From assembly GCA_964437365.1 (NCBI GenBank), contig CAYTGM010000009.1, forward strand, positions 80,444 to 144,443: a DNA stretch of 64,000 nt, read 5' to 3'. Below are positions 1 to 64,000 of the stretch, piece by piece. Position 1 is the stretch's first letter; each line of letters begins with the position of its first letter. Origin of the DNA: an uncultured Candidatus Sumerlaeota bacterium. Its GTDB lineage: Bacteria > Sumerlaeota > Sumerlaeia > SLMS01. The translations under genes were made by a program, and so were the position numbers. The notes under the pieces are model-generated. The model searched no databases and was not told the DNA's origin. It worked only from the letters and a program-made list of their open reading frames with translations.

Positions 1-1402
1 CTACCGCGGAAAGACAGATAAACCGGAACTGCTGGCCAAAGATATCATGGAAGCAGGGCATGGACTCTGTCTGCCGGAAGCTGTCCGACTCGTCTCAGAG
101 CGTGGACCGGAAATCGTTGAGGAACTTCTCATCGACCGCTGCAAGGTTCCCTTTGATCGGACCCAAAAGGATGACCTCGACTTTACAGAGGAAGCCGCGC
201 ACTCTACCCCGCGAATTATTCATGTGGAAGATGCCACGGGTAAGTCGATCGCTCAGCATCTTGTTGAAGAAGTTGAGAAACATCCGAATATCACTCTTGT
301 GAAGGATGCCCTGGCGATCGAGTTGATCATGCGAGGCCTTCATACTGCCAACCCTTCTGATATGTATCATCGCCCCAGATGCCTGGGCGCCTACGTCTAT
401 CTGAAAGAAGACAAGCTGGTTATTCCCTTTGTCGCTCGCGAGACGGTTCTGGCGTGCGGAGGCCTCGGACAGATCTATTTACATACAACCAACCCAAAGG
501 GGGCTCGCGGAGATGGTCTCGCGATGGCCTATCGTGCCGGAGCTCAGGTTATTGGTCTGGAGTATATACAATTTCACCCGACAGCATTCTACCATCGGCT
601 CTCCCCGAGATTCCTCTTAAGTGAATCCATGCGGGGCGAAGGGGCACGCCTTGTCGATCGCCACGGCAATCGCTTCATGAAGAAATATCATGACTCTGGC
701 GAACTGGCTCCACGCGATGTTGTGGCCCGGGCCATCCATCAGGAAATGATGGAACAGGGTGAGGATTGTATGTACCTCGATATCACCCACAAACCAGCCG
801 AATGGGTTCGGTCGCGATTTCCCATGATCCATCAATACTGTTCTAAGTATGATATCGATATCAGCAGTCGACCCTGTCCTGTCGTTCCTGCGGCACACTA
901 CTCCTGCGGCGGCGTTGCCGTGAATCTATACGGGAAAACGAATGTCAAAGGTTTGCGAGCGATTGGAGAAGTCAGCTGCACAGGCGTCCACGGTGCCAAT
1001 CGACTTGCCAGCACTTCGCTCCTGGAGGCAGTCACCTGGGGATACCAGACGGCCGAGGGAGCTTTGGAAGATTATAAAGACAATCCGCTTCCCGACGACA
1101 CTCACGTTCTCCCCTGGCAATTCGAAACAGAAGAAGTGGACCCCATGCTGATCAAGCAGGACTCGACAACGATTCAGCTGACCATGTGGAATTATGTCGG
1201 TCTTGTCAGGCGAACAAAAAACCTGAACCGAGCTCTGAAGATTCTTCGAGAACTTCAGTTCGAAATTGAAAGTTTCTACCGGCGTGCTGAACTGAGCGAT
1301 GATGTGATTGGACTTCGTAACATGGTTCAGACAGCGCTTGCGGTAACCCACTCAGCGTATAGAAACCGTACCAGTCGCGGCGGTCATTATCGACTCGACT
1401 GA
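1..1402 (+). CDS. nadB: L-aspartate oxidase, 5'-truncated at window edge (frame continues upstream of the first ATG at 47)
   Basis: Contains the motifs HYSCGGV and GVHGANRLASTSLLEA and has overall FAD flavoprotein (succinate dehydrogenase/fumarate reductase-like) architecture. The reading frame is open from base 2. Confidence 0.85.
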   Translation, partial: YRGKTDKPELLAKDIMEAGHGLCLPEAVRLVSERGPEIVEELLIDRCKVPFDRTQKDDLDFTEEAAHSTPRIIHVEDATGKSIAQHLVEEVEKHPNITLVKDALAIELIMRGLHTANPSDMYHRPRCLGAYVYLKEDKLVIPFVARETVLACGGLGQIYLHTTNPKGARGDGLAMAYRAGAQVIGLEYIQFHPTAFYHRLSPRFLLSESMRGEGARLVDRHGNRFMKKYHDSGELAPRDVVARAIHQEMMEQGEDCMYLDITHKPAEWVRSRFPMIHQYCSKYDIDISSRPCPVVPAAHYSCGGVAVNLYGKTNVKGLRAIGEVSCTGVHGANRLASTSLLEAVTWGYQTAEGALEDYKDNPLPDDTHVLPWQFETEEVDPMLIKQDSTTIQLTMWNYVGLVRRTKNLNRALKILRELQFEIESFYRRAELSDDVIGLRNMVQTALAVTHSAYRNRTSRGGHYRLD

Positions 1403-1437
1403 TTAACTGTCAATTCTCCAATGGGCTTATCTTATCT

Positions 1438-2289
1438 ATGTCTACTCAGAAACAACGCGTCTCAGCACTGCGGGAAATTCTTAAGTCAGGAAAAACATCT
1501 GGTGCACCGGCGGTTCATGACTGCCTTAGCGCTCTTCTGGCAGAACAGGCAGGCTTTCCCTTTGTCTTCACCAGCGGATTCGGCATATCAGCTTCCAGAC
1601 TTGGTTTACCCGACCACGGGTACCTGACAGCCACTGAGAACCTGGATACTTTGAAGAATATCTGCTCGGCAATAAACATTCCTGTAATCGCAGATATAGA
1701 CACGGGCTATGGAAATGAAAGTAATGTGCGACGGACGATCACGAATGCCATTTCAAATGGTGTTGCCGGCGTTCTGCTGGAAGACCAGGTTTGGCCAAAG
1801 CGGTGCGGACACCTGGAAGGGAAACAGGTCATTTCTGCGGATGAGTATATACACAAACTCAAGGCTGCCATTGATGCTCGCGGAGACGATGATCTGGTGA
1901 TCGTTTCCCGGACAGACTCACTCGCTGTTCATGGGTTTGATGAAGCTATTAGACGAGGCAAACTCTACGAAGAAGCAGGAGCCGATGTGCTCTTCGTTGA
2001 AGCTCCTGAATCTGTGGAACAATTAGAGACCATTAGCAAGACCTTCCCGAAGATTCCCCTCATGGCAAACATGATCGAAGGCGGCAAGACTCCCTGTCTA
2101 TCACTGACCGAACTGAACAAACTCGGATTCACGATTGTTGCCTACGCCTTGACTGGCCTCTTTTCCATGACGGATGCTTTGCAGAAGACCTATCGAGAAC
2201 TGATCGAGAAGGAAGATGTGACCGCGATTTCGAGCGGCCAGGTGGACTTCGGTTCCTTCATGTCAATTATCAACAGAAGATCATCATAA
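1438..2289 (+). CDS. Isocitrate lyase/PEP mutase family enzyme (2-methylisocitrate lyase or carboxyvinyl-carboxyphosphonate phosphorylmutase-like)
   Basis: Has the EDQVWPKRCGHLEGK active-site loop (KRCGH) and the IADIDTGYGN motif typical of the PrpB/ICL superfamily. Length is 283 aa. Confidence 0.75.
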   Translation: MSTQKQRVSALREILKSGKTSGAPAVHDCLSALLAEQAGFPFVFTSGFGISASRLGLPDHGYLTATENLDTLKNICSAINIPVIADIDTGYGNESNVRRTITNAISNGVAGVLLEDQVWPKRCGHLEGKQVISADEYIHKLKAAIDARGDDDLVIVSRTDSLAVHGFDEAIRRGKLYEEAGADVLFVEAPESVEQLETISKTFPKIPLMANMIEGGKTPCLSLTELNKLGFTIVAYALTGLFSMTDALQKTYRELIEKEDVTAISSGQVDFGSFMSIINRRSS

Positions 2290-2470
2290 CAACTTTCTAG
2301 AGTGATCTTATGAAGTAATGATGAGATCGATGGTGAGCGAGAGGGGTGGATTTGTGTGCTTGGGAACGCAGTCATAGTGCTGCTATTTCGAGACCTGCCC
2401 GCGCGTTGTCGTTGAGTTCATTGCCATCGTTCTTGTCATCGCTGGTGGTGTAGAATTAGGGACTGCCGGG
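2198..2470. repeat. Copy A of a diverged ~300-bp direct repeat (3' end of PrpB-like gene plus a remnant N-terminus of a 5289-like gene)
   Basis: Bases 2198-2300 align at ~85% identity with 5041-5140. Bases 2383-2440 (RVVVEFIAIVLVIAGGV) align with 5326-5385 (RVIVAFIATVFVIAGGV). Confidence 0.7.
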
Positions 2471-2668
2471 ATTTTCTGGACGCGAAGTATATTGAATGAC
2501 TGCGGCATATGGTTGCTCAGATGTACCGAAAAGCACCGAAATTTCGGGCAACAGGTGTTTGCAACCGAGTATCTCCAGGCCGGCAATGAAAGACTTTTTA
2601 TTATAAATCTAAACGACTTCAAACACCGATTACATCGCTCTTTTTTGTATGAAGGCAAAGAGTTTCCT

Positions 2669-4438
2669 CTATCTTGTCACCCAGGAATTCACCCTCGCCT
2701 TGGGCGGTCCCACATAGTCAATTCGCACAGCACCAGAGTAGAACCTGTTTCCGGTTGCCGTCGAATTTGAAACAGAAATGCTATGGATTCCCAGACCATC
2801 GGATTCTCCGGTTGTAAATTCAAATTCTCCCAACTCTATCCATCGGTTATTTAATCCTGCCGATGGATGCTGATCTATATCGAAAGTTGCCGATCCACCA
2901 TCATACTGCACCGTGTACTGAACCAGAATGTTGTTCGTGCTTTCTGGAAAGGCGACTTCTATACTATATATACCTGGTACATCAAATACAGGGCTGAAGC
3001 GAGCTGTCCTCCCAGTGGAAGACGCCCCAACATACCTTTGTGTCCCTTCATTGGTTACACCAGGGGCAGTGAATGAAACTGATGAATTTCCCCAGCTTCC
3101 ACTGAGTTCCTCATACCACTGATTATTCAAGCCATTCGTTCCTCCTTGAACAATCATCGTGGGTGGCGCTCCTGACAATTCTGGCCTTACAGTGACACTG
3201 AACCCTAACTCACTATCCGCAGGTCCAAAATATCCAACGGGAGTACTTGATAGTGCGAATGTTTCCTGATAATTGGTATCTAATGAAACTTTCGGTGCTA
3301 CCAGATTCAGAGTGATCGTTGCATCTTGCCCCGAAGGAACTGTGGAGGGGCTCATGGAGAAGAAGGAGGTTTCTTGACCGCTTGGAATGAAATCGCTCGG
3401 GCGGTTGAAGGCCCGGCTGGTGATAACCGATATGTTTTCTGTCGTCCAGGTTTCCGTGCCAAGATTAGTGTAATTAGCTATGACGGGGTAGTCTTCTCCT
3501 GACCTTGTCAGGTTATTATATACAACCGAATTAAGCCGTGCATCCCATGGAGGTATTGTCGGGGGTATTGAAGTAACAGCAATCGCATTGCTTACCGAGC
3601 GCTCACCCAGGTGGTCGTAGTTTGAATTGTCTGATGGATAATTGATGACGCCGTTGAAAGGTTCTCCTTGGGCCCATAGAGTAGTTGACCCACCGCCATC
3701 CAGATTCGTTGAATTATTGCAACCAAGCAAGAGCATTGTTTGAGCTAGCTCTTCACAAGTCATTCCAGCAGCAGAATCCGTTCGCCCATCAACTGTCAGC
3801 ATGATCAATTGATTTTCAGGCGTTACACCGACAGCACTTCTAGGATTTCGAGCTGTACAATGACTACCGATACCAGAAAGGTAGGCAGAGTCTATATCAC
3901 CTCCATTGGTTAACATCGGACCGTTAGCAAGAATATCAGTAGAACTCACATCATCTGACCAACCCCCTGCAGGTATTTCCGTCACATTTACATTATCTAA
4001 AGCATCAATGGTGAGACCGCTGTCATAGCTCCAGGCGCCTTTTGAAGGGACGTCGCCTTGTGGGATTTCAACGCCTCCGACTCTCAGGTAAGTCTCATGT
4101 CCTCCCAGTCCAGCGCGTGTATCAAAGTAAGTTCCATTGATACCAGCTACTGCAGATGGAAACTGGTTTGGAATAATCGCGCTTGTTCTTCCTCGTGATG
4201 AAGCAAGATAAGGAATCACAACCCCAACGTTTGGGTTATTCAGATCCACTTCAATATAGCTGACACTTTGAGGTGCTCCATAAAGGTCTTCGAAGAGGTA
4301 ATAATTCCAGACAACACCATCACCAATTTCTCTTTGAAACCATTCGACATTACTCAGTTCATCGGCTGCCAGGTCAGCGGTGGATAGTAGGCATAGGATT
4401 AATCCGTTCAGTAGGTTAATTACTTTTGCCAACTTCAA
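2669..4438 (-). CDS. Secreted phosphodiester glycosidase family protein (NAGPA-like) with C-terminal beta-rich domains
   Basis: N-terminal signal peptide (MKLAKVINLLNGLILCLLSTADLAA). The NLDGGGSTTLW motif is characteristic of the phosphodiester glycosidase domain. TTG start is preceded by a GGAG Shine-Dalgarno. Confidence 0.6.
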   Translation of the reverse strand: MKLAKVINLLNGLILCLLSTADLAADELSNVEWFQREIGDGVVWNYYLFEDLYGAPQSVSYIEVDLNNPNVGVVIPYLASSRGRTSAIIPNQFPSAVAGINGTYFDTRAGLGGHETYLRVGGVEIPQGDVPSKGAWSYDSGLTIDALDNVNVTEIPAGGWSDDVSSTDILANGPMLTNGGDIDSAYLSGIGSHCTARNPRSAVGVTPENQLIMLTVDGRTDSAAGMTCEELAQTMLLLGCNNSTNLDGGGSTTLWAQGEPFNGVINYPSDNSNYDHLGERSVSNAIAVTSIPPTIPPWDARLNSVVYNNLTRSGEDYPVIANYTNLGTETWTTENISVITSRAFNRPSDFIPSGQETSFFSMSPSTVPSGQDATITLNLVAPKVSLDTNYQETFALSSTPVGYFGPADSELGFSVTVRPELSGAPPTMIVQGGTNGLNNQWYEELSGSWGNSSVSFTAPGVTNEGTQRYVGASSTGRTARFSPVFDVPGIYSIEVAFPESTNNILVQYTVQYDGGSATFDIDQHPSAGLNNRWIELGEFEFTTGESDGLGIHSISVSNSTATGNRFYSGAVRIDYVGPPKARVNSWVTR

Positions 4439-5040
4439 TTTAACACTCCATCCTTCATGATCTGCTCATGCTAATTATGAAATCAGTTTCTAACTTTGTA
4501 TTTATCGTTTCCAATGCATACTATTTATCGCGTATGAATTTAGGAGAACTCAAGGACTTTCATTGGAGCTCATTGCAAGAGAAACTGAATCACGACCTGT
4601 CTTTTTTGAGAAGACTCAGCCTACCTTTCTCCACGCTGAACATTGCTTCACAAGCGAACAACACTTGCATAATATCTTCGACTTTTCGGTATATACTTAA
4701 ATAAAGACCATCTTCTTATGTCGCGGCGCCCATTCTTCGTAGATTCATCGCCAGAGTGGTTAGTGTCATATAAACCGCCGCCTTTTTTCGTACCACTCAA
4801 GTAGAGCTTTGTCCTTCCCATACCCAATTTTGAGGCGAGCAAATGGCGCTTCTACCTCCCAACCTTTTCTCTCCAAGGTTCTCCCCCTTCTTTACTCCAG
4901 TTTTTTTCTTGTCAGGTCTTTGAATCTCACGAGTTTTTCACTTCGTTCAATCCTTCTCAAATCCCCGGAGGTACGCATCTCCTTTAGCTCACATCTCCTG
5001 CGGCTTTTTATTGTATCATCTCATTTCTTAACAATATCGC

Positions 5041-5120
5041 AAACTGATCGAGAAAGAAGATGTCACCGCGATGTTGAACGGTCAGGTGGACTTTAGTTCC
5101 TTCATGTCAATTATCAAATA
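5041..5120 (+). pseudogene. Gene fragment: duplicated last ~26 codons of the PrpB-like gene (LIEKEDVTAMLNGQVDFSSFMSIIK*)
   Basis: Nucleotide identity of ~85% to 2198-2289. No upstream ORF body. Confidence 0.65.
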
Positions 5121-5390
5121 GAAGATTATCATAACTACTTTCCAAATGACCAAACCTGAATTCGACCATCTCGGGTCTACGTATTAGATAGAACCCTTAC
5201 ATTTGAACGGTTGACTGTATTTGCCCGTGCATGTACCTGTTGTCTGAAATATCAAAGAGGACTTCCATCGGAGGACTTACCCCATCTTATGAGCCAGAAT
5301 TCACGCCAGACCCGCCTGGGGTCCCCGCGCGTTATCGTTGCGTTCATTGCCACCGTTTTTGTCATCGCTGGTGGTGTCCTCATTTTGAGG
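5041..5390. repeat. Copy B of the diverged direct repeat flanking the 2.5-5.0 kb segment
   Basis: See copy A. Here the N-terminal part belongs to the intact downstream gene. Confidence 0.7.
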
Positions 5391-7985
5391 AACTCAGGCT
5401 TCAACAGTGATACAGGGTCCTTGTTTTCCTTTTTCAGTAGCAGTGAAGAAGCTGAAAGTACAACGACCGCCGTAGATGTCTCGAATGTGATGCCGGAGGA
5501 ACAGGGCCGAAGCCATACTCCTGAAGACCCGGATACGGAAACAGAGGCAGTTGTGGTCGAAGCGGAAGAATACCTGCCCCTTGATGGCGACTCGAGTGCG
5601 GCTGGCTCATCAACACCCGGCAATATGAACTATACACCCGGCTCAATGAGCGGCGATGGCAGCAACAACACTTCTGGAAACTCCAGACCTGATATAGACC
5701 CACCACTCCCGGGTAGAGGCCATCTTGCTGTCCGTGTTTTTGACCCAACTGGCGGCAATGTTCCCGATGTTGTCGTAAGCGCTCACAATCAGGAGAACCT
5801 GCAGGTCAATCAGGCTGACTTTCTTCTAACGGACCAAAGTCCCGAACAGGCGCTTGTGACTGACGTCACAGGTGGCGTCTATTTCTTTAACCTGCCCGAA
5901 GGAACCTACCTGGTTTCGGCTCTTGCACCCGAGAATTTCCCCTACCGTTTTCCCATCCCAGAGGTCGTGAAAATTGGAGACGGTAAGATGGAGTCTCTCG
6001 AGATTCGGTTACAGGAGGGGGAAAAGCTTGAGGGTGTCGTTTATGATGAAAATCGCGAACCCCTGGAAGGAGCCGATGTTGTTGCCTATTTGATCACAGA
6101 TGTGCAGCGGGCGAAGACAGACTCAGAAGGCCGCTTTGTTATACACGGTCTTCCGGAAGGGGCGAATATCAGTCGATTGACTGTCAGCTATCTGGATTAC
6201 AGTCCACAGACACGTCGTCAGATTTTTGCTCGTGACGGTTTGCAGAAATTCTACATGGAGCGGATGAACGATGTCACGATGGTAGTCCGGTGGGAAGAGG
6301 ACCTGGTACCTGTAGAATTCTATTCGTATAGACTTCTTCTTAAGTCGGCAACGGGCCTGTACCAGGTTGTTCCTGATAAGAGTGGTCGTGTTGATGACCC
6401 CAAAGGTTCCGTGGAGCTTCCAGACCTGCGAGATGGTGAGTGGCGAGCCGAGGTCAGTGTTCTGGGACCTGATAATCAACCGACCGCCATTGAAGCTTCC
6501 CGGGAATTCAAGTTGGGTGAAGGACAGCACAATCTGATCGTCATTGTTCCCGTATCGGGGGGATCTGTACTCCGCGGATATACATACTTGAATGATGAGG
6601 AAACGATCGCCTCGGCAGCGCGAGTTTCTGTGATTCCTCCTTCAGCCGGGGTGAACCAACCACTGGACCTGGGTGATTTCACGAATTGGCGCACACGCTC
6701 TGATGCGGAGGGATATTTCGAATTTCGCGGATTGACTCCAGGGAATTATGCCCTCTCGGCATCATATGGTGTTTTCAGTACGACCAAGGCCGTGGATGTC
6801 GTCGTGCCCGAAGCCGGGGAAGCAGAAGTTGCCAAGCTGATTCTGACAGAAGGCGGGGAGATATTCGGAGTTGTAAAAGATACATATGGCAACCCGGTGG
6901 CTGGAGCTAACCTCGTTGTTATGGAGCAAAAACTGAATGCGGATGGATGGAATAGTCGGTTTGCAGTAGCAGATGAAAAGGGTGTATATAGTTTTCAAAA
7001 TCTCCCCGAAGGAGCTCATTATCTTCGAATACGGCCGGGAGCGAACCATCCCCAGGAGGAAAGAATTGTACATCTGGAGTCTGGTGAGAGAAAAGAGGAG
7101 AACTTTGATTTTTCGGAAGGCGTGCTATTGATGGGTCAGATTCTCATTAACAATGAACCTGATGCACGCGCAAATGGTTCGCAACTGACGAGGAATGGCG
7201 GTCGCGTGGCAACACTGACAGTGGATGGCGAAGGGAACTTTGAGACAAGAATTCTTCCAGGCAAGTACGTGCTCTCTCCACCGATTCCCGGAGTTTCGGA
7301 ACCCTTTGAAATCAAGGAGGAGCCTGATGAACAAGAGCAAAACTTTAACTTCGAGATTGTGGATGTTGATGTGATCGTTCAATTCAAGAACGAGGCAGAC
7401 TTCGCGCCGGGACAGGTCGTTATATCGCCTGAGGAAACAGGGACTCAATATGGCTTTCTCAGGCGACGCCTGGACCAGGAAAATCGCTATATACAAGCTC
7501 TTGTCGGTGGGAAATATACCGCAACCTATACTTCCTTTGACAAAAAATGGCGAGGTCAGACCGAGTGGATCAAGGTGGGTGTGGGCGAAGAGAATGTCTT
7601 TGAAATTAAAGCGGAAAAGACAACAAAAGGAAACAAAATCGGAGAGTGGAAGACCGGTGATCTATCTAATGTGAATTTCCGCTGGTTAGAGTATGATGTC
7701 ACATCGATGATTGAGGGAAATGCTGATATAACGATTGTCGCCCAGTACGAGAGTGGACGACATGCTGCTGTAACCAAGCGTGCTCAGATTATGATGAATG
7801 GTAATCTGGTTGGATCCTCGGGACACAATGGCTGGACAGGTGCAGATCATTTTAACAATGCCTATCATCTGAGTTTAAACACGTTCCAGGAGGGGGCTGA
7901 ATACACAATTCGGATTCAAATGAAAACTGACGGAGGGAACGACTCTAACGGGTCTGTCTATATGTACCAGACGGCGATTGAATGA
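5289..7985 (+). CDS. Large membrane-anchored or secreted protein with multiple carboxypeptidase-regulatory-like (CarbopepD_reg/Cna-B-like) beta-sandwich repeats. An alternative TTG start lies at 5211.
   Basis: N-terminal TM helix (VIVAFIATVFVIAGGVLIL). Recurrent repeat signature G.V.D..G.P..GA.V (GHLAVRVFDPTGGNVPDVVV, EGVVYDENREPLEGADVVAY, FGVVKDTYGNPVAGANLVV) with '...F.NLPEG.Y' strands. Confidence 0.6.
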   Translation: MSQNSRQTRLGSPRVIVAFIATVFVIAGGVLILRNSGFNSDTGSLFSFFSSSEEAESTTTAVDVSNVMPEEQGRSHTPEDPDTETEAVVVEAEEYLPLDGDSSAAGSSTPGNMNYTPGSMSGDGSNNTSGNSRPDIDPPLPGRGHLAVRVFDPTGGNVPDVVVSAHNQENLQVNQADFLLTDQSPEQALVTDVTGGVYFFNLPEGTYLVSALAPENFPYRFPIPEVVKIGDGKMESLEIRLQEGEKLEGVVYDENREPLEGADVVAYLITDVQRAKTDSEGRFVIHGLPEGANISRLTVSYLDYSPQTRRQIFARDGLQKFYMERMNDVTMVVRWEEDLVPVEFYSYRLLLKSATGLYQVVPDKSGRVDDPKGSVELPDLRDGEWRAEVSVLGPDNQPTAIEASREFKLGEGQHNLIVIVPVSGGSVLRGYTYLNDEETIASAARVSVIPPSAGVNQPLDLGDFTNWRTRSDAEGYFEFRGLTPGNYALSASYGVFSTTKAVDVVVPEAGEAEVAKLILTEGGEIFGVVKDTYGNPVAGANLVVMEQKLNADGWNSRFAVADEKGVYSFQNLPEGAHYLRIRPGANHPQEERIVHLESGERKEENFDFSEGVLLMGQILINNEPDARANGSQLTRNGGRVATLTVDGEGNFETRILPGKYVLSPPIPGVSEPFEIKEEPDEQEQNFNFEIVDVDVIVQFKNEADFAPGQVVISPEETGTQYGFLRRRLDQENRYIQALVGGKYTATYTSFDKKWRGQTEWIKVGVGEENVFEIKAEKTTKGNKIGEWKTGDLSNVNFRWLEYDVTSMIEGNADITIVAQYESGRHAAVTKRAQIMMNGNLVGSSGHNGWTGADHFNNAYHLSLNTFQEGAEYTIRIQMKTDGGNDSNGSVYMYQTAIE

Positions 7986-8139
7986 AGTACTGGTATCGAC
8001 TTTATGGAGTGTTCTTACTCTATAGCTAGTAGAGGTGTATCGGACTTCACAGCTCGTCTTGACAAAGGAGCAAACCTTGCATAAGGGTTTGGGTTTATGT
8101 GTCTTGGCCAAGAGACGTATGATTTTTAAGGAGACTATA

Positions 8140-8337
8140 GTGGCAGAAGTTATACTCGAAATAGATGACAACAAAATCGCCGCCTTGAAAGAACGCGCTG
8201 CTAAGTACGGTCTTAATACTGACCAGTTTCTGAAAGCATCGATAGAAGATCTTCTCAATGTTCCAGATCAAGACTTCAAATCTGCAGCACTGCGAGTTCT
8301 GGAAAAGAATAAAGAACTCTATCGACGACTCTCTTGA
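8140..8337 (+). CDS. Ribbon-helix-helix type antitoxin. GTG start at 8140 follows AAGGAG; in-frame ATG at 8119 is an alternative.
   Basis: Reads VAEVILEIDDNKIAALKERAAKYGLNTDQFLKASIEDLL, a beta-strand plus two helices in the RHH pattern. Its stop overlaps the Doc start (TGATG). Confidence 0.55.
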   Translation: MAEVILEIDDNKIAALKERAAKYGLNTDQFLKASIEDLLNVPDQDFKSAALRVLEKNKELYRRLS

Positions 8338-8727
8338 TGCGACATCTATCATTTCTTGAGATACTCGAACTCCATGACTTAATTATTGAACAATCTGGGG
8401 GAGCTCACGGCATTCGTGATCTAAAGGGGCTGGAGTCGGCTCTTTCACAACCACATGCTACTTTTGATCAAAAGGACCTTTTATCCTGACCTGATTTCTA
8501 AGGCGTCTATCCCTGGCTTCTCACTTGTGATGAATCATCCGTTTATAGACGGTAATAAACGGATCGGCCACGCTGCACTTGAAACTTTGCTCTTTCTGAA
8601 TGGTTCGAAATTAGAGGCCGACGTTGATGAACAGGAAAGAGTGATCCTTGGTGTTGCGTCAGGGGAAATCAGTCTATCCGATTTTGAGAATTGGGTAAGG
8701 TCCAAGGCGAAAAAAGTAGAAAAGTAA
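8337..8727 (+). pseudogene. doc: Doc (death-on-curing)/Fic family toxin gene interrupted by a +1 frameshift in a T4 run at ~8479-8482
   Basis: Frame-0 N-terminus ends MRHLSF...ATFDQKDLLS* at 8489. Frame+1 continues ...FYPDLISKASIPGFSLVMNHPFIDGNKRIGHAALETLLFLNG with the Fic/Doc motif HPFxDGNKR. Deleting one T gives a continuous protein of ~129 aa. Confidence 0.7.
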
Positions 8728-8744
8728 CAAAAGGTAGTGCCTTC

Positions 8745-9731
8745 TTAAACCGCTTCCCCACGCCAGCCCTGGTCTATTTTCTCGAGCAGATCGGCGTAAC
8801 CCTGATGCATTCGTTCCTTTGTTCCTGAAAGCTCTGTCAGTCCCTGCAGTCCGGTACGTTCACAGTTCAGTCCACTGACGGTAGCCGCGAACACAGCGCT
8901 CTTCAGAGGATCGCCGGTACGCAGAAACTCAACCAGGTAGCCTGCTGAAAAAGAATCTCCACAACCAGTTGTATCAACGATTTTCACATCTTCCATCGCA
9001 GGGATCCGGGCAAAGCGCACTGAATCATCTCTTTCCTTCCAGGCAATAGCACAACCTTCACCACCAAGAGTCAAGGTTGCTATACGTGGCCCTTCTACGT
9101 CAAGCAAGGCAAGTGCAGCTGCTCTGAACTCCTCTTCTGTTTTCGGATGCAGATCGAGGAGGCGTTCAGCTTCCCACTCATTCCCCTGCACAATATCCAC
9201 ACACGAGACCCACTCCTTCCACCTGTCAAAACGATGACCTTTCACAGGAACACCATCTTTTCTGATCTTTCCAAGGTTATGTATATCAAGATAGATCAGT
9301 CCCTGGTGTTTCTCACGGATTGTCTTGAAGGTTTCGAGGTCCAGCTCGTTTCCATTGATGAAGTTAATCAGGAGAGCATTGGCATCGAACACTCTTGACA
9401 GAAGCTCGACTTCGTAGGTTGGACTGACGATAGTCATCTGTTCTTTGCGTGAGCTTGGAGTTACATACTCGAGAACGTTTGAGTCCGTCCCCTCAGGGTT
9501 TATCTGAATAGCAGATTCATCTATCTGAGGAACGGCAGAGAAATACTCTTCTCGAACGGTTTTGAGGTGGTCTTCACCCATATAAGTGACAGGCATAATT
9601 GTATCGGCGGCACGTATGACTCGACCTAAAGCGAGCGCGTTATACAGAATGCCTCCGAATGATTCGAACTCTTTCCCCTCAACAGTGCGAATCTGGTCGT
9701 GCATGACCGACCCAATGATACCAATTTTCAT
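8745..9731 (-). CDS. PfkB-family carbohydrate/nucleoside kinase (ribokinase-like)
   Basis: C-terminal DTTGCGDSFSAGYL anion-hole/ATP motif and an N-terminal GG dipeptide region. Length 328 aa. Confidence 0.75.
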   Translation of the reverse strand: MKIGIIGSVMHDQIRTVEGKEFESFGGILYNALALGRVIRAADTIMPVTYMGEDHLKTVREEYFSAVPQIDESAIQINPEGTDSNVLEYVTPSSRKEQMTIVSPTYEVELLSRVFDANALLINFINGNELDLETFKTIREKHQGLIYLDIHNLGKIRKDGVPVKGHRFDRWKEWVSCVDIVQGNEWEAERLLDLHPKTEEEFRAAALALLDVEGPRIATLTLGGEGCAIAWKERDDSVRFARIPAMEDVKIVDTTGCGDSFSAGYLVEFLRTGDPLKSAVFAATVSGLNCERTGLQGLTELSGTKERMHQGYADLLEKIDQGWRGEAV

Positions 9732-9812
9732 CTATTCATTCCTGCGTTGTCTGGTTCTCTTTTCTTCGGCGGCCACTCTTTTATTTATGCAGGCTTGAGA
9801 ACAAGCTCTTTT

Positions 9813-10688
9813 TCACAGGTTTCTTTTCGTACGGGTTTTCAACTCTTCGATACCAACACGAACAAAACTGAAATCATAGCGGCAGGGATCCTCAGGACAA
9901 AGTTTTCGAAAGCGTTTTGTAAGGTGCTCGGCTGTCTTTCGGTCCGCGACTTTTCTGCGTGTCATGCGTAACATTCGTGTTAATCGAAGCACGTGTGTAT
10001 CAACAGGCATATAGAGTCGGGCGGGGTGGAGAAACTCAGTCCATAAGCCAAGATCTACGCCATCGCGAGGTCTCGCCATCCAACGGAGAAAAAGATGCAT
10101 CCGCTTGCACGCAGATCCGCGCTCTGGAGACGTGAAAAGAATCGTATCAATGGAAGAGAGAGCGAAGGACTTTCCGTCGTAGCGATTGGCCGTACGAACC
10201 CGACGGCTCAACGGCTCAACATTCTGAGTAGTTAGTGCCCGACTGAACCGAGAAAGGGGTTCACAAATATCTTCCTTCTGATCCTGATCAAGAGCTCTCC
10301 ACAAACTCCCAATCGTACCATGAGTTCGCAAAATGAGTCCAAGGGAAGCCAGGACAACCGCAATGTCCTCACGAGTTACCCACCTGTGATGCATCGCAGG
10401 AAGCTCAGCTTCGACGTCCTGAGGGGTATGCTCTCGAAGCCACGCTGCGGGTTCTGGACCGAGAATACTCAGGAGCTTCTCAAGGAACGCGAGAATGGAC
10501 TTAATATTCCCCGAGGCAAAACCGGCAGCGAGAAGCGCGACAACCTCCTGGTCTTCGGGACGCTGATAACGATGAGCCACCTGAAGCGGATCAGTATTCA
10601 GAAACTTGGGGCGATGATACTTATCGTACCAGCTTTCGAAGAGTTCAATGAGCTCCTGGTCTCTCTTGGTCAACGTTGCCATATTCAA
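9813..10688 (-). CDS. Conserved hypothetical protein (TIGR02757/DUF2400-like)
   Basis: Soluble 291-aa ORF with good coding signal. Family assignment is from memory of sequence features only. Confidence 0.4.
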   Translation of the reverse strand: MNMATLTKRDQELIELFESWYDKYHRPKFLNTDPLQVAHRYQRPEDQEVVALLAAGFASGNIKSILAFLEKLLSILGPEPAAWLREHTPQDVEAELPAMHHRWVTREDIAVVLASLGLILRTHGTIGSLWRALDQDQKEDICEPLSRFSRALTTQNVEPLSRRVRTANRYDGKSFALSSIDTILFTSPERGSACKRMHLFLRWMARPRDGVDLGLWTEFLHPARLYMPVDTHVLRLTRMLRMTRRKVADRKTAEHLTKRFRKLCPEDPCRYDFSFVRVGIEELKTRTKRNL

Positions 10689-10748
10689 AAAAAGAAGCCC
10701 GCAGGGTCTGCGGGCAGCGTCTTATACTTTAGGGATCTGAGGAACAGA

Positions 10749-10949
10749 TTAAATATCTTCGTCGGCGATTTCCTGCTCGTATGCATCTTCTTCTTTGTCT
10801 TCTCCGCCAAGGAAGCTGGCCATGCCCGAGAGAAACATCACAGCAATGAAATTACCTCCAGAAGGAGGGACGATAGCAGCGACTGCGGAGAAAGCAACGC
10901 TGGTGATAAGTGCAAGAATCGCAATGATTGGACTGTCAAAAAACCACAT
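10749..10949 (-). CDS. Small two-TM membrane protein with acidic C-terminus (hypothetical)
   Basis: 66-aa ORF on the same strand in an otherwise 375-bp gap. Has two hydrophobic segments and an EDKEEDAYEQEIADEDI tail. Confidence 0.35.
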   Translation of the reverse strand: MWFFDSPIIAILALITSVAFSAVAAIVPPSGGNFIAVMFLSGMASFLGGEDKEEDAYEQEIADEDI

Positions 10950-11064
10950 GAGGATGGAAACTCCGGTTCATCATTAGAGGCGTTTGCCCCATTGTTGGGC
11001 GTGAATAAGCCAACGACTGAGCACGGAGTCAAACGGTTCTTGAGGGGAAACGCGACGACCAATG

Positions 11065-11946
11065 CTACTTAATCTGATATCGAGGACCCTCGAACGGGCG
11101 CCGGTTGTCCCATTGGGCGCTGTCCCGCTTGATCCTTCTGGCGGGCAGAAAGCTCTTCAACACCTCACCTTTTGCTTCGCGGTTCATTGTGATGACGATC
11201 ACTCCGGCCAAAGAGAGCCCAGCGGCAATGATCCAGAGAACACCAACAGTCCCAGTCGTCGTCCCCATGAGCTCGGCCAGCTGTGCAGCATCACTTGCGA
11301 TGGGGACTCCTTCGATCTTGAACCCTTTCATCATCCACCCAAAAGAAACCTGAATGACCTCCAGAAAGGGATAGAGAATACTCGTAATAGCGATCAGGCG
11401 TAGACCGAGCTTCTGTATTTTATCGTCATCCAATAACGCAATTCCATGGACGATGATAATCGAGGTCACAGCGAACCAGATTGTGAACGAGTTAAGCCAG
11501 CCAAAGATCATTGAGAGGTAGCTGAAGATACTGATGAGCCACCAGACCTCTTTCGGCTGCCATACAGCTGACAGATAATAGAGCACCACCCCGAAGATCA
11601 GACTCCCGGTATAGCCAGCAAGAGCAATGAGAGTGAGGTTTCCACCAAGGCCGAGAGTCGCTCCGTTTCCTCCCGGGTGAAGGATGATACCGAAGACAAC
11701 ACCTCCTGTAAGATAGGCTGTCATGGCATGTGAAAGTTCATGAACAAGAACGACGACCAGTTTGACCGGGTTAAAGTAAGGAATTCCCCAGACGATCAAG
11801 ACAACCAGGAAGAGGACACCCTGTACCTTGAGAGACTTCTGAAAAGTTTCCCTGTAAAGACGCTCCTTAGCCTCCTGTTGGCGGACCTGGCGGTACCCTG
11901 CATGTTCCCGCCAGGCCCTCTCTTCCGTCGCGCAATTCTTCATCAT
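11065..11946 (-). CDS. Membrane zinc metalloprotease, M50B-like (site-2-protease family)
   Basis: HELSHAM (HExxH) lies within a TM helix and is followed by multiple TM segments. Four-bp gap to the upstream secreted-protein gene. Confidence 0.55.
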   Translation of the reverse strand: MMKNCATEERAWREHAGYRQVRQQEAKERLYRETFQKSLKVQGVLFLVVLIVWGIPYFNPVKLVVVLVHELSHAMTAYLTGGVVFGIILHPGGNGATLGLGGNLTLIALAGYTGSLIFGVVLYYLSAVWQPKEVWWLISIFSYLSMIFGWLNSFTIWFAVTSIIIVHGIALLDDDKIQKLGLRLIAITSILYPFLEVIQVSFGWMMKGFKIEGVPIASDAAQLAELMGTTTGTVGVLWIIAAGLSLAGVIVITMNREAKGEVLKSFLPARRIKRDSAQWDNRRPFEGPRYQIK

Positions 11947-11949
11947 CGA

Positions 11950-12981
11950 TCACCGAGACTTAACATCTTGAGTGAAAGATTGTATATCTCCTTCAATTCC
12001 CCAGCGATGCATATAGACTGTTTCTGCGTCTCCAAAGAAGCCCGCCCAATCGGGGCTCAGTTGTTCAACCTCGATTGCTGATGCTTTAACGGGCTCATGC
12101 TGCTCGATTGAATCCCCCTGAAGACCAGAGTGGTTCTTTAACTCGGAAGGAGTAATCAGGAGAAGTTGCACATTCGTATTTCCGCGTTCATTAGAGGAAA
12201 TACGCATCGGGTAGAAAGCATGGTCACTCTTGAATCGATACTGAATGGGCTGACGGGTATTGGTTGTTTTCCTCAGGTTGATCACGTCGAAGGCAAACCA
12301 TTCGTAGTCCTCGCGTATATAGCTTGAAATGATGTTCAAAAAATCTTCATGGATAGGGACTTCCTCAACACCGTAGTTCTTTCCGAGATAGTCATTCGCA
12401 AAGTTCTGAAACCCTGTCGTGTCTTCGATGCGAGCGACCGTTAAGTCATGAACCCCTATCTTGTTGTGGAAAGTAACCTGGTAAGCGCCTTTCGGAATGG
12501 GAATATCGTCTGGTGCACCGCCCGAGGCAAAGACCCACATCTGATTCTTGACAAGAAGCTTCTGGGCCTGCTCAAAGGTCTGAAAGTTACCTTCACGAAT
12601 GCTCGGCTGGGAGGGCATCGGTATAACTTCCATGACATGCGAATCCTGTGTGGAATACTGATCAGTGGAGAGAAGGAGAATCTGCTCTTCACCATTCCAG
12701 AGAATAATAGCACGCTGGCCGGGCTCGAAGACAGATATCGAAGTGGAATCAAACTTTATGTCCTGCAATCCATCTGGTATAGATTGCTTCAGATCAACTG
12801 AGTCCTGGCCCATCGCTTCTGCCGCAGCTGCAACTGGTAGAGCGGGTATGCGGACAACATCTTCGATAACAGGAACATAGAACGGGACACTTCCGCAGTC
12901 CGAATACGCACCTGAAGCGAGACCTCCGCCAAGCACCATGGATGAAAGTAGTTTTGTTAGCTGTCTCTTGAACCTGAGCAT
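11950..12981 (-). CDS. Hypothetical secreted protein, apparently co-operonic with the M50-like protease
   Basis: Signal-peptide-like N-terminus (LTKLLSSMVLGGGLASGAYS). 343 aa, no recognisable catalytic motif. Confidence 0.5.
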   Translation of the reverse strand: MLRFKRQLTKLLSSMVLGGGLASGAYSDCGSVPFYVPVIEDVVRIPALPVAAAAEAMGQDSVDLKQSIPDGLQDIKFDSTSISVFEPGQRAIILWNGEEQILLLSTDQYSTQDSHVMEVIPMPSQPSIREGNFQTFEQAQKLLVKNQMWVFASGGAPDDIPIPKGAYQVTFHNKIGVHDLTVARIEDTTGFQNFANDYLGKNYGVEEVPIHEDFLNIISSYIREDYEWFAFDVINLRKTTNTRQPIQYRFKSDHAFYPMRISSNERGNTNVQLLLITPSELKNHSGLQGDSIEQHEPVKASAIEVEQLSPDWAGFFGDAETVYMHRWGIEGDIQSFTQDVKSR

Positions 12982-13131
12982 CTTGAATCCTCCTGAGCCG
13001 AAAAAGTTTCACAGCCTCGACCTGCTGTTAAATGAACTTGGACAGTGAGGAAAAGAATTCTTTCAAAAAAGAAAAGGCTGATGAGAAGTTTCTCATCAGC
13101 CCTGGATTGCTTAAGTTCCTGTATGGAGTTC

Positions 13132-14628
13132 TCAGTGAGACAGAAGAGCCTTTTCGATCAGTTCAACGGCCTCATCCAATTGATCCCGTGCTCCGCCCTT
13201 CTCAGCCAGATCGTTCATAACGACAAAGACGTAGTCCTTGCCGGATGGCAGTGTGAGATACCCCGCGAGCGATTTCGTGTCACCCAGAGAACCTGTCTTG
13301 GCATCAACGACGCCCTCGACCTCTTTTAAACGACTCCTGATCGAGCCAGATTCACGGCTGTCCGCCATTGACTCGCGATATAGACGCTTGAGCGGTGTGT
13401 CTCCATACATGTTCTCAAGGAGCCTTCCAATCGTCAGTGGCATGATTCTGTTCTTGGAAGAAAGCCCTGATGTGTCGTACAACTCAAACCCTTCCATGGG
13501 AATCTCATTCTTCACAAGATACATTTTGATCAGATCGACTCCCCCTTCAAACGTTGCCGGAAGACCTGCTTCCATCGCAGCAACACGACCGACCATCTCC
13601 GTATAAAGATTCTGACTGTTATCAAGGATAACGGAGAGGAATTCTCCCAGCATCGGAGACTCATGTTTGATCAAAATCGTCCTGTATCTATTCGGTTCAT
13701 CTCCATCACGATGACGACTGGCGATACCTCCTGTGATTGTGATACCACCTTCAGTCAGTACGTGATGAAAGGTATGAGCTGTATACCTGGCTGGATCCGG
13801 AACTGCTGTCCAGCGTGTTCGCGTCTTGTCTTTATTCAGACTCCCAACTGCTCGGACAGTCATCTTCTCGTCATCACGAAAAAAGTCGACCCCTTTTGCA
13901 TCCTCGTTTTCCGCGATGATTTCGACTTCAGAGGTAATCTTTGAGTAGTCTCCGGGTGGAGCTATCTTCGTGATTGTTGCGCTTTCACCGATTTCTCCCT
14001 CAGCATTAAATGAAACGTCTATACAGTTATCATTGAAAGCAAGAGCGCTTATCTCTGCCATATACCACTCAGCCTTCTCATTCGGATACCACCCCTGCCC
14101 CCAGCGGTCATCCGGGAAGAACGAGTCATCACCGATTATATCACCATCGATTTTCTCAATACCCATGCGCTTCAGGTACTCTGCCCACTCTTCGAAAATA
14201 CCGAGCATTTCCTTGTTCGGTTCGCTTCGCGGTCCGAGAGATGGATCACCGCCACCAACGATAACAAGGTCTCCTTTCAGCGTGTGCCCATCAATTGCGC
14301 CGTTGGTAGCCACCAGTGTCGTGAACCGATGAGTATGTGAAATCTGATCAAGTGAAGCAGCCATGGTAAATGTCTTCGTCACCGAAGCAGGCTTCATGGG
14401 AACTTCACTATTCAGGTCAAAAACGATCTCGCCTGTCTTGGGGTCCAGAACAAGAGCAGCGAAACGCGCATCCTCTCCGAGGTCGGCTTTCTCAAGCGAT
14501 TCCTGCAGTGCATTCTTCAATGATTCACCGTCCAAAGCAGACGCCTCCTGATGGGGTTGAAGTACAAGAAAGGTCAGGAAGAAAAAGACCCATAACATTT
14601 CACCTCTGATATACTTTAATTTTGTCAT
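13132..14628 (-). CDS. dacB: D-alanyl-D-alanine carboxypeptidase/endopeptidase (PBP4, peptidase S13)
   Basis: Carries the SxxK motif (PASVTKTFT), the SxN motif (DTSGLSSKN) and the KTG motif (KTGSLGDT). N-terminal signal/TM. Length 498 aa. Confidence 0.8.
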   Translation of the reverse strand: MTKLKYIRGEMLWVFFFLTFLVLQPHQEASALDGESLKNALQESLEKADLGEDARFAALVLDPKTGEIVFDLNSEVPMKPASVTKTFTMAASLDQISHTHRFTTLVATNGAIDGHTLKGDLVIVGGGDPSLGPRSEPNKEMLGIFEEWAEYLKRMGIEKIDGDIIGDDSFFPDDRWGQGWYPNEKAEWYMAEISALAFNDNCIDVSFNAEGEIGESATITKIAPPGDYSKITSEVEIIAENEDAKGVDFFRDDEKMTVRAVGSLNKDKTRTRWTAVPDPARYTAHTFHHVLTEGGITITGGIASRHRDGDEPNRYRTILIKHESPMLGEFLSVILDNSQNLYTEMVGRVAAMEAGLPATFEGGVDLIKMYLVKNEIPMEGFELYDTSGLSSKNRIMPLTIGRLLENMYGDTPLKRLYRESMADSRESGSIRSRLKEVEGVVDAKTGSLGDTKSLAGYLTLPSGKDYVFVVMNDLAEKGGARDQLDEAVELIEKALLSH

Positions 14629-14707
14629 TTCATCACTCCGTAAAATCGAACATTAAACATCAGAAGATTGATCTATTCACGGGAAGGCAACAGATATTAT
14701 CGATGAA

Positions 14708-15439
14708 CTAATGAAGAGATGCTGCATGACAGATCTGCATCGGAAGACCTGCTTCGTCGAAGTCGGGATGATCAGGAATTGAAGTGACGCCTCTTTTTGC
14801 TGACAAGCTCGCGTGGATGGCCAGGCAAAAAGCGTCGATGACATCATCTGCTTGAACCTCTTTTCTCAAAGTTCCTCTCACAAATTCATTTATATATACG
14901 GAACCTTTCGGGAAGAATCTGTTGATGAGACGAATTCTTTCTCGTTCACCTGATCTATCTTTCTTTGTGTACTTGAGTTCGCCCTTATTCATTTTTTTAA
15001 AGCAAAGTTCTGGGTGGGCCTCGATCAGTGTCTCTTGGAGGTCAGGGTTCTCATGCAGAAACGAGTCGACTTCTTTAATTTTGTTGCATATATTCCAGGC
15101 CTGTTTCGAGAAACCTTTCCCAAGGAATTCGCGGTTGATTTGAAGCGCACCTGCATAGTCTGAAGCATAAACCGCTTCTCGACAAGGCGGAGAGAAGACA
15201 GAGCTGCGTCGACTTTTCAGTAGCTTGCGCACTTCCATGTCACATCTTCTCACGGGGACGGCTGGAAAAGGCAGCCCGATCGGCATGTCGATGAAAACGC
15301 GAGAGACATTATTGACGCTTGAGAAAAAGTCCGATATAGAAGATTTGAGATTTATCTGTGGAGGCCTGCTTTGGTGAAGAGAGACGACCACCCAACCTTT
15401 TCGGCACCCGTCTATACCAGCACAAAGCGATTCTGCCAT
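14708..15439 (-). CDS. DUF429 domain protein (RNase-H-like fold, function unknown)
   Basis: The N-terminal AGIDGCRKGWVVV motif is typical of DUF429. Confidence 0.5.
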   Translation of the reverse strand: MAESLCAGIDGCRKGWVVVSLHQSRPPQINLKSSISDFFSSVNNVSRVFIDMPIGLPFPAVPVRRCDMEVRKLLKSRRSSVFSPPCREAVYASDYAGALQINREFLGKGFSKQAWNICNKIKEVDSFLHENPDLQETLIEAHPELCFKKMNKGELKYTKKDRSGERERIRLINRFFPKGSVYINEFVRGTLRKEVQADDVIDAFCLAIHASLSAKRGVTSIPDHPDFDEAGLPMQICHAASLH

Positions 15440-16666
15440 TTACAGCATGCTTGGCTGACCAGCTTCGACAATCTTGTATTCTGTGACATTCGTCGTGCGG
15501 TCGGAGGGATGAAAGATTTCAAACTGAACCACATCACCGACCTGCTTGCTGGCGAACAGGAGATTGAACTCATCGCTGTCTCTTACCTCACGGCCATCAA
15601 CCTTAAGTATCAGATCACCTGCCGCGATGCCAGCGAGCTCCGCGGGTCCGTTAGGCTCAACACCAACAATGGCGACAGCCGTTCCCTTGTTCGTTCGGAT
15701 TGTCTGATGAGCGAAGTCGAGAAGCAGAGGGCGGATTCTCCCATGTTGTTTCACTTCATCGACGAATGCCTTCAAGCGATTGGCAGGAATAGCGAAGCCA
15801 ATCCCGGCACTGGCGCCTGAGGTCGAAAAGATAAACGTATTAATGCCAATAACATCACCGTTCAGGTCAACAAGCGGTCCCCCGCTATTGCCTGGATTAA
15901 TAGCGGCATCCGTTTGGATCATTCCCTGATAGACGCGGCGATTCTGCCGGTCCGGTCGAAATGTTCGATTAAGAGCACTGATATAGCCAACCGTGATAGT
16001 TGGTGTCGCGTCATCGATAACATTTCCAAAGGGGTTTCCAATGGCGATAGATTGCTCGCCAATTAACAGCGTGTCAGAGTCGGCGAAAGAGAGAGGCTCG
16101 GGAAGGTTGGGATCCTCTGAGGTAATCCTCAGCAAGGCGACGTCGATGTAGCGGTCAGCATCAACCAACTCTGCTTCGTACTCGTCTCCATTGGGAAAGG
16201 TAACGAAATAAGCTTCACTATCCTCGATCACATGATAGTTGGTGATCACGTGCCCTTCTTCATCAATGAGAAATCCGCTGCCCATGTAGGGAACTTTCTG
16301 GAACCTCTCCTGGTAGCGATAGCGGGGCATGAAGAAAAAGTCGTCAAACCAGGGCTGAGCCACGACGGTCTTCTTCACAGCACCAACGGTCGCGACCGCC
16401 GGGCTGACATCGGCAACCACCTCTGAGATGGGCGTCGTGGGCCGTGGTTTCGCCTTTTCTGAATCGGTTTTCTGCGACTCAGCGTCACTTTGAGCGACAG
16501 CATTCTGCGAGAGTGCACCAATGATCTGCTCGTCTTCCGGTGCCCACTTTTTCTGGACAAAGAGGCCTGTGAGGAAGCCTGTCGCGAGGAATATGAGGGT
16601 TATCAGAGGGATGCTGTAGCGTTTGGTCATCGATATTTTCACATTTCTTCGAGTCTTTGTACTCAT
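15440..16666 (-). CDS. HtrA/DegP-family periplasmic serine protease with PDZ domain
   Basis: Trypsin-like catalytic motifs (His in HVITNYHV, GNSGGPL) plus a C-terminal PDZ region (GIAAGDLILKVDG). N-terminal TM anchor. Confidence 0.85.
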   Translation of the reverse strand: MSTKTRRNVKISMTKRYSIPLITLIFLATGFLTGLFVQKKWAPEDEQIIGALSQNAVAQSDAESQKTDSEKAKPRPTTPISEVVADVSPAVATVGAVKKTVVAQPWFDDFFFMPRYRYQERFQKVPYMGSGFLIDEEGHVITNYHVIEDSEAYFVTFPNGDEYEAELVDADRYIDVALLRITSEDPNLPEPLSFADSDTLLIGEQSIAIGNPFGNVIDDATPTITVGYISALNRTFRPDRQNRRVYQGMIQTDAAINPGNSGGPLVDLNGDVIGINTFIFSTSGASAGIGFAIPANRLKAFVDEVKQHGRIRPLLLDFAHQTIRTNKGTAVAIVGVEPNGPAELAGIAAGDLILKVDGREVRDSDEFNLLFASKQVGDVVQFEIFHPSDRTTNVTEYKIVEAGQPSML

Positions 16667-16836
16667 TCGGTGGCAAGTTTCCTGCCTGATGAAACAGGAG
16701 GCAGTGGCAGAAGATCAATCGTTGATTTGCTCCTGGAATGTCGACGTCAGCCGGCGGAGAATCTCGTTGAAACTCGGATTCATAACCACGAGGATTATGC
16801 ATAAGTCTAAAATACCATTATCCGAGAGGCCGAAAG

Positions 16837-17211
16837 GTGGAGGAAGAGTTCATTAAAAAGCAGAAAAAGTTTAACAGGCGCTTTCACATGGCTGTCTGGT
16901 TATGCATTCCGTTCTGGGGTTTAGCCATCCTGATCTGGAATTCTGTCGGCTTTGACTTTCTCCGTAATCACCACGACAATGTGGAAAGTATCAATTTTTC
17001 ACTGAATCTAACACCCGAGCAAATCATCCAGGCCAACGGGAAGCCAGACTATATCTTTCAACATGATGAACCTGTTTCCAACGGATCCTATTCCACACTT
17101 AAAAGAGAGTTCCCGGGTCTCGTTTTCTGCTATGAGTACTTCGTCGACCTGCATGTCATCTATTTTGATGAAGAAGGGAAGTCCATGTGTATACAACTTC
17201 ATGGTACGTGA
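16837..17211 (+). CDS. Small membrane-anchored hypothetical protein, paralog 1 (GTG start after GAGAGG)
   Basis: Shares MEE[ED]FIKKQKK, PDYIFQ, EFPGLV[FY]CYEY and VIYFDE[EN]GKSMCI blocks with the adjacent ORF. One TM helix. Confidence 0.5.
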   Translation: MEEEFIKKQKKFNRRFHMAVWLCIPFWGLAILIWNSVGFDFLRNHHDNVESINFSLNLTPEQIIQANGKPDYIFQHDEPVSNGSYSTLKREFPGLVFCYEYFVDLHVIYFDEEGKSMCIQLHGT

Positions 17212-17284
17212 AACACGCGAAGCTCGTGCGATCTCTTGATCAAAGAAGAGCAAACTTGTTTGGATAATTGGAATGGGCAAATAA

Positions 17285-17713
17285 ATGGAAGAAGACTTTA
17301 TCAAGAAACAAAAAAAATCCAACCGGCTTGCAATCATTGCCTTGGGCTTTCTTTACATCAGTTGCATTGCTTCAATTATCGTGGGATTTCAACTTGGGAA
17401 ACGGACCACTGACGGTTTTAGAGAAAGCCTGAATTTCTCGTTAGGAATTAGAGCTGAAGAAGTAACAACCGCCGTCGGTGAACCAGATTATATCTTTCAA
17501 CCTGGGGAAGAGATCGAGTTGGAGGCTTACGATTTCACGAGGGAATTTCCGGGTCTTGTATACTGTTACGAATACGCATTTCATATGTATGTTATATACT
17601 TCGACGAGAATGGTAAATCTATGTGCATCAGGTATTTCTCGACCTCATCCCTTTCCTGGTGGTCTTCCAATGTGGTCGCAGAAGGCATGCGAGAGACGGA
17701 GCAAGACCTATAG
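17285..17713 (+). CDS. Small membrane-anchored hypothetical protein, paralog 2
   Basis: Tandem paralog of 16837..17211 with the same conserved blocks. Confidence 0.5.
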   Translation: MEEDFIKKQKKSNRLAIIALGFLYISCIASIIVGFQLGKRTTDGFRESLNFSLGIRAEEVTTAVGEPDYIFQPGEEIELEAYDFTREFPGLVYCYEYAFHMYVIYFDENGKSMCIRYFSTSSLSWWSSNVVAEGMRETEQDL

Positions 17714-17807
17714 TTGACACGATAGGCGGACGGAAGGGATTTTTCTTTTCCAGTTTTCATCGCTGCAAATTTCTGGAAAATGGGAACATCGACTACATAT
17801 TAGAGTC

Positions 17808-20279
17808 ATGGCATACAGATCCAACAGATTAATATCAATGAACTTATCTTCGGTATTTTGTGCACTGGCGTTCATTCTCACCGTGCCCGGCCTGTGCTAT
17901 TCCCTGCGCGGCGATTCAAACGGTAACGACCAGCTCGACCAAGACGACCTCAGCTTTCTCAAACATCAGATTCTCAGCTTCATTGAGAATGCTTCAACTA
18001 GCGAGATTGCTCAAGATATGAACGGTGATCGATTCCTCGATGCGAGTGATCTCGTCAAGTTCCAGAAAACGACTCCAGCAATCCCAAAAGTTGAATATCC
18101 TTTCCAGGCGCTCAACTTGCCCTACAAAGGAGATGCCATACCGGGCTATATCGATAATGACTCGCTCATAGACTTCTTTGTCGTTGATGATGAGTCAGCA
18201 ACCAATGAGGTACATTTATTCCTGAACCGAAGCGGTGGGGAATTTGAAGAGCTCCCAACCGGGACCAGTATCAAGTCGGGTCCGGAAATCTTTGCCGTAG
18301 AGGCAAACGATGACTCATACACTGATTTATTAACGACTGACGACAGCAGTGGATCATATACTCTCTACTTATCATCAGACATGGGTGTATATGCAAAATC
18401 CTATCTGGACATTGAAGCTGACTCTTCAACCATTCAAACCCGCGATCTAAATGGAGATGGGCTGACTGATCTATTCTCTCAATCGGAGAATTCTATCACC
18501 ATCTACTGTTCTGATAATGGGCAGGCATTTAAGCTCCGGGGGTCTGCTATATTTGAGAATGATCTGAAAGAATTCGATTGGATTGATTTTGATAACGACA
18601 ACGATCAGGACATTATCGTTTACCTGCTCGATGAAGAAAAGATTCGACTATTCAGACAGGAAAGCAATCTCGAGTTTTTCGAGCTGCAGGCATTGGAAGA
18701 CTATCCGAGCGACCTTTCTGATCCATTCCTTCCATTTGAGAATGCGACGGACATTGGTTGGATGAATGTTGGTAAATATAATGATGACGAATTCGAAGAT
18801 ATTTACTACACAACTGAAACATCATCCAGCAGCAGTTGGGTTATTACAACAGAGGGTATATACTTTGGTCAAGGTGATGGGTCATTTGAATTGAGCCGAG
18901 CATCAATCCTGGGTCAGAACGAGCATACAAATCTGGACTTGAACCATGACGGTATAGAAGAAACCCTCATGCTTAACAATGCATTCCTTTCTGGACATGA
19001 ATCTGATTCAACCATTGCATTTCATTTTTTTGATGATTCAACAACCTCGAGAACCTTCCACTTTCCGACTCCAGCGGGGTTTGATGTCAACAAAGTACAG
19101 GCCCTTGACGTAGATGGTGATCAACAGATCGATCTTTATCAGGACCGATGGACTGTGATCAGAAGGAAAGATGAATATTCATTTCATGTACCAGAGAGAC
19201 TGACCCTCTTGAATGATGTCGCATTGAAGAAAGCGGATCGAGCCCCGGGTTACGCAGAGGACCCTGCAAGCATATACCCGAAATACAAGGCGATGGATTT
19301 TAATGGGGATGGATACGAAGATTTTGTGACGGACGTTGATAGTCACGTATCGGTTTTTATCAACGACAAAGAAGGAAACCTCGTACCGGGTTATAATCTG
19401 TCATTTGAAGGGTGTTGTCCGCTCATCAAAACGACCCTCGGCGATATAAATAATGACTCTCTCTATGATGCCGCTGCCATTTTGGGCGACCAGATCCAGG
19501 TATGGTTGTCGAATCCTTCGGGAACACATGGGTTAATCAAAATCCCTATTGAATATACAACTCTCAGTCATCATACAGCACTCGCCGATCTAGATGGCGA
19601 CGGCTTTGACGATTTTGCTCACATCGTTGGAACCAACGCTAAAATCGATATTTATAAAGGAACCCCGAATGGGCTCTCCGAAGAAAAAATAACGATCGAG
19701 AACTCTGATACAACACTGCACTATGTTGGGGCTATTCTTGCAACGGACCTGGATGGCAATGGATTTGAAGATCTATATATACTAACGAGTGACCAATACA
19801 ATTTCTATACAGTCTATCCGCTGGCATTTCTCGGATCAGAACAGATGGGGAACTTCGAGACTGGTATTTTCCCAGACCGTTTCGATCTCTTTGGCCGGTC
19901 TCTGGCAGCCGACTTGAACAACGACAGCTATCCTGATTTTACGACCGGAATTTTCGCTTATTATGGCGAGTTTGCTCTCTCAAACCGCGATGACTCTTAC
20001 CGTGTGATGGACACGGATAAACTCGTCTTAGTTATAGATGACCTTAATGAGGATAACCGGCTTGACACCCTTTCTAAAATCAAACCTGAGGTGATAGAAG
20101 TATCATTGGGCGAAGCAGATGGCAGTTTCACCAGATTATACATCAACAATTTGGCAGGCTTTGCCGATATTGTCCCCATAACGTTGTCACCCGGCGAAAA
20201 GAAATCACTTATTGTATATACCGACTTTCAATATTATCAGTCCGCAGAAGAAGCCTACATCTACCGGCCAATCGAATAA
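17808..20279 (+). CDS. Secreted protein with N-terminal dockerin-like calcium-binding module and multiple FG-GAP/VCBS beta-propeller repeats
   Basis: Signal peptide. DSNGNDQLDQDDLSF...DMNGDRFLDASDL is a dockerin type-I-like pair. Repeated DLNGDG.TD, DFNGDGYEDF, DLDGDGFDDF and DLDGNGFEDL motifs. Confidence 0.65.
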   Translation: MAYRSNRLISMNLSSVFCALAFILTVPGLCYSLRGDSNGNDQLDQDDLSFLKHQILSFIENASTSEIAQDMNGDRFLDASDLVKFQKTTPAIPKVEYPFQALNLPYKGDAIPGYIDNDSLIDFFVVDDESATNEVHLFLNRSGGEFEELPTGTSIKSGPEIFAVEANDDSYTDLLTTDDSSGSYTLYLSSDMGVYAKSYLDIEADSSTIQTRDLNGDGLTDLFSQSENSITIYCSDNGQAFKLRGSAIFENDLKEFDWIDFDNDNDQDIIVYLLDEEKIRLFRQESNLEFFELQALEDYPSDLSDPFLPFENATDIGWMNVGKYNDDEFEDIYYTTETSSSSSWVITTEGIYFGQGDGSFELSRASILGQNEHTNLDLNHDGIEETLMLNNAFLSGHESDSTIAFHFFDDSTTSRTFHFPTPAGFDVNKVQALDVDGDQQIDLYQDRWTVIRRKDEYSFHVPERLTLLNDVALKKADRAPGYAEDPASIYPKYKAMDFNGDGYEDFVTDVDSHVSVFINDKEGNLVPGYNLSFEGCCPLIKTTLGDINNDSLYDAAAILGDQIQVWLSNPSGTHGLIKIPIEYTTLSHHTALADLDGDGFDDFAHIVGTNAKIDIYKGTPNGLSEEKITIENSDTTLHYVGAILATDLDGNGFEDLYILTSDQYNFYTVYPLAFLGSEQMGNFETGIFPDRFDLFGRSLAADLNNDSYPDFTTGIFAYYGEFALSNRDDSYRVMDTDKLVLVIDDLNEDNRLDTLSKIKPEVIEVSLGEADGSFTRLYINNLAGFADIVPITLSPGEKKSLIVYTDFQYYQSAEEAYIYRPIE

Positions 20280-20299
20280 CCGGACAGGGGTGCGACTCT

Positions 20300-20770
20300 T
20301 TATGGCACCTCGCCATTTGCTCTCAGTTTCTTCGTCGCTTCCGGATTCGGTTTAAAGGTGATCTGCATGGCACCATCGTCAAGAATCAGCCTGGAATAGT
20401 TCCCTTCGATCGAGAGCGTCTTCGGGTTGAAGTCTCTCGGTGTGCTTCCAAGGATTCCACCTGCTTCTGTGCTCCCCTGGTTTGGCGAAAGATCGAGATC
20501 GCTTCCGTTTTCCTGCCATGTTCCGGTTTCCATCCCCATCATGGCAATAATTCCCGGCTCAAGGATCAGGTATCTATACGTCCCATCTTCCAGGATCTCC
20601 AGTTGGGCTTTAACGTCGAGAGATCGTCCTCTGATCGTAAACTCACCTTCGCCGAGCCACGCCTGAAGTAGGGTGCGTTCAGAACAACCTGAGAGGAACA
20701 GGGCTGAGAGGATGAATAAGGGTGCGAATAATCCTGTACGAAGCGTTTGAGGTTCTGAAAATCGAATCAT
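20300..20770 (-). CDS. Hypothetical lipoprotein
   Basis: Lipobox LFLSGC after a hydrophobic signal. Length 156 aa. Confidence 0.5.
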   Translation of the reverse strand: MIRFSEPQTLRTGLFAPLFILSALFLSGCSERTLLQAWLGEGEFTIRGRSLDVKAQLEILEDGTYRYLILEPGIIAMMGMETGTWQENGSDLDLSPNQGSTEAGGILGSTPRDFNPKTLSIEGNYSRLILDDGAMQITFKPNPEATKKLRANGEVP

Positions 20771-21338
20771 TTTGGGGTCCTTAGAAAGTGATGTAACTTG
20801 GAAGGTTAGATCAACTATCGATGACTGTCACTCAGTAATTCCATGATGAAACTGTCTTCAACCCACTATTCTCTTTGAGTTAAAGGGGTGCTTAAGCTGG
20901 TTGAGCATAGCGTGACCTGGTGCTGAAACGTTGAATTACAGGGGTTTCGGGAGCGAATCGAACTTCTTCAATAGAGTGGTGGGACCCACTGGCGTTGATT
21001 GTTAATTTCAGGCATCGAAACCGGGGTTGGCTTGATGGTGGGATAATGGGGGGATGATGGAGGGTTGATCACGATCATGCCTCCATTGGGGCAACATTGT
21101 GCCAGCATCGGGTATAACAGAGGCCTGGCGCAGGTCGCCAATGATCCACAGACCCAACTGAACACATCCCTCAGCGCGGTCCACAAGAAACCGTTGAAAC
21201 GGTTGCACACTTGAAATATCTGTATAGACAACCTCGGGTTGAAATTTGAGGCCTGCGGTAGAACCTCACAAGGCTCGGAAAACCGAAACCTCATTTAATA
21301 GTCAGGAGGACGAAAAAAGCTTGAACGGACCAGTTGCT

Positions 21339-22157
21339 TTATTCTCTCGGGGAACTTCTCAACAGGATACTCTTCTCGAAACTCGAGAATCCGAGCATTA
21401 CCATCAGAAGAACGATCAATGCCGTTGGAAGAATGATAGACGTGAAGGCAAGGCTCTTGAGAAACATACTCAGCAAGGCAAAGGCTGCATAGAACCCCGC
21501 AACAAGTACGTCTGATTTCTCGGGTACTCGAGAGCGCCCCAGCAGTAACTCGCCCAGTGTTGTTCCAATCAAGGTCCCCAGCAATGCCCCGCTGACAACT
21601 GTCCCGGGAAACGAATGACGAACCTGAAATACGCCATCTCCAATAAACTCAAGAATAGCTATACCAAGGATAACAAGCGTCATAGCCATGGGGATGAGGC
21701 TCAGTATTTCAAATATAGAGACGATGAGAAAAACCCAGAAGAGTGTGAGTAAGATGCCAAGAAGAGGAGGAAGGCTGAGTGAGCCCATACCGGGTAATCC
21801 CAGATACGTTACCCCGTACCCACCAAGGTAGACAAGAAATCCCCCTAGTAGAGTGGCAATCACATGGCGCTTGCTGCTGGGTCCAACGACATCAGAGCGA
21901 TGAGTCATGAAATAGACCAATGTTGCTCCGATCAGGAGATAACCCAGTCCACCTGAAGGTCCACTGAACTGACCGCTATACCAGCCGGGACCAAGAATAA
22001 AGAGGAGCATATTGGCGACGATCATGGTAATGGCAAAGATCGGGCGAGGGATTCTTTGTCCATGCTCCTCGTTCCCGAAAACATGATCCCGGGTAAAGTC
22101 GAGGACAAATCCAATGAGGAATGCGATGAGAAAAGCATCCAAACCTGGGCTGATCAT
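21339..22157 (-). CDS. Polytopic integral membrane protein, overlapping (ATGA) the upstream double-GT2 gene
   Basis: About 8 hydrophobic helices. No assignable motif. Confidence 0.5.
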   Translation of the reverse strand: MISPGLDAFLIAFLIGFVLDFTRDHVFGNEEHGQRIPRPIFAITMIVANMLLFILGPGWYSGQFSGPSGGLGYLLIGATLVYFMTHRSDVVGPSSKRHVIATLLGGFLVYLGGYGVTYLGLPGMGSLSLPPLLGILLTLFWVFLIVSIFEILSLIPMAMTLVILGIAILEFIGDGVFQVRHSFPGTVVSGALLGTLIGTTLGELLLGRSRVPEKSDVLVAGFYAAFALLSMFLKSLAFTSIILPTALIVLLMVMLGFSSFEKSILLRSSPRE

Positions 22158-23923
22158 GCGGCGCTCCCCCCTTTAGACTCTTTCATCACTTGTATATAGG
22201 CGACTGCCAGTTGAATGAGACAGCGTATCGTGACCACAACGCCCGTGATGGCGTCCATAAACATCAGACTCCGACTGTAATGTTTCTTGTAGAATTTATA
22301 CATGGATTTGTGACGTTCAATGGTCAGCTTCACGCGAACCTTCTTTGTATCTTGTCCTATAAGATGATAGACCTGTGCCATCGGGAGGTAGACAACTTTA
22401 AGTCCCTCTTCCCAGACACGATAACAATAGTCGACATCTTCCGAATACATGAAGTAGCGCTCATCCAGTGGACCGATCTTGTCCAGCACTGACCTGCGGA
22501 AGAGCAGGCATGCGCCACTCACCCAGTCAACTTCCTCTACACGATCATGACGTATATCGGTCATCAAATAGGAGCGTGAGAACGGGTTGTTCGGAAACAG
22601 CTTTGTCAGAAGAGAGTAGCGGTTGAAGAGTGCCTGGCTGAAGCTGGGGAATCGACGACAAGAGAGCTGAAGACTGCCATCTTCATTGAGAAGTTTAAGA
22701 CCAGCAGCACCGACCTCAGGTTTTCGATCAAGAGTCTCGATGGCTATACTGAAGGCTCCGCGTACAACACGTGTGTCATTGTTCAGGAGAACAATATATC
22801 TGCCCGTCGACTTCTCGATACCCTGGTTGTTAGCTTTGGTAAAGCCCATGTTTTCACGGTTTTTCGTGAGAATGACGTCGGGGTATTTTTCTTCAACCAT
22901 TTCTGTCGAACCATCTGTGCTGCCGTTATCAACAACAAGCACTTCAAGCTTGTGGTCAGGCGCGGCAATCTGCAGTGACTCGAGACAGTCGTCCAGCAGC
23001 TGTTTTCCATTAAGATTGATAACGACGACGGAAAGATCCGGGCGTGTCGTATCAGAATCGGCCGGTGCCAGTTTCTGAAAATTTTTCTCCGCGAGCCTCG
23101 CGTTAGGCCTTTGAGGCCAGGTCCAGTTCAATCCCTGATGGCGAACTTTCCACCAGAAACGCACACCACTTTTGAGGTGTTCCCAGGCCATTTTGTTCCA
23201 ACCGCGATCTGATAGACGCTGCACCTTATGGATTATTTTAGCTCTTGGGTTAAAGGCTACCTTCCATCCGGCCGCTTTAGCTCGCCAGCACCAGTCAACA
23301 TCTTCAAATCCAAAGTAATAGCGATCATCAAAGAATCCAACCTGCTGAATAGCTTTCGCGCGCATACAAAAACAAGCGCCAGCCATCCAATCGCCTAGAA
23401 AAGGCCTTTGGTGATTCTTGTCCATCATAAGGTGTCTATACGACCAAGGGTTGTTTGGAAAGAGTTTCTGGAGGGGTGAGCGGCGGACCAGCACCGTCAT
23501 GAAATCGTAGAATCGTTTGACGTTATACTCAAGCTCGCCATTGAGGCGTGTTGTGTGTCCTCCGCATCCACCGACCTCAGGGTACTTATCCATAAAGTCG
23601 ACCAGCGCATCAAGGCATCCTGGAAGCAGCTCGGTATCAGCATCGAGCATCAAGACATAGCGTCCCTTGGCTTTTTCGATCCCCACGTTTCTCATCTCGG
23701 CGATGCCGAATTTCTCGTGAGTAACAAGCTTCACCCATTGATGTTCGTGAAGAATGAGTTCTTCGGTGCCATCACCAGAGGGTTTATTGATGAGCAAAGT
23801 TTCTATACGACAACGATGTTGGTGGTCTCGGATACAGGGGAGTACGCCTTCGAGGTCGGCGCACATACGCCAGTTGATGATGATGATGGAGAGGTCAATT
23901 TGCTCTTTGGAGGACTGATTCAT
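22154..23923 (-). CDS. Two-domain family-2 glycosyltransferase (tandem GT-A domains)
   Basis: Two GT2 starts (LSIIIINWRM..., LSVVVINLNGKQLL...), each followed by D.D and DADTEL-type motifs. Confidence 0.7.
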   Translation of the reverse strand: MNQSSKEQIDLSIIIINWRMCADLEGVLPCIRDHQHRCRIETLLINKPSGDGTEELILHEHQWVKLVTHEKFGIAEMRNVGIEKAKGRYVLMLDADTELLPGCLDALVDFMDKYPEVGGCGGHTTRLNGELEYNVKRFYDFMTVLVRRSPLQKLFPNNPWSYRHLMMDKNHQRPFLGDWMAGACFCMRAKAIQQVGFFDDRYYFGFEDVDWCWRAKAAGWKVAFNPRAKIIHKVQRLSDRGWNKMAWEHLKSGVRFWWKVRHQGLNWTWPQRPNARLAEKNFQKLAPADSDTTRPDLSVVVINLNGKQLLDDCLESLQIAAPDHKLEVLVVDNGSTDGSTEMVEEKYPDVILTKNRENMGFTKANNQGIEKSTGRYIVLLNNDTRVVRGAFSIAIETLDRKPEVGAAGLKLLNEDGSLQLSCRRFPSFSQALFNRYSLLTKLFPNNPFSRSYLMTDIRHDRVEEVDWVSGACLLFRRSVLDKIGPLDERYFMYSEDVDYCYRVWEEGLKVVYLPMAQVYHLIGQDTKKVRVKLTIERHKSMYKFYKKHYSRSLMFMDAITGVVVTIRCLIQLAVAYIQVMKESKGGSAA

Positions 23924-24070
23924 GGTGGGGTTCGTCTGGTTAAGTGTTTTCTATCGTTTGGACTGTCCGTTTACCGGCGTGGGCATAGAATTTGAGACCT
24001 TTATTTCGCTCGCAATGCCACTGGTTGCGATCATCTCGACGTTTTCAAACCACAATGAAGGATACCAATT

Positions 24071-24730
24071 ATGGCTGGAAAAGAAAGCCCACTGCTGACG
24101 ATTGAGCCAACCGAAAAAGGACAACGGTCACATAATCGTTTGGCCGAGCGCTTTAAAGTTTCCTCTCTGCCATCTGGCTTCGAGGTTCTGAAGGGTTCGG
24201 AGTGCGGAATCAACGATCTTTATATGAACCTGAACAGACTCATGGCCGATGGCAAACTTGAAGAGAAAGTGAAGCTGCTGGTTGCTGTGGGGGTAGCCTC
24301 ATCCGTTGGAGGCCACGAGGCGACAGACTTCTTTGCGAAAGCAGCCATCGAGACAGGCCGCACAGCCCAGGAAACTCTTGATGCGGTCTCAGTAGCCTCT
24401 GTTTGCAGTGTCTTCAATGGCTACTACCGTTTCAAACATCAGCTGCCAGAGAGTGAAAAGGCGGCGTACGAAGCCTTCAAAGCACCGTTCAATGCGAACA
24501 CTTTTATGAGATCTTCGCTCAGCTCGCTGGAGGTTGAGGCGATCTGCATTGCCGTATCATCTGTGAACAATTGCGAGCTGTGCGTGGAAGGTCATCTGAA
24601 TAAAGGCAAGAGTCTTGGGCTCACAGAGGAGCAGATCGACGAGATCATCAAGACCGGCGCTGTTGCAGGTGCTGTCGCACAAATGACAGCTTCCCTTGGC
24701 GCAGGCTCTGCTCTGTCCGCGGAGGGATAA
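24071..24730 (+). CDS. Carboxymuconolactone decarboxylase/AhpD-like peroxidase-family protein
   Basis: CELCVEGH (CxxC..H) matches the AhpD-like core. Located directly upstream of a peroxiredoxin. Confidence 0.55.
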   Translation: MAGKESPLLTIEPTEKGQRSHNRLAERFKVSSLPSGFEVLKGSECGINDLYMNLNRLMADGKLEEKVKLLVAVGVASSVGGHEATDFFAKAAIETGRTAQETLDAVSVASVCSVFNGYYRFKHQLPESEKAAYEAFKAPFNANTFMRSSLSSLEVEAICIAVSSVNNCELCVEGHLNKGKSLGLTEEQIDEIIKTGAVAGAVAQMTASLGAGSALSAEG

Positions 24731-24840
24731 GTTTTTCAAGGAACCGAAGAGCGTTTCGTTTCCAAATGAAACAGTCAACTTTCACAGCTGAGTCTCTCAG
24801 CACACTACACATATAGATGATTAAGGAAAGGATCAGGCAA

Positions 24841-25368
24841 ATGATTCAAGTAGGACAAAAATGCCCCGATTTTGAAATCGGAGCTCTCAAAGGCGAAGAT
24901 GTAAATGCAACTGTGAAGCTGAGCGATTATGAAGGTAAGTGGCTGGTGATGTACTTCTACCCGCTCGACTTCACATTCGTTTGCCCCACAGAGATCAAGG
25001 CTTTCAGCGATGCAGTACCAGACTTTGAAGATCGCGATTGTGAGGTTATTGGTGGATCGTGCGACAGTGCCTTCTCACACCTTGGCTGGACACAGGCGAA
25101 GGATGAACTCAAAGATCTTAAGCACCCACTCTTCGCTGATTATAAGAAAGAACTTTCAAGTGCTCTGGGAATTCTGGATCATGAGAAGGGCGTTTCTCAG
25201 CGCGCGACTTTCATTATCGATCCTGATGGCATCGTTCGTTTCGTATATGTAACTGACCTGAACGTTGGTCGCAGTCCGGAGGAAGTAATTCGCGTTCTGG
25301 ATGCTCTGCAGACTGATGAGCTCTGTCCGTGTAACTGGAAAAAAGGTGAAGAAACACTTCAGGTCTAG
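24841..25368 (+). CDS. Peroxiredoxin (AhpC/TSA family). ATG at 24841 is preceded by AAGGAAAGGA; an in-frame ATG at 24817 is the alternative.
   Basis: FYPLDFTFVCPTEI peroxidatic Cys motif. Resolving Cys candidate is ELCPC near the C-terminus. Confidence 0.85.
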   Translation: MIQVGQKCPDFEIGALKGEDVNATVKLSDYEGKWLVMYFYPLDFTFVCPTEIKAFSDAVPDFEDRDCEVIGGSCDSAFSHLGWTQAKDELKDLKHPLFADYKKELSSALGILDHEKGVSQRATFIIDPDGIVRFVYVTDLNVGRSPEEVIRVLDALQTDELCPCNWKKGEETLQV

Positions 25369-25396
25369 TGTGTTTCTGAGATAAATAGCTGATCGA

Positions 25397-25430
25397 GCGG
25401 TCTGGGTCGCTGGCCCGGGCCGCTTCTGTT
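25397..25430 (+). terminator. Putative intrinsic terminator after the peroxiredoxin gene
   Basis: GC-rich inverted repeat (GCGG...GGCCCGGGCC...CCGC) followed by TTCTGTTT. Confidence 0.35.
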
Positions 25431-25681
25431 TAATGGGCCCTGGAGTTTCAGGAGGCGAAACTTGTTGAGTGCGAGAACGTGGCAAATCTGGCGTGTGCTC
25501 ACCTGTCCTGAAAGAAAGTCAGGTGAAATCCCCTTTTTCGCTTGATGGCTGACCGGGTGGCCGACTTAATTCTCGGCCCTTTCTGGTCGAATTGTCTAAA
25601 AGCAGGTCGACCTCGAAAATCATCGGAACCCCAACTCATTCGATGCAATATCGATGAGTTCAAAGATAAAGGAGCATTTCC

Positions 25682-27184
25682 GTGGCGGAGAACGCTGAGA
25701 AGAAAAAAGCTGGTGGCGATGGCGCTACCCTTCAAGCTGTGCTTGATAAAAAGTCTGAAGAGATTGGATATGAGGTTCTTGAAGAAGAATCCATGTCTGG
25801 GTCTCGCGTCCGAGCAAAGCTCAAGATCGCTGATGCGGACTTCGAAGGACGTCTGAAAGAAACTCTAAAAGAGTTTACACGTCAGATTCGTCTTCCTGGA
25901 TTCCGTCCTGGAAAAGCCCCTGTACAGCTTGTTCGTAAGAACTATGAGAAGGAAGCACGTGAAGAAACGATCAAGCGTATGGTTGATCGCCTCACAGACC
26001 TCTATTCAGAGAGCAAAGGTTACGATCGCCTCTCTCCTCCTTACCTTCTTGACTCGAAGAGTTCAAAAGATGAAGGCACCACGGTTGAGATCGCTTTCGA
26101 AGTTCGTCCGGAGATTAACGTTTCCGACGATACTGTCAAAGACCTGAAAATCAATGTCCACAAGATCCCTGTAAACGACGATTACCTGAACAAGGCTCTC
26201 GAGAATCTTCGTGATCGCTCTGCGACCTACGAGCCAACCGAAGACCCTTACTCAGCAGGTGATGGCATCACCTTCGACTGTACGGTTCGCACAGAGAATG
26301 GTGAAGTGATTCCTGAAAGAAGCGTTACAGGTTACTACACGCAGAAGCTCACCGAAGAAGTTCCCGAAGAAGTTGCAGCTGCAATGGTCGGGAAAAAGAA
26401 AGGTGAGGAGTTTGAACTCACGCTGGACGAAGAAAACGAGTTTAAACCAGGAACAACGGAAAAAGTTTTCTATGAAGTAACCGTTCATGAAGTGAAGAAG
26501 AAGAACCTTCCAGAGCTTGACGATGAATTCGCTAAAGATGTCAGCGAAGATCTTGATACCCTCGATGATCTCAAGAAAAAGATTCAGGAAGACCTTGGAA
26601 CTCAGGAAGAAAACCGTAAGCGTGAAGAAGCACTTAACGAAGTCTTCTCACTCCTTCGGGACCGCCTCGAGTTTGACCTTCCGAAAGCTCTTGTTGATGA
26701 AACAACCAACCGCTCAATCGGCGATATGGAGAAGCGTCTCAATCAGTATGGAACCTCTCTGAAGCATCTCGACCAGAGTCTGGTTAAGAGCTATGCAGCC
26801 AGCATGCGCGAGCAGGCGAAGATCAACGTGAAGAACTCTCTTATCCTTAAGCGACTTTCAGAGTTCTGGGATGTCTCCCCAACGGAAGAGCAGATCAACG
26901 AGCACCTGGAGAAAATTGCCAACGATATGGGACGCAAGCCGCTGGCAGTCAGAGCTCAGCTTGAAGCGCGCAAGCAGTGGGATCAGTTCGTGGAAGATCT
27001 CAGCATGAAACTAACGAACGACGTTCTCCTCGAAAAAGCAGAAATGAAAGAAACAGAAACAACGATCGAGAAGTACGAAGAGATTCAGCAGAAGCGGCAG
27101 GAAGAGCAGGCCGCGAAATTGCGAGGTGAGAAGGTTGCCGAGGCCACTGAAGAGGCGCCCGACAGCGATAAGCCTGAAGCGTAA
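25682..27184 (+). CDS. tig: Trigger factor (GTG start 9 nt after AAGGAG)
   Basis: Ribosome-binding signature region RLPGFRPGKAPVQLV. Length and position immediately upstream of clpP. C-terminal acidic/K-rich tail. Confidence 0.8.
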   Translation: MAENAEKKKAGGDGATLQAVLDKKSEEIGYEVLEEESMSGSRVRAKLKIADADFEGRLKETLKEFTRQIRLPGFRPGKAPVQLVRKNYEKEAREETIKRMVDRLTDLYSESKGYDRLSPPYLLDSKSSKDEGTTVEIAFEVRPEINVSDDTVKDLKINVHKIPVNDDYLNKALENLRDRSATYEPTEDPYSAGDGITFDCTVRTENGEVIPERSVTGYYTQKLTEEVPEEVAAAMVGKKKGEEFELTLDEENEFKPGTTEKVFYEVTVHEVKKKNLPELDDEFAKDVSEDLDTLDDLKKKIQEDLGTQEENRKREEALNEVFSLLRDRLEFDLPKALVDETTNRSIGDMEKRLNQYGTSLKHLDQSLVKSYAASMREQAKINVKNSLILKRLSEFWDVSPTEEQINEHLEKIANDMGRKPLAVRAQLEARKQWDQFVEDLSMKLTNDVLLEKAEMKETETTIEKYEEIQQKRQEEQAAKLRGEKVAEATEEAPDSDKPEA

Positions 27185-27203
27185 GTTTCAATCAGCTTTA
27201 ACC

Positions 27204-27233
27204 GGGGCTCCATTCAGGAGCCCCATTTTTTTT
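27204..27233 (+). terminator. Rho-independent terminator between tig and clpP
   Basis: GGGGCTCC-attca-GGAGCCCC followed by a T8 run. Confidence 0.7.
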
Positions 27234-27267
27234 CCTGACGTTCAAGAACCCTCTTAAGGACTTCACT

Positions 27268-28005
27268 ATGACAGAACGTTCAAAACTTCCTCAGCCGTTG
27301 CTTCGTGATCTACACGAGCAGGAAGAACGTGCACGGGATCTCGGCCTCGTTTCAGCACAAACCCCGATGGCGAATGACGATGACTGGAACTACTACATCA
27401 TCCCAACACCGCGTATCATCGAGCAGACTGAACGAGGAAGCGAGACCTACGATCTATATTCAAGGCTTCTCAAAGATCGCATTATCTTTCTGGGTCGCGA
27501 TATCGACGATCGAGTTGCTAACCTGATCACGGCTCAGCTTCTCTTCCTGGAGACTCAGGACCCCGACAAAGAAATCAGCTTTTATATAAACTCACCCGGA
27601 GGTGTCATCTCAGCCGGGATGGGGATATACGACACGATGCAGCTTGTTAAGTGCGACGTTTCCACCATGTGTATAGGTCAGGCCGCAAGCATGGGGTCGT
27701 TGCTCCTGCTGGCAGGAGCCCACGGCAAGCGTGCTTCTCTTCCTCACTCGCGTATTATGATTCACCAGCCTTTGGGTGGAGCCCAGGGCCAGGTAAGTGA
27801 TCTTATTATTCAATATGATGAGATGATGCGCGTTCGAAATATGGTCTATGATGTGATTGTCAAACATACGAGCCACTCCTTCGACGAAGTTGTTGAAGCA
27901 TGTGACCGAGATCACTTCATGTCTCCCCAGGAAGCGAAAGACTGGGGCATCATCGATAAGATTATAGACACCGTATCAGATAAGAAAAACGAGAAGAAGA
28001 AATAA
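27268..28005 (+). CDS. clpP: ATP-dependent Clp protease proteolytic subunit, paralog 1, with ~40-aa N-terminal extension (internal start near MANDDD is possible)
   Basis: Ser/His/Asp triad context [19 protein letters not shown] and DRDHFMS. Has the ClpP core [13 protein letters not shown]. Confidence 0.85.
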
Positions 28006-28036
28006 CAGAACGGAATATAGCCTTTTAGGCAGGAGA

Positions 28037-28648
28037 ATGCATATGAACCCCAAGATGATGGATGTACCTTTTGTTGTTGAGCAGACCGATCGTGGTGAAC
28101 GCGCCATTGATATCTTCAGTCGCCTCCTTGTTGACCGAATTATTTTCATCGGAACGCCGATCAATGATACAGTGGCAACACTGGTAACTGCTCAGCTTCT
28201 GTTTCTGGAAGTTCAGGATCCGGAAAAAGATATTAATCTGTATATCAACTCTCCAGGAGGAAGTGTGACAGCCGGGCTCGCAATCTACGACACCATGCAG
28301 TTTGTAAAGCCAGACGTTGCGACGACATGTATTGGCCAGGCAGCCAGCATGGGTGCGGTTCTGCTTGCCGCGGGCGCGCCGGAGAAACGCTTCGCTCTTC
28401 CCAACAGTCGAATCATGATTCACCAGCCTATGGGTGGGATGCAGGGACAGGCCTCTGATATCGAGATACAGGCAAAGGAAATGCTCCGCATCAAATCAAT
28501 GCTGAACGAAATCCTCGCGAGACATACAGGCCAGACTCTGGATAAGATTGAGAAAGACAGCGATCGCGACAAGTTCATGTCTTCAGCAGAAGCCGTTGAA
28601 TACAAACTGATCGACAAGGTTGTTGAACCAAAAGAGTTAAAGAAGTAA
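28037..28648 (+). CDS. clpP: ATP-dependent Clp protease proteolytic subunit, paralog 2
   Basis: Canonical length (203 aa) with [33 protein letters not shown] and DRDKFMS. Confidence 0.9.
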
Positions 28649-28677
28649 TTACTTCAAGTTAACAATAGAAATAGAAA

Positions 28678-28718
28678 ACACCCGGGTATATATGATGAGC
28701 CCGGGTGTTTTGGTTTTT
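28678..28718 (+). terminator. Rho-independent terminator after clpP2, in a convergent gene gap
   Basis: CACCCGGG-(13 nt)-CCCGGGTG followed by TTTTGGTTTTTT. Confidence 0.75.
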
Positions 28719-28749
28719 TAGCTGATATGCTCTCTCTGCATAGTGGGCT

Positions 28750-29130
28750 TTATTCCTTCAACCAACTCAGAGCTTCGTCCTCTTCCTCAAAATACTTCAC
28801 TTCGCCAGTGATAAACCATGAACCAACTTTTGAGATGATCTGCTGCCAGTTCTTGTTTCCGTATATCGCAATTTTTTCAAATTCATTGCCGTGCTTGAGT
28901 CCGATCTTAAAATCATCCCAGGCCGCTCGCAATTCCCAGCCTTCCATTTCAGTTCCGTCAATGATCGCTTTGATTTTGGGCTCTTTAACACCTTCCAGTG
29001 CTGAATCAATGAGCGGGGTGATCTTCTCATAGTCTTCGTGCGTGAGTTTCCCAACAGCTTTGAGCTTCAGGAAGAAATGGAGACCTGATCGCTCGATACC
29101 AATGGATATACCGTGTTGATCTTTACTCAT
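28750..29130 (-). CDS. STAS/SpoIIAA-like domain protein (STAS_2/DUF3478-type)
   Basis: 126-aa acidic protein. The LHFFLKLKAVGKLTHEDYE pattern resembles SpoIIAA-like STAS_2 proteins. Confidence 0.45.
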   Translation of the reverse strand: MSKDQHGISIGIERSGLHFFLKLKAVGKLTHEDYEKITPLIDSALEGVKEPKIKAIIDGTEMEGWELRAAWDDFKIGLKHGNEFEKIAIYGNKNWQQIISKVGSWFITGEVKYFEEEDEALSWLKE

Positions 29131-29226
29131 GGAACTAACCTCCAGTCTGAACGAAATGTTTCCTCACTTCAACATAAGAGTATCAGGACTCAGAGCAAAC
29201 GTCGAGAGATTAGTTGGAAAGGAGTA

Positions 29227-30165
29227 TTACCGCGACGAAGGATCAATGGCGTCGCGCAAGCCATCTCCAAAGAGGTTAAAAGCAAGCATTGTAATACTGA
29301 TCGCAATAGCTGGATAGATCAAAATATGGGGAGCCATGATGATATAAGGCCGACCTTCCTCTGCCAGCGTTCCCCAGCTCGCCTGAGGAGCACTCACCCC
29401 AATCCCGACAAAGGCGAGAAAACTCTCGATGAAGATTGCCTCGGGGATCGCGAGAGTCGCTGCAACCGCGAGAGGACCTGCGCAGTTCGGAAGAACGTGT
29501 TTCAAGAGAATCAGTCTGCTGCTTTGCCCGAGCGACTTCGCCGCCATCACGTAATCAAGCTTGGCCTGGTTAATTACCTCACCTCGGGTGAGACGTGCCA
29601 TGGTCAGCCAGTTTGTTAATCCCAGTGCGAGGTAGATAGACATCAGGTCTGGCGAGAGCAGTAAGGGGAGATCGTCTCGACTGCCGATCAGGTTTTCGAT
29701 CGGTTCCTTAACAAAGACCTGGAGAAGAATGACCACGAGCAGAAGGGGAATACTGTAGAGAATATCGACGCCGCGCATCAGGGCCGTATCGATCCATTGA
29801 ACGCTTCGACGTGGGCTTGAGTAGCTCCAACCGGCCAGCGTACCGACCCCGATTCCGATGATGAGGTTAATAATACAGCTGACGAATCCAACCGCGAGAC
29901 TGATACGTGCACCGTCAAGCAGTCGGGCGAAGAGATCTCGCCCCTGGGCGTCAGTGCCTGCGGGGTATTGCCAGCTGGAGGTTTGTGGATCGTTGATCAG
30001 TTCTTTGTTGATGGAGCTGGAATCAACACCATAGATGATCGGGCCAAAGGTAGCAATCAGCACGATCAAGACGATACAGACCAGCGACACAACAGCGATT
30101 TTGTTGCGAACGAATCGAGCTAGCCCGGGGTAACGGCGGCGCCAGGTTTCCTTAGGCAGCACCAT
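29227..30165 (-). CDS. ABC transporter permease, oligopeptide/dipeptide DppC/OppC-like
   Basis: GTDAQGRDLFARLL N-terminal motif and the conserved EAA-loop region (MAAKSLGQSSRLILLKHVLPN). Six TM segments. Confidence 0.75.
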   Translation of the reverse strand: MVLPKETWRRRYPGLARFVRNKIAVVSLVCIVLIVLIATFGPIIYGVDSSSINKELINDPQTSSWQYPAGTDAQGRDLFARLLDGARISLAVGFVSCIINLIIGIGVGTLAGWSYSSPRRSVQWIDTALMRGVDILYSIPLLLVVILLQVFVKEPIENLIGSRDDLPLLLSPDLMSIYLALGLTNWLTMARLTRGEVINQAKLDYVMAAKSLGQSSRLILLKHVLPNCAGPLAVAATLAIPEAIFIESFLAFVGIGVSAPQASWGTLAEEGRPYIIMAPHILIYPAIAISITMLAFNLFGDGLRDAIDPSSR

Positions 30166-30209
30166 CGTCTTCTGGGTCTCAGTAGGACTGGCAGGAGGCG
30201 AAGCGGAAC

Positions 30210-31259
30210 TCAGGTCTGTGCTCCTCTTTCGCGCTGTTTGATCTGTTGAAGAAGCCTGTTCATGGCAGTATGGTTAGGAAACTGATTCATTAACTCTTCA
30301 CATAGTAATCGAGCAGCAAGGGGTTGTTGCAGCTCGTATAAACTTTGAGCCAGGAGATAGCCTGCCTGGGCCTCGTAATCCGTATGAAAACTCAGAGAGT
30401 CTCTTGTGCGCTGCACAACTTGAGCAATCTGTTCCGGTCCGTCAAGCTTGGCTCTTTGAAAATTTACAAGAATAGATTGTGGAGAAAACTCTCCGGCAAG
30501 CGCGAGGTGTTTCCGGGCCTCTTTCTGATCTGAATCAGAAACTTCCTTTAGTGTCGCCAGCCATAAATGGGCTGAACCGCTTGGCAACCCTTCTTTCATC
30601 GAATCCTCGAACAGCTTCGCCACATGATGAGGCACCTCATCAGTCATCAAAGCATGGAGTCCTTTGCGGAATGTCAGCCACTGCTCGTTCGATGAGAGGT
30701 GCTCCTGATCGACAAAGAACCGATCAACTTCGAGCAGCTTCCCGTCTGAATCCATGATAAAGATGGTATGAGCGGGCTCATTCATTCTGAAGTTAGATTC
30801 GATCACCAGATCCCGGCCCTTCCTCGGCAGACTGATGAATGTTAAAGTACTGGCCAGCCGACTTTTCTCAGGTATATCATCATGGTAACTCCCCAGCAGC
30901 ATCTGGTGCTCAATTGAAAGGAGAGTATTATCTGTCCCCTCATGCATGGGAAGGATCAGCTGCTGTGAACAGGCAATAGGCTGACTGGGGTTTTGGTAGG
31001 GTGTCCAGAATGACACCAGCAGATCAGGGGTATTATCTTCCAGAATAGATTTCAGAATTCGCCGCTGCTCAATAAGAGCCTGACGCTTCCGAGCGATGCG
31101 ATTCTTGAGACTGACAGAATCAACAGGGGGATCATCAGAGTGAATCTCAAGAAGCATACGTGTCTGTTGCTGATGGGGATGACGCTTCATCCCCCAGATC
31201 AGGAGGAACCCAACAATGCCCAAAACGAGGGTAACAGCTATCCAGTGGAGAAGAATCAC
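30210..31259 (-). CDS. Hypothetical membrane-anchored protein with C-terminal TPR-like helices
   Basis: N-terminal TM helix. No catalytic motifs. Confidence 0.45.
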   Translation of the reverse strand: MILLHWIAVTLVLGIVGFLLIWGMKRHPHQQQTRMLLEIHSDDPPVDSVSLKNRIARKRQALIEQRRILKSILEDNTPDLLVSFWTPYQNPSQPIACSQQLILPMHEGTDNTLLSIEHQMLLGSYHDDIPEKSRLASTLTFISLPRKGRDLVIESNFRMNEPAHTIFIMDSDGKLLEVDRFFVDQEHLSSNEQWLTFRKGLHALMTDEVPHHVAKLFEDSMKEGLPSGSAHLWLATLKEVSDSDQKEARKHLALAGEFSPQSILVNFQRAKLDGPEQIAQVVQRTRDSLSFHTDYEAQAGYLLAQSLYELQQPLAARLLCEELMNQFPNHTAMNRLLQQIKQRERGAQT

Positions 31260-31404
31260 GTTCTCGAACTTCTTTCTTCGAGTTACATTTTGAGTACGCT
31301 TTCATTTACCTGGCGAATCGCAATGGACAACGAACGTGTCATATTCGAAGTTGATAACTCAAGAGAATAAACGAGAAGCGAAAGACAATCAGGAGGCTCT
31401 GAAA

Positions 31405-32910
31405 TCAGGCCCTCTTCCAAATAGTCTCACCTGGTTTGTCCTCAAGAGTGATGCCGATGGCGGATAATTTGTCTCTCACCTGATCGGCGAGCTGAAAGTT
31501 CTTCTCTTTGCGCGCCTTCGTTCTTTCGTCGATCAGTAGTTGAATCAGGTCAGGGGGATTCAGGCTTTCAGAACCCTGATCGAATCCTTCGACCAATTCT
31601 TGAACAAGAGCTTTCAGGTTTTCTGTAGATTCTTCGTCAAAAGTGTCATCGGGCAGCTCCAGTTCTGGCGATAAACCGAGTACCTCACGGAGATCCTGAA
31701 GGAGCGCGAGACTTCGCGCGAGCTTTGTGGAAGGCATTTGTCCATTCTCAACTTCAGTCCGGACCGTGTTCACATGGGTAACAAGCTTAGACAACTCCCC
31801 GATGGCCATAGGGGTATTAATGTCGTCATTCATTGCTGCGGTAAAGTCGTCGTTGAACTGGCAAAGGTCCTCTTCGGATTTCCAGTGCTCGTCCATTGTC
31901 TGTCCTGAGAGAGTGCGGGCGGCCTCGCGGCAGGCGTTAACGATTCTTTCCACGGCACTCTGGCACTTGTGCAGATTGTCTTTTGAGAAATCGAGCTTAT
32001 CGCGATAACGGGCACTGATCAGAAAATAGCGAAGTGTCAGCGGATCGATCAGAGTCAGGATATCATCGAGAACCTTGAAGTTTCCAAGAGACTTTGACAT
32101 CTTTTCGCCGTCGATATCCAGCATCCCATTGTGGAGCCAGTAGCGGGCGAACTCCTTCCCGGTGGCCGCTTCACTCTGGGCAATTTCGTTCTCGTGGTGG
32201 GGAAAGCGGAGATCAACTCCACCCGCATGGATGTCCAGAGTCTCTGAATTCAGGGCTTTCATGGACATACAGGAACATTCGATATGCCATCCCGGGCGAC
32301 CTTCACCCCAGGGTGATTTCCAGGCGGGTTCGCCTGGTTTAGCGGCTTTCCACAGACAAAAGTCCATGGGACTCTTTTTAAGTTTTTGTTGATCGGCATC
32401 AATCCGTTCGCCCTGTCTCATCTGGTCGAGCGGCATTTTAGAGAGCTTCCCATAGTCCTTAAAACTCGCGACCTCGAACCAGACTGAACCATCGTCTGTT
32501 GGGTACGCATGACCTTTATCAACCAGCTTCTTGATGAGGCCGATAATGGCGCCGATATGGGTGGTGGCTTTGGGGTTAGCCGTAGCCTGAAGATTACCCA
32601 GCTGCTTCAGCTTCTCAAAAAAATACGCCGTATACTTCTCAGTAATTGCTTCAGTGCTGACACCCTCTTTATTTGCCCTATCGATAATTTTATCATCAAC
32701 GTCGGTGATATTCTGGACGTAATCAACCTCGTATCCTGACTTCATGAGCCAGCGTCGAATCACGTCGAAAACGACGAAATTTCGGGCATTTCCGATATGA
32801 AACTCTCCGTAAACTGTGGGTCCACAGTTGTAGAACAACACCTTGGGCGGTTTGAGAGGCTTGAATTCTTCTTTTTGACGCGTAATCGAGTTGTAAAGTA
32901 GCAGGGCCAT
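31405..32910 (-). CDS. cysS: Cysteine--tRNA ligase (ATG at 32908-32910 chosen by homology; the ORF extends to a TTG at 32991)
   Basis: Class-I aaRS motifs HIGNAR and KMSKSLGN. The N-terminus MALLLYNSITRQKEEF matches the canonical CysRS start. Confidence 0.85.
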   Translation of the reverse strand: MALLLYNSITRQKEEFKPLKPPKVLFYNCGPTVYGEFHIGNARNFVVFDVIRRWLMKSGYEVDYVQNITDVDDKIIDRANKEGVSTEAITEKYTAYFFEKLKQLGNLQATANPKATTHIGAIIGLIKKLVDKGHAYPTDDGSVWFEVASFKDYGKLSKMPLDQMRQGERIDADQQKLKKSPMDFCLWKAAKPGEPAWKSPWGEGRPGWHIECSCMSMKALNSETLDIHAGGVDLRFPHHENEIAQSEAATGKEFARYWLHNGMLDIDGEKMSKSLGNFKVLDDILTLIDPLTLRYFLISARYRDKLDFSKDNLHKCQSAVERIVNACREAARTLSGQTMDEHWKSEEDLCQFNDDFTAAMNDDINTPMAIGELSKLVTHVNTVRTEVENGQMPSTKLARSLALLQDLREVLGLSPELELPDDTFDEESTENLKALVQELVEGFDQGSESLNPPDLIQLLIDERTKARKEKNFQLADQVRDKLSAIGITLEDKPGETIWKRA

Positions 32911-33172
32911 GACGTTGATAACTTGAGTTCCATTAATCTTCTGAGGAATGATGGGGTTGGTGAGGTAGTCAAACAGGCGGGTTGATGGCAAGCCGTACTT
33001 TCATTTCCAGAAGGGAGCCGGCACTGGGAGCACCCCTCGAGCGAGGATGAATTAAAAGAAAATGCCGCAAATTCAAGCATTTCTGTGTTGCGACTCAGGG
33101 CATTTTGTTTCCTGATGCTGGAAAGTTTCAACTCTGGAAAATCCAGAAAATCCATGTGAATGGGGCAGCCCG

Positions 33173-35956
33173 TTGAAGTTATCACGAACCGAACGAATTC
33201 CTGGCTGGTTACTGATCGTCGTTTTTCTGATCAGTTCGATCAGCACGACCGCACTTTCACAAGATCTCATCACCATCGGCGAAGAGCCGGATACTCCCAC
33301 TTCAGGTCCCTTTGGCGGTGTCCAGAATCTTCCCGATGCGCAAGACCGTTACAACTTTCGAGCTGAAGAAGGACTCGTCTTTGAAGGGAACGTAGCTTAC
33401 GGTGAAGGTCGCACAACCGTAGACTATGAAGAGTTCACCATGGAAGCGGATAAGATGGTGATCGACCTGACATCGGGTAATATCAGCGCAGAAGGTAACG
33501 TGATCTTCGAAGGCCCGACAGAATTCGTTCGCGCCGAGCGAGGTAAATTCAATCTATATACATCCGAGGGCGCAGCATTCGGTCTCGATGGTCAACAGTC
33601 AGATTTCTATTTCAAAGCTATTTGGGATGAGGAAAAGAACGGACCATCCTTTCGCCAGATAGACGAACAGACTTCAATTTTTCGTGGCAGCTATGTCACC
33701 ACAAGTTCCTTCCCTAAACCACAATACTACATTGCTTCTCAGGAAATCTTTTTCGTTAAGAATGAGCGCGTATTCTTCAAGAACCCTGTTCTGTGGGTGC
33801 GTGGCGTTCCTGTCATGTGGCTTCCATATTACTCACGCTCACTGACAGGTGGTTCCCCGTGGTCGTTTGAGTTTGGTTACGGAACTGAGTTTGGTGCTTA
33901 CGGCCGCTTAGGATACCGATATATCCATCAACATAAAGTGCCCTCTTTTGATGATCCTGAGGAATACGTGACCCGTTCCCACGGTCAGTTGGATGCGTTT
34001 CTCGACTGGTACTCGCGCCGCGGTACAGGATTCGGCGGTCGCTATACCTACCAGATCAACGAAGGACAGCATGTCGGCTATGTTGAGGCCTACGGGATTC
34101 GTGATCGAGAACGAGATCTCGAAGCTCAAGGACAGGAGCCCGAGGACGAGGAAGAACGCTGGGTTTATCGCCACAGAAATAATTCACAGATTATTGAAAA
34201 CAACCTCTACCTTCAGTTCGACATCGATGAAGTCAGTGATCCTGATGTCTACACAGACTTCCTTGACCGCTGGGCTGTTGATGGCGATTTCGAGAGAGGT
34301 CGTATGTTCGAGCGTGGCATGGAAGGCGCCATCACCTACCGCGATGACAATATGATTGCTCGCGTTGGTGCAGAACAGAAAGAACGCCTCGGCCGTGATA
34401 CCTATCAGGATCCTTCAGAACCAGGATCAGACGATTTGGATTTCGAACCAGACCTTCTCTTCCTTCTTCCAACAGATCCCATGGATCCTGAATACGACCC
34501 GATCGTTGAAGAAGATTTCGACGAAGATGGAATTGCAAGAAACCGCTTCGGCCGCGTTCGCGAGAATGTCTATGGCAAGCTCGCTTCACGCATGCTGAAC
34601 ATTGCAGGACAGAACCCCTTGTATGTCGACGGTAACGCCCGAGCCTTTAACAGTCTCGATAAAGGCCTCAACCCTGTTGATACAAGTGATGATACAAGAG
34701 TGCGTGGCGCAGACATCTTTGGCCAGGTCACACATCGTCTCCGGTTCGGAGAACGAACAACCTGGTTAAACTCCGTCGGGGCTGGCGCTGCTTCCTACAA
34801 AAGAGAAGACAGCATCCTCCTTCCTGAAGATGACATTAATGAAGCCGCCATCAAAACAGGCGAGGACATGTTCACCATCATTCCTCCCGAGCAGATGACC
34901 TATCCCGAACTTGGTGAAGGTGAAGAGTATGTGATTCCGGATGCACGCTTTGCAGATGAGGAAACTCTTATCCTCGGCGGTGAAGGGACGAGCACCGTTT
35001 CCTTCAACGACGCAGACAACACCTACTATTTCGGACAGCTTGATTCAAGGCTGAGTCACCGCTTCACAGAATTCCTGCAGGCGTATATCAGGTACTTTAT
35101 CCGTGAAGGCACTGATGACAGCCTTGGTGAAGTTTATGAGAGAATGGGTTATCAGGAAGCTTTCGAAGACGTTCATGATTTCTACACGAACCGTCACTTT
35201 GTCGAAGGCAATGCAAGCTACTTCCTCCGCTATCCAAACATCATTGTGAGTGTTCTGGCTCGTGAAAACCTCCAGTCAGGCGAGGATATTTATCCGAACG
35301 AACAGCTTCGCCTCGTGAGTTCTGGTATCACATATATCAGCCAGGAGCGTGATTTCCGAGCGCAGATCATCACCTTCTACGAAGAGCGTCAGATCCGCGA
35401 TCGTGACGATCCTAATAATTACGAGCAGCCAACCCTTGGCGGAAATATCGTCCTGCGCTATTTTCCCAAGCACTATCGTTACTGGGCACAGTTAATCACC
35501 AGCTGGTCACATCGACTTGAAGAAGACCCCGTCCAGCAGAGCGCCCAGGTTCGGCGTCGCTTTGATGAAGAAGATACAGAATTCATCATCGAACCAACAA
35601 TCGGACGTCAATTTGGTCCAAAGTACAAAGTTCAGGTCGGAGGTCGCTACAATACCCGTTACCAGATCTGGGACGAAGCTGGCATAACCATCATTCGAGA
35701 TCTTAAAGACGCCGAGTTCGGTATCTTTATGGGCGTCACCAACAATGAAAATGCGGCGCGTGAGAAAGAGGACGAGAATGATGAAGAGATTGCAGAAGCG
35801 GGCGATACAGATTTCGATGAGGATCGCGAGACGGTCTACGAGTTTGATGTCCGTGTGAACTTCCGATTCAAGATCGGTCGTGACGATCCAGGGCTCGGCC
35901 AGCGCTCTGTCATGACTCTCGGAGACGTGGAGCGCGAATCACAATTCGTCCAGTAA
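33173..35956 (+). CDS. lptD: LPS-assembly protein LptD-like outer-membrane protein (OstA N-domain plus large beta-barrel)
   Basis: Signal peptide. N-terminal OstA-like segment (EADKMVIDLTSGNISAEGNVIFEG). Length 927 aa with alternating beta-strand pattern and aromatic-rich C-terminus. Confidence 0.55.
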   Translation: MKLSRTERIPGWLLIVVFLISSISTTALSQDLITIGEEPDTPTSGPFGGVQNLPDAQDRYNFRAEEGLVFEGNVAYGEGRTTVDYEEFTMEADKMVIDLTSGNISAEGNVIFEGPTEFVRAERGKFNLYTSEGAAFGLDGQQSDFYFKAIWDEEKNGPSFRQIDEQTSIFRGSYVTTSSFPKPQYYIASQEIFFVKNERVFFKNPVLWVRGVPVMWLPYYSRSLTGGSPWSFEFGYGTEFGAYGRLGYRYIHQHKVPSFDDPEEYVTRSHGQLDAFLDWYSRRGTGFGGRYTYQINEGQHVGYVEAYGIRDRERDLEAQGQEPEDEEERWVYRHRNNSQIIENNLYLQFDIDEVSDPDVYTDFLDRWAVDGDFERGRMFERGMEGAITYRDDNMIARVGAEQKERLGRDTYQDPSEPGSDDLDFEPDLLFLLPTDPMDPEYDPIVEEDFDEDGIARNRFGRVRENVYGKLASRMLNIAGQNPLYVDGNARAFNSLDKGLNPVDTSDDTRVRGADIFGQVTHRLRFGERTTWLNSVGAGAASYKREDSILLPEDDINEAAIKTGEDMFTIIPPEQMTYPELGEGEEYVIPDARFADEETLILGGEGTSTVSFNDADNTYYFGQLDSRLSHRFTEFLQAYIRYFIREGTDDSLGEVYERMGYQEAFEDVHDFYTNRHFVEGNASYFLRYPNIIVSVLARENLQSGEDIYPNEQLRLVSSGITYISQERDFRAQIITFYEERQIRDRDDPNNYEQPTLGGNIVLRYFPKHYRYWAQLITSWSHRLEEDPVQQSAQVRRRFDEEDTEFIIEPTIGRQFGPKYKVQVGGRYNTRYQIWDEAGITIIRDLKDAEFGIFMGVTNNENAAREKEDENDEEIAEAGDTDFDEDRETVYEFDVRVNFRFKIGRDDPGLGQRSVMTLGDVERESQFVQ

Positions 35957-35980
35957 ACTTAAGCATCAGAACTTAACCGG

Positions 35981-36024
35981 TCACCCTCGAGGAGATTTGC
36001 TTCCTCGAGGGTGATTTTCTTTTC
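35981..36024 (+). terminator. Rho-independent terminator after the lptD-like gene
   Basis: TCACCCTCGAGGA-(8 nt)-TCCTCGAGGGTGA followed by TTTTCTTTTC. Confidence 0.75.
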
Positions 36025-36387
36025 AGAGGAAGCTTGATCTCTAAAAGATTCCAGCAAGCGATAAGAGATTTATATTAGAGCTGATGGTTGTGGGGACTAA
36101 AATAGAACCCAAAGGCCATCATTGTGAATTTAAGAATCCCCGATTTTCAGGTCAAACCGGGTGTCCTGCCTTTGCTCTACCTCTGTTCGATGTCTGACGG
36201 ACGTCTCAAGTCGTAGGTAAGACGTAGATAAGACGTCGGACAGACGTCCGTCATCGGGTGAAGGTGCAGGTTGAAAACCTCGTGAGTTGACTGGCACGGG
36301 AAGAGGGATCTCTCAGCAGGGACCCAATGGTCAGGAGACGTGGAAAACTTGATGCAGCAAGCATCTCATGAGCAGGACTTCTGAAGG

Positions 36388-37989
36388 TCACTCTAGATTA
36401 TACTTCAGCATCTCAACCTTATGAGAATAGGTTTCTTCGTCCGTTCCCTTTCTAAGTAACTTTTTGAGGCGTACCATGGAATCACTGTCCTTTGTGTAAC
36501 GGAAGATTTCGTCCGGTTCACCTGATGCGATCCTCAGCCTTTCCAGCATCCTTGTGTCATCCGATAGAGCCCCCTTCTCTCGAGCACCTCTGATATAGAA
36601 CAGTGTTCCTTCATGGGGAAGATCTTCTGAGAAGAAGTCTTCTAATTCTTCTTCCATTTCAAGTTCTCGAAAGCCATGATAGATGGCGATGTCATCGAAG
36701 TAATACCAGCCTCGGTATCCCATGACCCAGCTATCAACGACAACGTAGACGGGCTTGCTCTCAGCAGACTTGACCTCTTCAACCATCTCGCCCCACTCGA
36801 TACGAAACGTCCAATTGTTATTTTCAGAGAACGTATAGATATGATAAACGGAATAGAGTGCTGGGAGAAAATAAAAGAAGCCTGTCGGAATGAGAATCTT
36901 TTTTGAAAAAAACGATATGAAGTAAACAATAATCACGATCATCAGTGGGGTGAGAAACGATAGACGTTCCCCATAGGCCATGACAGGCAGGTCTGGAAGG
37001 AAAAAGTAGAGAGTGAGGAAGCAGAGAGGCCCCATTGATACAATGATACAGAAAAGAAACTTAATAAACGCCTCACTTTCAAAGTCATCCTTCCTCGTGG
37101 CTGCAGAGATTAAACTATAGAGTACAAGGCAAATTGAGAGACCGACAGCCAGCAGTCCTGTTCCAACCAGGAACAGATGACTGATTTCAAGCGTATATCC
37201 AAAGAAGGCACTGTAGCCAAAGTAACCCAGGGCCATGATTGTTTCTTTCAATGTCATTGAGGACGAAACAGTTTCCTCATGATGAACAGTCAGACGCACA
37301 ATAAGAAAATAGATCTGTGGGATGTAGAGGATACTTGTCGAAGCCTGTAGAATAAAGAGCTGAAGCCCGGCATATATCCGTTTTCTAAGCCACCCGATCA
37401 ACCCCCACAGTCCCAGTATGGCGACGATGATCACACCAAGGTAATTCACATAGGCGAGAAATGTTGAGGCAAGAAAGAGCGCAGCGGCATTCCCTCTTTG
37501 TTGCCGTAGAGATCGATCATTCTTCACGAGGTTCCAGAAGAGGGCGAAACAGAGAATCGCCAGAAAATTCATCAGCGAGAAGTATTTGAAGAGCCTGTAA
37601 AGAAACAGATGATAGGGGGAGAGCACCAGAAGGATGATCGAAAGAGTGGCGACAGAGGAGGAGAGGTTTTGTCTAACCCAGATCGCAAAGGTTATCCAGG
37701 TCGCGAGCGCAAAAGGTAGAGAACTCAATCTGATAGCCAGAGGGCCGAGCCCGAAGACACCTGTCCAGCTCTTAATATAAATGAAATAGCCAGCTGGGTA
37801 ATTATCCTGTGCGAGAATTTTCCACATGTGCCTCCAGCTGTCATGGACCCGGAAGACATAGGCAGCCTCGTCGTTAGATAGTGGCGCATCATCAAGGCGC
37901 AGAGTGATGAGAATGGTTCCGATGGCGAAGAGGAGAAGGTCGATGGGTCGCAGACCAAAGAGAAATGTCTTTTGCTTGGGGGTTTCCAT
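36388..37989 (-). CDS. GT-C fold membrane glycosyltransferase, ArnT/PMT-like (GT39/GT83 family)
   Basis: N-terminal LDDAPLSNDEAAYVF (DE-motif loop) followed by ≥10 TM helices. Length 533 aa. Confidence 0.55.
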   Translation of the reverse strand: METPKQKTFLFGLRPIDLLLFAIGTILITLRLDDAPLSNDEAAYVFRVHDSWRHMWKILAQDNYPAGYFIYIKSWTGVFGLGPLAIRLSSLPFALATWITFAIWVRQNLSSSVATLSIILLVLSPYHLFLYRLFKYFSLMNFLAILCFALFWNLVKNDRSLRQQRGNAAALFLASTFLAYVNYLGVIIVAILGLWGLIGWLRKRIYAGLQLFILQASTSILYIPQIYFLIVRLTVHHEETVSSSMTLKETIMALGYFGYSAFFGYTLEISHLFLVGTGLLAVGLSICLVLYSLISAATRKDDFESEAFIKFLFCIIVSMGPLCFLTLYFFLPDLPVMAYGERLSFLTPLMIVIIVYFISFFSKKILIPTGFFYFLPALYSVYHIYTFSENNNWTFRIEWGEMVEEVKSAESKPVYVVVDSWVMGYRGWYYFDDIAIYHGFRELEMEEELEDFFSEDLPHEGTLFYIRGAREKGALSDDTRMLERLRIASGEPDEIFRYTKDSDSMVRLKKLLRKGTDEETYSHKVEMLKYNLE

Positions 37990-38484
37990 GGAAGCATCCG
38001 GTAAGTGCAGGTTTATCTAGTGAGCAGGAGTGGTTTTGGCGGGCAAGAGAGATAGCTCTGGTGGGAGTATCTGTACGGGATGTGGAAGGAGTGAATGGCT
38101 TATGAACGAGTGTTTTCAAAGAGGGAAATGATGGTACTCATTCTAACTTTCTGGACGAATTCTCCTTTATTTAAAAAACCTCCAAACCGATTCTAACGGC
38201 AGACGGTCAATCTAAACAGCACGGTTGAGCGGAAGCCGCTCCTTCTAACGTCACAGGGTTTTCCCGAAGTTTATAATGATTTGGGGGGAACACTTTCAAG
38301 CCCAGAGAGTCTACAGGGGGTCCTCTGGGCTTTCTTATAGTTTTATAGACATTTTTTAATCCGCTTCTGCTCTCTCTGTTCGACTTACCTCAAATAAACT
38401 ATTGCAACCCTCTTGCTTTTAGATAGGCTTATCTTGTGATCATCGCAATCACCCGAATCTATTTTAAAGGCAAAGAAGGGCGTC

Positions 38485-40641
38485 ATGCGCATAACTGTAG
38501 CTTACAATCTTAGGACCGAACTGTCGGAAGCTCAGGCTGAGCTTCTGTTGCAGGAAGATGTTGATCGTATTACAGAAGCATTATCCTCCCTGAAGCATCG
38601 TGTCACGGGAGTTGAGGTTTCAGGCAAGCCTGACAGGTTTATCGCCGAGCTTATCGACAGCGAGCCGGATCTTATCTTTAACGTTGCTGAAGGTCATGTG
38701 GGAAGCTCCCGGGAAGCTTTTTATCCTGGTCTATACGAGCAGATCGGTCTCCCATTCACCGGTGGAGACGCCTCTCTTCTCCACATGAACCTCGACAAGA
38801 ACCTGTCCAAGACAATTCTTGCCCAGAGAGGAGTAAGAGTTCCTAAAGGATTTCTGGCTACACGTGCTGACCAACCGCTGCCGGACGACTTGAATTACCC
38901 GGTGATTATCAAACCAAACTCTGAAGGATCTTCGAAAGGTATTACCGCTGACTCTGTTGTGGAAAACGCCGAGGCCTGCAGAAAACATCTGGAGAAAATG
39001 CTTAAGCTATATCCAGCGGGGATGCTGGTTGAAGAATTCATTTCTGGGCGGGAGCTAACGGTTCCTTATCTTGAGTGCTTTCCCGGCCGGTTCATGGAAA
39101 TTGTCGAACATACCTTTGATCTGGGTAAACTCAGCTCCAAATACAATATCTATGATTATGATATGAAGCAGGGTGGAGAGTCTTCTAAAGCTGTTGGCGT
39201 TGAATGCCCGACAAAACTGACAAAAGAGGAAAGAGCAACGGCTTATGAATTGGCACGCCAGGTTTTCGAAGTGATGCCATGCCCTGATTTTGGTCGTGTA
39301 GACATGCGCCTTAACGAAAAAGGGGAAGCTTATTTCATCGAACTGAACCCTCTTCCCAGCTTGCATCCGAATGCTTCTCTGATGACAGCGGGGCGATCCG
39401 CAGGTCTTGACTATAAGGAAATCATGCGCCTGATCATTCGATCCGCCGCCAAGAGGTATAATATTTCTCTCCGTCGACCGAAGAGGGCAGATATTGCCAG
39501 TGTACAGGAGGAGGGGGAAAGACCATCGGCACGGGATATGGGAATTCGTATCGGGCGACTGGACCCAGGAACTAACAATGCCATCACCGATGTCAAAGGG
39601 GTGAAAGTTGGCCATGTAACCATCATCCAGGATGATGTTCAAACGCCTGGTGTTACGGGAACCTCTTCTATTCGTACTGGCGTCACGGCTATTCTTCCTG
39701 CACCAGGCGATGTCTATCACAAGCGCCCTGTTGCGGGGGGCTTTATCCTCAACGGTGTTGGAGAAATGTCAGGGCTGAATCAGGTACTGGAGTGGGGCTT
39801 TCTCGAATCTCCCATCCTCTTAACCAATTCGCATTCCGTTGGTAAGATTCACTCAGGCGTTGTGACACACTACATGAAGCAGTTCCCCGAATTGGGCGCG
39901 AAAACAGATGTCATACTTCCTCTTGTGGGAGAATGCGATGATTCGTTCCTGAATGACGCCCGTATTGGTATATGCAGCTCTACGGACGCAACGAAGGCCA
40001 TACAGGCGGCTAAGGCGGGTCCTGTTGTTCAAGGCTCTGTCGGTGCAGGTACGGGAATGACCACATTCGATTTCAGCGGTGGAATAGGAACCTCGTCGCG
40101 TGTTCTTTCTTTCGACGCGATGACCTACACGGTCGGCGTTCTGGTCCTTTCCAATTTCGGCCGTCTATGCAACCTGACAATAGATGGAAGTGTGGTTGGT
40201 CGTCATCTCGACAACCAGTTTGATATACCTCGTCGTGAGAATAGCCATGGATCTGTTATCGTGGTGATCGCCACAGATGCACCGATGATGAGCAGTCAGC
40301 TGTGCCGACTGTCCAAGCGTGCTGCTCTGGGCCTTGGAAGGACAGGTTCCTTTGCTGCCTCCAGCAGTGGCGAAATCATCGTTGCTTTCAGTACGGCGAA
40401 CCGATTACCTCGGCGACCAGAAAAGCCAAATAAGGTGCTCAGCCTTGACTTTGTTCCAGACCAGATTCTCAATGGATTCTACGAAGCTGTCATTGAAGCG
40501 ACGGAAGAAGCTGTCATCAATGCAATCTTCTGCTCGCACGGCATGACAGGACGTGAAGGCAGACTCAGTCCCGCTATACCTCACGACAAGGTACTCGAAG
40601 CTCTTAACAAGGGAAGGAATATCCATGCTAGTAGTCAATAA
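38485..40641 (+). CDS. Fusion protein: N-terminal ATP-grasp D-Ala-D-Ala-ligase-like domain plus C-terminal DmpA/S58 (P1-type L-aminopeptidase/D-Ala-esterase-amidase) domain
   Basis: N-domain has Ddl-like features (PVIIKPNSEGSSKGI, GRVDMRLNEKGEAYFIELNPLP). C-domain, from ~aa 350, matches DmpA/ArgJ-like N-terminal-nucleophile S58 peptidases (GIRIGRLDPGTNNAITDVKGVKVGH...LLTNSHS...GSVGAGTGMT). Confidence 0.65.
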   Translation: MRITVAYNLRTELSEAQAELLLQEDVDRITEALSSLKHRVTGVEVSGKPDRFIAELIDSEPDLIFNVAEGHVGSSREAFYPGLYEQIGLPFTGGDASLLHMNLDKNLSKTILAQRGVRVPKGFLATRADQPLPDDLNYPVIIKPNSEGSSKGITADSVVENAEACRKHLEKMLKLYPAGMLVEEFISGRELTVPYLECFPGRFMEIVEHTFDLGKLSSKYNIYDYDMKQGGESSKAVGVECPTKLTKEERATAYELARQVFEVMPCPDFGRVDMRLNEKGEAYFIELNPLPSLHPNASLMTAGRSAGLDYKEIMRLIIRSAAKRYNISLRRPKRADIASVQEEGERPSARDMGIRIGRLDPGTNNAITDVKGVKVGHVTIIQDDVQTPGVTGTSSIRTGVTAILPAPGDVYHKRPVAGGFILNGVGEMSGLNQVLEWGFLESPILLTNSHSVGKIHSGVVTHYMKQFPELGAKTDVILPLVGECDDSFLNDARIGICSSTDATKAIQAAKAGPVVQGSVGAGTGMTTFDFSGGIGTSSRVLSFDAMTYTVGVLVLSNFGRLCNLTIDGSVVGRHLDNQFDIPRRENSHGSVIVVIATDAPMMSSQLCRLSKRAALGLGRTGSFAASSSGEIIVAFSTANRLPRRPEKPNKVLSLDFVPDQILNGFYEAVIEATEEAVINAIFCSHGMTGREGRLSPAIPHDKVLEALNKGRNIHASSQ

Positions 40642-41641
40642 TCCACATTATGCTCTTCACGTAGCCAGGTGGGAATTCCATCTTGGAACGGAGGTTTACT
40701 CGACGAAAGACGTACCTCAAAGGCCAGAGCTGATCAAAGAGGCGCTGGAGAAAGACGGTTCATATACATTTGTCGATGCTGAAGAGTTTTCAGCTGATAG
40801 ATTGAAGGAGATCCACAGCTATCACGACTACATTGCAGACGTCTGTAAGGGAATCGAGAACCCGGAAGAAGAGATCTATCCAGATCTTTTTCCTGGCGAA
40901 GGAGCTGGGTTTAAGCGGCGTCATCATCCTCTCTGGATGGGTCTTGTATGTACAGATTCGGTTACGCCATTAAGGCAGAATACATATAAAGCGGCAAAGG
41001 GGTCAGCAGACGCGGCCCAGACAGCAGCGAAGTATGTTCGAGAAGGAAAAGAAAAGGCTGTCTATGCTCTTTGCAGGCCATCAGGTCACCATGCCGGAAA
41101 ACGCAAATTTGGAGGGTATTGTTACTTCAATAACGCCTCACATGCAGCGCTTGAGCTTCGAGAAACTTTCAAGAAAGTTGCCATTCTTGATATCGACTTC
41201 CACCACGGAAACGGAACTCAGGAAATCTTCTATGATCGCGACGATGTGTTTGTAGCCTCCATACATTGCGACCCCGATATCGAGTACCCCTACTATACGG
41301 GCTATGTAGAGGAACGAGGTGAAGGAAAAGGCGAAGGGGCGACCTTGAATCTGCCGCTCCCTAAAAACACGGACAAGGCCGTTTACCTTAAAGCTGTCGA
41401 AGACTTCAAGAGCGCTGCGTCGATCTATGGTGTTGATGCCCTTGTGATTGCAGCTGGCTGGGATACCCATGGTGAAGACCCGGTGGGAGGATTCACGTTA
41501 ATTACACCTGACTATATAGAGATCGGGAAGTCTCTGGCAGAGCTCAATATTCCAACGGTGATCGTTCAGGAAGGTGGATATAACTTGAGGGTTTTATCCG
41601 ACTCTGCGCTTTCTTTCTTGAAAGGCTTCAGATCTGTTTAG
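40625..41641 (+). CDS. Histone-deacetylase-family amidohydrolase (acetoin-utilisation AcuC/acetylpolyamine amidohydrolase-like). Its start overlaps the upstream stop by 17 nt.
   Basis: HDAC zinc-site motifs RPSGHHA, DIDFHHGNGTQ and EGGYN. ATG at 40625 is preceded by AAGGGAAGGAAT. Confidence 0.75.
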   Translation: MLVVNNPHYALHVARWEFHLGTEVYSTKDVPQRPELIKEALEKDGSYTFVDAEEFSADRLKEIHSYHDYIADVCKGIENPEEEIYPDLFPGEGAGFKRRHHPLWMGLVCTDSVTPLRQNTYKAAKGSADAAQTAAKYVREGKEKAVYALCRPSGHHAGKRKFGGYCYFNNASHAALELRETFKKVAILDIDFHHGNGTQEIFYDRDDVFVASIHCDPDIEYPYYTGYVEERGEGKGEGATLNLPLPKNTDKAVYLKAVEDFKSAASIYGVDALVIAAGWDTHGEDPVGGFTLITPDYIEIGKSLAELNIPTVIVQEGGYNLRVLSDSALSFLKGFRSV

Positions 41642-41812
41642 ATTGGCTGCCAAAAGTAATATCCGAATAGAAGGTAAGTGAGAGTGGCGCTTTCAGTATT
41701 CTGAGAACAGAGGAATAGTGGTGTTATTTCGAGGCTTACAGGATGCTGAAGGGAGTGCTCGCAGCCAACTATACATTGTACAGTGATTTTGGCAGACACT
41801 CTCGTTTTTTCT

Positions 41813-43516
41813 CTACTGGTCAGTGGCGGGTTTCAGCCCCCAGGTTTTTCGCCACTCCTCGTCACTGACCCCAATCTTTATTTCAGTAATTTCCTGGCTC
41901 TCTCCGCTCTTCCTTCTTTCATACACCATAAAACCCAGTGCTGGATGAAAACTTGTCAGAAGGGTCGTCGGAGTATAGTTGTCCTGAATTTCTTTTAGCT
42001 GGAAGACTCTTCTAACACTGGCGACATTTGGCTGTAACCGGTAGGATTTTGGCCAATAGGTATCATCAAGGCATGTCTCAACAACCAGATAATCAGGAGA
42101 CCTTTCGAGTATATATTCCACTGACAGCCCATTGTGAGCGATATGGGAATCCATAAGACCCAGCAGATCCATGATGCGCTGATCGGGGTCTGTATAGAAG
42201 GCCCACTGCCCTAGCTGATCTCCCGCTATCAATGTATCTTTTGGAAGCTTCTCCGAGACCCACCTGCCGGCCTCTGCATTAAGATAAATTGGGTCGGAAT
42301 TATACCATTTTATTCGCTCCACTATGTCCCAGGTGTGTTTTTGAAATAACCTTGGCAGAATACGGGATTCTGGTGCATCCATGTTGCCAACTAAATATTG
42401 AGGCAGCACAGAGGTGGATCGAATCTGAACAGGCACCAGAAGAAGAAGGAATAAGCCGGGAAGCATCAGGACCTTAGACTGGGGTTGATGGGAATACTCA
42501 GCTTCCAGGTAGCGTGCAATTGCGACGAGCAATAACCAGCAGCCGATGACAACTGCAGGAAACAGAGGAGCGATATAGCGAAAAGCAATGTTCAGAAGCT
42601 GTCCCGCTTGAAGCTGAAAGAAGAAAGAGGCAATATATATCCCGATGACGCCGGCAGCCAAAGGTCGATATGTATCTATACGAAGGGCTAGAAAGGCACC
42701 TAAAAGTCCAAACAAGGGCAAAGCACCATTCGTAAGGACAAAGGCTACGATTGAATGCATGCCGCCACCCGAAGGGGTTTTGGCAATCATTGTATTCGGT
42801 ACTAACTCTCCGTAGTAGTAGAAGCGAAAACAAACCTGCACGAGAAAGGTCAACATGGCTGGAAGAAACACGATGAGGAACTCAACGACCTGCTTCATTT
42901 CAACGATGATCTCATTGGACCGTTTGATACGGGCAATCCAGCAGGGCGAGAGCGCGATTAGAAAGAGCAGTCCTTCTGGTCGTGTGATCGTCACGATTGC
43001 AAGAAGAATCCCCGGCAAGACACGGAGGCCTTTCAACGTATATAACAGCAGTGCTGAGCTGATCAGCGAAGCATAAAGAACCGTTTCGAGACCGCGGTCG
43101 TCATGATAATGAAGGAAGGGTTCCAGTGCCAGGGCGAGAGGAAGCCACCAGTTGAGCCAGCGAGCACGTTTCTCTGTTTTCGACGTTTCGGTGCAGTACC
43201 AGGCTGTAAAGACCAGGAGTATGAAGGAGAGCGAGGATATTGCTCTGCCTGCTGTATGTAACTTAACCCCCAACAATTCAAAAGGTGCGATCATAAGAAC
43301 CCATGCAAGGTTGGAGTAACCCTCCACATACTCGGCCCTGTTGTAGACAAGTCCCCAACCATTTGCGAAATTTCTGGCATAGCGATAAGAGATAAAAGCA
43401 TCCTCTCCCAGATGATTATAGGTCACCAGACAAAGCAGCGCCAGAACTGGGAGAAGAAGAGCTATATAGACATAAGAAGCAACAGTAGGACTGTTTGTAG
43501 TCTGATTCGGATTCAT
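41813..43516 (-). CDS. Polytopic membrane protein, putative GT-C-type glycosyltransferase with C-terminal periplasmic domain
   Basis: N-terminal EDAFISYRYARNFANGWG loop motif followed by ~11 TM helices and a ~200-aa soluble C-terminal domain. Start overlaps (ATGA) the upstream deacetylase gene. Confidence 0.5.
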   Translation of the reverse strand: MNPNQTTNSPTVASYVYIALLLPVLALLCLVTYNHLGEDAFISYRYARNFANGWGLVYNRAEYVEGYSNLAWVLMIAPFELLGVKLHTAGRAISSLSFILLVFTAWYCTETSKTEKRARWLNWWLPLALALEPFLHYHDDRGLETVLYASLISSALLLYTLKGLRVLPGILLAIVTITRPEGLLFLIALSPCWIARIKRSNEIIVEMKQVVEFLIVFLPAMLTFLVQVCFRFYYYGELVPNTMIAKTPSGGGMHSIVAFVLTNGALPLFGLLGAFLALRIDTYRPLAAGVIGIYIASFFFQLQAGQLLNIAFRYIAPLFPAVVIGCWLLLVAIARYLEAEYSHQPQSKVLMLPGLFLLLLVPVQIRSTSVLPQYLVGNMDAPESRILPRLFQKHTWDIVERIKWYNSDPIYLNAEAGRWVSEKLPKDTLIAGDQLGQWAFYTDPDQRIMDLLGLMDSHIAHNGLSVEYILERSPDYLVVETCLDDTYWPKSYRLQPNVASVRRVFQLKEIQDNYTPTTLLTSFHPALGFMVYERRKSGESQEITEIKIGVSDEEWRKTWGLKPATDQ

Positions 43517-44523
43517 AGGCTTCTCTGAATAAAGTCCTCTGCGAAATCTCTTGTCAATTTCACGTCGAAAGCTGCTGAAAACTCTTCGATGATTTGTTTG
43601 ATTTTCTTCAACTTCCTCTTGGCTGAAAGGTTGAACCCGCCAAGTGAGGAGGTGCGGTTATCGAAGACAACTGGGTTTCGGCAGTCCACGGCATCAATCG
43701 CATGAAAAAGAATCGTCACTGGGCGGTTTCTTCGCGCCATTTTCTGAAAGAGATTCCTCAATGAATTTCTATCACGGGAAAGCAGGACGGCGCCGGTAAG
43801 TGGCAGGCGGATATGAGGGATGACTCCAACGGGTATTTCCAGAATACCTGCGTCTTCGAAGAAGTCGGCGGGTTTGCGTATTTTGTGCTTTCTTGGAAAG
43901 TATGGCTGACGCGGCGCCCTTGCATAAGAGACTCTTCCAAATTGCCTTTTCTTCAAATCATAACTTCTGGACATCCAGCCATCAATGAGGCGGAAAGCGG
44001 GCCCCCAGTAGGTGGGAAGAATCGAGGCATCATATCGATAACCAACCTGTCTGACAGCGCGAAGAATCCTGGCGTCGATGTCATATCCAGGCGAGCGGAA
44101 CCCGACTGGTGCATAACCGAGTGTTTCAATCTTCTGGTGTGCCTTGCGAATTTCATTCAGTATATAACCATAGGGCTTCCCGGTCAGGCCAATATGGTGA
44201 GACCAGCTGTGATTAGCGAGTTCAAACTTGTGGTATATGAGTTTTCTCGCCTCTCGCCGTTTTGTATCAAGAGTCAGGTCTCTTCCAACGATAAAGAATG
44301 ATGCTGGTAAACCAGCCTGGAGAAAGAGATCTTTAAGTCCGATGACTCCTTCAGTCCAACAGGGGTCATTCTTGAAAGTATCCTTCTCTGAAACTCCATA
44401 GCATCGCCGCACAGCCCAAAGACCATCCACGTCGACTTGCAGGAGACCTGTCGGTTTATTCTGACGGATATTCATTAGCGTCGGATATTGAAGCTGTCGA
44501 ACTCGGGCTTCTTTTTCTCCCAT
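43513..44523 (-). CDS. Polysaccharide deacetylase (NodB/CE4 family)
   Basis: Histidine-rich catalytic motif ANHSWSHH and Asp motif region VDVDGLWA. Length 336 aa. Confidence 0.7.
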   Translation of the reverse strand: MGEKEARVRQLQYPTLMNIRQNKPTGLLQVDVDGLWAVRRCYGVSEKDTFKNDPCWTEGVIGLKDLFLQAGLPASFFIVGRDLTLDTKRREARKLIYHKFELANHSWSHHIGLTGKPYGYILNEIRKAHQKIETLGYAPVGFRSPGYDIDARILRAVRQVGYRYDASILPTYWGPAFRLIDGWMSRSYDLKKRQFGRVSYARAPRQPYFPRKHKIRKPADFFEDAGILEIPVGVIPHIRLPLTGAVLLSRDRNSLRNLFQKMARRNRPVTILFHAIDAVDCRNPVVFDNRTSSLGGFNLSAKRKLKKIKQIIEEFSAAFDVKLTRDFAEDFIQRSL

Positions 44524-44768
44524 TCGATATCTATATCTTCAACATATCCGAGGATTGGCCCCCGGTGAAGATCTGTCAACAGTTCGGTCAATTTTAATTC
44601 CTCACCTTCTGCATAGACCTCCACAGTACCGTCTTTCAGATTTCTTACCCATCCGGTTAGATGATAGCGTCTTGCAGACTCCATTGCATAGACACGGTAG
44701 CCCACGCCCTGGACACGTCCGTGTACTACAGCATGAAAAGTATGGGGAGTCTTGCTTTCAGGAGTCAT
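44475..44768 (-). CDS. acyP: Acylphosphatase (an alternative start at 44786 would overlap the regulator gene)
   Basis: VHGRVQGVGYR and GWVRNLKDGTVEV signature motifs. About 97 aa. Confidence 0.7.
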   Translation of the reverse strand: MTPESKTPHTFHAVVHGRVQGVGYRVYAMESARRYHLTGWVRNLKDGTVEVYAEGEELKLTELLTDLHRGPILGYVEDIDIEWEKKKPEFDSFNIRR

Positions 44769-46185
44769 CGTTATCCGAACCTGCATCCGGCCTGTACTTC
44801 TGATTTACCTGGTCTTCCAGATTGTACTTTCTAAGCCGATACCCGAGGGTACGTCGGGTAACATTCAAGAGCCTTGCTGCTCGAGTTCTGTTCCCACCCG
44901 TTTTATCCAGTGCTTGAAGGATACACTGCTTTTCAATTTCTTCCAGGGAAGCTTCCCCGAGAATTTCCCCCACGGGGGCACCGGAAGAGGATCCTGTCGA
45001 TTTCTGACTCTGTATAGAAGGAGGGAGGTGTTCAATTTCGATTCTTCCAGAATCTGAAAGAACGATTGCATGTTCAACTGCGTTCTCAAGCTCCCGTATA
45101 TTTCCCGGCCAGTTGTAGGAGAGTAGTGCAGTTCGAGCCCGTTCCGTTAGAGTATATTGCTCATCAGATTCTGTAAACTTGCCGATGAAGTGATGGATCA
45201 GCTGGTCGAGGTCTTCACGTCTCTCTCTAAGAGGTGGCAGGACAAGTGGAACAACGTTAAGCCTGTAATAAAGATCCTGCCTGAAGCTTCCCTGATCAAT
45301 CATTTGCTCGAGATCTCGATTCGTTGCAGCAATGATGCGTACATCGGTCTTTAAGGGCTGTGAGGATCCGACGCGATTCACTTCACCCTGCTGTATGACA
45401 CGCAGCAGTTTAACTTGAAGTGCGGGGCTGACTTCCCCGATCTCGTCGAGAAGGATGGTCCCCCCGTTCGCTGTCATGAAATGGCCGTCGCGATCTGCGA
45501 TCGCCCCGGTAAAGCTCCCCTTCGTATGGCCGAAGAGCTCACTTTCCAGGAGAGTCTCAGGGAGAGCACCACAATTGATTTTCACAAATGGTGCTGTGGC
45601 TCGTTTACTCTTGTGCTGTATAAAGTCCGCAAGGACCTCTTTACCCGTTCCGCTTTCGCCACGGAGAAGCACCGATGCATCTGTCCGAGCCACCTTGAGG
45701 GCCTTATTGTATAGATCTTGCATCGTTGCACTTTGACAGAGAACTGTTTCTGGAAGCGGTTCAGGAGGTTTTGTTTTCTTTCGGACACGGGCAGGAGGAT
45801 CGCTTGCAATTTCTTTGCTTTCTCCGGTCAGGAGGTTCGCGAGAAGGGGCTTCAGATCTTTTTCTGCGCTCACTGGCTTAGTGAGATAGTCCACAGCGCC
45901 TCGCTTGAGCGCTTCTTTCACGGTATCAACACTGGCGTAGGCAGTCATCAATATAACATCGAGCCCAGGGTCTATACGTTTGACCCGATCGAGAACCTCA
46001 AGACCATCGAGCCCCGGCATTCTCAAGTCTGTCAGAAGGACGTCGAAATCCCCTGCTTTCAGCTGATGAATGGCCTGGGAGGAATCGGTGAAACCCGAGG
46101 CCTCATAGCCGGACCTCTCGAGTGATTTGACGAGCAGAGAGACCATTTTCTCTTCGTCATCGAGAACGAGGATTTTTCCGCTCAT
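44758..46185 (-). CDS. Sigma-54-dependent response regulator, NtrC family (REC plus AAA+ plus HTH)
   Basis: Receiver-domain phospho-Asp context (DVLLTDLRMPGLDG). Has the sigma-54 AAA+ motifs GESGTGKE, GAFTGA-like (GSFTGA) and ESELFGH, and a C-terminal Fis-type HTH. The ATG at 46183-46185 has an AAGGAAGGG RBS. Confidence 0.85.
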   Translation of the reverse strand: MSGKILVLDDEEKMVSLLVKSLERSGYEASGFTDSSQAIHQLKAGDFDVLLTDLRMPGLDGLEVLDRVKRIDPGLDVILMTAYASVDTVKEALKRGAVDYLTKPVSAEKDLKPLLANLLTGESKEIASDPPARVRKKTKPPEPLPETVLCQSATMQDLYNKALKVARTDASVLLRGESGTGKEVLADFIQHKSKRATAPFVKINCGALPETLLESELFGHTKGSFTGAIADRDGHFMTANGGTILLDEIGEVSPALQVKLLRVIQQGEVNRVGSSQPLKTDVRIIAATNRDLEQMIDQGSFRQDLYYRLNVVPLVLPPLRERREDLDQLIHHFIGKFTESDEQYTLTERARTALLSYNWPGNIRELENAVEHAIVLSDSGRIEIEHLPPSIQSQKSTGSSSGAPVGEILGEASLEEIEKQCILQALDKTGGNRTRAARLLNVTRRTLGYRLRKYNLEDQVNQKYRPDAGSDNDDS

Positions 46186-46190
46186 CGGCG

Positions 46191-46682
46191 CTACCCTTCC
46201 TTTGAGGAGTTTCCCTGCTTGCTGGATTTCTGACAACGATAACGTCGGAAAGTTTGCTGTAACAGCTCAGCGCATTCTTCTGCCAGAACGCCGCGAACAA
46301 CATCAAGGCTATGATTCATCTTTTCGTTCTGCAGAATATTCAGCTCAAGAGACTCGACGCCCCAGCGGGGGTTACTGGCCCCATAGACCACTCTTTTTAC
46401 ACGACTGTGCACGATGGCTCCTGCACACATGGCACAGGGCTCTAGAGTAACATAAAGAACGGAGCCCTCCAGGCGCCAGTCGCCGTAGGCCGATGCACCC
46501 TGTCTCAGGGCGAGTATTTCTGCATGGGCTGTAGGATCATGGAACAACTCTTTCCCATCGTGACTGGATGCGATCAATTTGTTTTCATGGATAAGAACAG
46601 CACCGATTGGGACCTCGCCACGTTGAGCTGAGAGCCTGGCACAAGCAAGCGCCTTTCTCATCCAGAATTCATCGGACTTCAT
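46191..46682 (-). CDS. tadA: tRNA-specific adenosine deaminase
   Basis: CDA zinc motifs HAEILAL and TLEPCAMCAGA. Confidence 0.85.
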   Translation of the reverse strand: MKSDEFWMRKALACARLSAQRGEVPIGAVLIHENKLIASSHDGKELFHDPTAHAEILALRQGASAYGDWRLEGSVLYVTLEPCAMCAGAIVHSRVKRVVYGASNPRWGVESLELNILQNEKMNHSLDVVRGVLAEECAELLQQTFRRYRCQKSSKQGNSSKEG

Positions 46683-48544
46683 CAGAGGGGAGGGTTAATA
46701 CTCTTCACCATACTTCGAGACATCACCATAGGAGCCATTCCTTCAGGCCGGATCGTTATAGACTTGGGTGTAATCTCGAGCACAACAGCTTCTACTTGCT
46801 GGCCAGATGTAAGAACGATCGTGCGTGGAATTTCTGTAGGCTTGTACTTAGGTTCTGGCGTGGCAGTAGGTATTGGTGTTGGTGTCGAGAACTTCAGGGC
46901 TCCATCAGCCAGTGGTGCTGAAGGAGTTGGTGAGGCAGAGTAGGGAAAGATTTGTGGAGGTGGTGAATTCATTTTCTCGAAAATGCGCCATTCCGGTGTG
47001 CCGGTGAGTGGTCTTCCTGGGACGGGGCGTCCTGTTGGTGTCTCGAAAACCAGAGTAGGCAATGACTGATAAAATCCTCGTGAAGAGCTTCGCAGAGGAT
47101 CTGCATAGTGAAAGAGAATAGTTCCTACTCCTCTCGACCTAGCGGCCCGGTATTGATTGGTCAGCCCGCTCGCGAAATTTAAATTTCCTGCGATGGACAG
47201 GATTGCACCAGTATTGTATGTATTATTGTTGATGAAGTCGACCCAGAGACCAAAGTTTCTTGATGATGCTGAAACGCGTTCGTGAACCTCAAAAACGATC
47301 TCGTCGACAACACCTTCTTTGCACCACGTGATCCAGTCTTGCATATACAGTCGGTAAGTAGGTGAATTTTGCCAGTCTGACCAGTTAGAGACAGGGGGTC
47401 CTTCAGTTTCAATGAGCACGGAAATGGGAACGCGAGGGCGTGAACTCTGGACGATAGATTTTGCGGATCTTAAAATGTCTGTAACACGGTTACGTCGCCA
47501 TGCACCCCAGACAGGATCGCTGGGAGGTGGGAAACCTTCTCCACCTACTTGTGAGCGAAATGCTGAAACGGCAGCGTCGCTGTATCCCCAGTTCTGACCA
47601 GGATATCTGACGCCCGTGAAGAGGTAAGCATCAGGGGCGATTTCTGCCTCAATTTCAAGAATCACCTTTCTTAAGTAATCAACGATCTCAGCGTTTCCCG
47701 GGTCCATATATATCTGATTGTCAGAAGCAACTATATCACCATCAACATTCTTATTCACATAATCTGGGTTCTTATAGAGGACGTTGTTTGGCGGAGGGGT
47801 ATTTCCAACTGTTGCATTGTACGCAGGTAAGAGGCTGACAACAGCGACGATTTCCGTGAAGGAGGAGGTACGCCCCTTCAATTCTCGGATCGGGTTGGGG
47901 AAACCTGGAGTAACGTAGGGAAGCGACTGTTCATATTCTGACTGATAGGATGTACCTCGCACCGTTCGAGTCTCAACGTAGACCCGATTGAAAGTTGCTG
48001 CCTGTATATCCTGACTGAGTTGGACGATCTGGCCAACCGACTGCATTCCTTCATAGCCTGAATGGACGTATACACCTCGTACTTGAGCTGCTGGAGTCAC
48101 ATTCTTTGTGACAGTAGATGAACCTTGCCGGGAATCAGAAGCTGACCCTTCAAAGTTAAAAGGGTTCTCTGAAGTTGTTTCCGTTGATTCTCCGTCGGAG
48201 AATGGACTGTTGGGATTCTGTTCTCCCTGAAAGGGGTTGGTTGGGTTGGTTGATTCATCGGCAAATGGGTTTGTCGTCTCAGTACTCTCTGACGTTGTTT
48301 CACCAAAAGGGTTTTCGACGGTCCCCGAATCCGGCTCTGTTCCGAAGGGGTTATCAATATCCCCTTCTTCATCAGTTTGAAAAGGTGACTCAACGCTTTC
48401 AGTGTTGTCACCGTCGGTACCTGCATCTTCGAAGGGGTTATCTTGAGTCATTCCTGGAGCAGGTAGGAGTGACAATAAGAGTCCGAGGAGTATAATCATC
48501 AGCGCACAGGACGCCGGGAAATGTTTTCCGATTTGGTTCATCAT
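46682..48544 (-). CDS. Secreted protein with an N-terminal acidic NPF-repeat linker and a GHL10-type (glycoside-hydrolase-family-10-like, PF02638-like) TIM-barrel domain
   Basis: Signal peptide. About 10 NPF/SPF tripeptides within a D/E/T-rich 110-aa segment. A later segment (IYMDPGNAEIVDYLRKVILEIEAEIAPDAYLF...RYPG) resembles GHL10. Confidence 0.5.
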   Translation of the reverse strand: MMNQIGKHFPASCALMIILLGLLLSLLPAPGMTQDNPFEDAGTDGDNTESVESPFQTDEEGDIDNPFGTEPDSGTVENPFGETTSESTETTNPFADESTNPTNPFQGEQNPNSPFSDGESTETTSENPFNFEGSASDSRQGSSTVTKNVTPAAQVRGVYVHSGYEGMQSVGQIVQLSQDIQAATFNRVYVETRTVRGTSYQSEYEQSLPYVTPGFPNPIRELKGRTSSFTEIVAVVSLLPAYNATVGNTPPPNNVLYKNPDYVNKNVDGDIVASDNQIYMDPGNAEIVDYLRKVILEIEAEIAPDAYLFTGVRYPGQNWGYSDAAVSAFRSQVGGEGFPPPSDPVWGAWRRNRVTDILRSAKSIVQSSRPRVPISVLIETEGPPVSNWSDWQNSPTYRLYMQDWITWCKEGVVDEIVFEVHERVSASSRNFGLWVDFINNNTYNTGAILSIAGNLNFASGLTNQYRAARSRGVGTILFHYADPLRSSSRGFYQSLPTLVFETPTGRPVPGRPLTGTPEWRIFEKMNSPPPQIFPYSASPTPSAPLADGALKFSTPTPIPTATPEPKYKPTEIPRTIVLTSGQQVEAVVLEITPKSITIRPEGMAPMVMSRSMVKSINPPL

Positions 48545-48688
48545 AAGTTACAGGGCGCAGAGTCATTCTGAGATTGAGATAAAAGCCTGTTTTCTAAGGC
48601 CGGCAGCATCTTTGGGGCAGATTCCTCTGCCTGCAAGACGAAAGGCTGAAACCAGAGTGAGAGAGTCATTGCTTCGTTGAGCCCACTG

Positions 48689-49111
48689 TCAATTGTGATC
48701 TCGTGAACGATTGTTCCATAGACCAATCAGGAGCACGGAAAGTGCACCCGCCATATCTGCAAGAATGTCCTTCCAATCACTGGACCTGCCGGGAACAAAT
48801 GCCTGGTTAAACTCATCGATCAATGCGACAAGGAATGGAAGACCCAGAACGAGCCCCGCTTTCTTTCCTCGTAAACTTTCGTGGTCGCTCGAGGGATGAT
48901 AAACAGCTCTAAATACACATGTGGCAAGGGAGGCATATGCCGTGAAATGAACAAGCTTGTCCAATCCAGGAAAGGTGACTTTCGGGAGGTCAGAGCCGGG
49001 CTGTGATCCCAGATAGAGAATCGTTCCGGTGCAAACAAGTGCGGAGATCCACCATAGCGAGGGTGGGAAGTGTTTCACGCACCAGTCGATCAATTTAAAA
49101 GGAGCTTTCAA
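48689..49111 (-). CDS. VanZ-like family membrane protein
   Basis: Four TM segments with DKLVHFTAYASL and the DEFNQAFVPGRSSDWKDILADMAGA signature. Confidence 0.6.
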   Translation of the reverse strand: MKAPFKLIDWCVKHFPPSLWWISALVCTGTILYLGSQPGSDLPKVTFPGLDKLVHFTAYASLATCVFRAVYHPSSDHESLRGKKAGLVLGLPFLVALIDEFNQAFVPGRSSDWKDILADMAGALSVLLIGLWNNRSRDHN

Positions 49112-49593
49112 GGAGAGACAAAACGTTCCTGAATGGAGCGAACGATGTTGGTTGTTGATCGCCCCTCAAGTAAAGGCAGAGAGAGAACTTTTCCTCCGTA
49201 ACTCTGAACGAATTCGTGGCCAACAATCTCATGGACTTCATAATGGCCACCCTTCACGAGCACCTCGGGTCTGACGACTTCGATTATTTCTTTTGGAGTG
49301 TCCTCGTCAAAGGAGCAGACGGCCCCGACCATTTCCAGTGCTGCAATGACGGCCATCCGCTGATCGAGTGGAAGAATCGGCCTGCCTTTTCCTTTCAACC
49401 GTTGAACACTCTCGTCAGAGTTGACTGCAACAACCAGCAGATCCCCTTCGGCCTTAGCGCGTTTGAGTGAGTCAAGATGACCGGCATGGATCAGATCAAA
49501 AACGCCATTAGTGAAGACGAGTCTCAATCCGAGGCCTCGCTGTTCTTCACAGAAGGCTCTAAGTTCATCGCGATCCTCAATCACTCGACTCAT
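49108..49593 (-). CDS. D-glycero-beta-D-manno-heptose-1-phosphate adenylyltransferase-like cytidylyltransferase (RfaE domain II/HldC-like)
   Basis: LVFTNGVFDLIHAGHLDSL (HxGH nucleotidyltransferase motif) and LVVAVNSDESVQRLKGKGRPILPLDQRMAV. About 160 aa. Confidence 0.7.
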   Translation of the reverse strand: MSRVIEDRDELRAFCEEQRGLGLRLVFTNGVFDLIHAGHLDSLKRAKAEGDLLVVAVNSDESVQRLKGKGRPILPLDQRMAVIAALEMVGAVCSFDEDTPKEIIEVVRPEVLVKGGHYEVHEIVGHEFVQSYGGKVLSLPLLEGRSTTNIVRSIQERFVSP

Positions 49594-50231
49594 GAAATTT
49601 TTTCTTCCGGTGACTGGTTGTCAGTTTTTTCTTGAGAGGACTTCTTCCTTTTCTTTCCTGATGACGAGCCACCTCCGCCGCCTATCCCCACGATCTTAAT
49701 GGATATCTTGGCTCCACGCGAATGACCGAGCTCGGAGAGCAGAAGGTCGAGAACAACTGTTTTTACCTTCTTCTGCAGAGCAGGAAGAGGAACATTCCTG
49801 CCAACGATGACTTTCGCAGAAATAATGGGGCCACCGGTTCCTTGTATCACACTACAGTTGGTTACTTTTCTGATCTCCTTGATTCCCACAGAAACCTTTT
49901 TGGCGATTTCCTTTTCAAGGAGTGCGGGCTCGAGGTAGAATTCTTTTCCGTCCTCATCGCGTCCGATAATTCCTCTTTCCAACCGGGTTACGACCATTGA
50001 GAGGGTATAGTACATGATAGGAAGGAGGATGGAGAAACCCGCGAGAATGTACTGCAGGTAAGGAGTCATTCCATCAAGTGGTACCCATTGCGGAAGGAAA
50101 GCGGCATATTCATTATAGACGCCGGTATGGTGCAGACGGTCCACGCCAAGAAAGAAGAGGGTGAGCAAGGCGATCAGCAGGACAAGCTGGCGACAGAAGC
50201 GAGCGAGTGAAAGACGCGCAATTCGATTCAA
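49590..50231 (-). CDS. Membrane protein, possible Asp23 membrane-anchor (AmaP-like)
   Basis: N-terminal TM helices and a Gly/Lys-rich C-terminus. Lies immediately downstream of the Asp23-family gene on the same strand. Confidence 0.35.
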   Translation of the reverse strand: MNRIARLSLARFCRQLVLLIALLTLFFLGVDRLHHTGVYNEYAAFLPQWVPLDGMTPYLQYILAGFSILLPIMYYTLSMVVTRLERGIIGRDEDGKEFYLEPALLEKEIAKKVSVGIKEIRKVTNCSVIQGTGGPIISAKVIVGRNVPLPALQKKVKTVVLDLLLSELGHSRGAKISIKIVGIGGGGGSSSGKKRKKSSQEKTDNQSPEEKIS

Positions 50232-50274
50232 AATAGATGGTGCCCCTTACTTAGTTGGAATCAGGCTGAAATTC

Positions 50275-50727
50275 TTAATTCTCTTCTTCTTCGTCCTGCT
50301 TTTCTTTCTGAACAAAAATATCGACAATTTTAACATCAACATTGGCGAGCTCGAGACCGGCCATTCTTTCAACTGTTTCTCTAACATGACGCTGAAGTTG
50401 TTCGGCGGTCTCCCTCATCGGAGTTCCATATGCCATATTCACTTCACAAGTAATTGTATATCGGCCTTCCTCGGTTCGATCAACGCGGATTCCTCTGGCG
50501 GACTCGCTTCCACCGAAGATTTTGCCGGCAAGAGAGAACTTGGAAATAAGACTGATCCCTTCGACCTCCTGTGCCGCCATGGCAGCAATTCGGGCTATTA
50601 CATCGGGATTGATCAGGATGCTTCCAATTCCTTCTGAATTGGAGGAGTAAAGTTCCAGCGTGGGTTGTTGTTCCTGGTCCTGGAGTGCTTCTTCGCTTTT
50701 CTGTTCTGCCATTGGATGATCCTCCAA
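50275..50727 (-). CDS. Asp23/Gls24 (alkaline-shock protein, DUF322) family protein
   Basis: VIARIAAMAAQEVEGI...GIRV...ITCEVNMAYG...AGLELANVDVKIVDI matches the Asp23 family pattern. Confidence 0.6.
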   Translation of the reverse strand: MEDHPMAEQKSEEALQDQEQQPTLELYSSNSEGIGSILINPDVIARIAAMAAQEVEGISLISKFSLAGKIFGGSESARGIRVDRTEEGRYTITCEVNMAYGTPMRETAEQLQRHVRETVERMAGLELANVDVKIVDIFVQKEKQDEEEEN

Positions 50728-50775
50728 CTACTTGATATGATTAATACTAGGTTAACAGGTGGTGCGAATCGAGGA

Positions 50776-52116
50776 CTATTTTTTCCAGACCTCGAGGAAA
50801 TCCGTTCCAAATGTTCCACTTTGAAAGAGCTTGTTGTCCATCACCTCTAAATGGAAAGGGATGGTTGTCTTAACGCCATCTACAACAAAATCTCTCAAAG
50901 CACGTTTCATTCTCTTAATTGCCAGCTCGCGAGTTTTATCATGAACGATCAACTTGGCAATCATTGAATCATAAAAAGGCGGGATGACATAGTCAGAATA
51001 GCAGGCTGAGTCCACTCGCACGCCTATTCCACCTGCAGGAACATAGGCGGAGAGTTTCCCGGGACTGGGCATGAAATTTCTGGCTGGGTCTTCCGCGTTG
51101 ATTCGACATTCAATTGAGTGGCCGTCGATGCTGACCTCAGACTGCTTAATTGAGAGTTTCTCACCAGCAGCAGCCATGATCTGCTCTTTCACAATATCCA
51201 CCCCTGTAACTTCTTCTGTAATTGGATGCTCGACCTGGATACGGGTGTTCATTTCGATGAAGTAATAGTTCAGATCTTTATCCAGAAGAAATTCTATCGT
51301 GCCCGCTCCCACGTAATTTACAGCTTTAGCCGCACGGACCGCTGCTTCACCCATCTTCTTGCGAATTCTTGGAGTCAAAATCGGGCAGGGAGCTTCCTCA
51401 ATCAGCTTTTGATGACGACGCTGAATCGAGCAGTCACGTTCACCCAGATGCACAACATTTCCGTGGCGGTCTCCCAGGATCTGAATCTCAACGTGTTTTG
51501 GCCTCAGGATGCATTTCTCGATATAGACTTCTGGGTTGTTGAAAGCGCTCTGAGCTTCAGCGGTGGCCGTGTCGAAGAGAGTATTAAATTGTTTCTCTTC
51601 GGGGCAGAGTCTCATCCCTTTTCCTCCACCACCGGCAGAGGCTTTGATCATCACCGGAAAACCGATTTCCTTTGCGAGATTCAGCGCTGCTTCGCGGTCG
51701 GGCATCCCACCTTCCGAACCGGGAACGGTTGGGCATTTCGCACTCTTTGCGGTAGATTTAGCGATAGCCTTGTCACCCATTCGTCGAATGGCATCGGGTG
51801 ATGGTCCGATAAATGTGAGGTTACAATCCGCACAGATTTCTGCGAATCGAGCATTCTCCGCCAGAAAGCCGTATCCAGGATGAACGGCATCAGCTCCTGT
51901 CACCTCGGCGGCGCTGATGATTCGGGCAATGTTCAGGTAACTTTGCGTACTTGGTGCAGGACCAATACAGATTGCCTCATCAGCAGCATGCACATGAAGG
52001 GAAAAACGATCTGCGACGCTATAGACAGCAACAGTAGGGATGCTCAGTTCACGACAGGCGCGGATAACTCGGAGAGCGATCTCTCCTCTATTTGCCACGA
52101 GCACTTTCTTAAACAT
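50776..52116 (-). CDS. accC: Acetyl-CoA carboxylase biotin carboxylase subunit
   Basis: [22 protein letters not shown]-terminus, ATP-grasp motifs, and [14 protein letters not shown]. Confidence 0.9.
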
Positions 52117-52232
52117 ATATTAGCTTTGACCTCTTCTTGAGTTCATCTGACTTGCTGGACATGTCATTCATCAAAGAGGTCTATATCCTATCTTCAGGGA
52201 TGCAGGAAGTTACTTTCTTAGTACTTAATCAA

Positions 52233-52736
52233 TCAGGAAGGTTCTATGAGGTAGATTGCCTGTCCATATTCAACAGGTTGAGCATTCTCGACCAGAATCT
52301 TCCGAACAACGCCTCTCATTTCAGCTTTGATCTCATTCATCAATTTCATCGCCTCAATGATGCAGAGAACTGAGTCTTCGTCTACCTTATCGCCCACCTC
52401 AACAAAGGGCTTTGAGCCTGGGGAAGGAGAGCGATAAAATGTTCCGACCATAGGCGAGGTTACTTTCTTGAGGTTTGGGTCTTCTTCAGTATCGCCACCT
52501 GGTGTAGAGCTGGTGGCAGCCACTTCCTGTGATGGCAGAGGACCTGGTTGAACGGCAGAATTGGCTGTAGGTTGTGGGACTGAGGAACCCTGGCGACCGG
52601 CAGAAACGATTCTTAATCGTGTGCCACCCTGCTCAAGTTCAAACTCTTCGATACCTTTTTGATGAATGACATCGATGAGCTTTTCAATATCCGTTCGGGT
52701 TAGCCCTTCTTCAGGGTTATCTTTTTCGTTGGCCAT
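52233..52736 (-). CDS. accB: Biotin carboxyl carrier protein (the ATG at 52734-52736 with GGAG RBS is preferred; the ORF is open to 52832)
   Basis: Biotinyl-lysine motif IEAMKLMNEI and a Pro/Ala-rich linker. Directly upstream of accC. Confidence 0.8.
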   Translation of the reverse strand: MANEKDNPEEGLTRTDIEKLIDVIHQKGIEEFELEQGGTRLRIVSAGRQGSSVPQPTANSAVQPGPLPSQEVAATSSTPGGDTEEDPNLKKVTSPMVGTFYRSPSPGSKPFVEVGDKVDEDSVLCIIEAMKLMNEIKAEMRGVVRKILVENAQPVEYGQAIYLIEPS

Positions 52737-52975
52737 GAGATCTCCGGACCTCGTCGGGGGATGATGTAAACCATGCGCAGTGTGCATGGAGGACTGTGCA
52801 TCGTCAATCCTTTGAGTTCGTATGCACGTCAACGCAATGAACTTTAAGTCCTTGAGAGGTCAGAGCTTTGGGGCAAGGCTTTTTGCCCATGTCGGTGTTT
52901 CGGAACTCCCTCATAAACGGTGAAAAACATTGAAAAACCTCTTCTTAGACACTTCAAACACTTGACCGCTCACCC

Positions 52976-54784
52976 ATGAAGGTTCTAGCTGAATGTGAAA
53001 TCATTGAGGAAAGCATCCTAGCTATGAGACTCAGTTCCAAGACAGCATTCGCGTGTCTCGAATCTGCATGTGGGTCGAAGTATAAGAACCGCATCGGATT
53101 TAACGCATTGAAGAGCGTCGGTCTGCTATCGGCAGCACTCGTGACATTTGGAAAGGCAAGCGCCGCAGAACTTGCCGTTGAAGATAAAACACCATCTAAC
53201 CCGGACTTCATCATGAGCATCCCTGATTGTGAGGCCGCCTGGAATTCCTTCTCTTCATCGACACTGGGGAGGCTGATCGCTGACTCCCTCGGTGGATTTC
53301 AGCTGATGGATAGTCAGGACCTGGAACGTGTTGAGAAAGAACTGGGGTTTACTTTCACGGTTGAAAACCTCTTTCAGGAAACGATCCGGGGTTTTGATAT
53401 GTATCTAACCAGTGTAAACGATGCCTCTTCCTTTGTCATTAATATCGACTTTAAAGAAGAAGGGGTTCCCGATCGAGTTCTGGACCTTATCAGGACGGAA
53501 GTCGCATCAGCCCGTGGTAACATGGCAGGCGTCAGCGCAGATACGATCGGTTTCGGTCAGGAAGGTGACCGTCGCCTGCTGTCTCTCCCCGCCTTTGAAG
53601 TCTATCTCGCCGCCGAAGGTTCCGAGCTGACATGGTCGAATTATCGAGTCACTCTGGACAGTGCTCTAGACAACGAAGGGGAAGCAACTTTCAACTCAGA
53701 TTACTTTCAGCGTTCCATGGGCGCCCTGGATGCGGAAAAGACAGACCTCTGGTTCTTTGGTGAAGCTTCCCAGCTTAACTATGTCGTTTATGACATGCTC
53801 TCTGCATCAACAGAAGCACCGATTCCCTATGAGATCAACCTCTTCTCCGATACTTCCATGGCAACCACGATTGGCTTTGATGAATCATCATGGAAGATGA
53901 CGCGATTTATTCATCAAAATGATATGGATATGGCCTCAAGAAGATATGCCATGACTGCTCCTCCAGCTGGAGAAATCAATATTTACGACTACTTTCCTGC
54001 TGATTCTATCGTGTCCTATGGGACAAACCACTTTGACGGCCTGGCTCTTCTGGAATTCGTTCTGTCATCGCTGAATGAACAACCGAATCTCCCCGTGAGT
54101 ACGGAAACGATCGAGAATGCCATCAAATCGAGCAGATCCACACTGGGCTTTGATTTGAAGTCTGATATTCTTGCTAACCTGGGACCTGATCTCGGGTTTT
54201 CCATTTCCATGGTTCAAGGTCTCAAAGGGACAGAACCAAGGAATGCCTTCCTCTTTGCATCGGGACTTAAGAATCCAGATCGGTTCAACAGTGCGATGGA
54301 AATTATTCTCGGCTCAGCTGAAGCAATGGCAGAAACGCGCAACCTGGACACTGAGCCGTATGTGAAGGAAACCTATAATGGCGAAACCATCTATTTTCTT
54401 GAGTCAGAGAATCTCTACAACACTTCCACCAACCATGCATTTTCCATGACTTCTGACGGTTTTTTGCTGATATCAAACAGCGTTAAGAGTATTAAGAACT
54501 CACTTGATACGATTCAGGGCACAATGGATGGCGTCATGAGCCAGCCGGATGTCAGAACTGCCAGAAATATTGGCGAACCTAATATTAACTCGTTCTTTGC
54601 CGTGCGAAAGTCTGAAGGCTTCATGGATGCGATGAACGAATTTAATCAACAGCTGGGAAGATCTCTGTCCCCAGATGAGGAGCTGGTGAAGAAATTTTTC
54701 GAGGCTATTAATTCCGTCTCCTCTTCCTCCGTTTATTTTAACAATGGTAAGAAAACAGAATTGATTATCTCCCTGCCGAATTAA
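52976..54784 (+). CDS. Hypothetical secreted protein (start uncertain: a TTG at 53108 gives a clean signal peptide MKSVGLLSAALVTFGKASA)
   Basis: Long ORF with uniform coding bias. Hydrophobic signal-like segment. No catalytic motifs recognised. Confidence 0.45.
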   Translation: MKVLAECEIIEESILAMRLSSKTAFACLESACGSKYKNRIGFNALKSVGLLSAALVTFGKASAAELAVEDKTPSNPDFIMSIPDCEAAWNSFSSSTLGRLIADSLGGFQLMDSQDLERVEKELGFTFTVENLFQETIRGFDMYLTSVNDASSFVINIDFKEEGVPDRVLDLIRTEVASARGNMAGVSADTIGFGQEGDRRLLSLPAFEVYLAAEGSELTWSNYRVTLDSALDNEGEATFNSDYFQRSMGALDAEKTDLWFFGEASQLNYVVYDMLSASTEAPIPYEINLFSDTSMATTIGFDESSWKMTRFIHQNDMDMASRRYAMTAPPAGEINIYDYFPADSIVSYGTNHFDGLALLEFVLSSLNEQPNLPVSTETIENAIKSSRSTLGFDLKSDILANLGPDLGFSISMVQGLKGTEPRNAFLFASGLKNPDRFNSAMEIILGSAEAMAETRNLDTEPYVKETYNGETIYFLESENLYNTSTNHAFSMTSDGFLLISNSVKSIKNSLDTIQGTMDGVMSQPDVRTARNIGEPNINSFFAVRKSEGFMDAMNEFNQQLGRSLSPDEELVKKFFEAINSVSSSSVYFNNGKKTELIISLPN

Positions 54785-54921
54785 ATTTCAGAAAGGCTCT
54801 TTTTGAGGACGTAATTTGCTTGTAACTGTTCGTGGACACATATCTATTTTGTCTTTCAACAATTTAGCTCGACGGAGGAAGATTTATCCTCCGCAATCTA
54901 TCAAAAGGATTAGGTGAAACC

Positions 54922-55326
54922 ATGAAGAAAGCACTTCTTGCGCTCACATGCAGCCTGGGAATCGCACTGACCACAGGATGTACCTTTACAGGTTCAACAG
55001 ACCTTTCAAGAGTTGCCAACCACGCAGGTCTTACAAACGTAACAACTGGCGATGGTACATTTGAAGATTACACAGCAACGGGACATTATTCAGCGACAGA
55101 ATTTGGTATCGGTGTAGGTATCCCCATCATCTTTAAACTGCTCGAGATTTACCCTTCACTTTCTGATGAGGACCTCATGACCAGAACTGCTGAAGACGCT
55201 GCAGACGATGGCGCGAATGCTATGATCAATGCCAAGCCACCGAAGGGGTTATATACTGGAATTCCTTTCTTCTTCGTTGGACTCTATATCGATACAACTT
55301 CCGCGACTGGTATTGCCGTCGATTAA
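54922..55326 (+). CDS. Hypothetical lipoprotein
   Basis: Lipobox LTTGC after MKKALLALTCSLGIA. Length 134 aa. Confidence 0.55.
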   Translation: MKKALLALTCSLGIALTTGCTFTGSTDLSRVANHAGLTNVTTGDGTFEDYTATGHYSATEFGIGVGIPIIFKLLEIYPSLSDEDLMTRTAEDAADDGANAMINAKPPKGLYTGIPFFFVGLYIDTTSATGIAVD

Positions 55327-55352
55327 GTTCTATCAAATTGTGGCTTTTATGG

Positions 55353-55382
55353 AACCTCCCGGATCACTCTGGGAGGTTTTTC
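55353..55382 (+). terminator. Rho-independent terminator in a convergent gene gap
   Basis: AACCTCCC-(10 nt)-GGGAGGTT followed by TTTTCG. Confidence 0.6.
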
Positions 55383-55384
55383 GA

Positions 55385-58300
55385 TTATAGATGTCCGATA
55401 AACCTGGCTGCTTTCCTTCCAGCCGCTTCCATAAACTCGAGAATTCGAACAAGTTCATTTCTCGTTAGGTTCTTTCCATCACGCGTTTCAACGAGTATTA
55501 AACGTGAGGTCTCATTTACATCCTTCTCCAATGCAAAGCTCACTGGTAGTATTTCACTATTCAGTGTGAGCATGTCTGAAAGAATAGCTGCTTCATTTAA
55601 CTTCTCTTTTGATATAGTTAAAGGCATTCTGATTTCAAGTCTGTCATTCCTGACTCGTAAGTCCATAGTACGATCGGTTACGCCTGAAAGTCTAAAGATA
55701 CCTTTCCCGGTTTCTTCAACAGTATATCCATTCGATTCAAAGCAGGCCCTCATGGAGCCAACCTCAATAAACTCGCCTCTTTGATCCGGCAGTTCCCCCT
55801 TCTGTATGGCATTGAGAGTGCTCTCCAAATCTGGGAACGAGGCCGTAAGTCTTAGATTATTCAAGGTACTTTCAATTGCATGCAGGGTGTCTTCGGAGAA
55901 TGTGAGCTGACTTTGAGCAGCGCTACCCTTCATCGAAGTTATGTTTCGGGCTATTTGATCGAGTGAATCCTTAAGCTCCTGGGGAAAAGGTAGCTCCTCT
56001 GAAGCCCGGCCTGCACGAAACTCGTTGAGCTGAGCAAGCGAACTCTCAATTTTCTCAAAAATGGGTTTCAGCTCTTGAGTTGCTGTTGGTGCCAGAGCCG
56101 CAACACTGGCCGAGAGATTCTCGAGCCCAGCCAGCTTTGAAGAAATTGCGTGGATGTTTTCGGATAAGGAGTTTAATTCAAGGAGTGCCTGAGCCATGGA
56201 ATCTCCGTCTTGCATACCCAGCATTTTCTGCTTCTTTTGAAAGGTCTCTTTGATCTCCTCCCATCTGTCTTTTTCTTGTTCTGAGATGAGGCCTGTCAGT
56301 TCTTTGAATTTCAGTAGATTAGCTTCTGCTCCTTTGGTCAGAGTTTGTGATTCACCCTGGTAGTGAGCTAGGATTAGTGAGGTCAGCTCTTCATCGTTCA
56401 TAACCGGCAGTACTTTTTCAGCAAGTCGGTTCATATTCCTGTAAGACCCCTGAAGCTTGAATGGCGGTTCAGTACGATATAAATCTTCCTGAGCTGCGGA
56501 TCGTATGTACTCTTCATTAACTCGAAGTATCACATCTCGAACTCTGAATAGCTTCTTCAGGACATTGGTATAATCACTCATCTCGGATGCAGAATAAGAA
56601 CCTTCAAAGCCAATGTCGGCCTGGGACCTTCCTTTTGCGAGCGCTATAAGTTTGTAAATATCTTTCTGGCTCTTATGAGAAAGAGGGGCGAGAATTGGAT
56701 TTGATGTCAGACAGTTTTCGATATAGCTCTGTTCGAAAGCTTCATTATAATCGCCAAGTATATCTCCGAGGTTGTAGGTGTCTGCACGGTTTGCGAGCAT
56801 ATCAGGTATCTGGAATTTTCCGCCACTCTCGGTGTAAGGGTTTCCTGCCATTACCACGGCCACCTTTCGACCACGCAAATCGTAAGTCTGGCTTCGTCCT
56901 CTCCATATACCTTCTATACGCCTTTGGCCATCACAAAGTGATATAAACTTCTGGAGGAACTCGGGATTGCAGTGCTGGATGTCATCGAGATAGATCATAA
57001 TATTATCCCCCATCTCGAGAGCAAAATTCAACTTTTCAATCTCTTCTTTGGCCGCTGCATTAGGAGCATCAAGTGGATCCAGTGAAGTAACAGCGTGACC
57101 GATTGAAGGTCCGTTCACCTTGACGAAAATTACTCCAAGCCTGCTGGCGATATATTCCATGAGAGTTGTTTTCCCATACCCCGGAGGTGAAATCAGAAGG
57201 AGAAGGCCCATCAGGTCAGTGCGTTTATCCGACCCCGCCACACCTATCTGCTTCGCCAGGTTATCACCGATCATCGGAAGATATACATCATTGATTAGTT
57301 TGTTTCGAACGAATGAAGTGAGTACTCTTGGTTCAAACTCTTTGAGCCTAAGGTCTTCTCGGTAGTGCTCTGCGAGATACTTTTTTCTTTCAGAGTATCG
57401 GCGGTATTTTGGGAGATCGTATTCCAAAAACCGTGAAAGTCGTCCCATGAATTCAGAAAAGTCCAGTTTCAGTACCCCATCAGATATGACCGGATGCATT
57501 CCCTTCATGCCTTCCAGATTCTGGATGAGCTCTACTGCGTGTACCGATGATCTATTGAATGTCCCGGTGGTTATGATCGCTGCGGCTTCATCAACAAACC
57601 TTAGCAGGTGGTCATTCTCTGAATGGTGCAGGAAACCGCTAAGCCAGCCTCGCAAGAGCTGGAATCCGCCTTGAACATCATCCTTCAAGGTATTCAAAGT
57701 CTTGTCTAGAGCATCACTCTGATGGATTTCTGTGAGGTGCTGTATGAATTCGTCATGAAGTTGAGCAGCTTCAGAACTAATGATCATACTCTCTCTAAGA
57801 GCAACCTCCTCAAACAGATAACTTGCAGCATCCGTCACATATTCTTCCGCGTAGAAGGAATGCATTCTATTGAATTGCTCCATCTCTGCCCGGAGACGAT
57901 CCTTGGCGAGTCGAAATTCACTCAGCTCGCCGAATCGCTTTACAGCCTCACCCATTCCCTTAAGTAGATAGATATATCCATCTTTGTTATTCTCTTTGAG
58001 TCCCCTGTACCAGAAGAGTCGAGCAAGAGAGCGAGACTGTGGTTCAAACCTGAGCAGGTCTGCCTCCCCTCTCAGGTTCAACAGTGCTGCCAGGATTCTA
58101 GTCGCGTCGATATCGTGTACTCCCTTTTGATACCCCTCATCAAATCTGGGACTCATAAACTTCTGAACTGTTTCAAGAAGTTTTTCACGTGTATAACCGG
58201 CCAGCCCATCCAGGCTTGGAAGTGATTTCATTCCGGCTTCTGTGAGCATGAGATATGCAAGATACTCTGACCGATAAACCTGCTGGTTTTCTGAAATATA

Positions 58301-61006
58301 CTCTCTAGCCCAGTAGGGTTTCAGTCTATTCAGTTCCTCATCATTAATGGGCTCAAAAAAATTCGTCCCTGTGATGTGAACATTCATTTTGTTCTCACGA
58401 ACCAGGAAAGACATCTCAGTCTTTTGGCGGTTCACGGAAAAAACATGCTTTCCAAACCTGATGAGGTGATCGCCATCTGCTGAGAGCTCATGACGGTCCT
58501 TCAACTGACGAATCGCATTCTCCTGTACCGACTTCAATCGGGATTCGACCTCATCAGATTTGACTGTGTCACCCAACTCTATGAGTTGGTGCACCAGGTT
58601 TCGCACCTTGTCGACCATCAGGTCCCCAGCGAAATAGGCATTTATTTCGGTGATCTCTTTGAGCGAGTCTACACGTGACTTAACTGCATTAAGAATTCGA
58701 TCTGCTGATTTGGCAATTGAGTCGATCCGACGATTCTTTTCTTCAACCAGTGCGAGTTTCTTCGATTCAAAAGCGGAAGCGATCTCGCTACGTTTCTCAG
58801 AGAGCTTGATAACATATTCATCAAAATCAGCAAATCTACCCTCGAGATCCTCCACCTGAACCATAAGTCTGTTTTCGTTTTCGTCGCATTTCTCCGGTGA
58901 ATCAGAGATATCCAGGTAGCTCAAAATACTCTGCTCAAGGAGTTTCATTTGGGCAGTAAACTCAGCAACAGCTTCTTTGCTTTGTAAGGATTTCTTTCGA
59001 TTACGAAGGTCCGCTCTGACCGTGTTCAGATTCGTCAGGATACCAGAGCAGCCGTCTATAATCTGTGTGGACTTTGTTGCATCATCTATACGAAGATTCC
59101 CAACTACGTCGATCAGTGTTTCAATTTCATTCGAAATTTGCGTGACAGATTTCTGGATCTCTTCTGCATCGCTTGCCTTAGCCAACTCTTCTGTTTCCTG
59201 TGTGACTTGACTGACCATTTCATGGTAGGAATCAAGAGCCTCTGGCTTTAGAAGAAAATCTACGCAGTGGGTGGATAATGCTTCAATTCTTTCCTTTGAT
59301 AACGACTCTAATTCGTCAACCACATCATTGTCTACATACCTTAGCTCTCGCAGATTAACCAGCCTGCCCCGAAGCTTCCTGAATTCGTAAAGCGCAGATA
59401 CGAACTCGTTGGTAGATGTCAATAGATCAGGTTTGTGCTGACTGAGTAGTTTCTTTGTATGTTTCTCTACTTCGTGGACTTCATCCTGAGTTGACCTTTT
59501 AATCTCACGAACCTTGTCAAACTCGTCGATCGCTGCAGAGGCGGTTTCACGTATATCAGAAAGAACCGATGCAAGACCATGAGCTTCTTCGTGAGACAAC
59601 CAGAAGTAGGCATCCAGAAGATCTTGCGTTGTATCAAGAATATCATCATAGAGATTCTGATAGATTTCCTCTCGCCGTATAAGATTGATGATGCTTTGGC
59701 ATTCTGCCATGCAGCGAACAAGTTCTTTATTTCCTATCTTTGCAAGGAAAGACCCTTCTACGACGGGTGGTTTATAATCAGGTGAGACAAAAGGTGTCTG
59801 CCAGATTTGAACTGTATGGTGCTTTTGCGGTGAATCTTCAGAGCGAAAGTAAAGTAGTTCCCCCTGACGGAAGAAGCAATGACCATTGCATTGTATAGGC
59901 GTTGCTATCGAACGAGAAATAACATTGTAGCTCAGGAGAACATAGTGCCCGGTTTCGCTCTGGTAAAACACGTACATACTGTCTTCGCCATTCGGTGAGA
60001 CGATACGTCTTTCAAACATCAGATCGTCGGGATTGTAATTGAACTTCTTGTACTCACCGGAGATTAAATAGTAACCATTCGGAAAGATGAGTCCGTGATC
60101 ATCAGGCAGTAGTATACATGACTCGCCAATCGAGTCGACTCTTACAACCTGCTTAATCTTTTCGTTAAAGACGAAGTATCTGAAATTGTCCTCTCGGTAT
60201 GGTTTGATTCTAAGTAAAATGAGCGGACCTAACTCTGTAAACTGTATATCCGCATCATCGAGCTTTTGTTCTTTATGGTCGACCTGTTCACCATAGATAC
60301 CCTCGCCAGACTCGGTGTTATCTTCTATCTTGATCGTCAAATCTCCACCTATACACTCAACGAACACTCTATCATGAATGCTTACATGGGGGTGGCGACC
60401 TTCTCGAAAATAATCACGATTCGTTCTCGTCCACTCAAACTCTTGTTGTTTAGGGAATTTGTACTCGTGGTCACTTCTGTTGTCGAGGTACTCAAGTGAC
60501 CCATCGGGTTTCATTAGCCACTTGAAAGTCTTGATATCGGACCCACTCTTACCTATTTGAAAGATCATGAACAGGTTTGGACCCGAAATCCAGAATCGCG
60601 CGAAAATGGTTTGTTTGTAGTATTTGTAGAGGTTTTCAAAGTCCTTCAGAAACTCACTGTCATCAAGAATAGAAAGACCCTGCTCTTCAAATTCCTGATC
60701 ATTGAGTCTGTATATAGAAAAAACATCTTTCACTTCCGTCGTTGATTTCAGACCGAATGTTACATTGTATGCGAAGATAAAGACATCACCAATGGCGACG
60801 ATATCTCTAGGTGTACAATTATGCTCAGTTGTAATTCGCTGGGTAGATAGAAGCTGTGCACTAACAGAGCCGAAGGTTTCCTGTCTATCCTGGTTCAGTG
60901 AATTAAGGGACCCATTGAGCCGTTCACCTTGTTCTTCAAGACGCTTCTTCAGTATTTCGTATGTGCCACCCTCCAGGGTGATCTGTTCATTCTTTTCTTC
61001 AGCCAT
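55385..61006 (-). CDS. Giant (1873 aa) coiled-coil protein with a single embedded MoxR/AAA_5-type ATPase core, function unknown
   Basis: Walker A LLLISPPGYGKTTL (~57173-57190 nt). Walker B IMIYLDDIQHCNPEFLQKF. AAA_5 sensor-like VAVVMAGNPYTESGG...LANRADTY. Long heptad-rich regions flank the ATPase. N-terminal ~450 aa is non-coiled. Confidence 0.7.
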   Translation of the reverse strand: MAEEKNEQITLEGGTYEILKKRLEEQGERLNGSLNSLNQDRQETFGSVSAQLLSTQRITTEHNCTPRDIVAIGDVFIFAYNVTFGLKSTTEVKDVFSIYRLNDQEFEEQGLSILDDSEFLKDFENLYKYYKQTIFARFWISGPNLFMIFQIGKSGSDIKTFKWLMKPDGSLEYLDNRSDHEYKFPKQQEFEWTRTNRDYFREGRHPHVSIHDRVFVECIGGDLTIKIEDNTESGEGIYGEQVDHKEQKLDDADIQFTELGPLILLRIKPYREDNFRYFVFNEKIKQVVRVDSIGESCILLPDDHGLIFPNGYYLISGEYKKFNYNPDDLMFERRIVSPNGEDSMYVFYQSETGHYVLLSYNVISRSIATPIQCNGHCFFRQGELLYFRSEDSPQKHHTVQIWQTPFVSPDYKPPVVEGSFLAKIGNKELVRCMAECQSIINLIRREEIYQNLYDDILDTTQDLLDAYFWLSHEEAHGLASVLSDIRETASAAIDEFDKVREIKRSTQDEVHEVEKHTKKLLSQHKPDLLTSTNEFVSALYEFRKLRGRLVNLRELRYVDNDVVDELESLSKERIEALSTHCVDFLLKPEALDSYHEMVSQVTQETEELAKASDAEEIQKSVTQISNEIETLIDVVGNLRIDDATKSTQIIDGCSGILTNLNTVRADLRNRKKSLQSKEAVAEFTAQMKLLEQSILSYLDISDSPEKCDENENRLMVQVEDLEGRFADFDEYVIKLSEKRSEIASAFESKKLALVEEKNRRIDSIAKSADRILNAVKSRVDSLKEITEINAYFAGDLMVDKVRNLVHQLIELGDTVKSDEVESRLKSVQENAIRQLKDRHELSADGDHLIRFGKHVFSVNRQKTEMSFLVRENKMNVHITGTNFFEPINDEELNRLKPYWAREYISENQQVYRSEYLAYLMLTEAGMKSLPSLDGLAGYTREKLLETVQKFMSPRFDEGYQKGVHDIDATRILAALLNLRGEADLLRFEPQSRSLARLFWYRGLKENNKDGYIYLLKGMGEAVKRFGELSEFRLAKDRLRAEMEQFNRMHSFYAEEYVTDAASYLFEEVALRESMIISSEAAQLHDEFIQHLTEIHQSDALDKTLNTLKDDVQGGFQLLRGWLSGFLHHSENDHLLRFVDEAAAIITTGTFNRSSVHAVELIQNLEGMKGMHPVISDGVLKLDFSEFMGRLSRFLEYDLPKYRRYSERKKYLAEHYREDLRLKEFEPRVLTSFVRNKLINDVYLPMIGDNLAKQIGVAGSDKRTDLMGLLLLISPPGYGKTTLMEYIASRLGVIFVKVNGPSIGHAVTSLDPLDAPNAAAKEEIEKLNFALEMGDNIMIYLDDIQHCNPEFLQKFISLCDGQRRIEGIWRGRSQTYDLRGRKVAVVMAGNPYTESGGKFQIPDMLANRADTYNLGDILGDYNEAFEQSYIENCLTSNPILAPLSHKSQKDIYKLIALAKGRSQADIGFEGSYSASEMSDYTNVLKKLFRVRDVILRVNEEYIRSAAQEDLYRTEPPFKLQGSYRNMNRLAEKVLPVMNDEELTSLILAHYQGESQTLTKGAEANLLKFKELTGLISEQEKDRWEEIKETFQKKQKMLGMQDGDSMAQALLELNSLSENIHAISSKLAGLENLSASVAALAPTATQELKPIFEKIESSLAQLNEFRAGRASEELPFPQELKDSLDQIARNITSMKGSAAQSQLTFSEDTLHAIESTLNNLRLTASFPDLESTLNAIQKGELPDQRGEFIEVGSMRACFESNGYTVEETGKGIFRLSGVTDRTMDLRVRNDRLEIRMPLTISKEKLNEAAILSDMLTLNSEILPVSFALEKDVNETSRLILVETRDGKNLTRNELVRILEFMEAAGRKAARFIGHL

Positions 61007-61012
61007 GACAAA

Positions 61013-63097
61013 TTAGGATCCAACATATTTTGAGGCTGGCTGACTATCTATACCCCATTTTTCAGCGACCCCTAGAAATCCCTGAAGAGTCTGTTTCATT
61101 TGGGTAGAGTCGGTCATCGACATCATTTTCATAATCAGGGCAGAAACAGAGAGATTCTTAATGTCCTCACTGCTTATTCCAAAACTGTCTATCATATCCT
61201 TCAGGCCTTCAAAGTCATCCGAACCCAGAATTTTTTCCTCCAACCGAGTAAGCGTCTCGCTATTACCTACAAGTCTATCGACGTATTTGCCCTGGGTAAT
61301 GGCGTTGGAGATTCGATCAAAGAACTGCATCTCACCGCCAACAATATCAATCTTGGCAGTCTCGAGAGCCTTTCCAAGGACCTCTGCCTGAGTCTTTGCG
61401 ATATCAGTCCGAATGTTGATTTCAGCCAGCTCGATCTCTTTTTCCTTATCCAGCTTCAGCTTGAATTCTTCATGCTCGCGTCCGACTCCATCAAGTTTCT
61501 TCATGGCCTCGGCCTTCTTCTCAACTCCTTCAGCTTCTGCACCATGCTTTTCCCTTAAACCAATTGCTTCCGCACGAGCTCTCTTCTCGAGCACTTCAGC
61601 CTCTACATTTCCCTCTTTGAGTTTTGCCGATGCCATCGCGTCTATAACGGCAGCTTCTGCCTCCCCTTCTTTCCTTCTCGCGAGAGCTTTCGCCTCCATC
61701 ACATTTGCCTCTGCCAGACCTTGCACAGCCGCTTCGGCTTTTCTGGCATCTGCGATCGTTTTCATCGCTTGGGCTCGTTTGACAGAAGCCTCCTGTTCAG
61801 CGCCTGCCTTAATGAGTTCCCTCTCACGCTGTGAAGTTGCCGCCAGTTTTTCAGCCTCTGCTTCCTTCGTTTTTTGAATCAGTTTCTGCTCAGCAATTTC
61901 TTCGGCCTTTGTTGTCGCAACTAGCTTCTCCCTCTCCGCAAGAGCCTTTGCCCTCGTATCCTTGATCGCCTCTTCCTCTTGAACAACTGCCTTTTCAACG
62001 ATGACCCGTTCTCGAATGACATCTTGAATATTCTTACGTTCTTCTTCGACCGCTTTCTCTTTTTCTATTTGAGCAATGGTCACGATTCTTTCGCGTTCAT
62101 TGACTTCGAGCATACGGTCACGCTCCACGCGTTCCGACTCCACTGCATCGGTACGTTCTTTATTGCGCGTGGCGACAATGACCTGTCTATCCTTGTTCTG
62201 TGTAGCGACTTCAATCTTCTCCTCCGCTTCAATGCGAGCAGCCTCTGATTTTTCCAGTTCCTCAGCCTGAACTCTTTTGATAGATGCTTCCTCACGGGCT
62301 TTGATGTGAGCAATTTCACGCTTTTGAATCTCTTCCTTCTCTGCCAATTGACGCTGGAGCTGAAGTATGGCCTCCTGAGCCTCCACATCCTGCTTGGTAA
62401 TTGTTTTCTCTTTGTCACGGTTTATGTAGTTCGCGAGCGTAAGCTGATGTGAAGTGAGATCGGTGATCTTCTTGATACCTTCAGCATCAAGAATATTGTC
62501 TGGATCCAAGACCTCTTTAGGGGTCTGCTCGAGATAATCGATAGCTGCATCATCAAGAACGTAACCATTCAGATCTCTCCCTATGATCTTTAGAATTTCC
62601 TCTTTGAACTTCTCTCGGGAGTTGTAGAGCTCAACAAAATCAAAGTGTTTACCAACAGTCTTGAGCCCTTCGGAAAACTTCGCGTCGAAAAGCTGGAAGA
62701 GCATATCAGGGTCTGAAGCACGAGCACATCCAACTGATTGCGCGACCCTCAATACGTCTGTTTCCGTCTTATTGACCTGAACAAAGAAGGCTACCTTGAT
62801 GTCGGCGCGCATGTTGTCCTTACAAATAAGTCCATTCTTCCCGGTTCGCTCTATCTCAATACGCTTCAGCGATATATCCATCACCTCAACATTGTGAACG
62901 AATGGCGTATAGAGCATACCAGTGAAAGAAATAACTGGTTGTTTCGAGAATATACCACCGGTTCGAACCAGAGCCTGTCCCTGTTTGGTTTTTTTGTAAA
63001 AGAAAGCAGTGAGCATGAATAATCCCCCAAGGAGTATGATGAAAAAGAGAAAGATTCCAGACAGAATATAAGCGAGTAGTATCAGGAGACTGACCAT
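61013..63097 (-). CDS. Flotillin-like SPFH/band-7 protein with extended E/A/K-rich repeat region
   Basis: N-terminal TM helix. SPFH core (ALVRTGG...KDNMRADIKVAFFVQV). About 300 aa of EA-rich coiled coil. Flotillin C-terminal block AKIDIVGGEMQFFDRI. Six-nt gap to the giant ATPase gene. Confidence 0.75.
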   Translation of the reverse strand: MVSLLILLAYILSGIFLFFIILLGGLFMLTAFFYKKTKQGQALVRTGGIFSKQPVISFTGMLYTPFVHNVEVMDISLKRIEIERTGKNGLICKDNMRADIKVAFFVQVNKTETDVLRVAQSVGCARASDPDMLFQLFDAKFSEGLKTVGKHFDFVELYNSREKFKEEILKIIGRDLNGYVLDDAAIDYLEQTPKEVLDPDNILDAEGIKKITDLTSHQLTLANYINRDKEKTITKQDVEAQEAILQLQRQLAEKEEIQKREIAHIKAREEASIKRVQAEELEKSEAARIEAEEKIEVATQNKDRQVIVATRNKERTDAVESERVERDRMLEVNERERIVTIAQIEKEKAVEEERKNIQDVIRERVIVEKAVVQEEEAIKDTRAKALAEREKLVATTKAEEIAEQKLIQKTKEAEAEKLAATSQRERELIKAGAEQEASVKRAQAMKTIADARKAEAAVQGLAEANVMEAKALARRKEGEAEAAVIDAMASAKLKEGNVEAEVLEKRARAEAIGLREKHGAEAEGVEKKAEAMKKLDGVGREHEEFKLKLDKEKEIELAEINIRTDIAKTQAEVLGKALETAKIDIVGGEMQFFDRISNAITQGKYVDRLVGNSETLTRLEEKILGSDDFEGLKDMIDSFGISSEDIKNLSVSALIMKMMSMTDSTQMKQTLQGFLGVAEKWGIDSQPASKYVGS

Positions 63098-63549
63098 GGA
63101 AGCTTGCCCTAAAAATCTGATTTCGAAATCAGAACATCAAAGATTTGATGAATATACCACACCAACATGAGTTTATTCTGCGGACCAACAAGAAATATTT
63201 AACTTTTTGTTCTTCTCTCTGAACTCAACACCTCGCAGACTTCAAAGCCTGAGGAGCTCTTTCTCGATAAAGGATACAGGTAACCCATGAAAGAGTCCTG
63301 GTTAAATACGTCACCAGCACACCTTTTGTAAACAACCGCTCTACGCCCAAGCTAAAATAAACTTCCCAGCCTCATCGCCTTGAAGGTTGACTAACAAGAC
63401 AGACTTTTATAGTCGTTTCTTACGATACCTCATATCAAGATCTCTTCATACGACACCATCCTTCAGTCGATATAAGCAACGCTCGCTGGACCCATCTGTT
63501 TCAGGTGTCCCTCAGAGATCTCTTACGATACCCATGAAAGCTTGTAGCC

Positions 63550-64000
63550 ATGCCAGAGACAACGACTCGTCGTGGTTTCTTTTCCTCTTTTTCCGCAGAT
63601 CTGCGTGGAGAGGGATCGGACCCGTATTGCCTATCCTCTGATCCACCGCCCCTCCCAACCCTGGGACAACATGCTGCCCAGAGACTCCAGTTTGGTGCCC
63701 TGCCGGGAGATTCGGCCAGAATCGACTCTATCGGACTATCCGCTTTTCTCGATGAACAACTGAACCCCGAAACAATCGATGATTCCGCCTGCGATGATCG
63801 CATCGCCCAGGAAAACCTGGTAACGCTCACTGAATCCTGGGCCCAACTGTTCGATCGTCGCAGTGGCCAGGGTTATTCGACTTCCGTTCAACCTTTCCGC
63901 GAGGTCAGACATGCAACATGGATTCGTCAGACAATATCAAAGTGCCAACTTTTCGAGCGCGTTGTAAACTTCTGGCACGATCACTTCAATGTGGAAGGCG
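63550..64000 (+). CDS. DUF1800 family protein, 3'-truncated at window edge
   Basis: N-terminal Tat-like TRRGFFS motif. DUF1800 signatures AAQRLQFGALPGD...FLDEQL and VVNFWHDHFNV. Frame is open to the window end. Confidence 0.6.
   Translation, partial: MPETTTRRGFFSSFSADLRGEGSDPYCLSSDPPPLPTLGQHAAQRLQFGALPGDSARIDSIGLSAFLDEQLNPETIDDSACDDRIAQENLVTLTESWAQLFDRRSGQGYSTSVQPFREVRHATWIRQTISKCQLFERVVNFWHDHFNVEG

Follow-up and report, generated by a model that had tools for sequence, protein, structure and literature searches.

A flotillin-like scaffold and a giant MoxR-like AAA+ protein encoded side by side in an uncultured Sumerlaeota bacterium: an abbreviated member of a widespread bacterial module

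Two adjacent minus-strand genes in the 64,000-nucleotide stretch of DNA analysed here (the window; contig CAYTGM010000009.1 of an uncultured Candidatus Sumerlaeota bacterium, positions 80,444 to 144,443) belong, in abbreviated form, to a bacterial module that is widespread and already known, and their products almost certainly work together. The upstream gene, geneA (61013..63097), encodes a flotillin-like SPFH membrane scaffold of 694 aa, while geneB (55385..61006) encodes a giant AAA+ protein of 1873 aa. The first-pass annotation took the pair for an undescribed system, which does not hold, as the family is widespread and Ravi et al. 2024 (PMC11237479) already place the same operon, abbreviated forms included, in phage-shock-protein (membrane stress) clusters by comparative genomics only, with explicit mention of shorter versions without the PspA dyad. 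The module comprises a flotillin-type SPFH scaffold and a giant beta-propeller/coiled-coil/MoxR-like AAA+ ATPase; longer forms add a YqiJ/YuaF (NfeD-like) membrane protein, and the Bacteroidota form additionally encodes a CesT/Tir-like chaperone and PspA. The window holds a stripped-down variant without YqiJ, PspA and a separate CesT gene.

The two proteins and their surroundings

The junction between the genes reads TAA-TTTGTC-ATG, so that geneA ends 6 nt before the start of geneB, and the open reading frames bear out the two-gene unit as first annotated. All the parts that had been ascribed to geneA are also present. An N-terminal hydrophobic anchor (aa 3-33, 62999..63091; SLLILLAYILSGIFLFFIILLGGLFMLTAFF) was read from the sequence, and it is followed by an SPFH/Band_7 domain (aa 36-180, 62558..62992), which was matched by Pfam PF01145 (E=8e-8, 33 bits vs the cut-off of 23.6) in a scan of the N-terminal 299 aa alone; the Pfam scan of full-length geneA returned no match, and the Pfam Flot domain was likewise not detected in the protein. 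A coiled-coil region of ~350 aa rich in E/A/K/R/Q (aa ~200-560, 61418..62500) is called by a crude composition measure, with a P/G fraction of 0-0.06 and an EKRQA fraction of 0.42-0.72, and in profile comparison it weakly resembles the coiled-coil segment of QmcA (8z5g), another SPFH protein. The C-terminal block (61016..61402), with the motif AKIDIVGG (aa 581-588, nt 61334-61357), is conserved, and in an alignment of 30 homologs A581, I583, I585, G587, G588, F592 and F593 are invariant. More than 8000 homologs of geneA, with 55-73% identity, carry the source names "flotillin family protein" or "YqiK".

The N-terminal part of geneB is a DUF3686 domain (aa 30-468, 59603..60919; Pfam E=1e-187), made of a leading helix and then a beta-propeller-like all-beta domain. 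For the following part ~700 aa of heptad-rich helix had been claimed; by our measure, a crude heptad and P/G profile, only ~400 aa are coiled-coil-like (aa ~450-850, 58457..59659), including a DUF7902 domain (aa 589-673, 58988-59242; PF25472, E=2e-23). The next ~380 aa (aa 851-1230, 57317..58456) are not coiled-coil-like, have a higher P/G and aromatic content in the composition profile, contain many invariant residues (G845...D967) and match no Pfam family. The AAA+ core lies at aa ~1259-1460 (56627..57232; Pfam AAA_5 E=3e-7, above the cut-off, and AAA E=1e-6), and the single MoxR-like core that had been proposed is confirmed as a fold by an AF2 model, which contains the pre-sensor-1 beta-hairpin, and by Foldseek. 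There the best match was NorQ 9qh8 (E 4.7e-6, TMt 0.59), together with CbbQ 6l1q, followed by MCM, RuvB, ClpB and Vps4, with the MoxR-family match leading MCM, RuvB and ClpB by a small margin. The core carries Walker A, SPPGYGKTT (aa 1273-1281, nt 57164-57190), Walker B, IYLDD (D1341, D1342; nt 56975-56998), the sensor-1 region VMAGNPY (nt 56834-56854) and the arginine of NRAD in LANRADTY (nt 56774-56797). Residues K1279, D1341, D1342, N1389, R1407, R1511 and R1523 do not vary in any of 120 homologs, and judging by this intact motif set geneB is probably an active ATPase. A lid and a long helical region follow (aa ~1473-1735, 55802..56590; AF2 secondary structure, with pLDDT high to ~aa 1600 and 42-75 thereafter), and the protein ends in a CesT/Tir-like domain. 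No TM segment and no protease domain were found in geneB.

Around the pair, the earlier description stands in part. The divergent intergenic region 5' of geneA (63098..63545) is present, contains no ORF and is bounded by a plus-strand ORF with a Tat-like signal that begins near 63545; its role as a promoter region is presumed, with the sigma-70 scan at background level only. The hairpin at 55353..55382, described as a terminator flanking the pair, exists as a GC-rich structure between convergent genes (dG -15.5 kcal/mol, z -2.2) and was not reported by the consensus terminator scan; since its T-run lies only on the plus-strand side, it fits the convergent plus-strand gene (54922-55326) and not geneB. 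The chromosomal neighbours are housekeeping or envelope-related genes (accBC, Asp23, cysS, glycosyltransferases).

Conservation of the pair and the CesT/Tir-like fusion

Of 63 informative loci, defined as genome loci with at least 2.5 kb of sequence upstream of the geneB homolog, 61 (97%) have a geneA homolog immediately upstream in the same orientation. These represent at least eight phyla, with members in Planctomycetota, Verrucomicrobiota, Bacteroidota, Desulfobacterota, Kiritimatiellota, Omnitrophota, Hydrogenedentota and Clostridia. In the reverse direction, a DUF3686-AAA gene was found downstream in three of the four geneA-homolog loci sampled. The geneB family itself is tightly conserved, with ~50% identity over ~1650 aa between at least eight phyla, and among 1.8 billion representatives it accounts for only 728 clusters at 50% identity. 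Neither an NfeD/YqiJ gene nor a VWA gene adjoins the pair in the window, as first noted; the absence of an NfeD partner is true of the window and its clade and not of the relatives, where a YqiJ/YuaF (NfeD-like) gene precedes the flotillin gene in 58 of 61 loci. In Bacteroidota, PspA_IM30 is present in 14 and CesT_Tir_1 in 12 of 20 loci, and this pair comes first in the operon, directly upstream of YqiJ-flotillin-AAA, an order also seen in Pontibacter CP028092.1.

The C-terminal domain of geneB (aa 1749-1872, 55391..55762) is of the CesT/Tir-like (T3SS-chaperone/YbjN) type, modelled by AF2 with pLDDT ~87-95 and an alpha-beta4-alpha2-beta2-alpha topology. Pfam CesT_Tir_1 matches eight of the nine members of the clade P0001-P0009 (best E 2.6e-6, window protein 0.003), and hhalign against the stand-alone CesT_Tir_1 neighbours gave a probability of 61% (E 7.9e-5, 104 columns), with controls at or below 0.4%. 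The domain is specific to this clade, as none of the other 111 geneB homologs has it; in five contexts of the clade no separate CesT or PspA gene was seen, and in four of them the YqiJ gene is missing. The putative client-adaptor domain is fused to the ATPase in the window's clade and encoded by its own gene beside PspA in Bacteroidota, which suggests that adaptor and ATPase act in one complex.

Proposed role and competing readings

With a probability of about 0.6, we read the module as an ATP-driven machine, coupled to flotillin, that remodels assemblies beneath the membrane and serves envelope-stress maintenance. To hypothesize, geneA would use its SPFH domain and its long coiled coil to oligomerise, giving a flotillin assembly that is anchored in the membrane on the cytoplasmic side. 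GeneB, being cytoplasmic, would build an AAA+ ring, and the beta-propeller-like heads and long helical arms of the protein would dock it onto that assembly. ATP hydrolysis by geneB could then remodel, disassemble or recycle the scaffold or client proteins held by it, as part of envelope-stress response and membrane maintenance. We infer the oligomeric state, the A-B contact, the substrate and the physiological role in this scheme; a membrane-repair or membrane-stress role, already suggested in the first-pass annotation, fits the PspA/CesT/YqiJ context of the relatives. Also in favour of this reading, PspA of B. subtilis is tied to the membrane by an SPFH protein, YdjI (PMC8581546; Makarova et al. 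2024, PMC10936438).

That geneB is instead the bacterial functional counterpart of Vps4, acting on PspA/ESCRT-III-type polymers with flotillin as a recruiting platform only and the CesT/Tir-like domain as a putative PspA adaptor, seems to us unlikely, even though several observations point that way: the CesT_Tir_1-PspA genes of Bacteroidota, the CesT-like domain joined to the ATPase in the window's clade, the apparent absence of a Vps4-like ATPase from bacteria (2025 review, PMC7619361) and the ESCRT-like roles proposed for PspA-linked AAA+ proteins by Ravi et al. 2024 (PMC11237479). However, PspA is linked in none of the 38 non-Bacteroidota loci whose sequence extends 2.5 kb or more upstream of the flotillin gene and is absent from the window, the invariant partner being flotillin, and the AAA+ domain of geneB is MoxR-like, not of the classical Vps4/meiotic clade, with no MIT-like domain recognised in the protein.

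No support was found for an anti-phage or a DNA-repair role. A membrane-associated defence system of the abortive-infection type, which had been raised as a possibility, is improbable: the patchy distribution across phyla, the Schlafen/AlbA_2 and AAA_15/21-methyltransferase neighbours of some relatives (L082/L083), the integrase and RVT genes in L084 and the repeated insertion of small selfish genes between A and B in relatives would be in line with it, but PADLOC gave no meaningful match (only mad8, E 0.046, over the P-loop, which is noise level), no relatives were found in the 2.9 million viral contigs of IMG/VR, geneB is conserved to a degree unusual among defence genes, the flanks in the window are housekeeping genes and the conserved partners are membrane-maintenance proteins. 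It is harder still to believe that geneB is a DNA-repair ATPase with an incidental flotillin neighbour, as the database names would have it (Pfam describes DUF3686 as "ATPase involved in DNA repair", and NCBI names the family "DNA repair ATPase"). The weak RuvB_N matches are confined to the P-loop region, spanning ~50 residues around Walker A with 25 bits vs the family cut-off of 282; no domain for DNA binding, nuclease or helicase activity was detected in geneB, a literature search on DUF3686/PF12458 found no papers, and the adjacency to membrane proteins is kept in 97% of informative loci.

Comparison with known systems

The last two genes of the operon of Ravi et al. (PMC11237479) have the same architecture and order as geneA-geneB, and the complete operon, with an ATPase of the same DUF3686 family, recurs in the Bacteroidota loci of this study. 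The window differs in having no YqiJ/YuaF gene, PspA or separate CesT/Tir gene, and in the C-terminal CesT_Tir_1-like domain of its ATPase, a fusion that the accessible text of that paper does not mention. The NfeD2-flotillin operons (yqiJ-yqiK of E. coli, yuaF-floT of B. subtilis; SPFH2 subfamily, Hinderhofer et al. 2009, PMC2636767) share the TM, SPFH and coiled-coil flotillin-type protein, and most relatives of the window also share the preceding YqiJ/YuaF-like gene. Those operons are without an AAA+ gene, whereas the window has a longer flotillin, no NfeD-like gene and a giant ATPase downstream.

The MoxR-family remodellers (NorQ-NorD, CbbQ-CbbO, RavA-ViaA) include the closest structures to the geneB core, which has their NPxxxxGxxxxP/ xxxRxD motif pattern and pre-sensor-1 hairpin; unlike them, geneB has no VWA/MIDAS partner gene, has DD in Walker B and embeds the ATPase module in a protein of 1873 aa. 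With Vps4-ESCRT-III of archaea and eukaryotes, whose bacterial ESCRT-III relatives are PspA/Vipp1, the likeness is the genomic linkage of an AAA+ ATPase to PspA and SPFH proteins in Bacteroidota, but geneB is homologous to Vps4 only in the shared AAA+ fold and the PspA linkage is lineage-restricted.

In HflK/C-FtsH and in prohibitin-m-AAA protease, an SPFH-family oligomeric membrane scaffold is functionally coupled to an AAA+ machine, FtsH being a membrane-anchored AAA+ protease of the classical clade. HflK/C forms a 24-mer cage (cited in PMC10936438). The geneA-geneB pair resembles both systems in joining an SPFH scaffold to an AAA+ machine, with a coupling that is putative here, and it differs from HflK/C-FtsH in that geneB, instead of a protease domain and a TM segment, has a MoxR-like core with huge coiled-coil and propeller-like extensions.

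Gene pair and chromosomal setting

The two reading frames proposed by the first-pass annotation were recovered at exactly its positions: geneA, coding for a flotillin-like SPFH protein of 694 aa, lies at 61013-63097 (-), and geneB, coding for a giant AAA+ protein of 1873 aa, at 55385-61006 (-). The junction reads TAA-TTTGTC-ATG, which leaves a gap of 6 nt. A terminator had also been placed at 55353-55382; a hairpin is indeed present there on folding, but its T-run is on the plus-strand side, with no U-run on the strand of geneB, and therefore it suits the convergent gene at 54922-55326 rather than geneB. The consensus terminator scan did not report this hairpin. Upstream of geneA, a non-coding segment runs from 63098 to approx. 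63545, where a divergent ORF (63545-64000 (+)) with a Tat-like N-terminus (MPETTTRRGFF...) begins and runs off the window; on our own reading of its stretch ...FWHDHFNV, we take the product to be similar to DUF1800 proteins.

The chromosomal setting of the pair is ordinary, with accB/accC, an Asp23 protein, a DUF3352 protein, cysS and envelope or glycan genes as neighbours, and among named relatives, those closest to the two proteins are from Sumerlaeia MAGs (49-58% identity). Elsewhere in the window, an ORF at 38485-40641 (+) (718 aa) carries a D-Ala-D-Ala-ligase-type ATP-grasp domain (aa ~104-318, E 7e-29) fused to Peptidase_S58/DmpA (aa 365-693, E 2e-104), an unusual ligase-peptidase fusion, and the ORFs at 33173-35956 (+), 41813-43516 (-) and 36388-37989 (-) (927, 567 and 533 aa) matched no Pfam family at E<=1e-5.

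The flotillin-like scaffold and the giant ATPase

The N-terminal part of the geneA product (aa 1-299) matches Pfam Band_7/SPFH (PF01145, E=8e-8, 33 bits against a curated cut-off of 23.6), a match that is lost in the full-length scan and appears only when this part is searched free of the low-complexity coiled coil. Before the SPFH domain there are 31 consecutive hydrophobic or small residues (aa 3-33, read from the sequence), a putative membrane anchor of the kind found in SPFH proteins, and C-terminal to the domain a P/G-free, E/K/R/Q/A-rich stretch (aa ~200-560, by a crude measure) is predicted to form the long coiled-coil "flotillin" region of the SPFH2 (FloT/YqiK) type. The AKIDIVGG block (aa 581-588) lies within a strongly conserved C-terminal segment, and homologs of 55-73% identity are named flotillin/YqiK by NCBI and JGI. 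Pfam Flot (PF15975) gave no match at E<=0.1, either in the whole sequence or in fragments from its C-terminus, and matched only one of 30 homologs (E=0.0057). Since the Flot domain was not detected and the name comes from the labelling of homologs, we describe the protein as flotillin-like and do not count it as a verified flotillin. When geneA was searched against PDB sequences, whether whole, as its N- or C-terminal part or as a profile of 30 sequences, nothing meaningful came up beyond a weak match to the QmcA coiled coil, and neither geneA nor the DUF3686 domain of geneB had a match in NCBIfam.

The domain content of geneB consists of DUF3686 (PF12458, aa 30-468, E=1.2e-187), DUF7902 (PF25472, aa 589-673, E=2e-23) and, at aa 1269-1392, weak but above-threshold matches to AAA_5 and AAA (AAA_5 30.9 bits, cut-off 22). 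Judged by sequence, it fits the DUF3686-DUF7902-AAA family (annotated "DNA repair ATPase"), with one AAA domain in a protein of 1600-1900 aa. Walker A (SPPGYGKTT, aa 1273-1281) and Walker B (MIYLDD, ending at D1342) are invariant in 120 of 120 homologs, and so are K1279, D1341, D1342, N1389, R1407, R1511 and R1523, among which N1389 and R1407 are the candidates for sensor-1 and arginine finger and R1511 and R1523 belong to the lid, with these roles assigned by position. The ATPase is therefore probably active, despite a Walker B motif that is DD rather than DE.

The AlphaFold2 (AF2) model of aa 1200-1873 (pLDDT 81) contains a canonical AAA+ core, mostly at pLDDT 80-97, together with a lid, an extended helical region and a well-predicted C-terminal alpha/beta domain. 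Against the PDB, it gave 339 matches at E<=1e-3, and the top 50 listed are all AAA+ proteins, which bears out the AAA+ fold read from the P-loop region and leaves no sign of a different fold. Ranks 1-4 in Foldseek are NorQ and CbbQ of the MoxR family, closely followed by MCM, RuvB, ClpB-D2 and Vps4; geneB is thus nearest in both sequence and structure to the MoxR-type ATPases, with a small structural margin over MCM/RuvB (E 5e-6 vs 1e-5). A beta-hairpin that comes after the Walker B helix and before the sensor-1 strand (segment residues 164-177) may represent a pre-sensor-1 hairpin, while the helix-2 region holds an irregular insert and not a hairpin. No VWA gene flanks the pair in the window, nor does one belong to the conserved neighbourhood of the 80 loci sampled. 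The heptad-rich helix of ~700 aa described earlier was reduced by our admittedly crude heptad measure: ~400 aa (aa ~450-850) are coiled-coil-like, but the next ~380 aa are conserved and not coiled-coil-like.

Conservation of the module and the fused C-terminal domain

More than 4376 homologs of geneB with the same Pfam set were found in many phyla, at ~50% identity over ~88% of the length, mostly under the name "DNA repair ATPase". The N-terminal domain is present in 728 representative clusters among 1.8 billion at 50% clustering; in the best 150 of the 728, it begins at or near the protein N-terminus in almost all, and many of these proteins are 1600-1930 aa long, while the shorter ones may be fragments. 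The module itself was confirmed at no fewer than 596 loci among 185,579 scanned species genomes (one genome per species), from which 80 loci were taken for neighbourhood analysis. In 61 of the 63 loci with at least 2.5 kb upstream (97%), a geneA homolog lies directly upstream of the geneB homolog on the same strand, and in the reverse direction three of four geneA-homolog loci have a DUF3686-AAA gene downstream, so that the adjacency noticed in one contig is clearly conserved. A YqiJ-like gene (~225 aa, multi-TM) precedes the flotillin gene in 58 of 61 related loci; these genes have weak NfeD/YqiJ_N Pfam similarity, with one confident YqiJ_N match. Further upstream, PspA_IM30 occurs in 14 and CesT_Tir_1 in 12 of 20 Bacteroidota loci, accompanied by a divergent HTH regulator.

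In approx. 20 relatives, ORFs lie between the two genes (e.g., L020 7525-7944, L072 7532-7906, L046 7536-7958, L049 7341-7898, L051 7500-7928, L035 5662-6186 and L047 6802-7251). They were rejected as additional components because they are heterogeneous, most without detectable mutual similarity apart from two small groups (L020/L072 and L046/L049/L051), and several look like selfish elements; from our own reading of the sequences, we take them to resemble GxxExxY-type nucleases, DUF559-like endonucleases and IS200/REP-type transposases. This suggests that insertions between the two genes are tolerated by the polarity of the operon. In the long-form operons, phospholipase-D-like genes (PLDc_2 and PLDc_N) adjoin the HTH and PspA genes, and two loci have another, short Band_7 gene (product 171-182 aa) immediately upstream of the long flotillin gene; extra small genes of long-form loci are found in L084 (Pontibacter sp. 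SGAir0037, CP028092.1; 5022-8008), L086 (8164-8712) and L089 (1874-2389). Ravi et al. (PMC11237479) mention phospholipase D for some Proteobacteria.

The 64-kb window contains no YqiJ/YuaF-type gene, no PspA and no stand-alone CesT_Tir_1 gene by tblastn and HMM search. Both the NfeD2 (YqiJ/YuaF)-type partner, usual for this flotillin type in related loci, and the CesT/Tir-PspA dyad of the full operon are thus missing; instead, geneB itself ends in a fused CesT_Tir_1-like domain. This C-terminal domain of ~125 residues is, among the best 120 matches, confined to the nine closest homologs (P0001-P0009, the window clade). Pfam CesT_Tir_1 was matched in eight of the nine (best E 2.6e-6; window protein 0.003) and TY-Chap1 in three of nine. 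Profile-profile comparison with stand-alone CesT_Tir_1 proteins encoded beside PspA gave a probability of 61% (E 7.9e-5, 104 columns), against 0.4% or less for control families of unrelated neighbours. The AF2 topology of the domain, alpha-beta4-alpha2-beta2-alpha at pLDDT ~87-95, is compatible with a CesT/Tir-like fold. An HMM of the stand-alone CesT_Tir_1 neighbours matched the giant proteins only marginally, and a word-index search with the domain was uninformative, as it returned nothing, known close relatives included.

Five contexts of the clade were compared: the window and the loci of homologs P0241 and P0004 have the two genes only, that of P0003 adds a small Band_7 gene, and that of P0009 a YqiJ-like gene, while a separate CesT or PspA gene is present in none of the five. 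This has the look of a pared-down form of the module in which adaptor and motor have been fused, a reading with moderate and not conclusive support. Separately, in the JGI metagenome contigs L082/L083, which carry P0241 as the closest homolog of the window pair, the flanking genes are of a sort usual in defence islands: an AAA_15/AAA_21-methyltransferase fusion and a Schlafen/AlbA_2-HATPase_c_4 gene. The case is a single locus, and the window pair has other flanks.

Possible function and relation to known operons

What is shown ends with the domains present, an intact set of ATPase motifs, the conserved linkage of the genes and the CesT/Tir-like fusion. From there, a mechanism may be envisaged in which geneA probably builds a membrane-anchored SPFH/coiled-coil assembly, and the cytoplasmic geneB product, probably oligomeric by way of its MoxR-like AAA+ module, would engage this scaffold with coiled-coil arms and propeller-like heads. 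Under envelope stress, geneB would then use ATP for remodelling or recycling the scaffold or its clients. There is a precedent for SPFH cages working with AAA+ machines, namely HflK/C-FtsH.

Two other readings of the pair find essentially no support. The family label, "ATPase involved in DNA repair" or "DNA repair ATPase" in Pfam and NCBI, has no visible basis: geneB resembles RuvB over no more than ~50 residues around the P-loop, for which reason a DNA-repair role was rejected, and the literature searched by the family identifiers yielded nothing to back it. An anti-phage role, which had been raised earlier, fared no better, since in PADLOC-DB v2 geneA had no match and geneB matched only mad8 at noise level (E=0.046, over 32 P-loop residues), and a scan of viral contigs found no relatives.

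As the flotillin is the near-universal partner, and PspA is linked only in Bacteroidota, we rank a flotillin-coupled remodeller above a dedicated PspA disassemblase. The PspA reading is the most interesting of the tenable ones, because a 2025 review (PMC7619361) states that bacteria have no known Vps4-like ATPase to regulate PspA polymers, and because B. subtilis has an SPFH protein that recruits PspA (PMC8581546; PMC10936438). In its strongest version, geneB would be the missing bacterial counterpart of Vps4, disassembling or recycling PspA/ESCRT-III-type (and perhaps flotillin) polymers on flotillin platforms by ATP use, with the CesT/Tir-like module as substrate adaptor; we regard this as unlikely, although if it were true, the fusion in the window clade would be the first direct architectural link of adaptor to motor. 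In bacteria, flotillins and PspA have central roles in organising and repairing membranes, and given the review's statement that such a regulator is lacking, a dedicated flotillin-coupled ATPase, PspA-linked in some lineages, is an obvious candidate for it. The module is common and very strongly conserved, and it merits experiments; none on the pairing of flotillin and giant AAA+ protein were found in the literature searched, and searches for DUF3686, PF12458 and a flotillin with a DNA repair ATPase operon returned no paper.

The first-pass interpretation thus stands as regards linkage, AAA+ fold and membrane association, but not as regards novelty, since the pairing it took for undescribed is known from comparative genomics. 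According to Ravi et al. (mSystems 2024, PMC11237479; bioRxiv 2020), the operon comprises CesT/Tir-PspA and three further genes, including a YqiJ/YuaF 3TM protein, and the gene order given for Dokdonia donghaensis in Table S3 is the same as in our Bacteroidota loci. The same paper describes widely distributed abbreviated operons that have only band-7/flotillin and YqiJ/YuaF genes, sometimes with an AAA+ ATPase, and allows these to be without the CesT/Tir-PspA dyad; by the definition quoted from it, the window pair is a PspA-associated flotillin/AAA+ operon. What the window adds is modest, i.e., a clade-specific CesT/Tir-like fusion to the ATPase in a two-gene form, which supports the view of an adaptor and a motor working within a single complex and offers a simpler experimental system. 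Compared with the operons already described, the locus is a new architectural variant, minimal in its gene content, of a kind of module that is already known.
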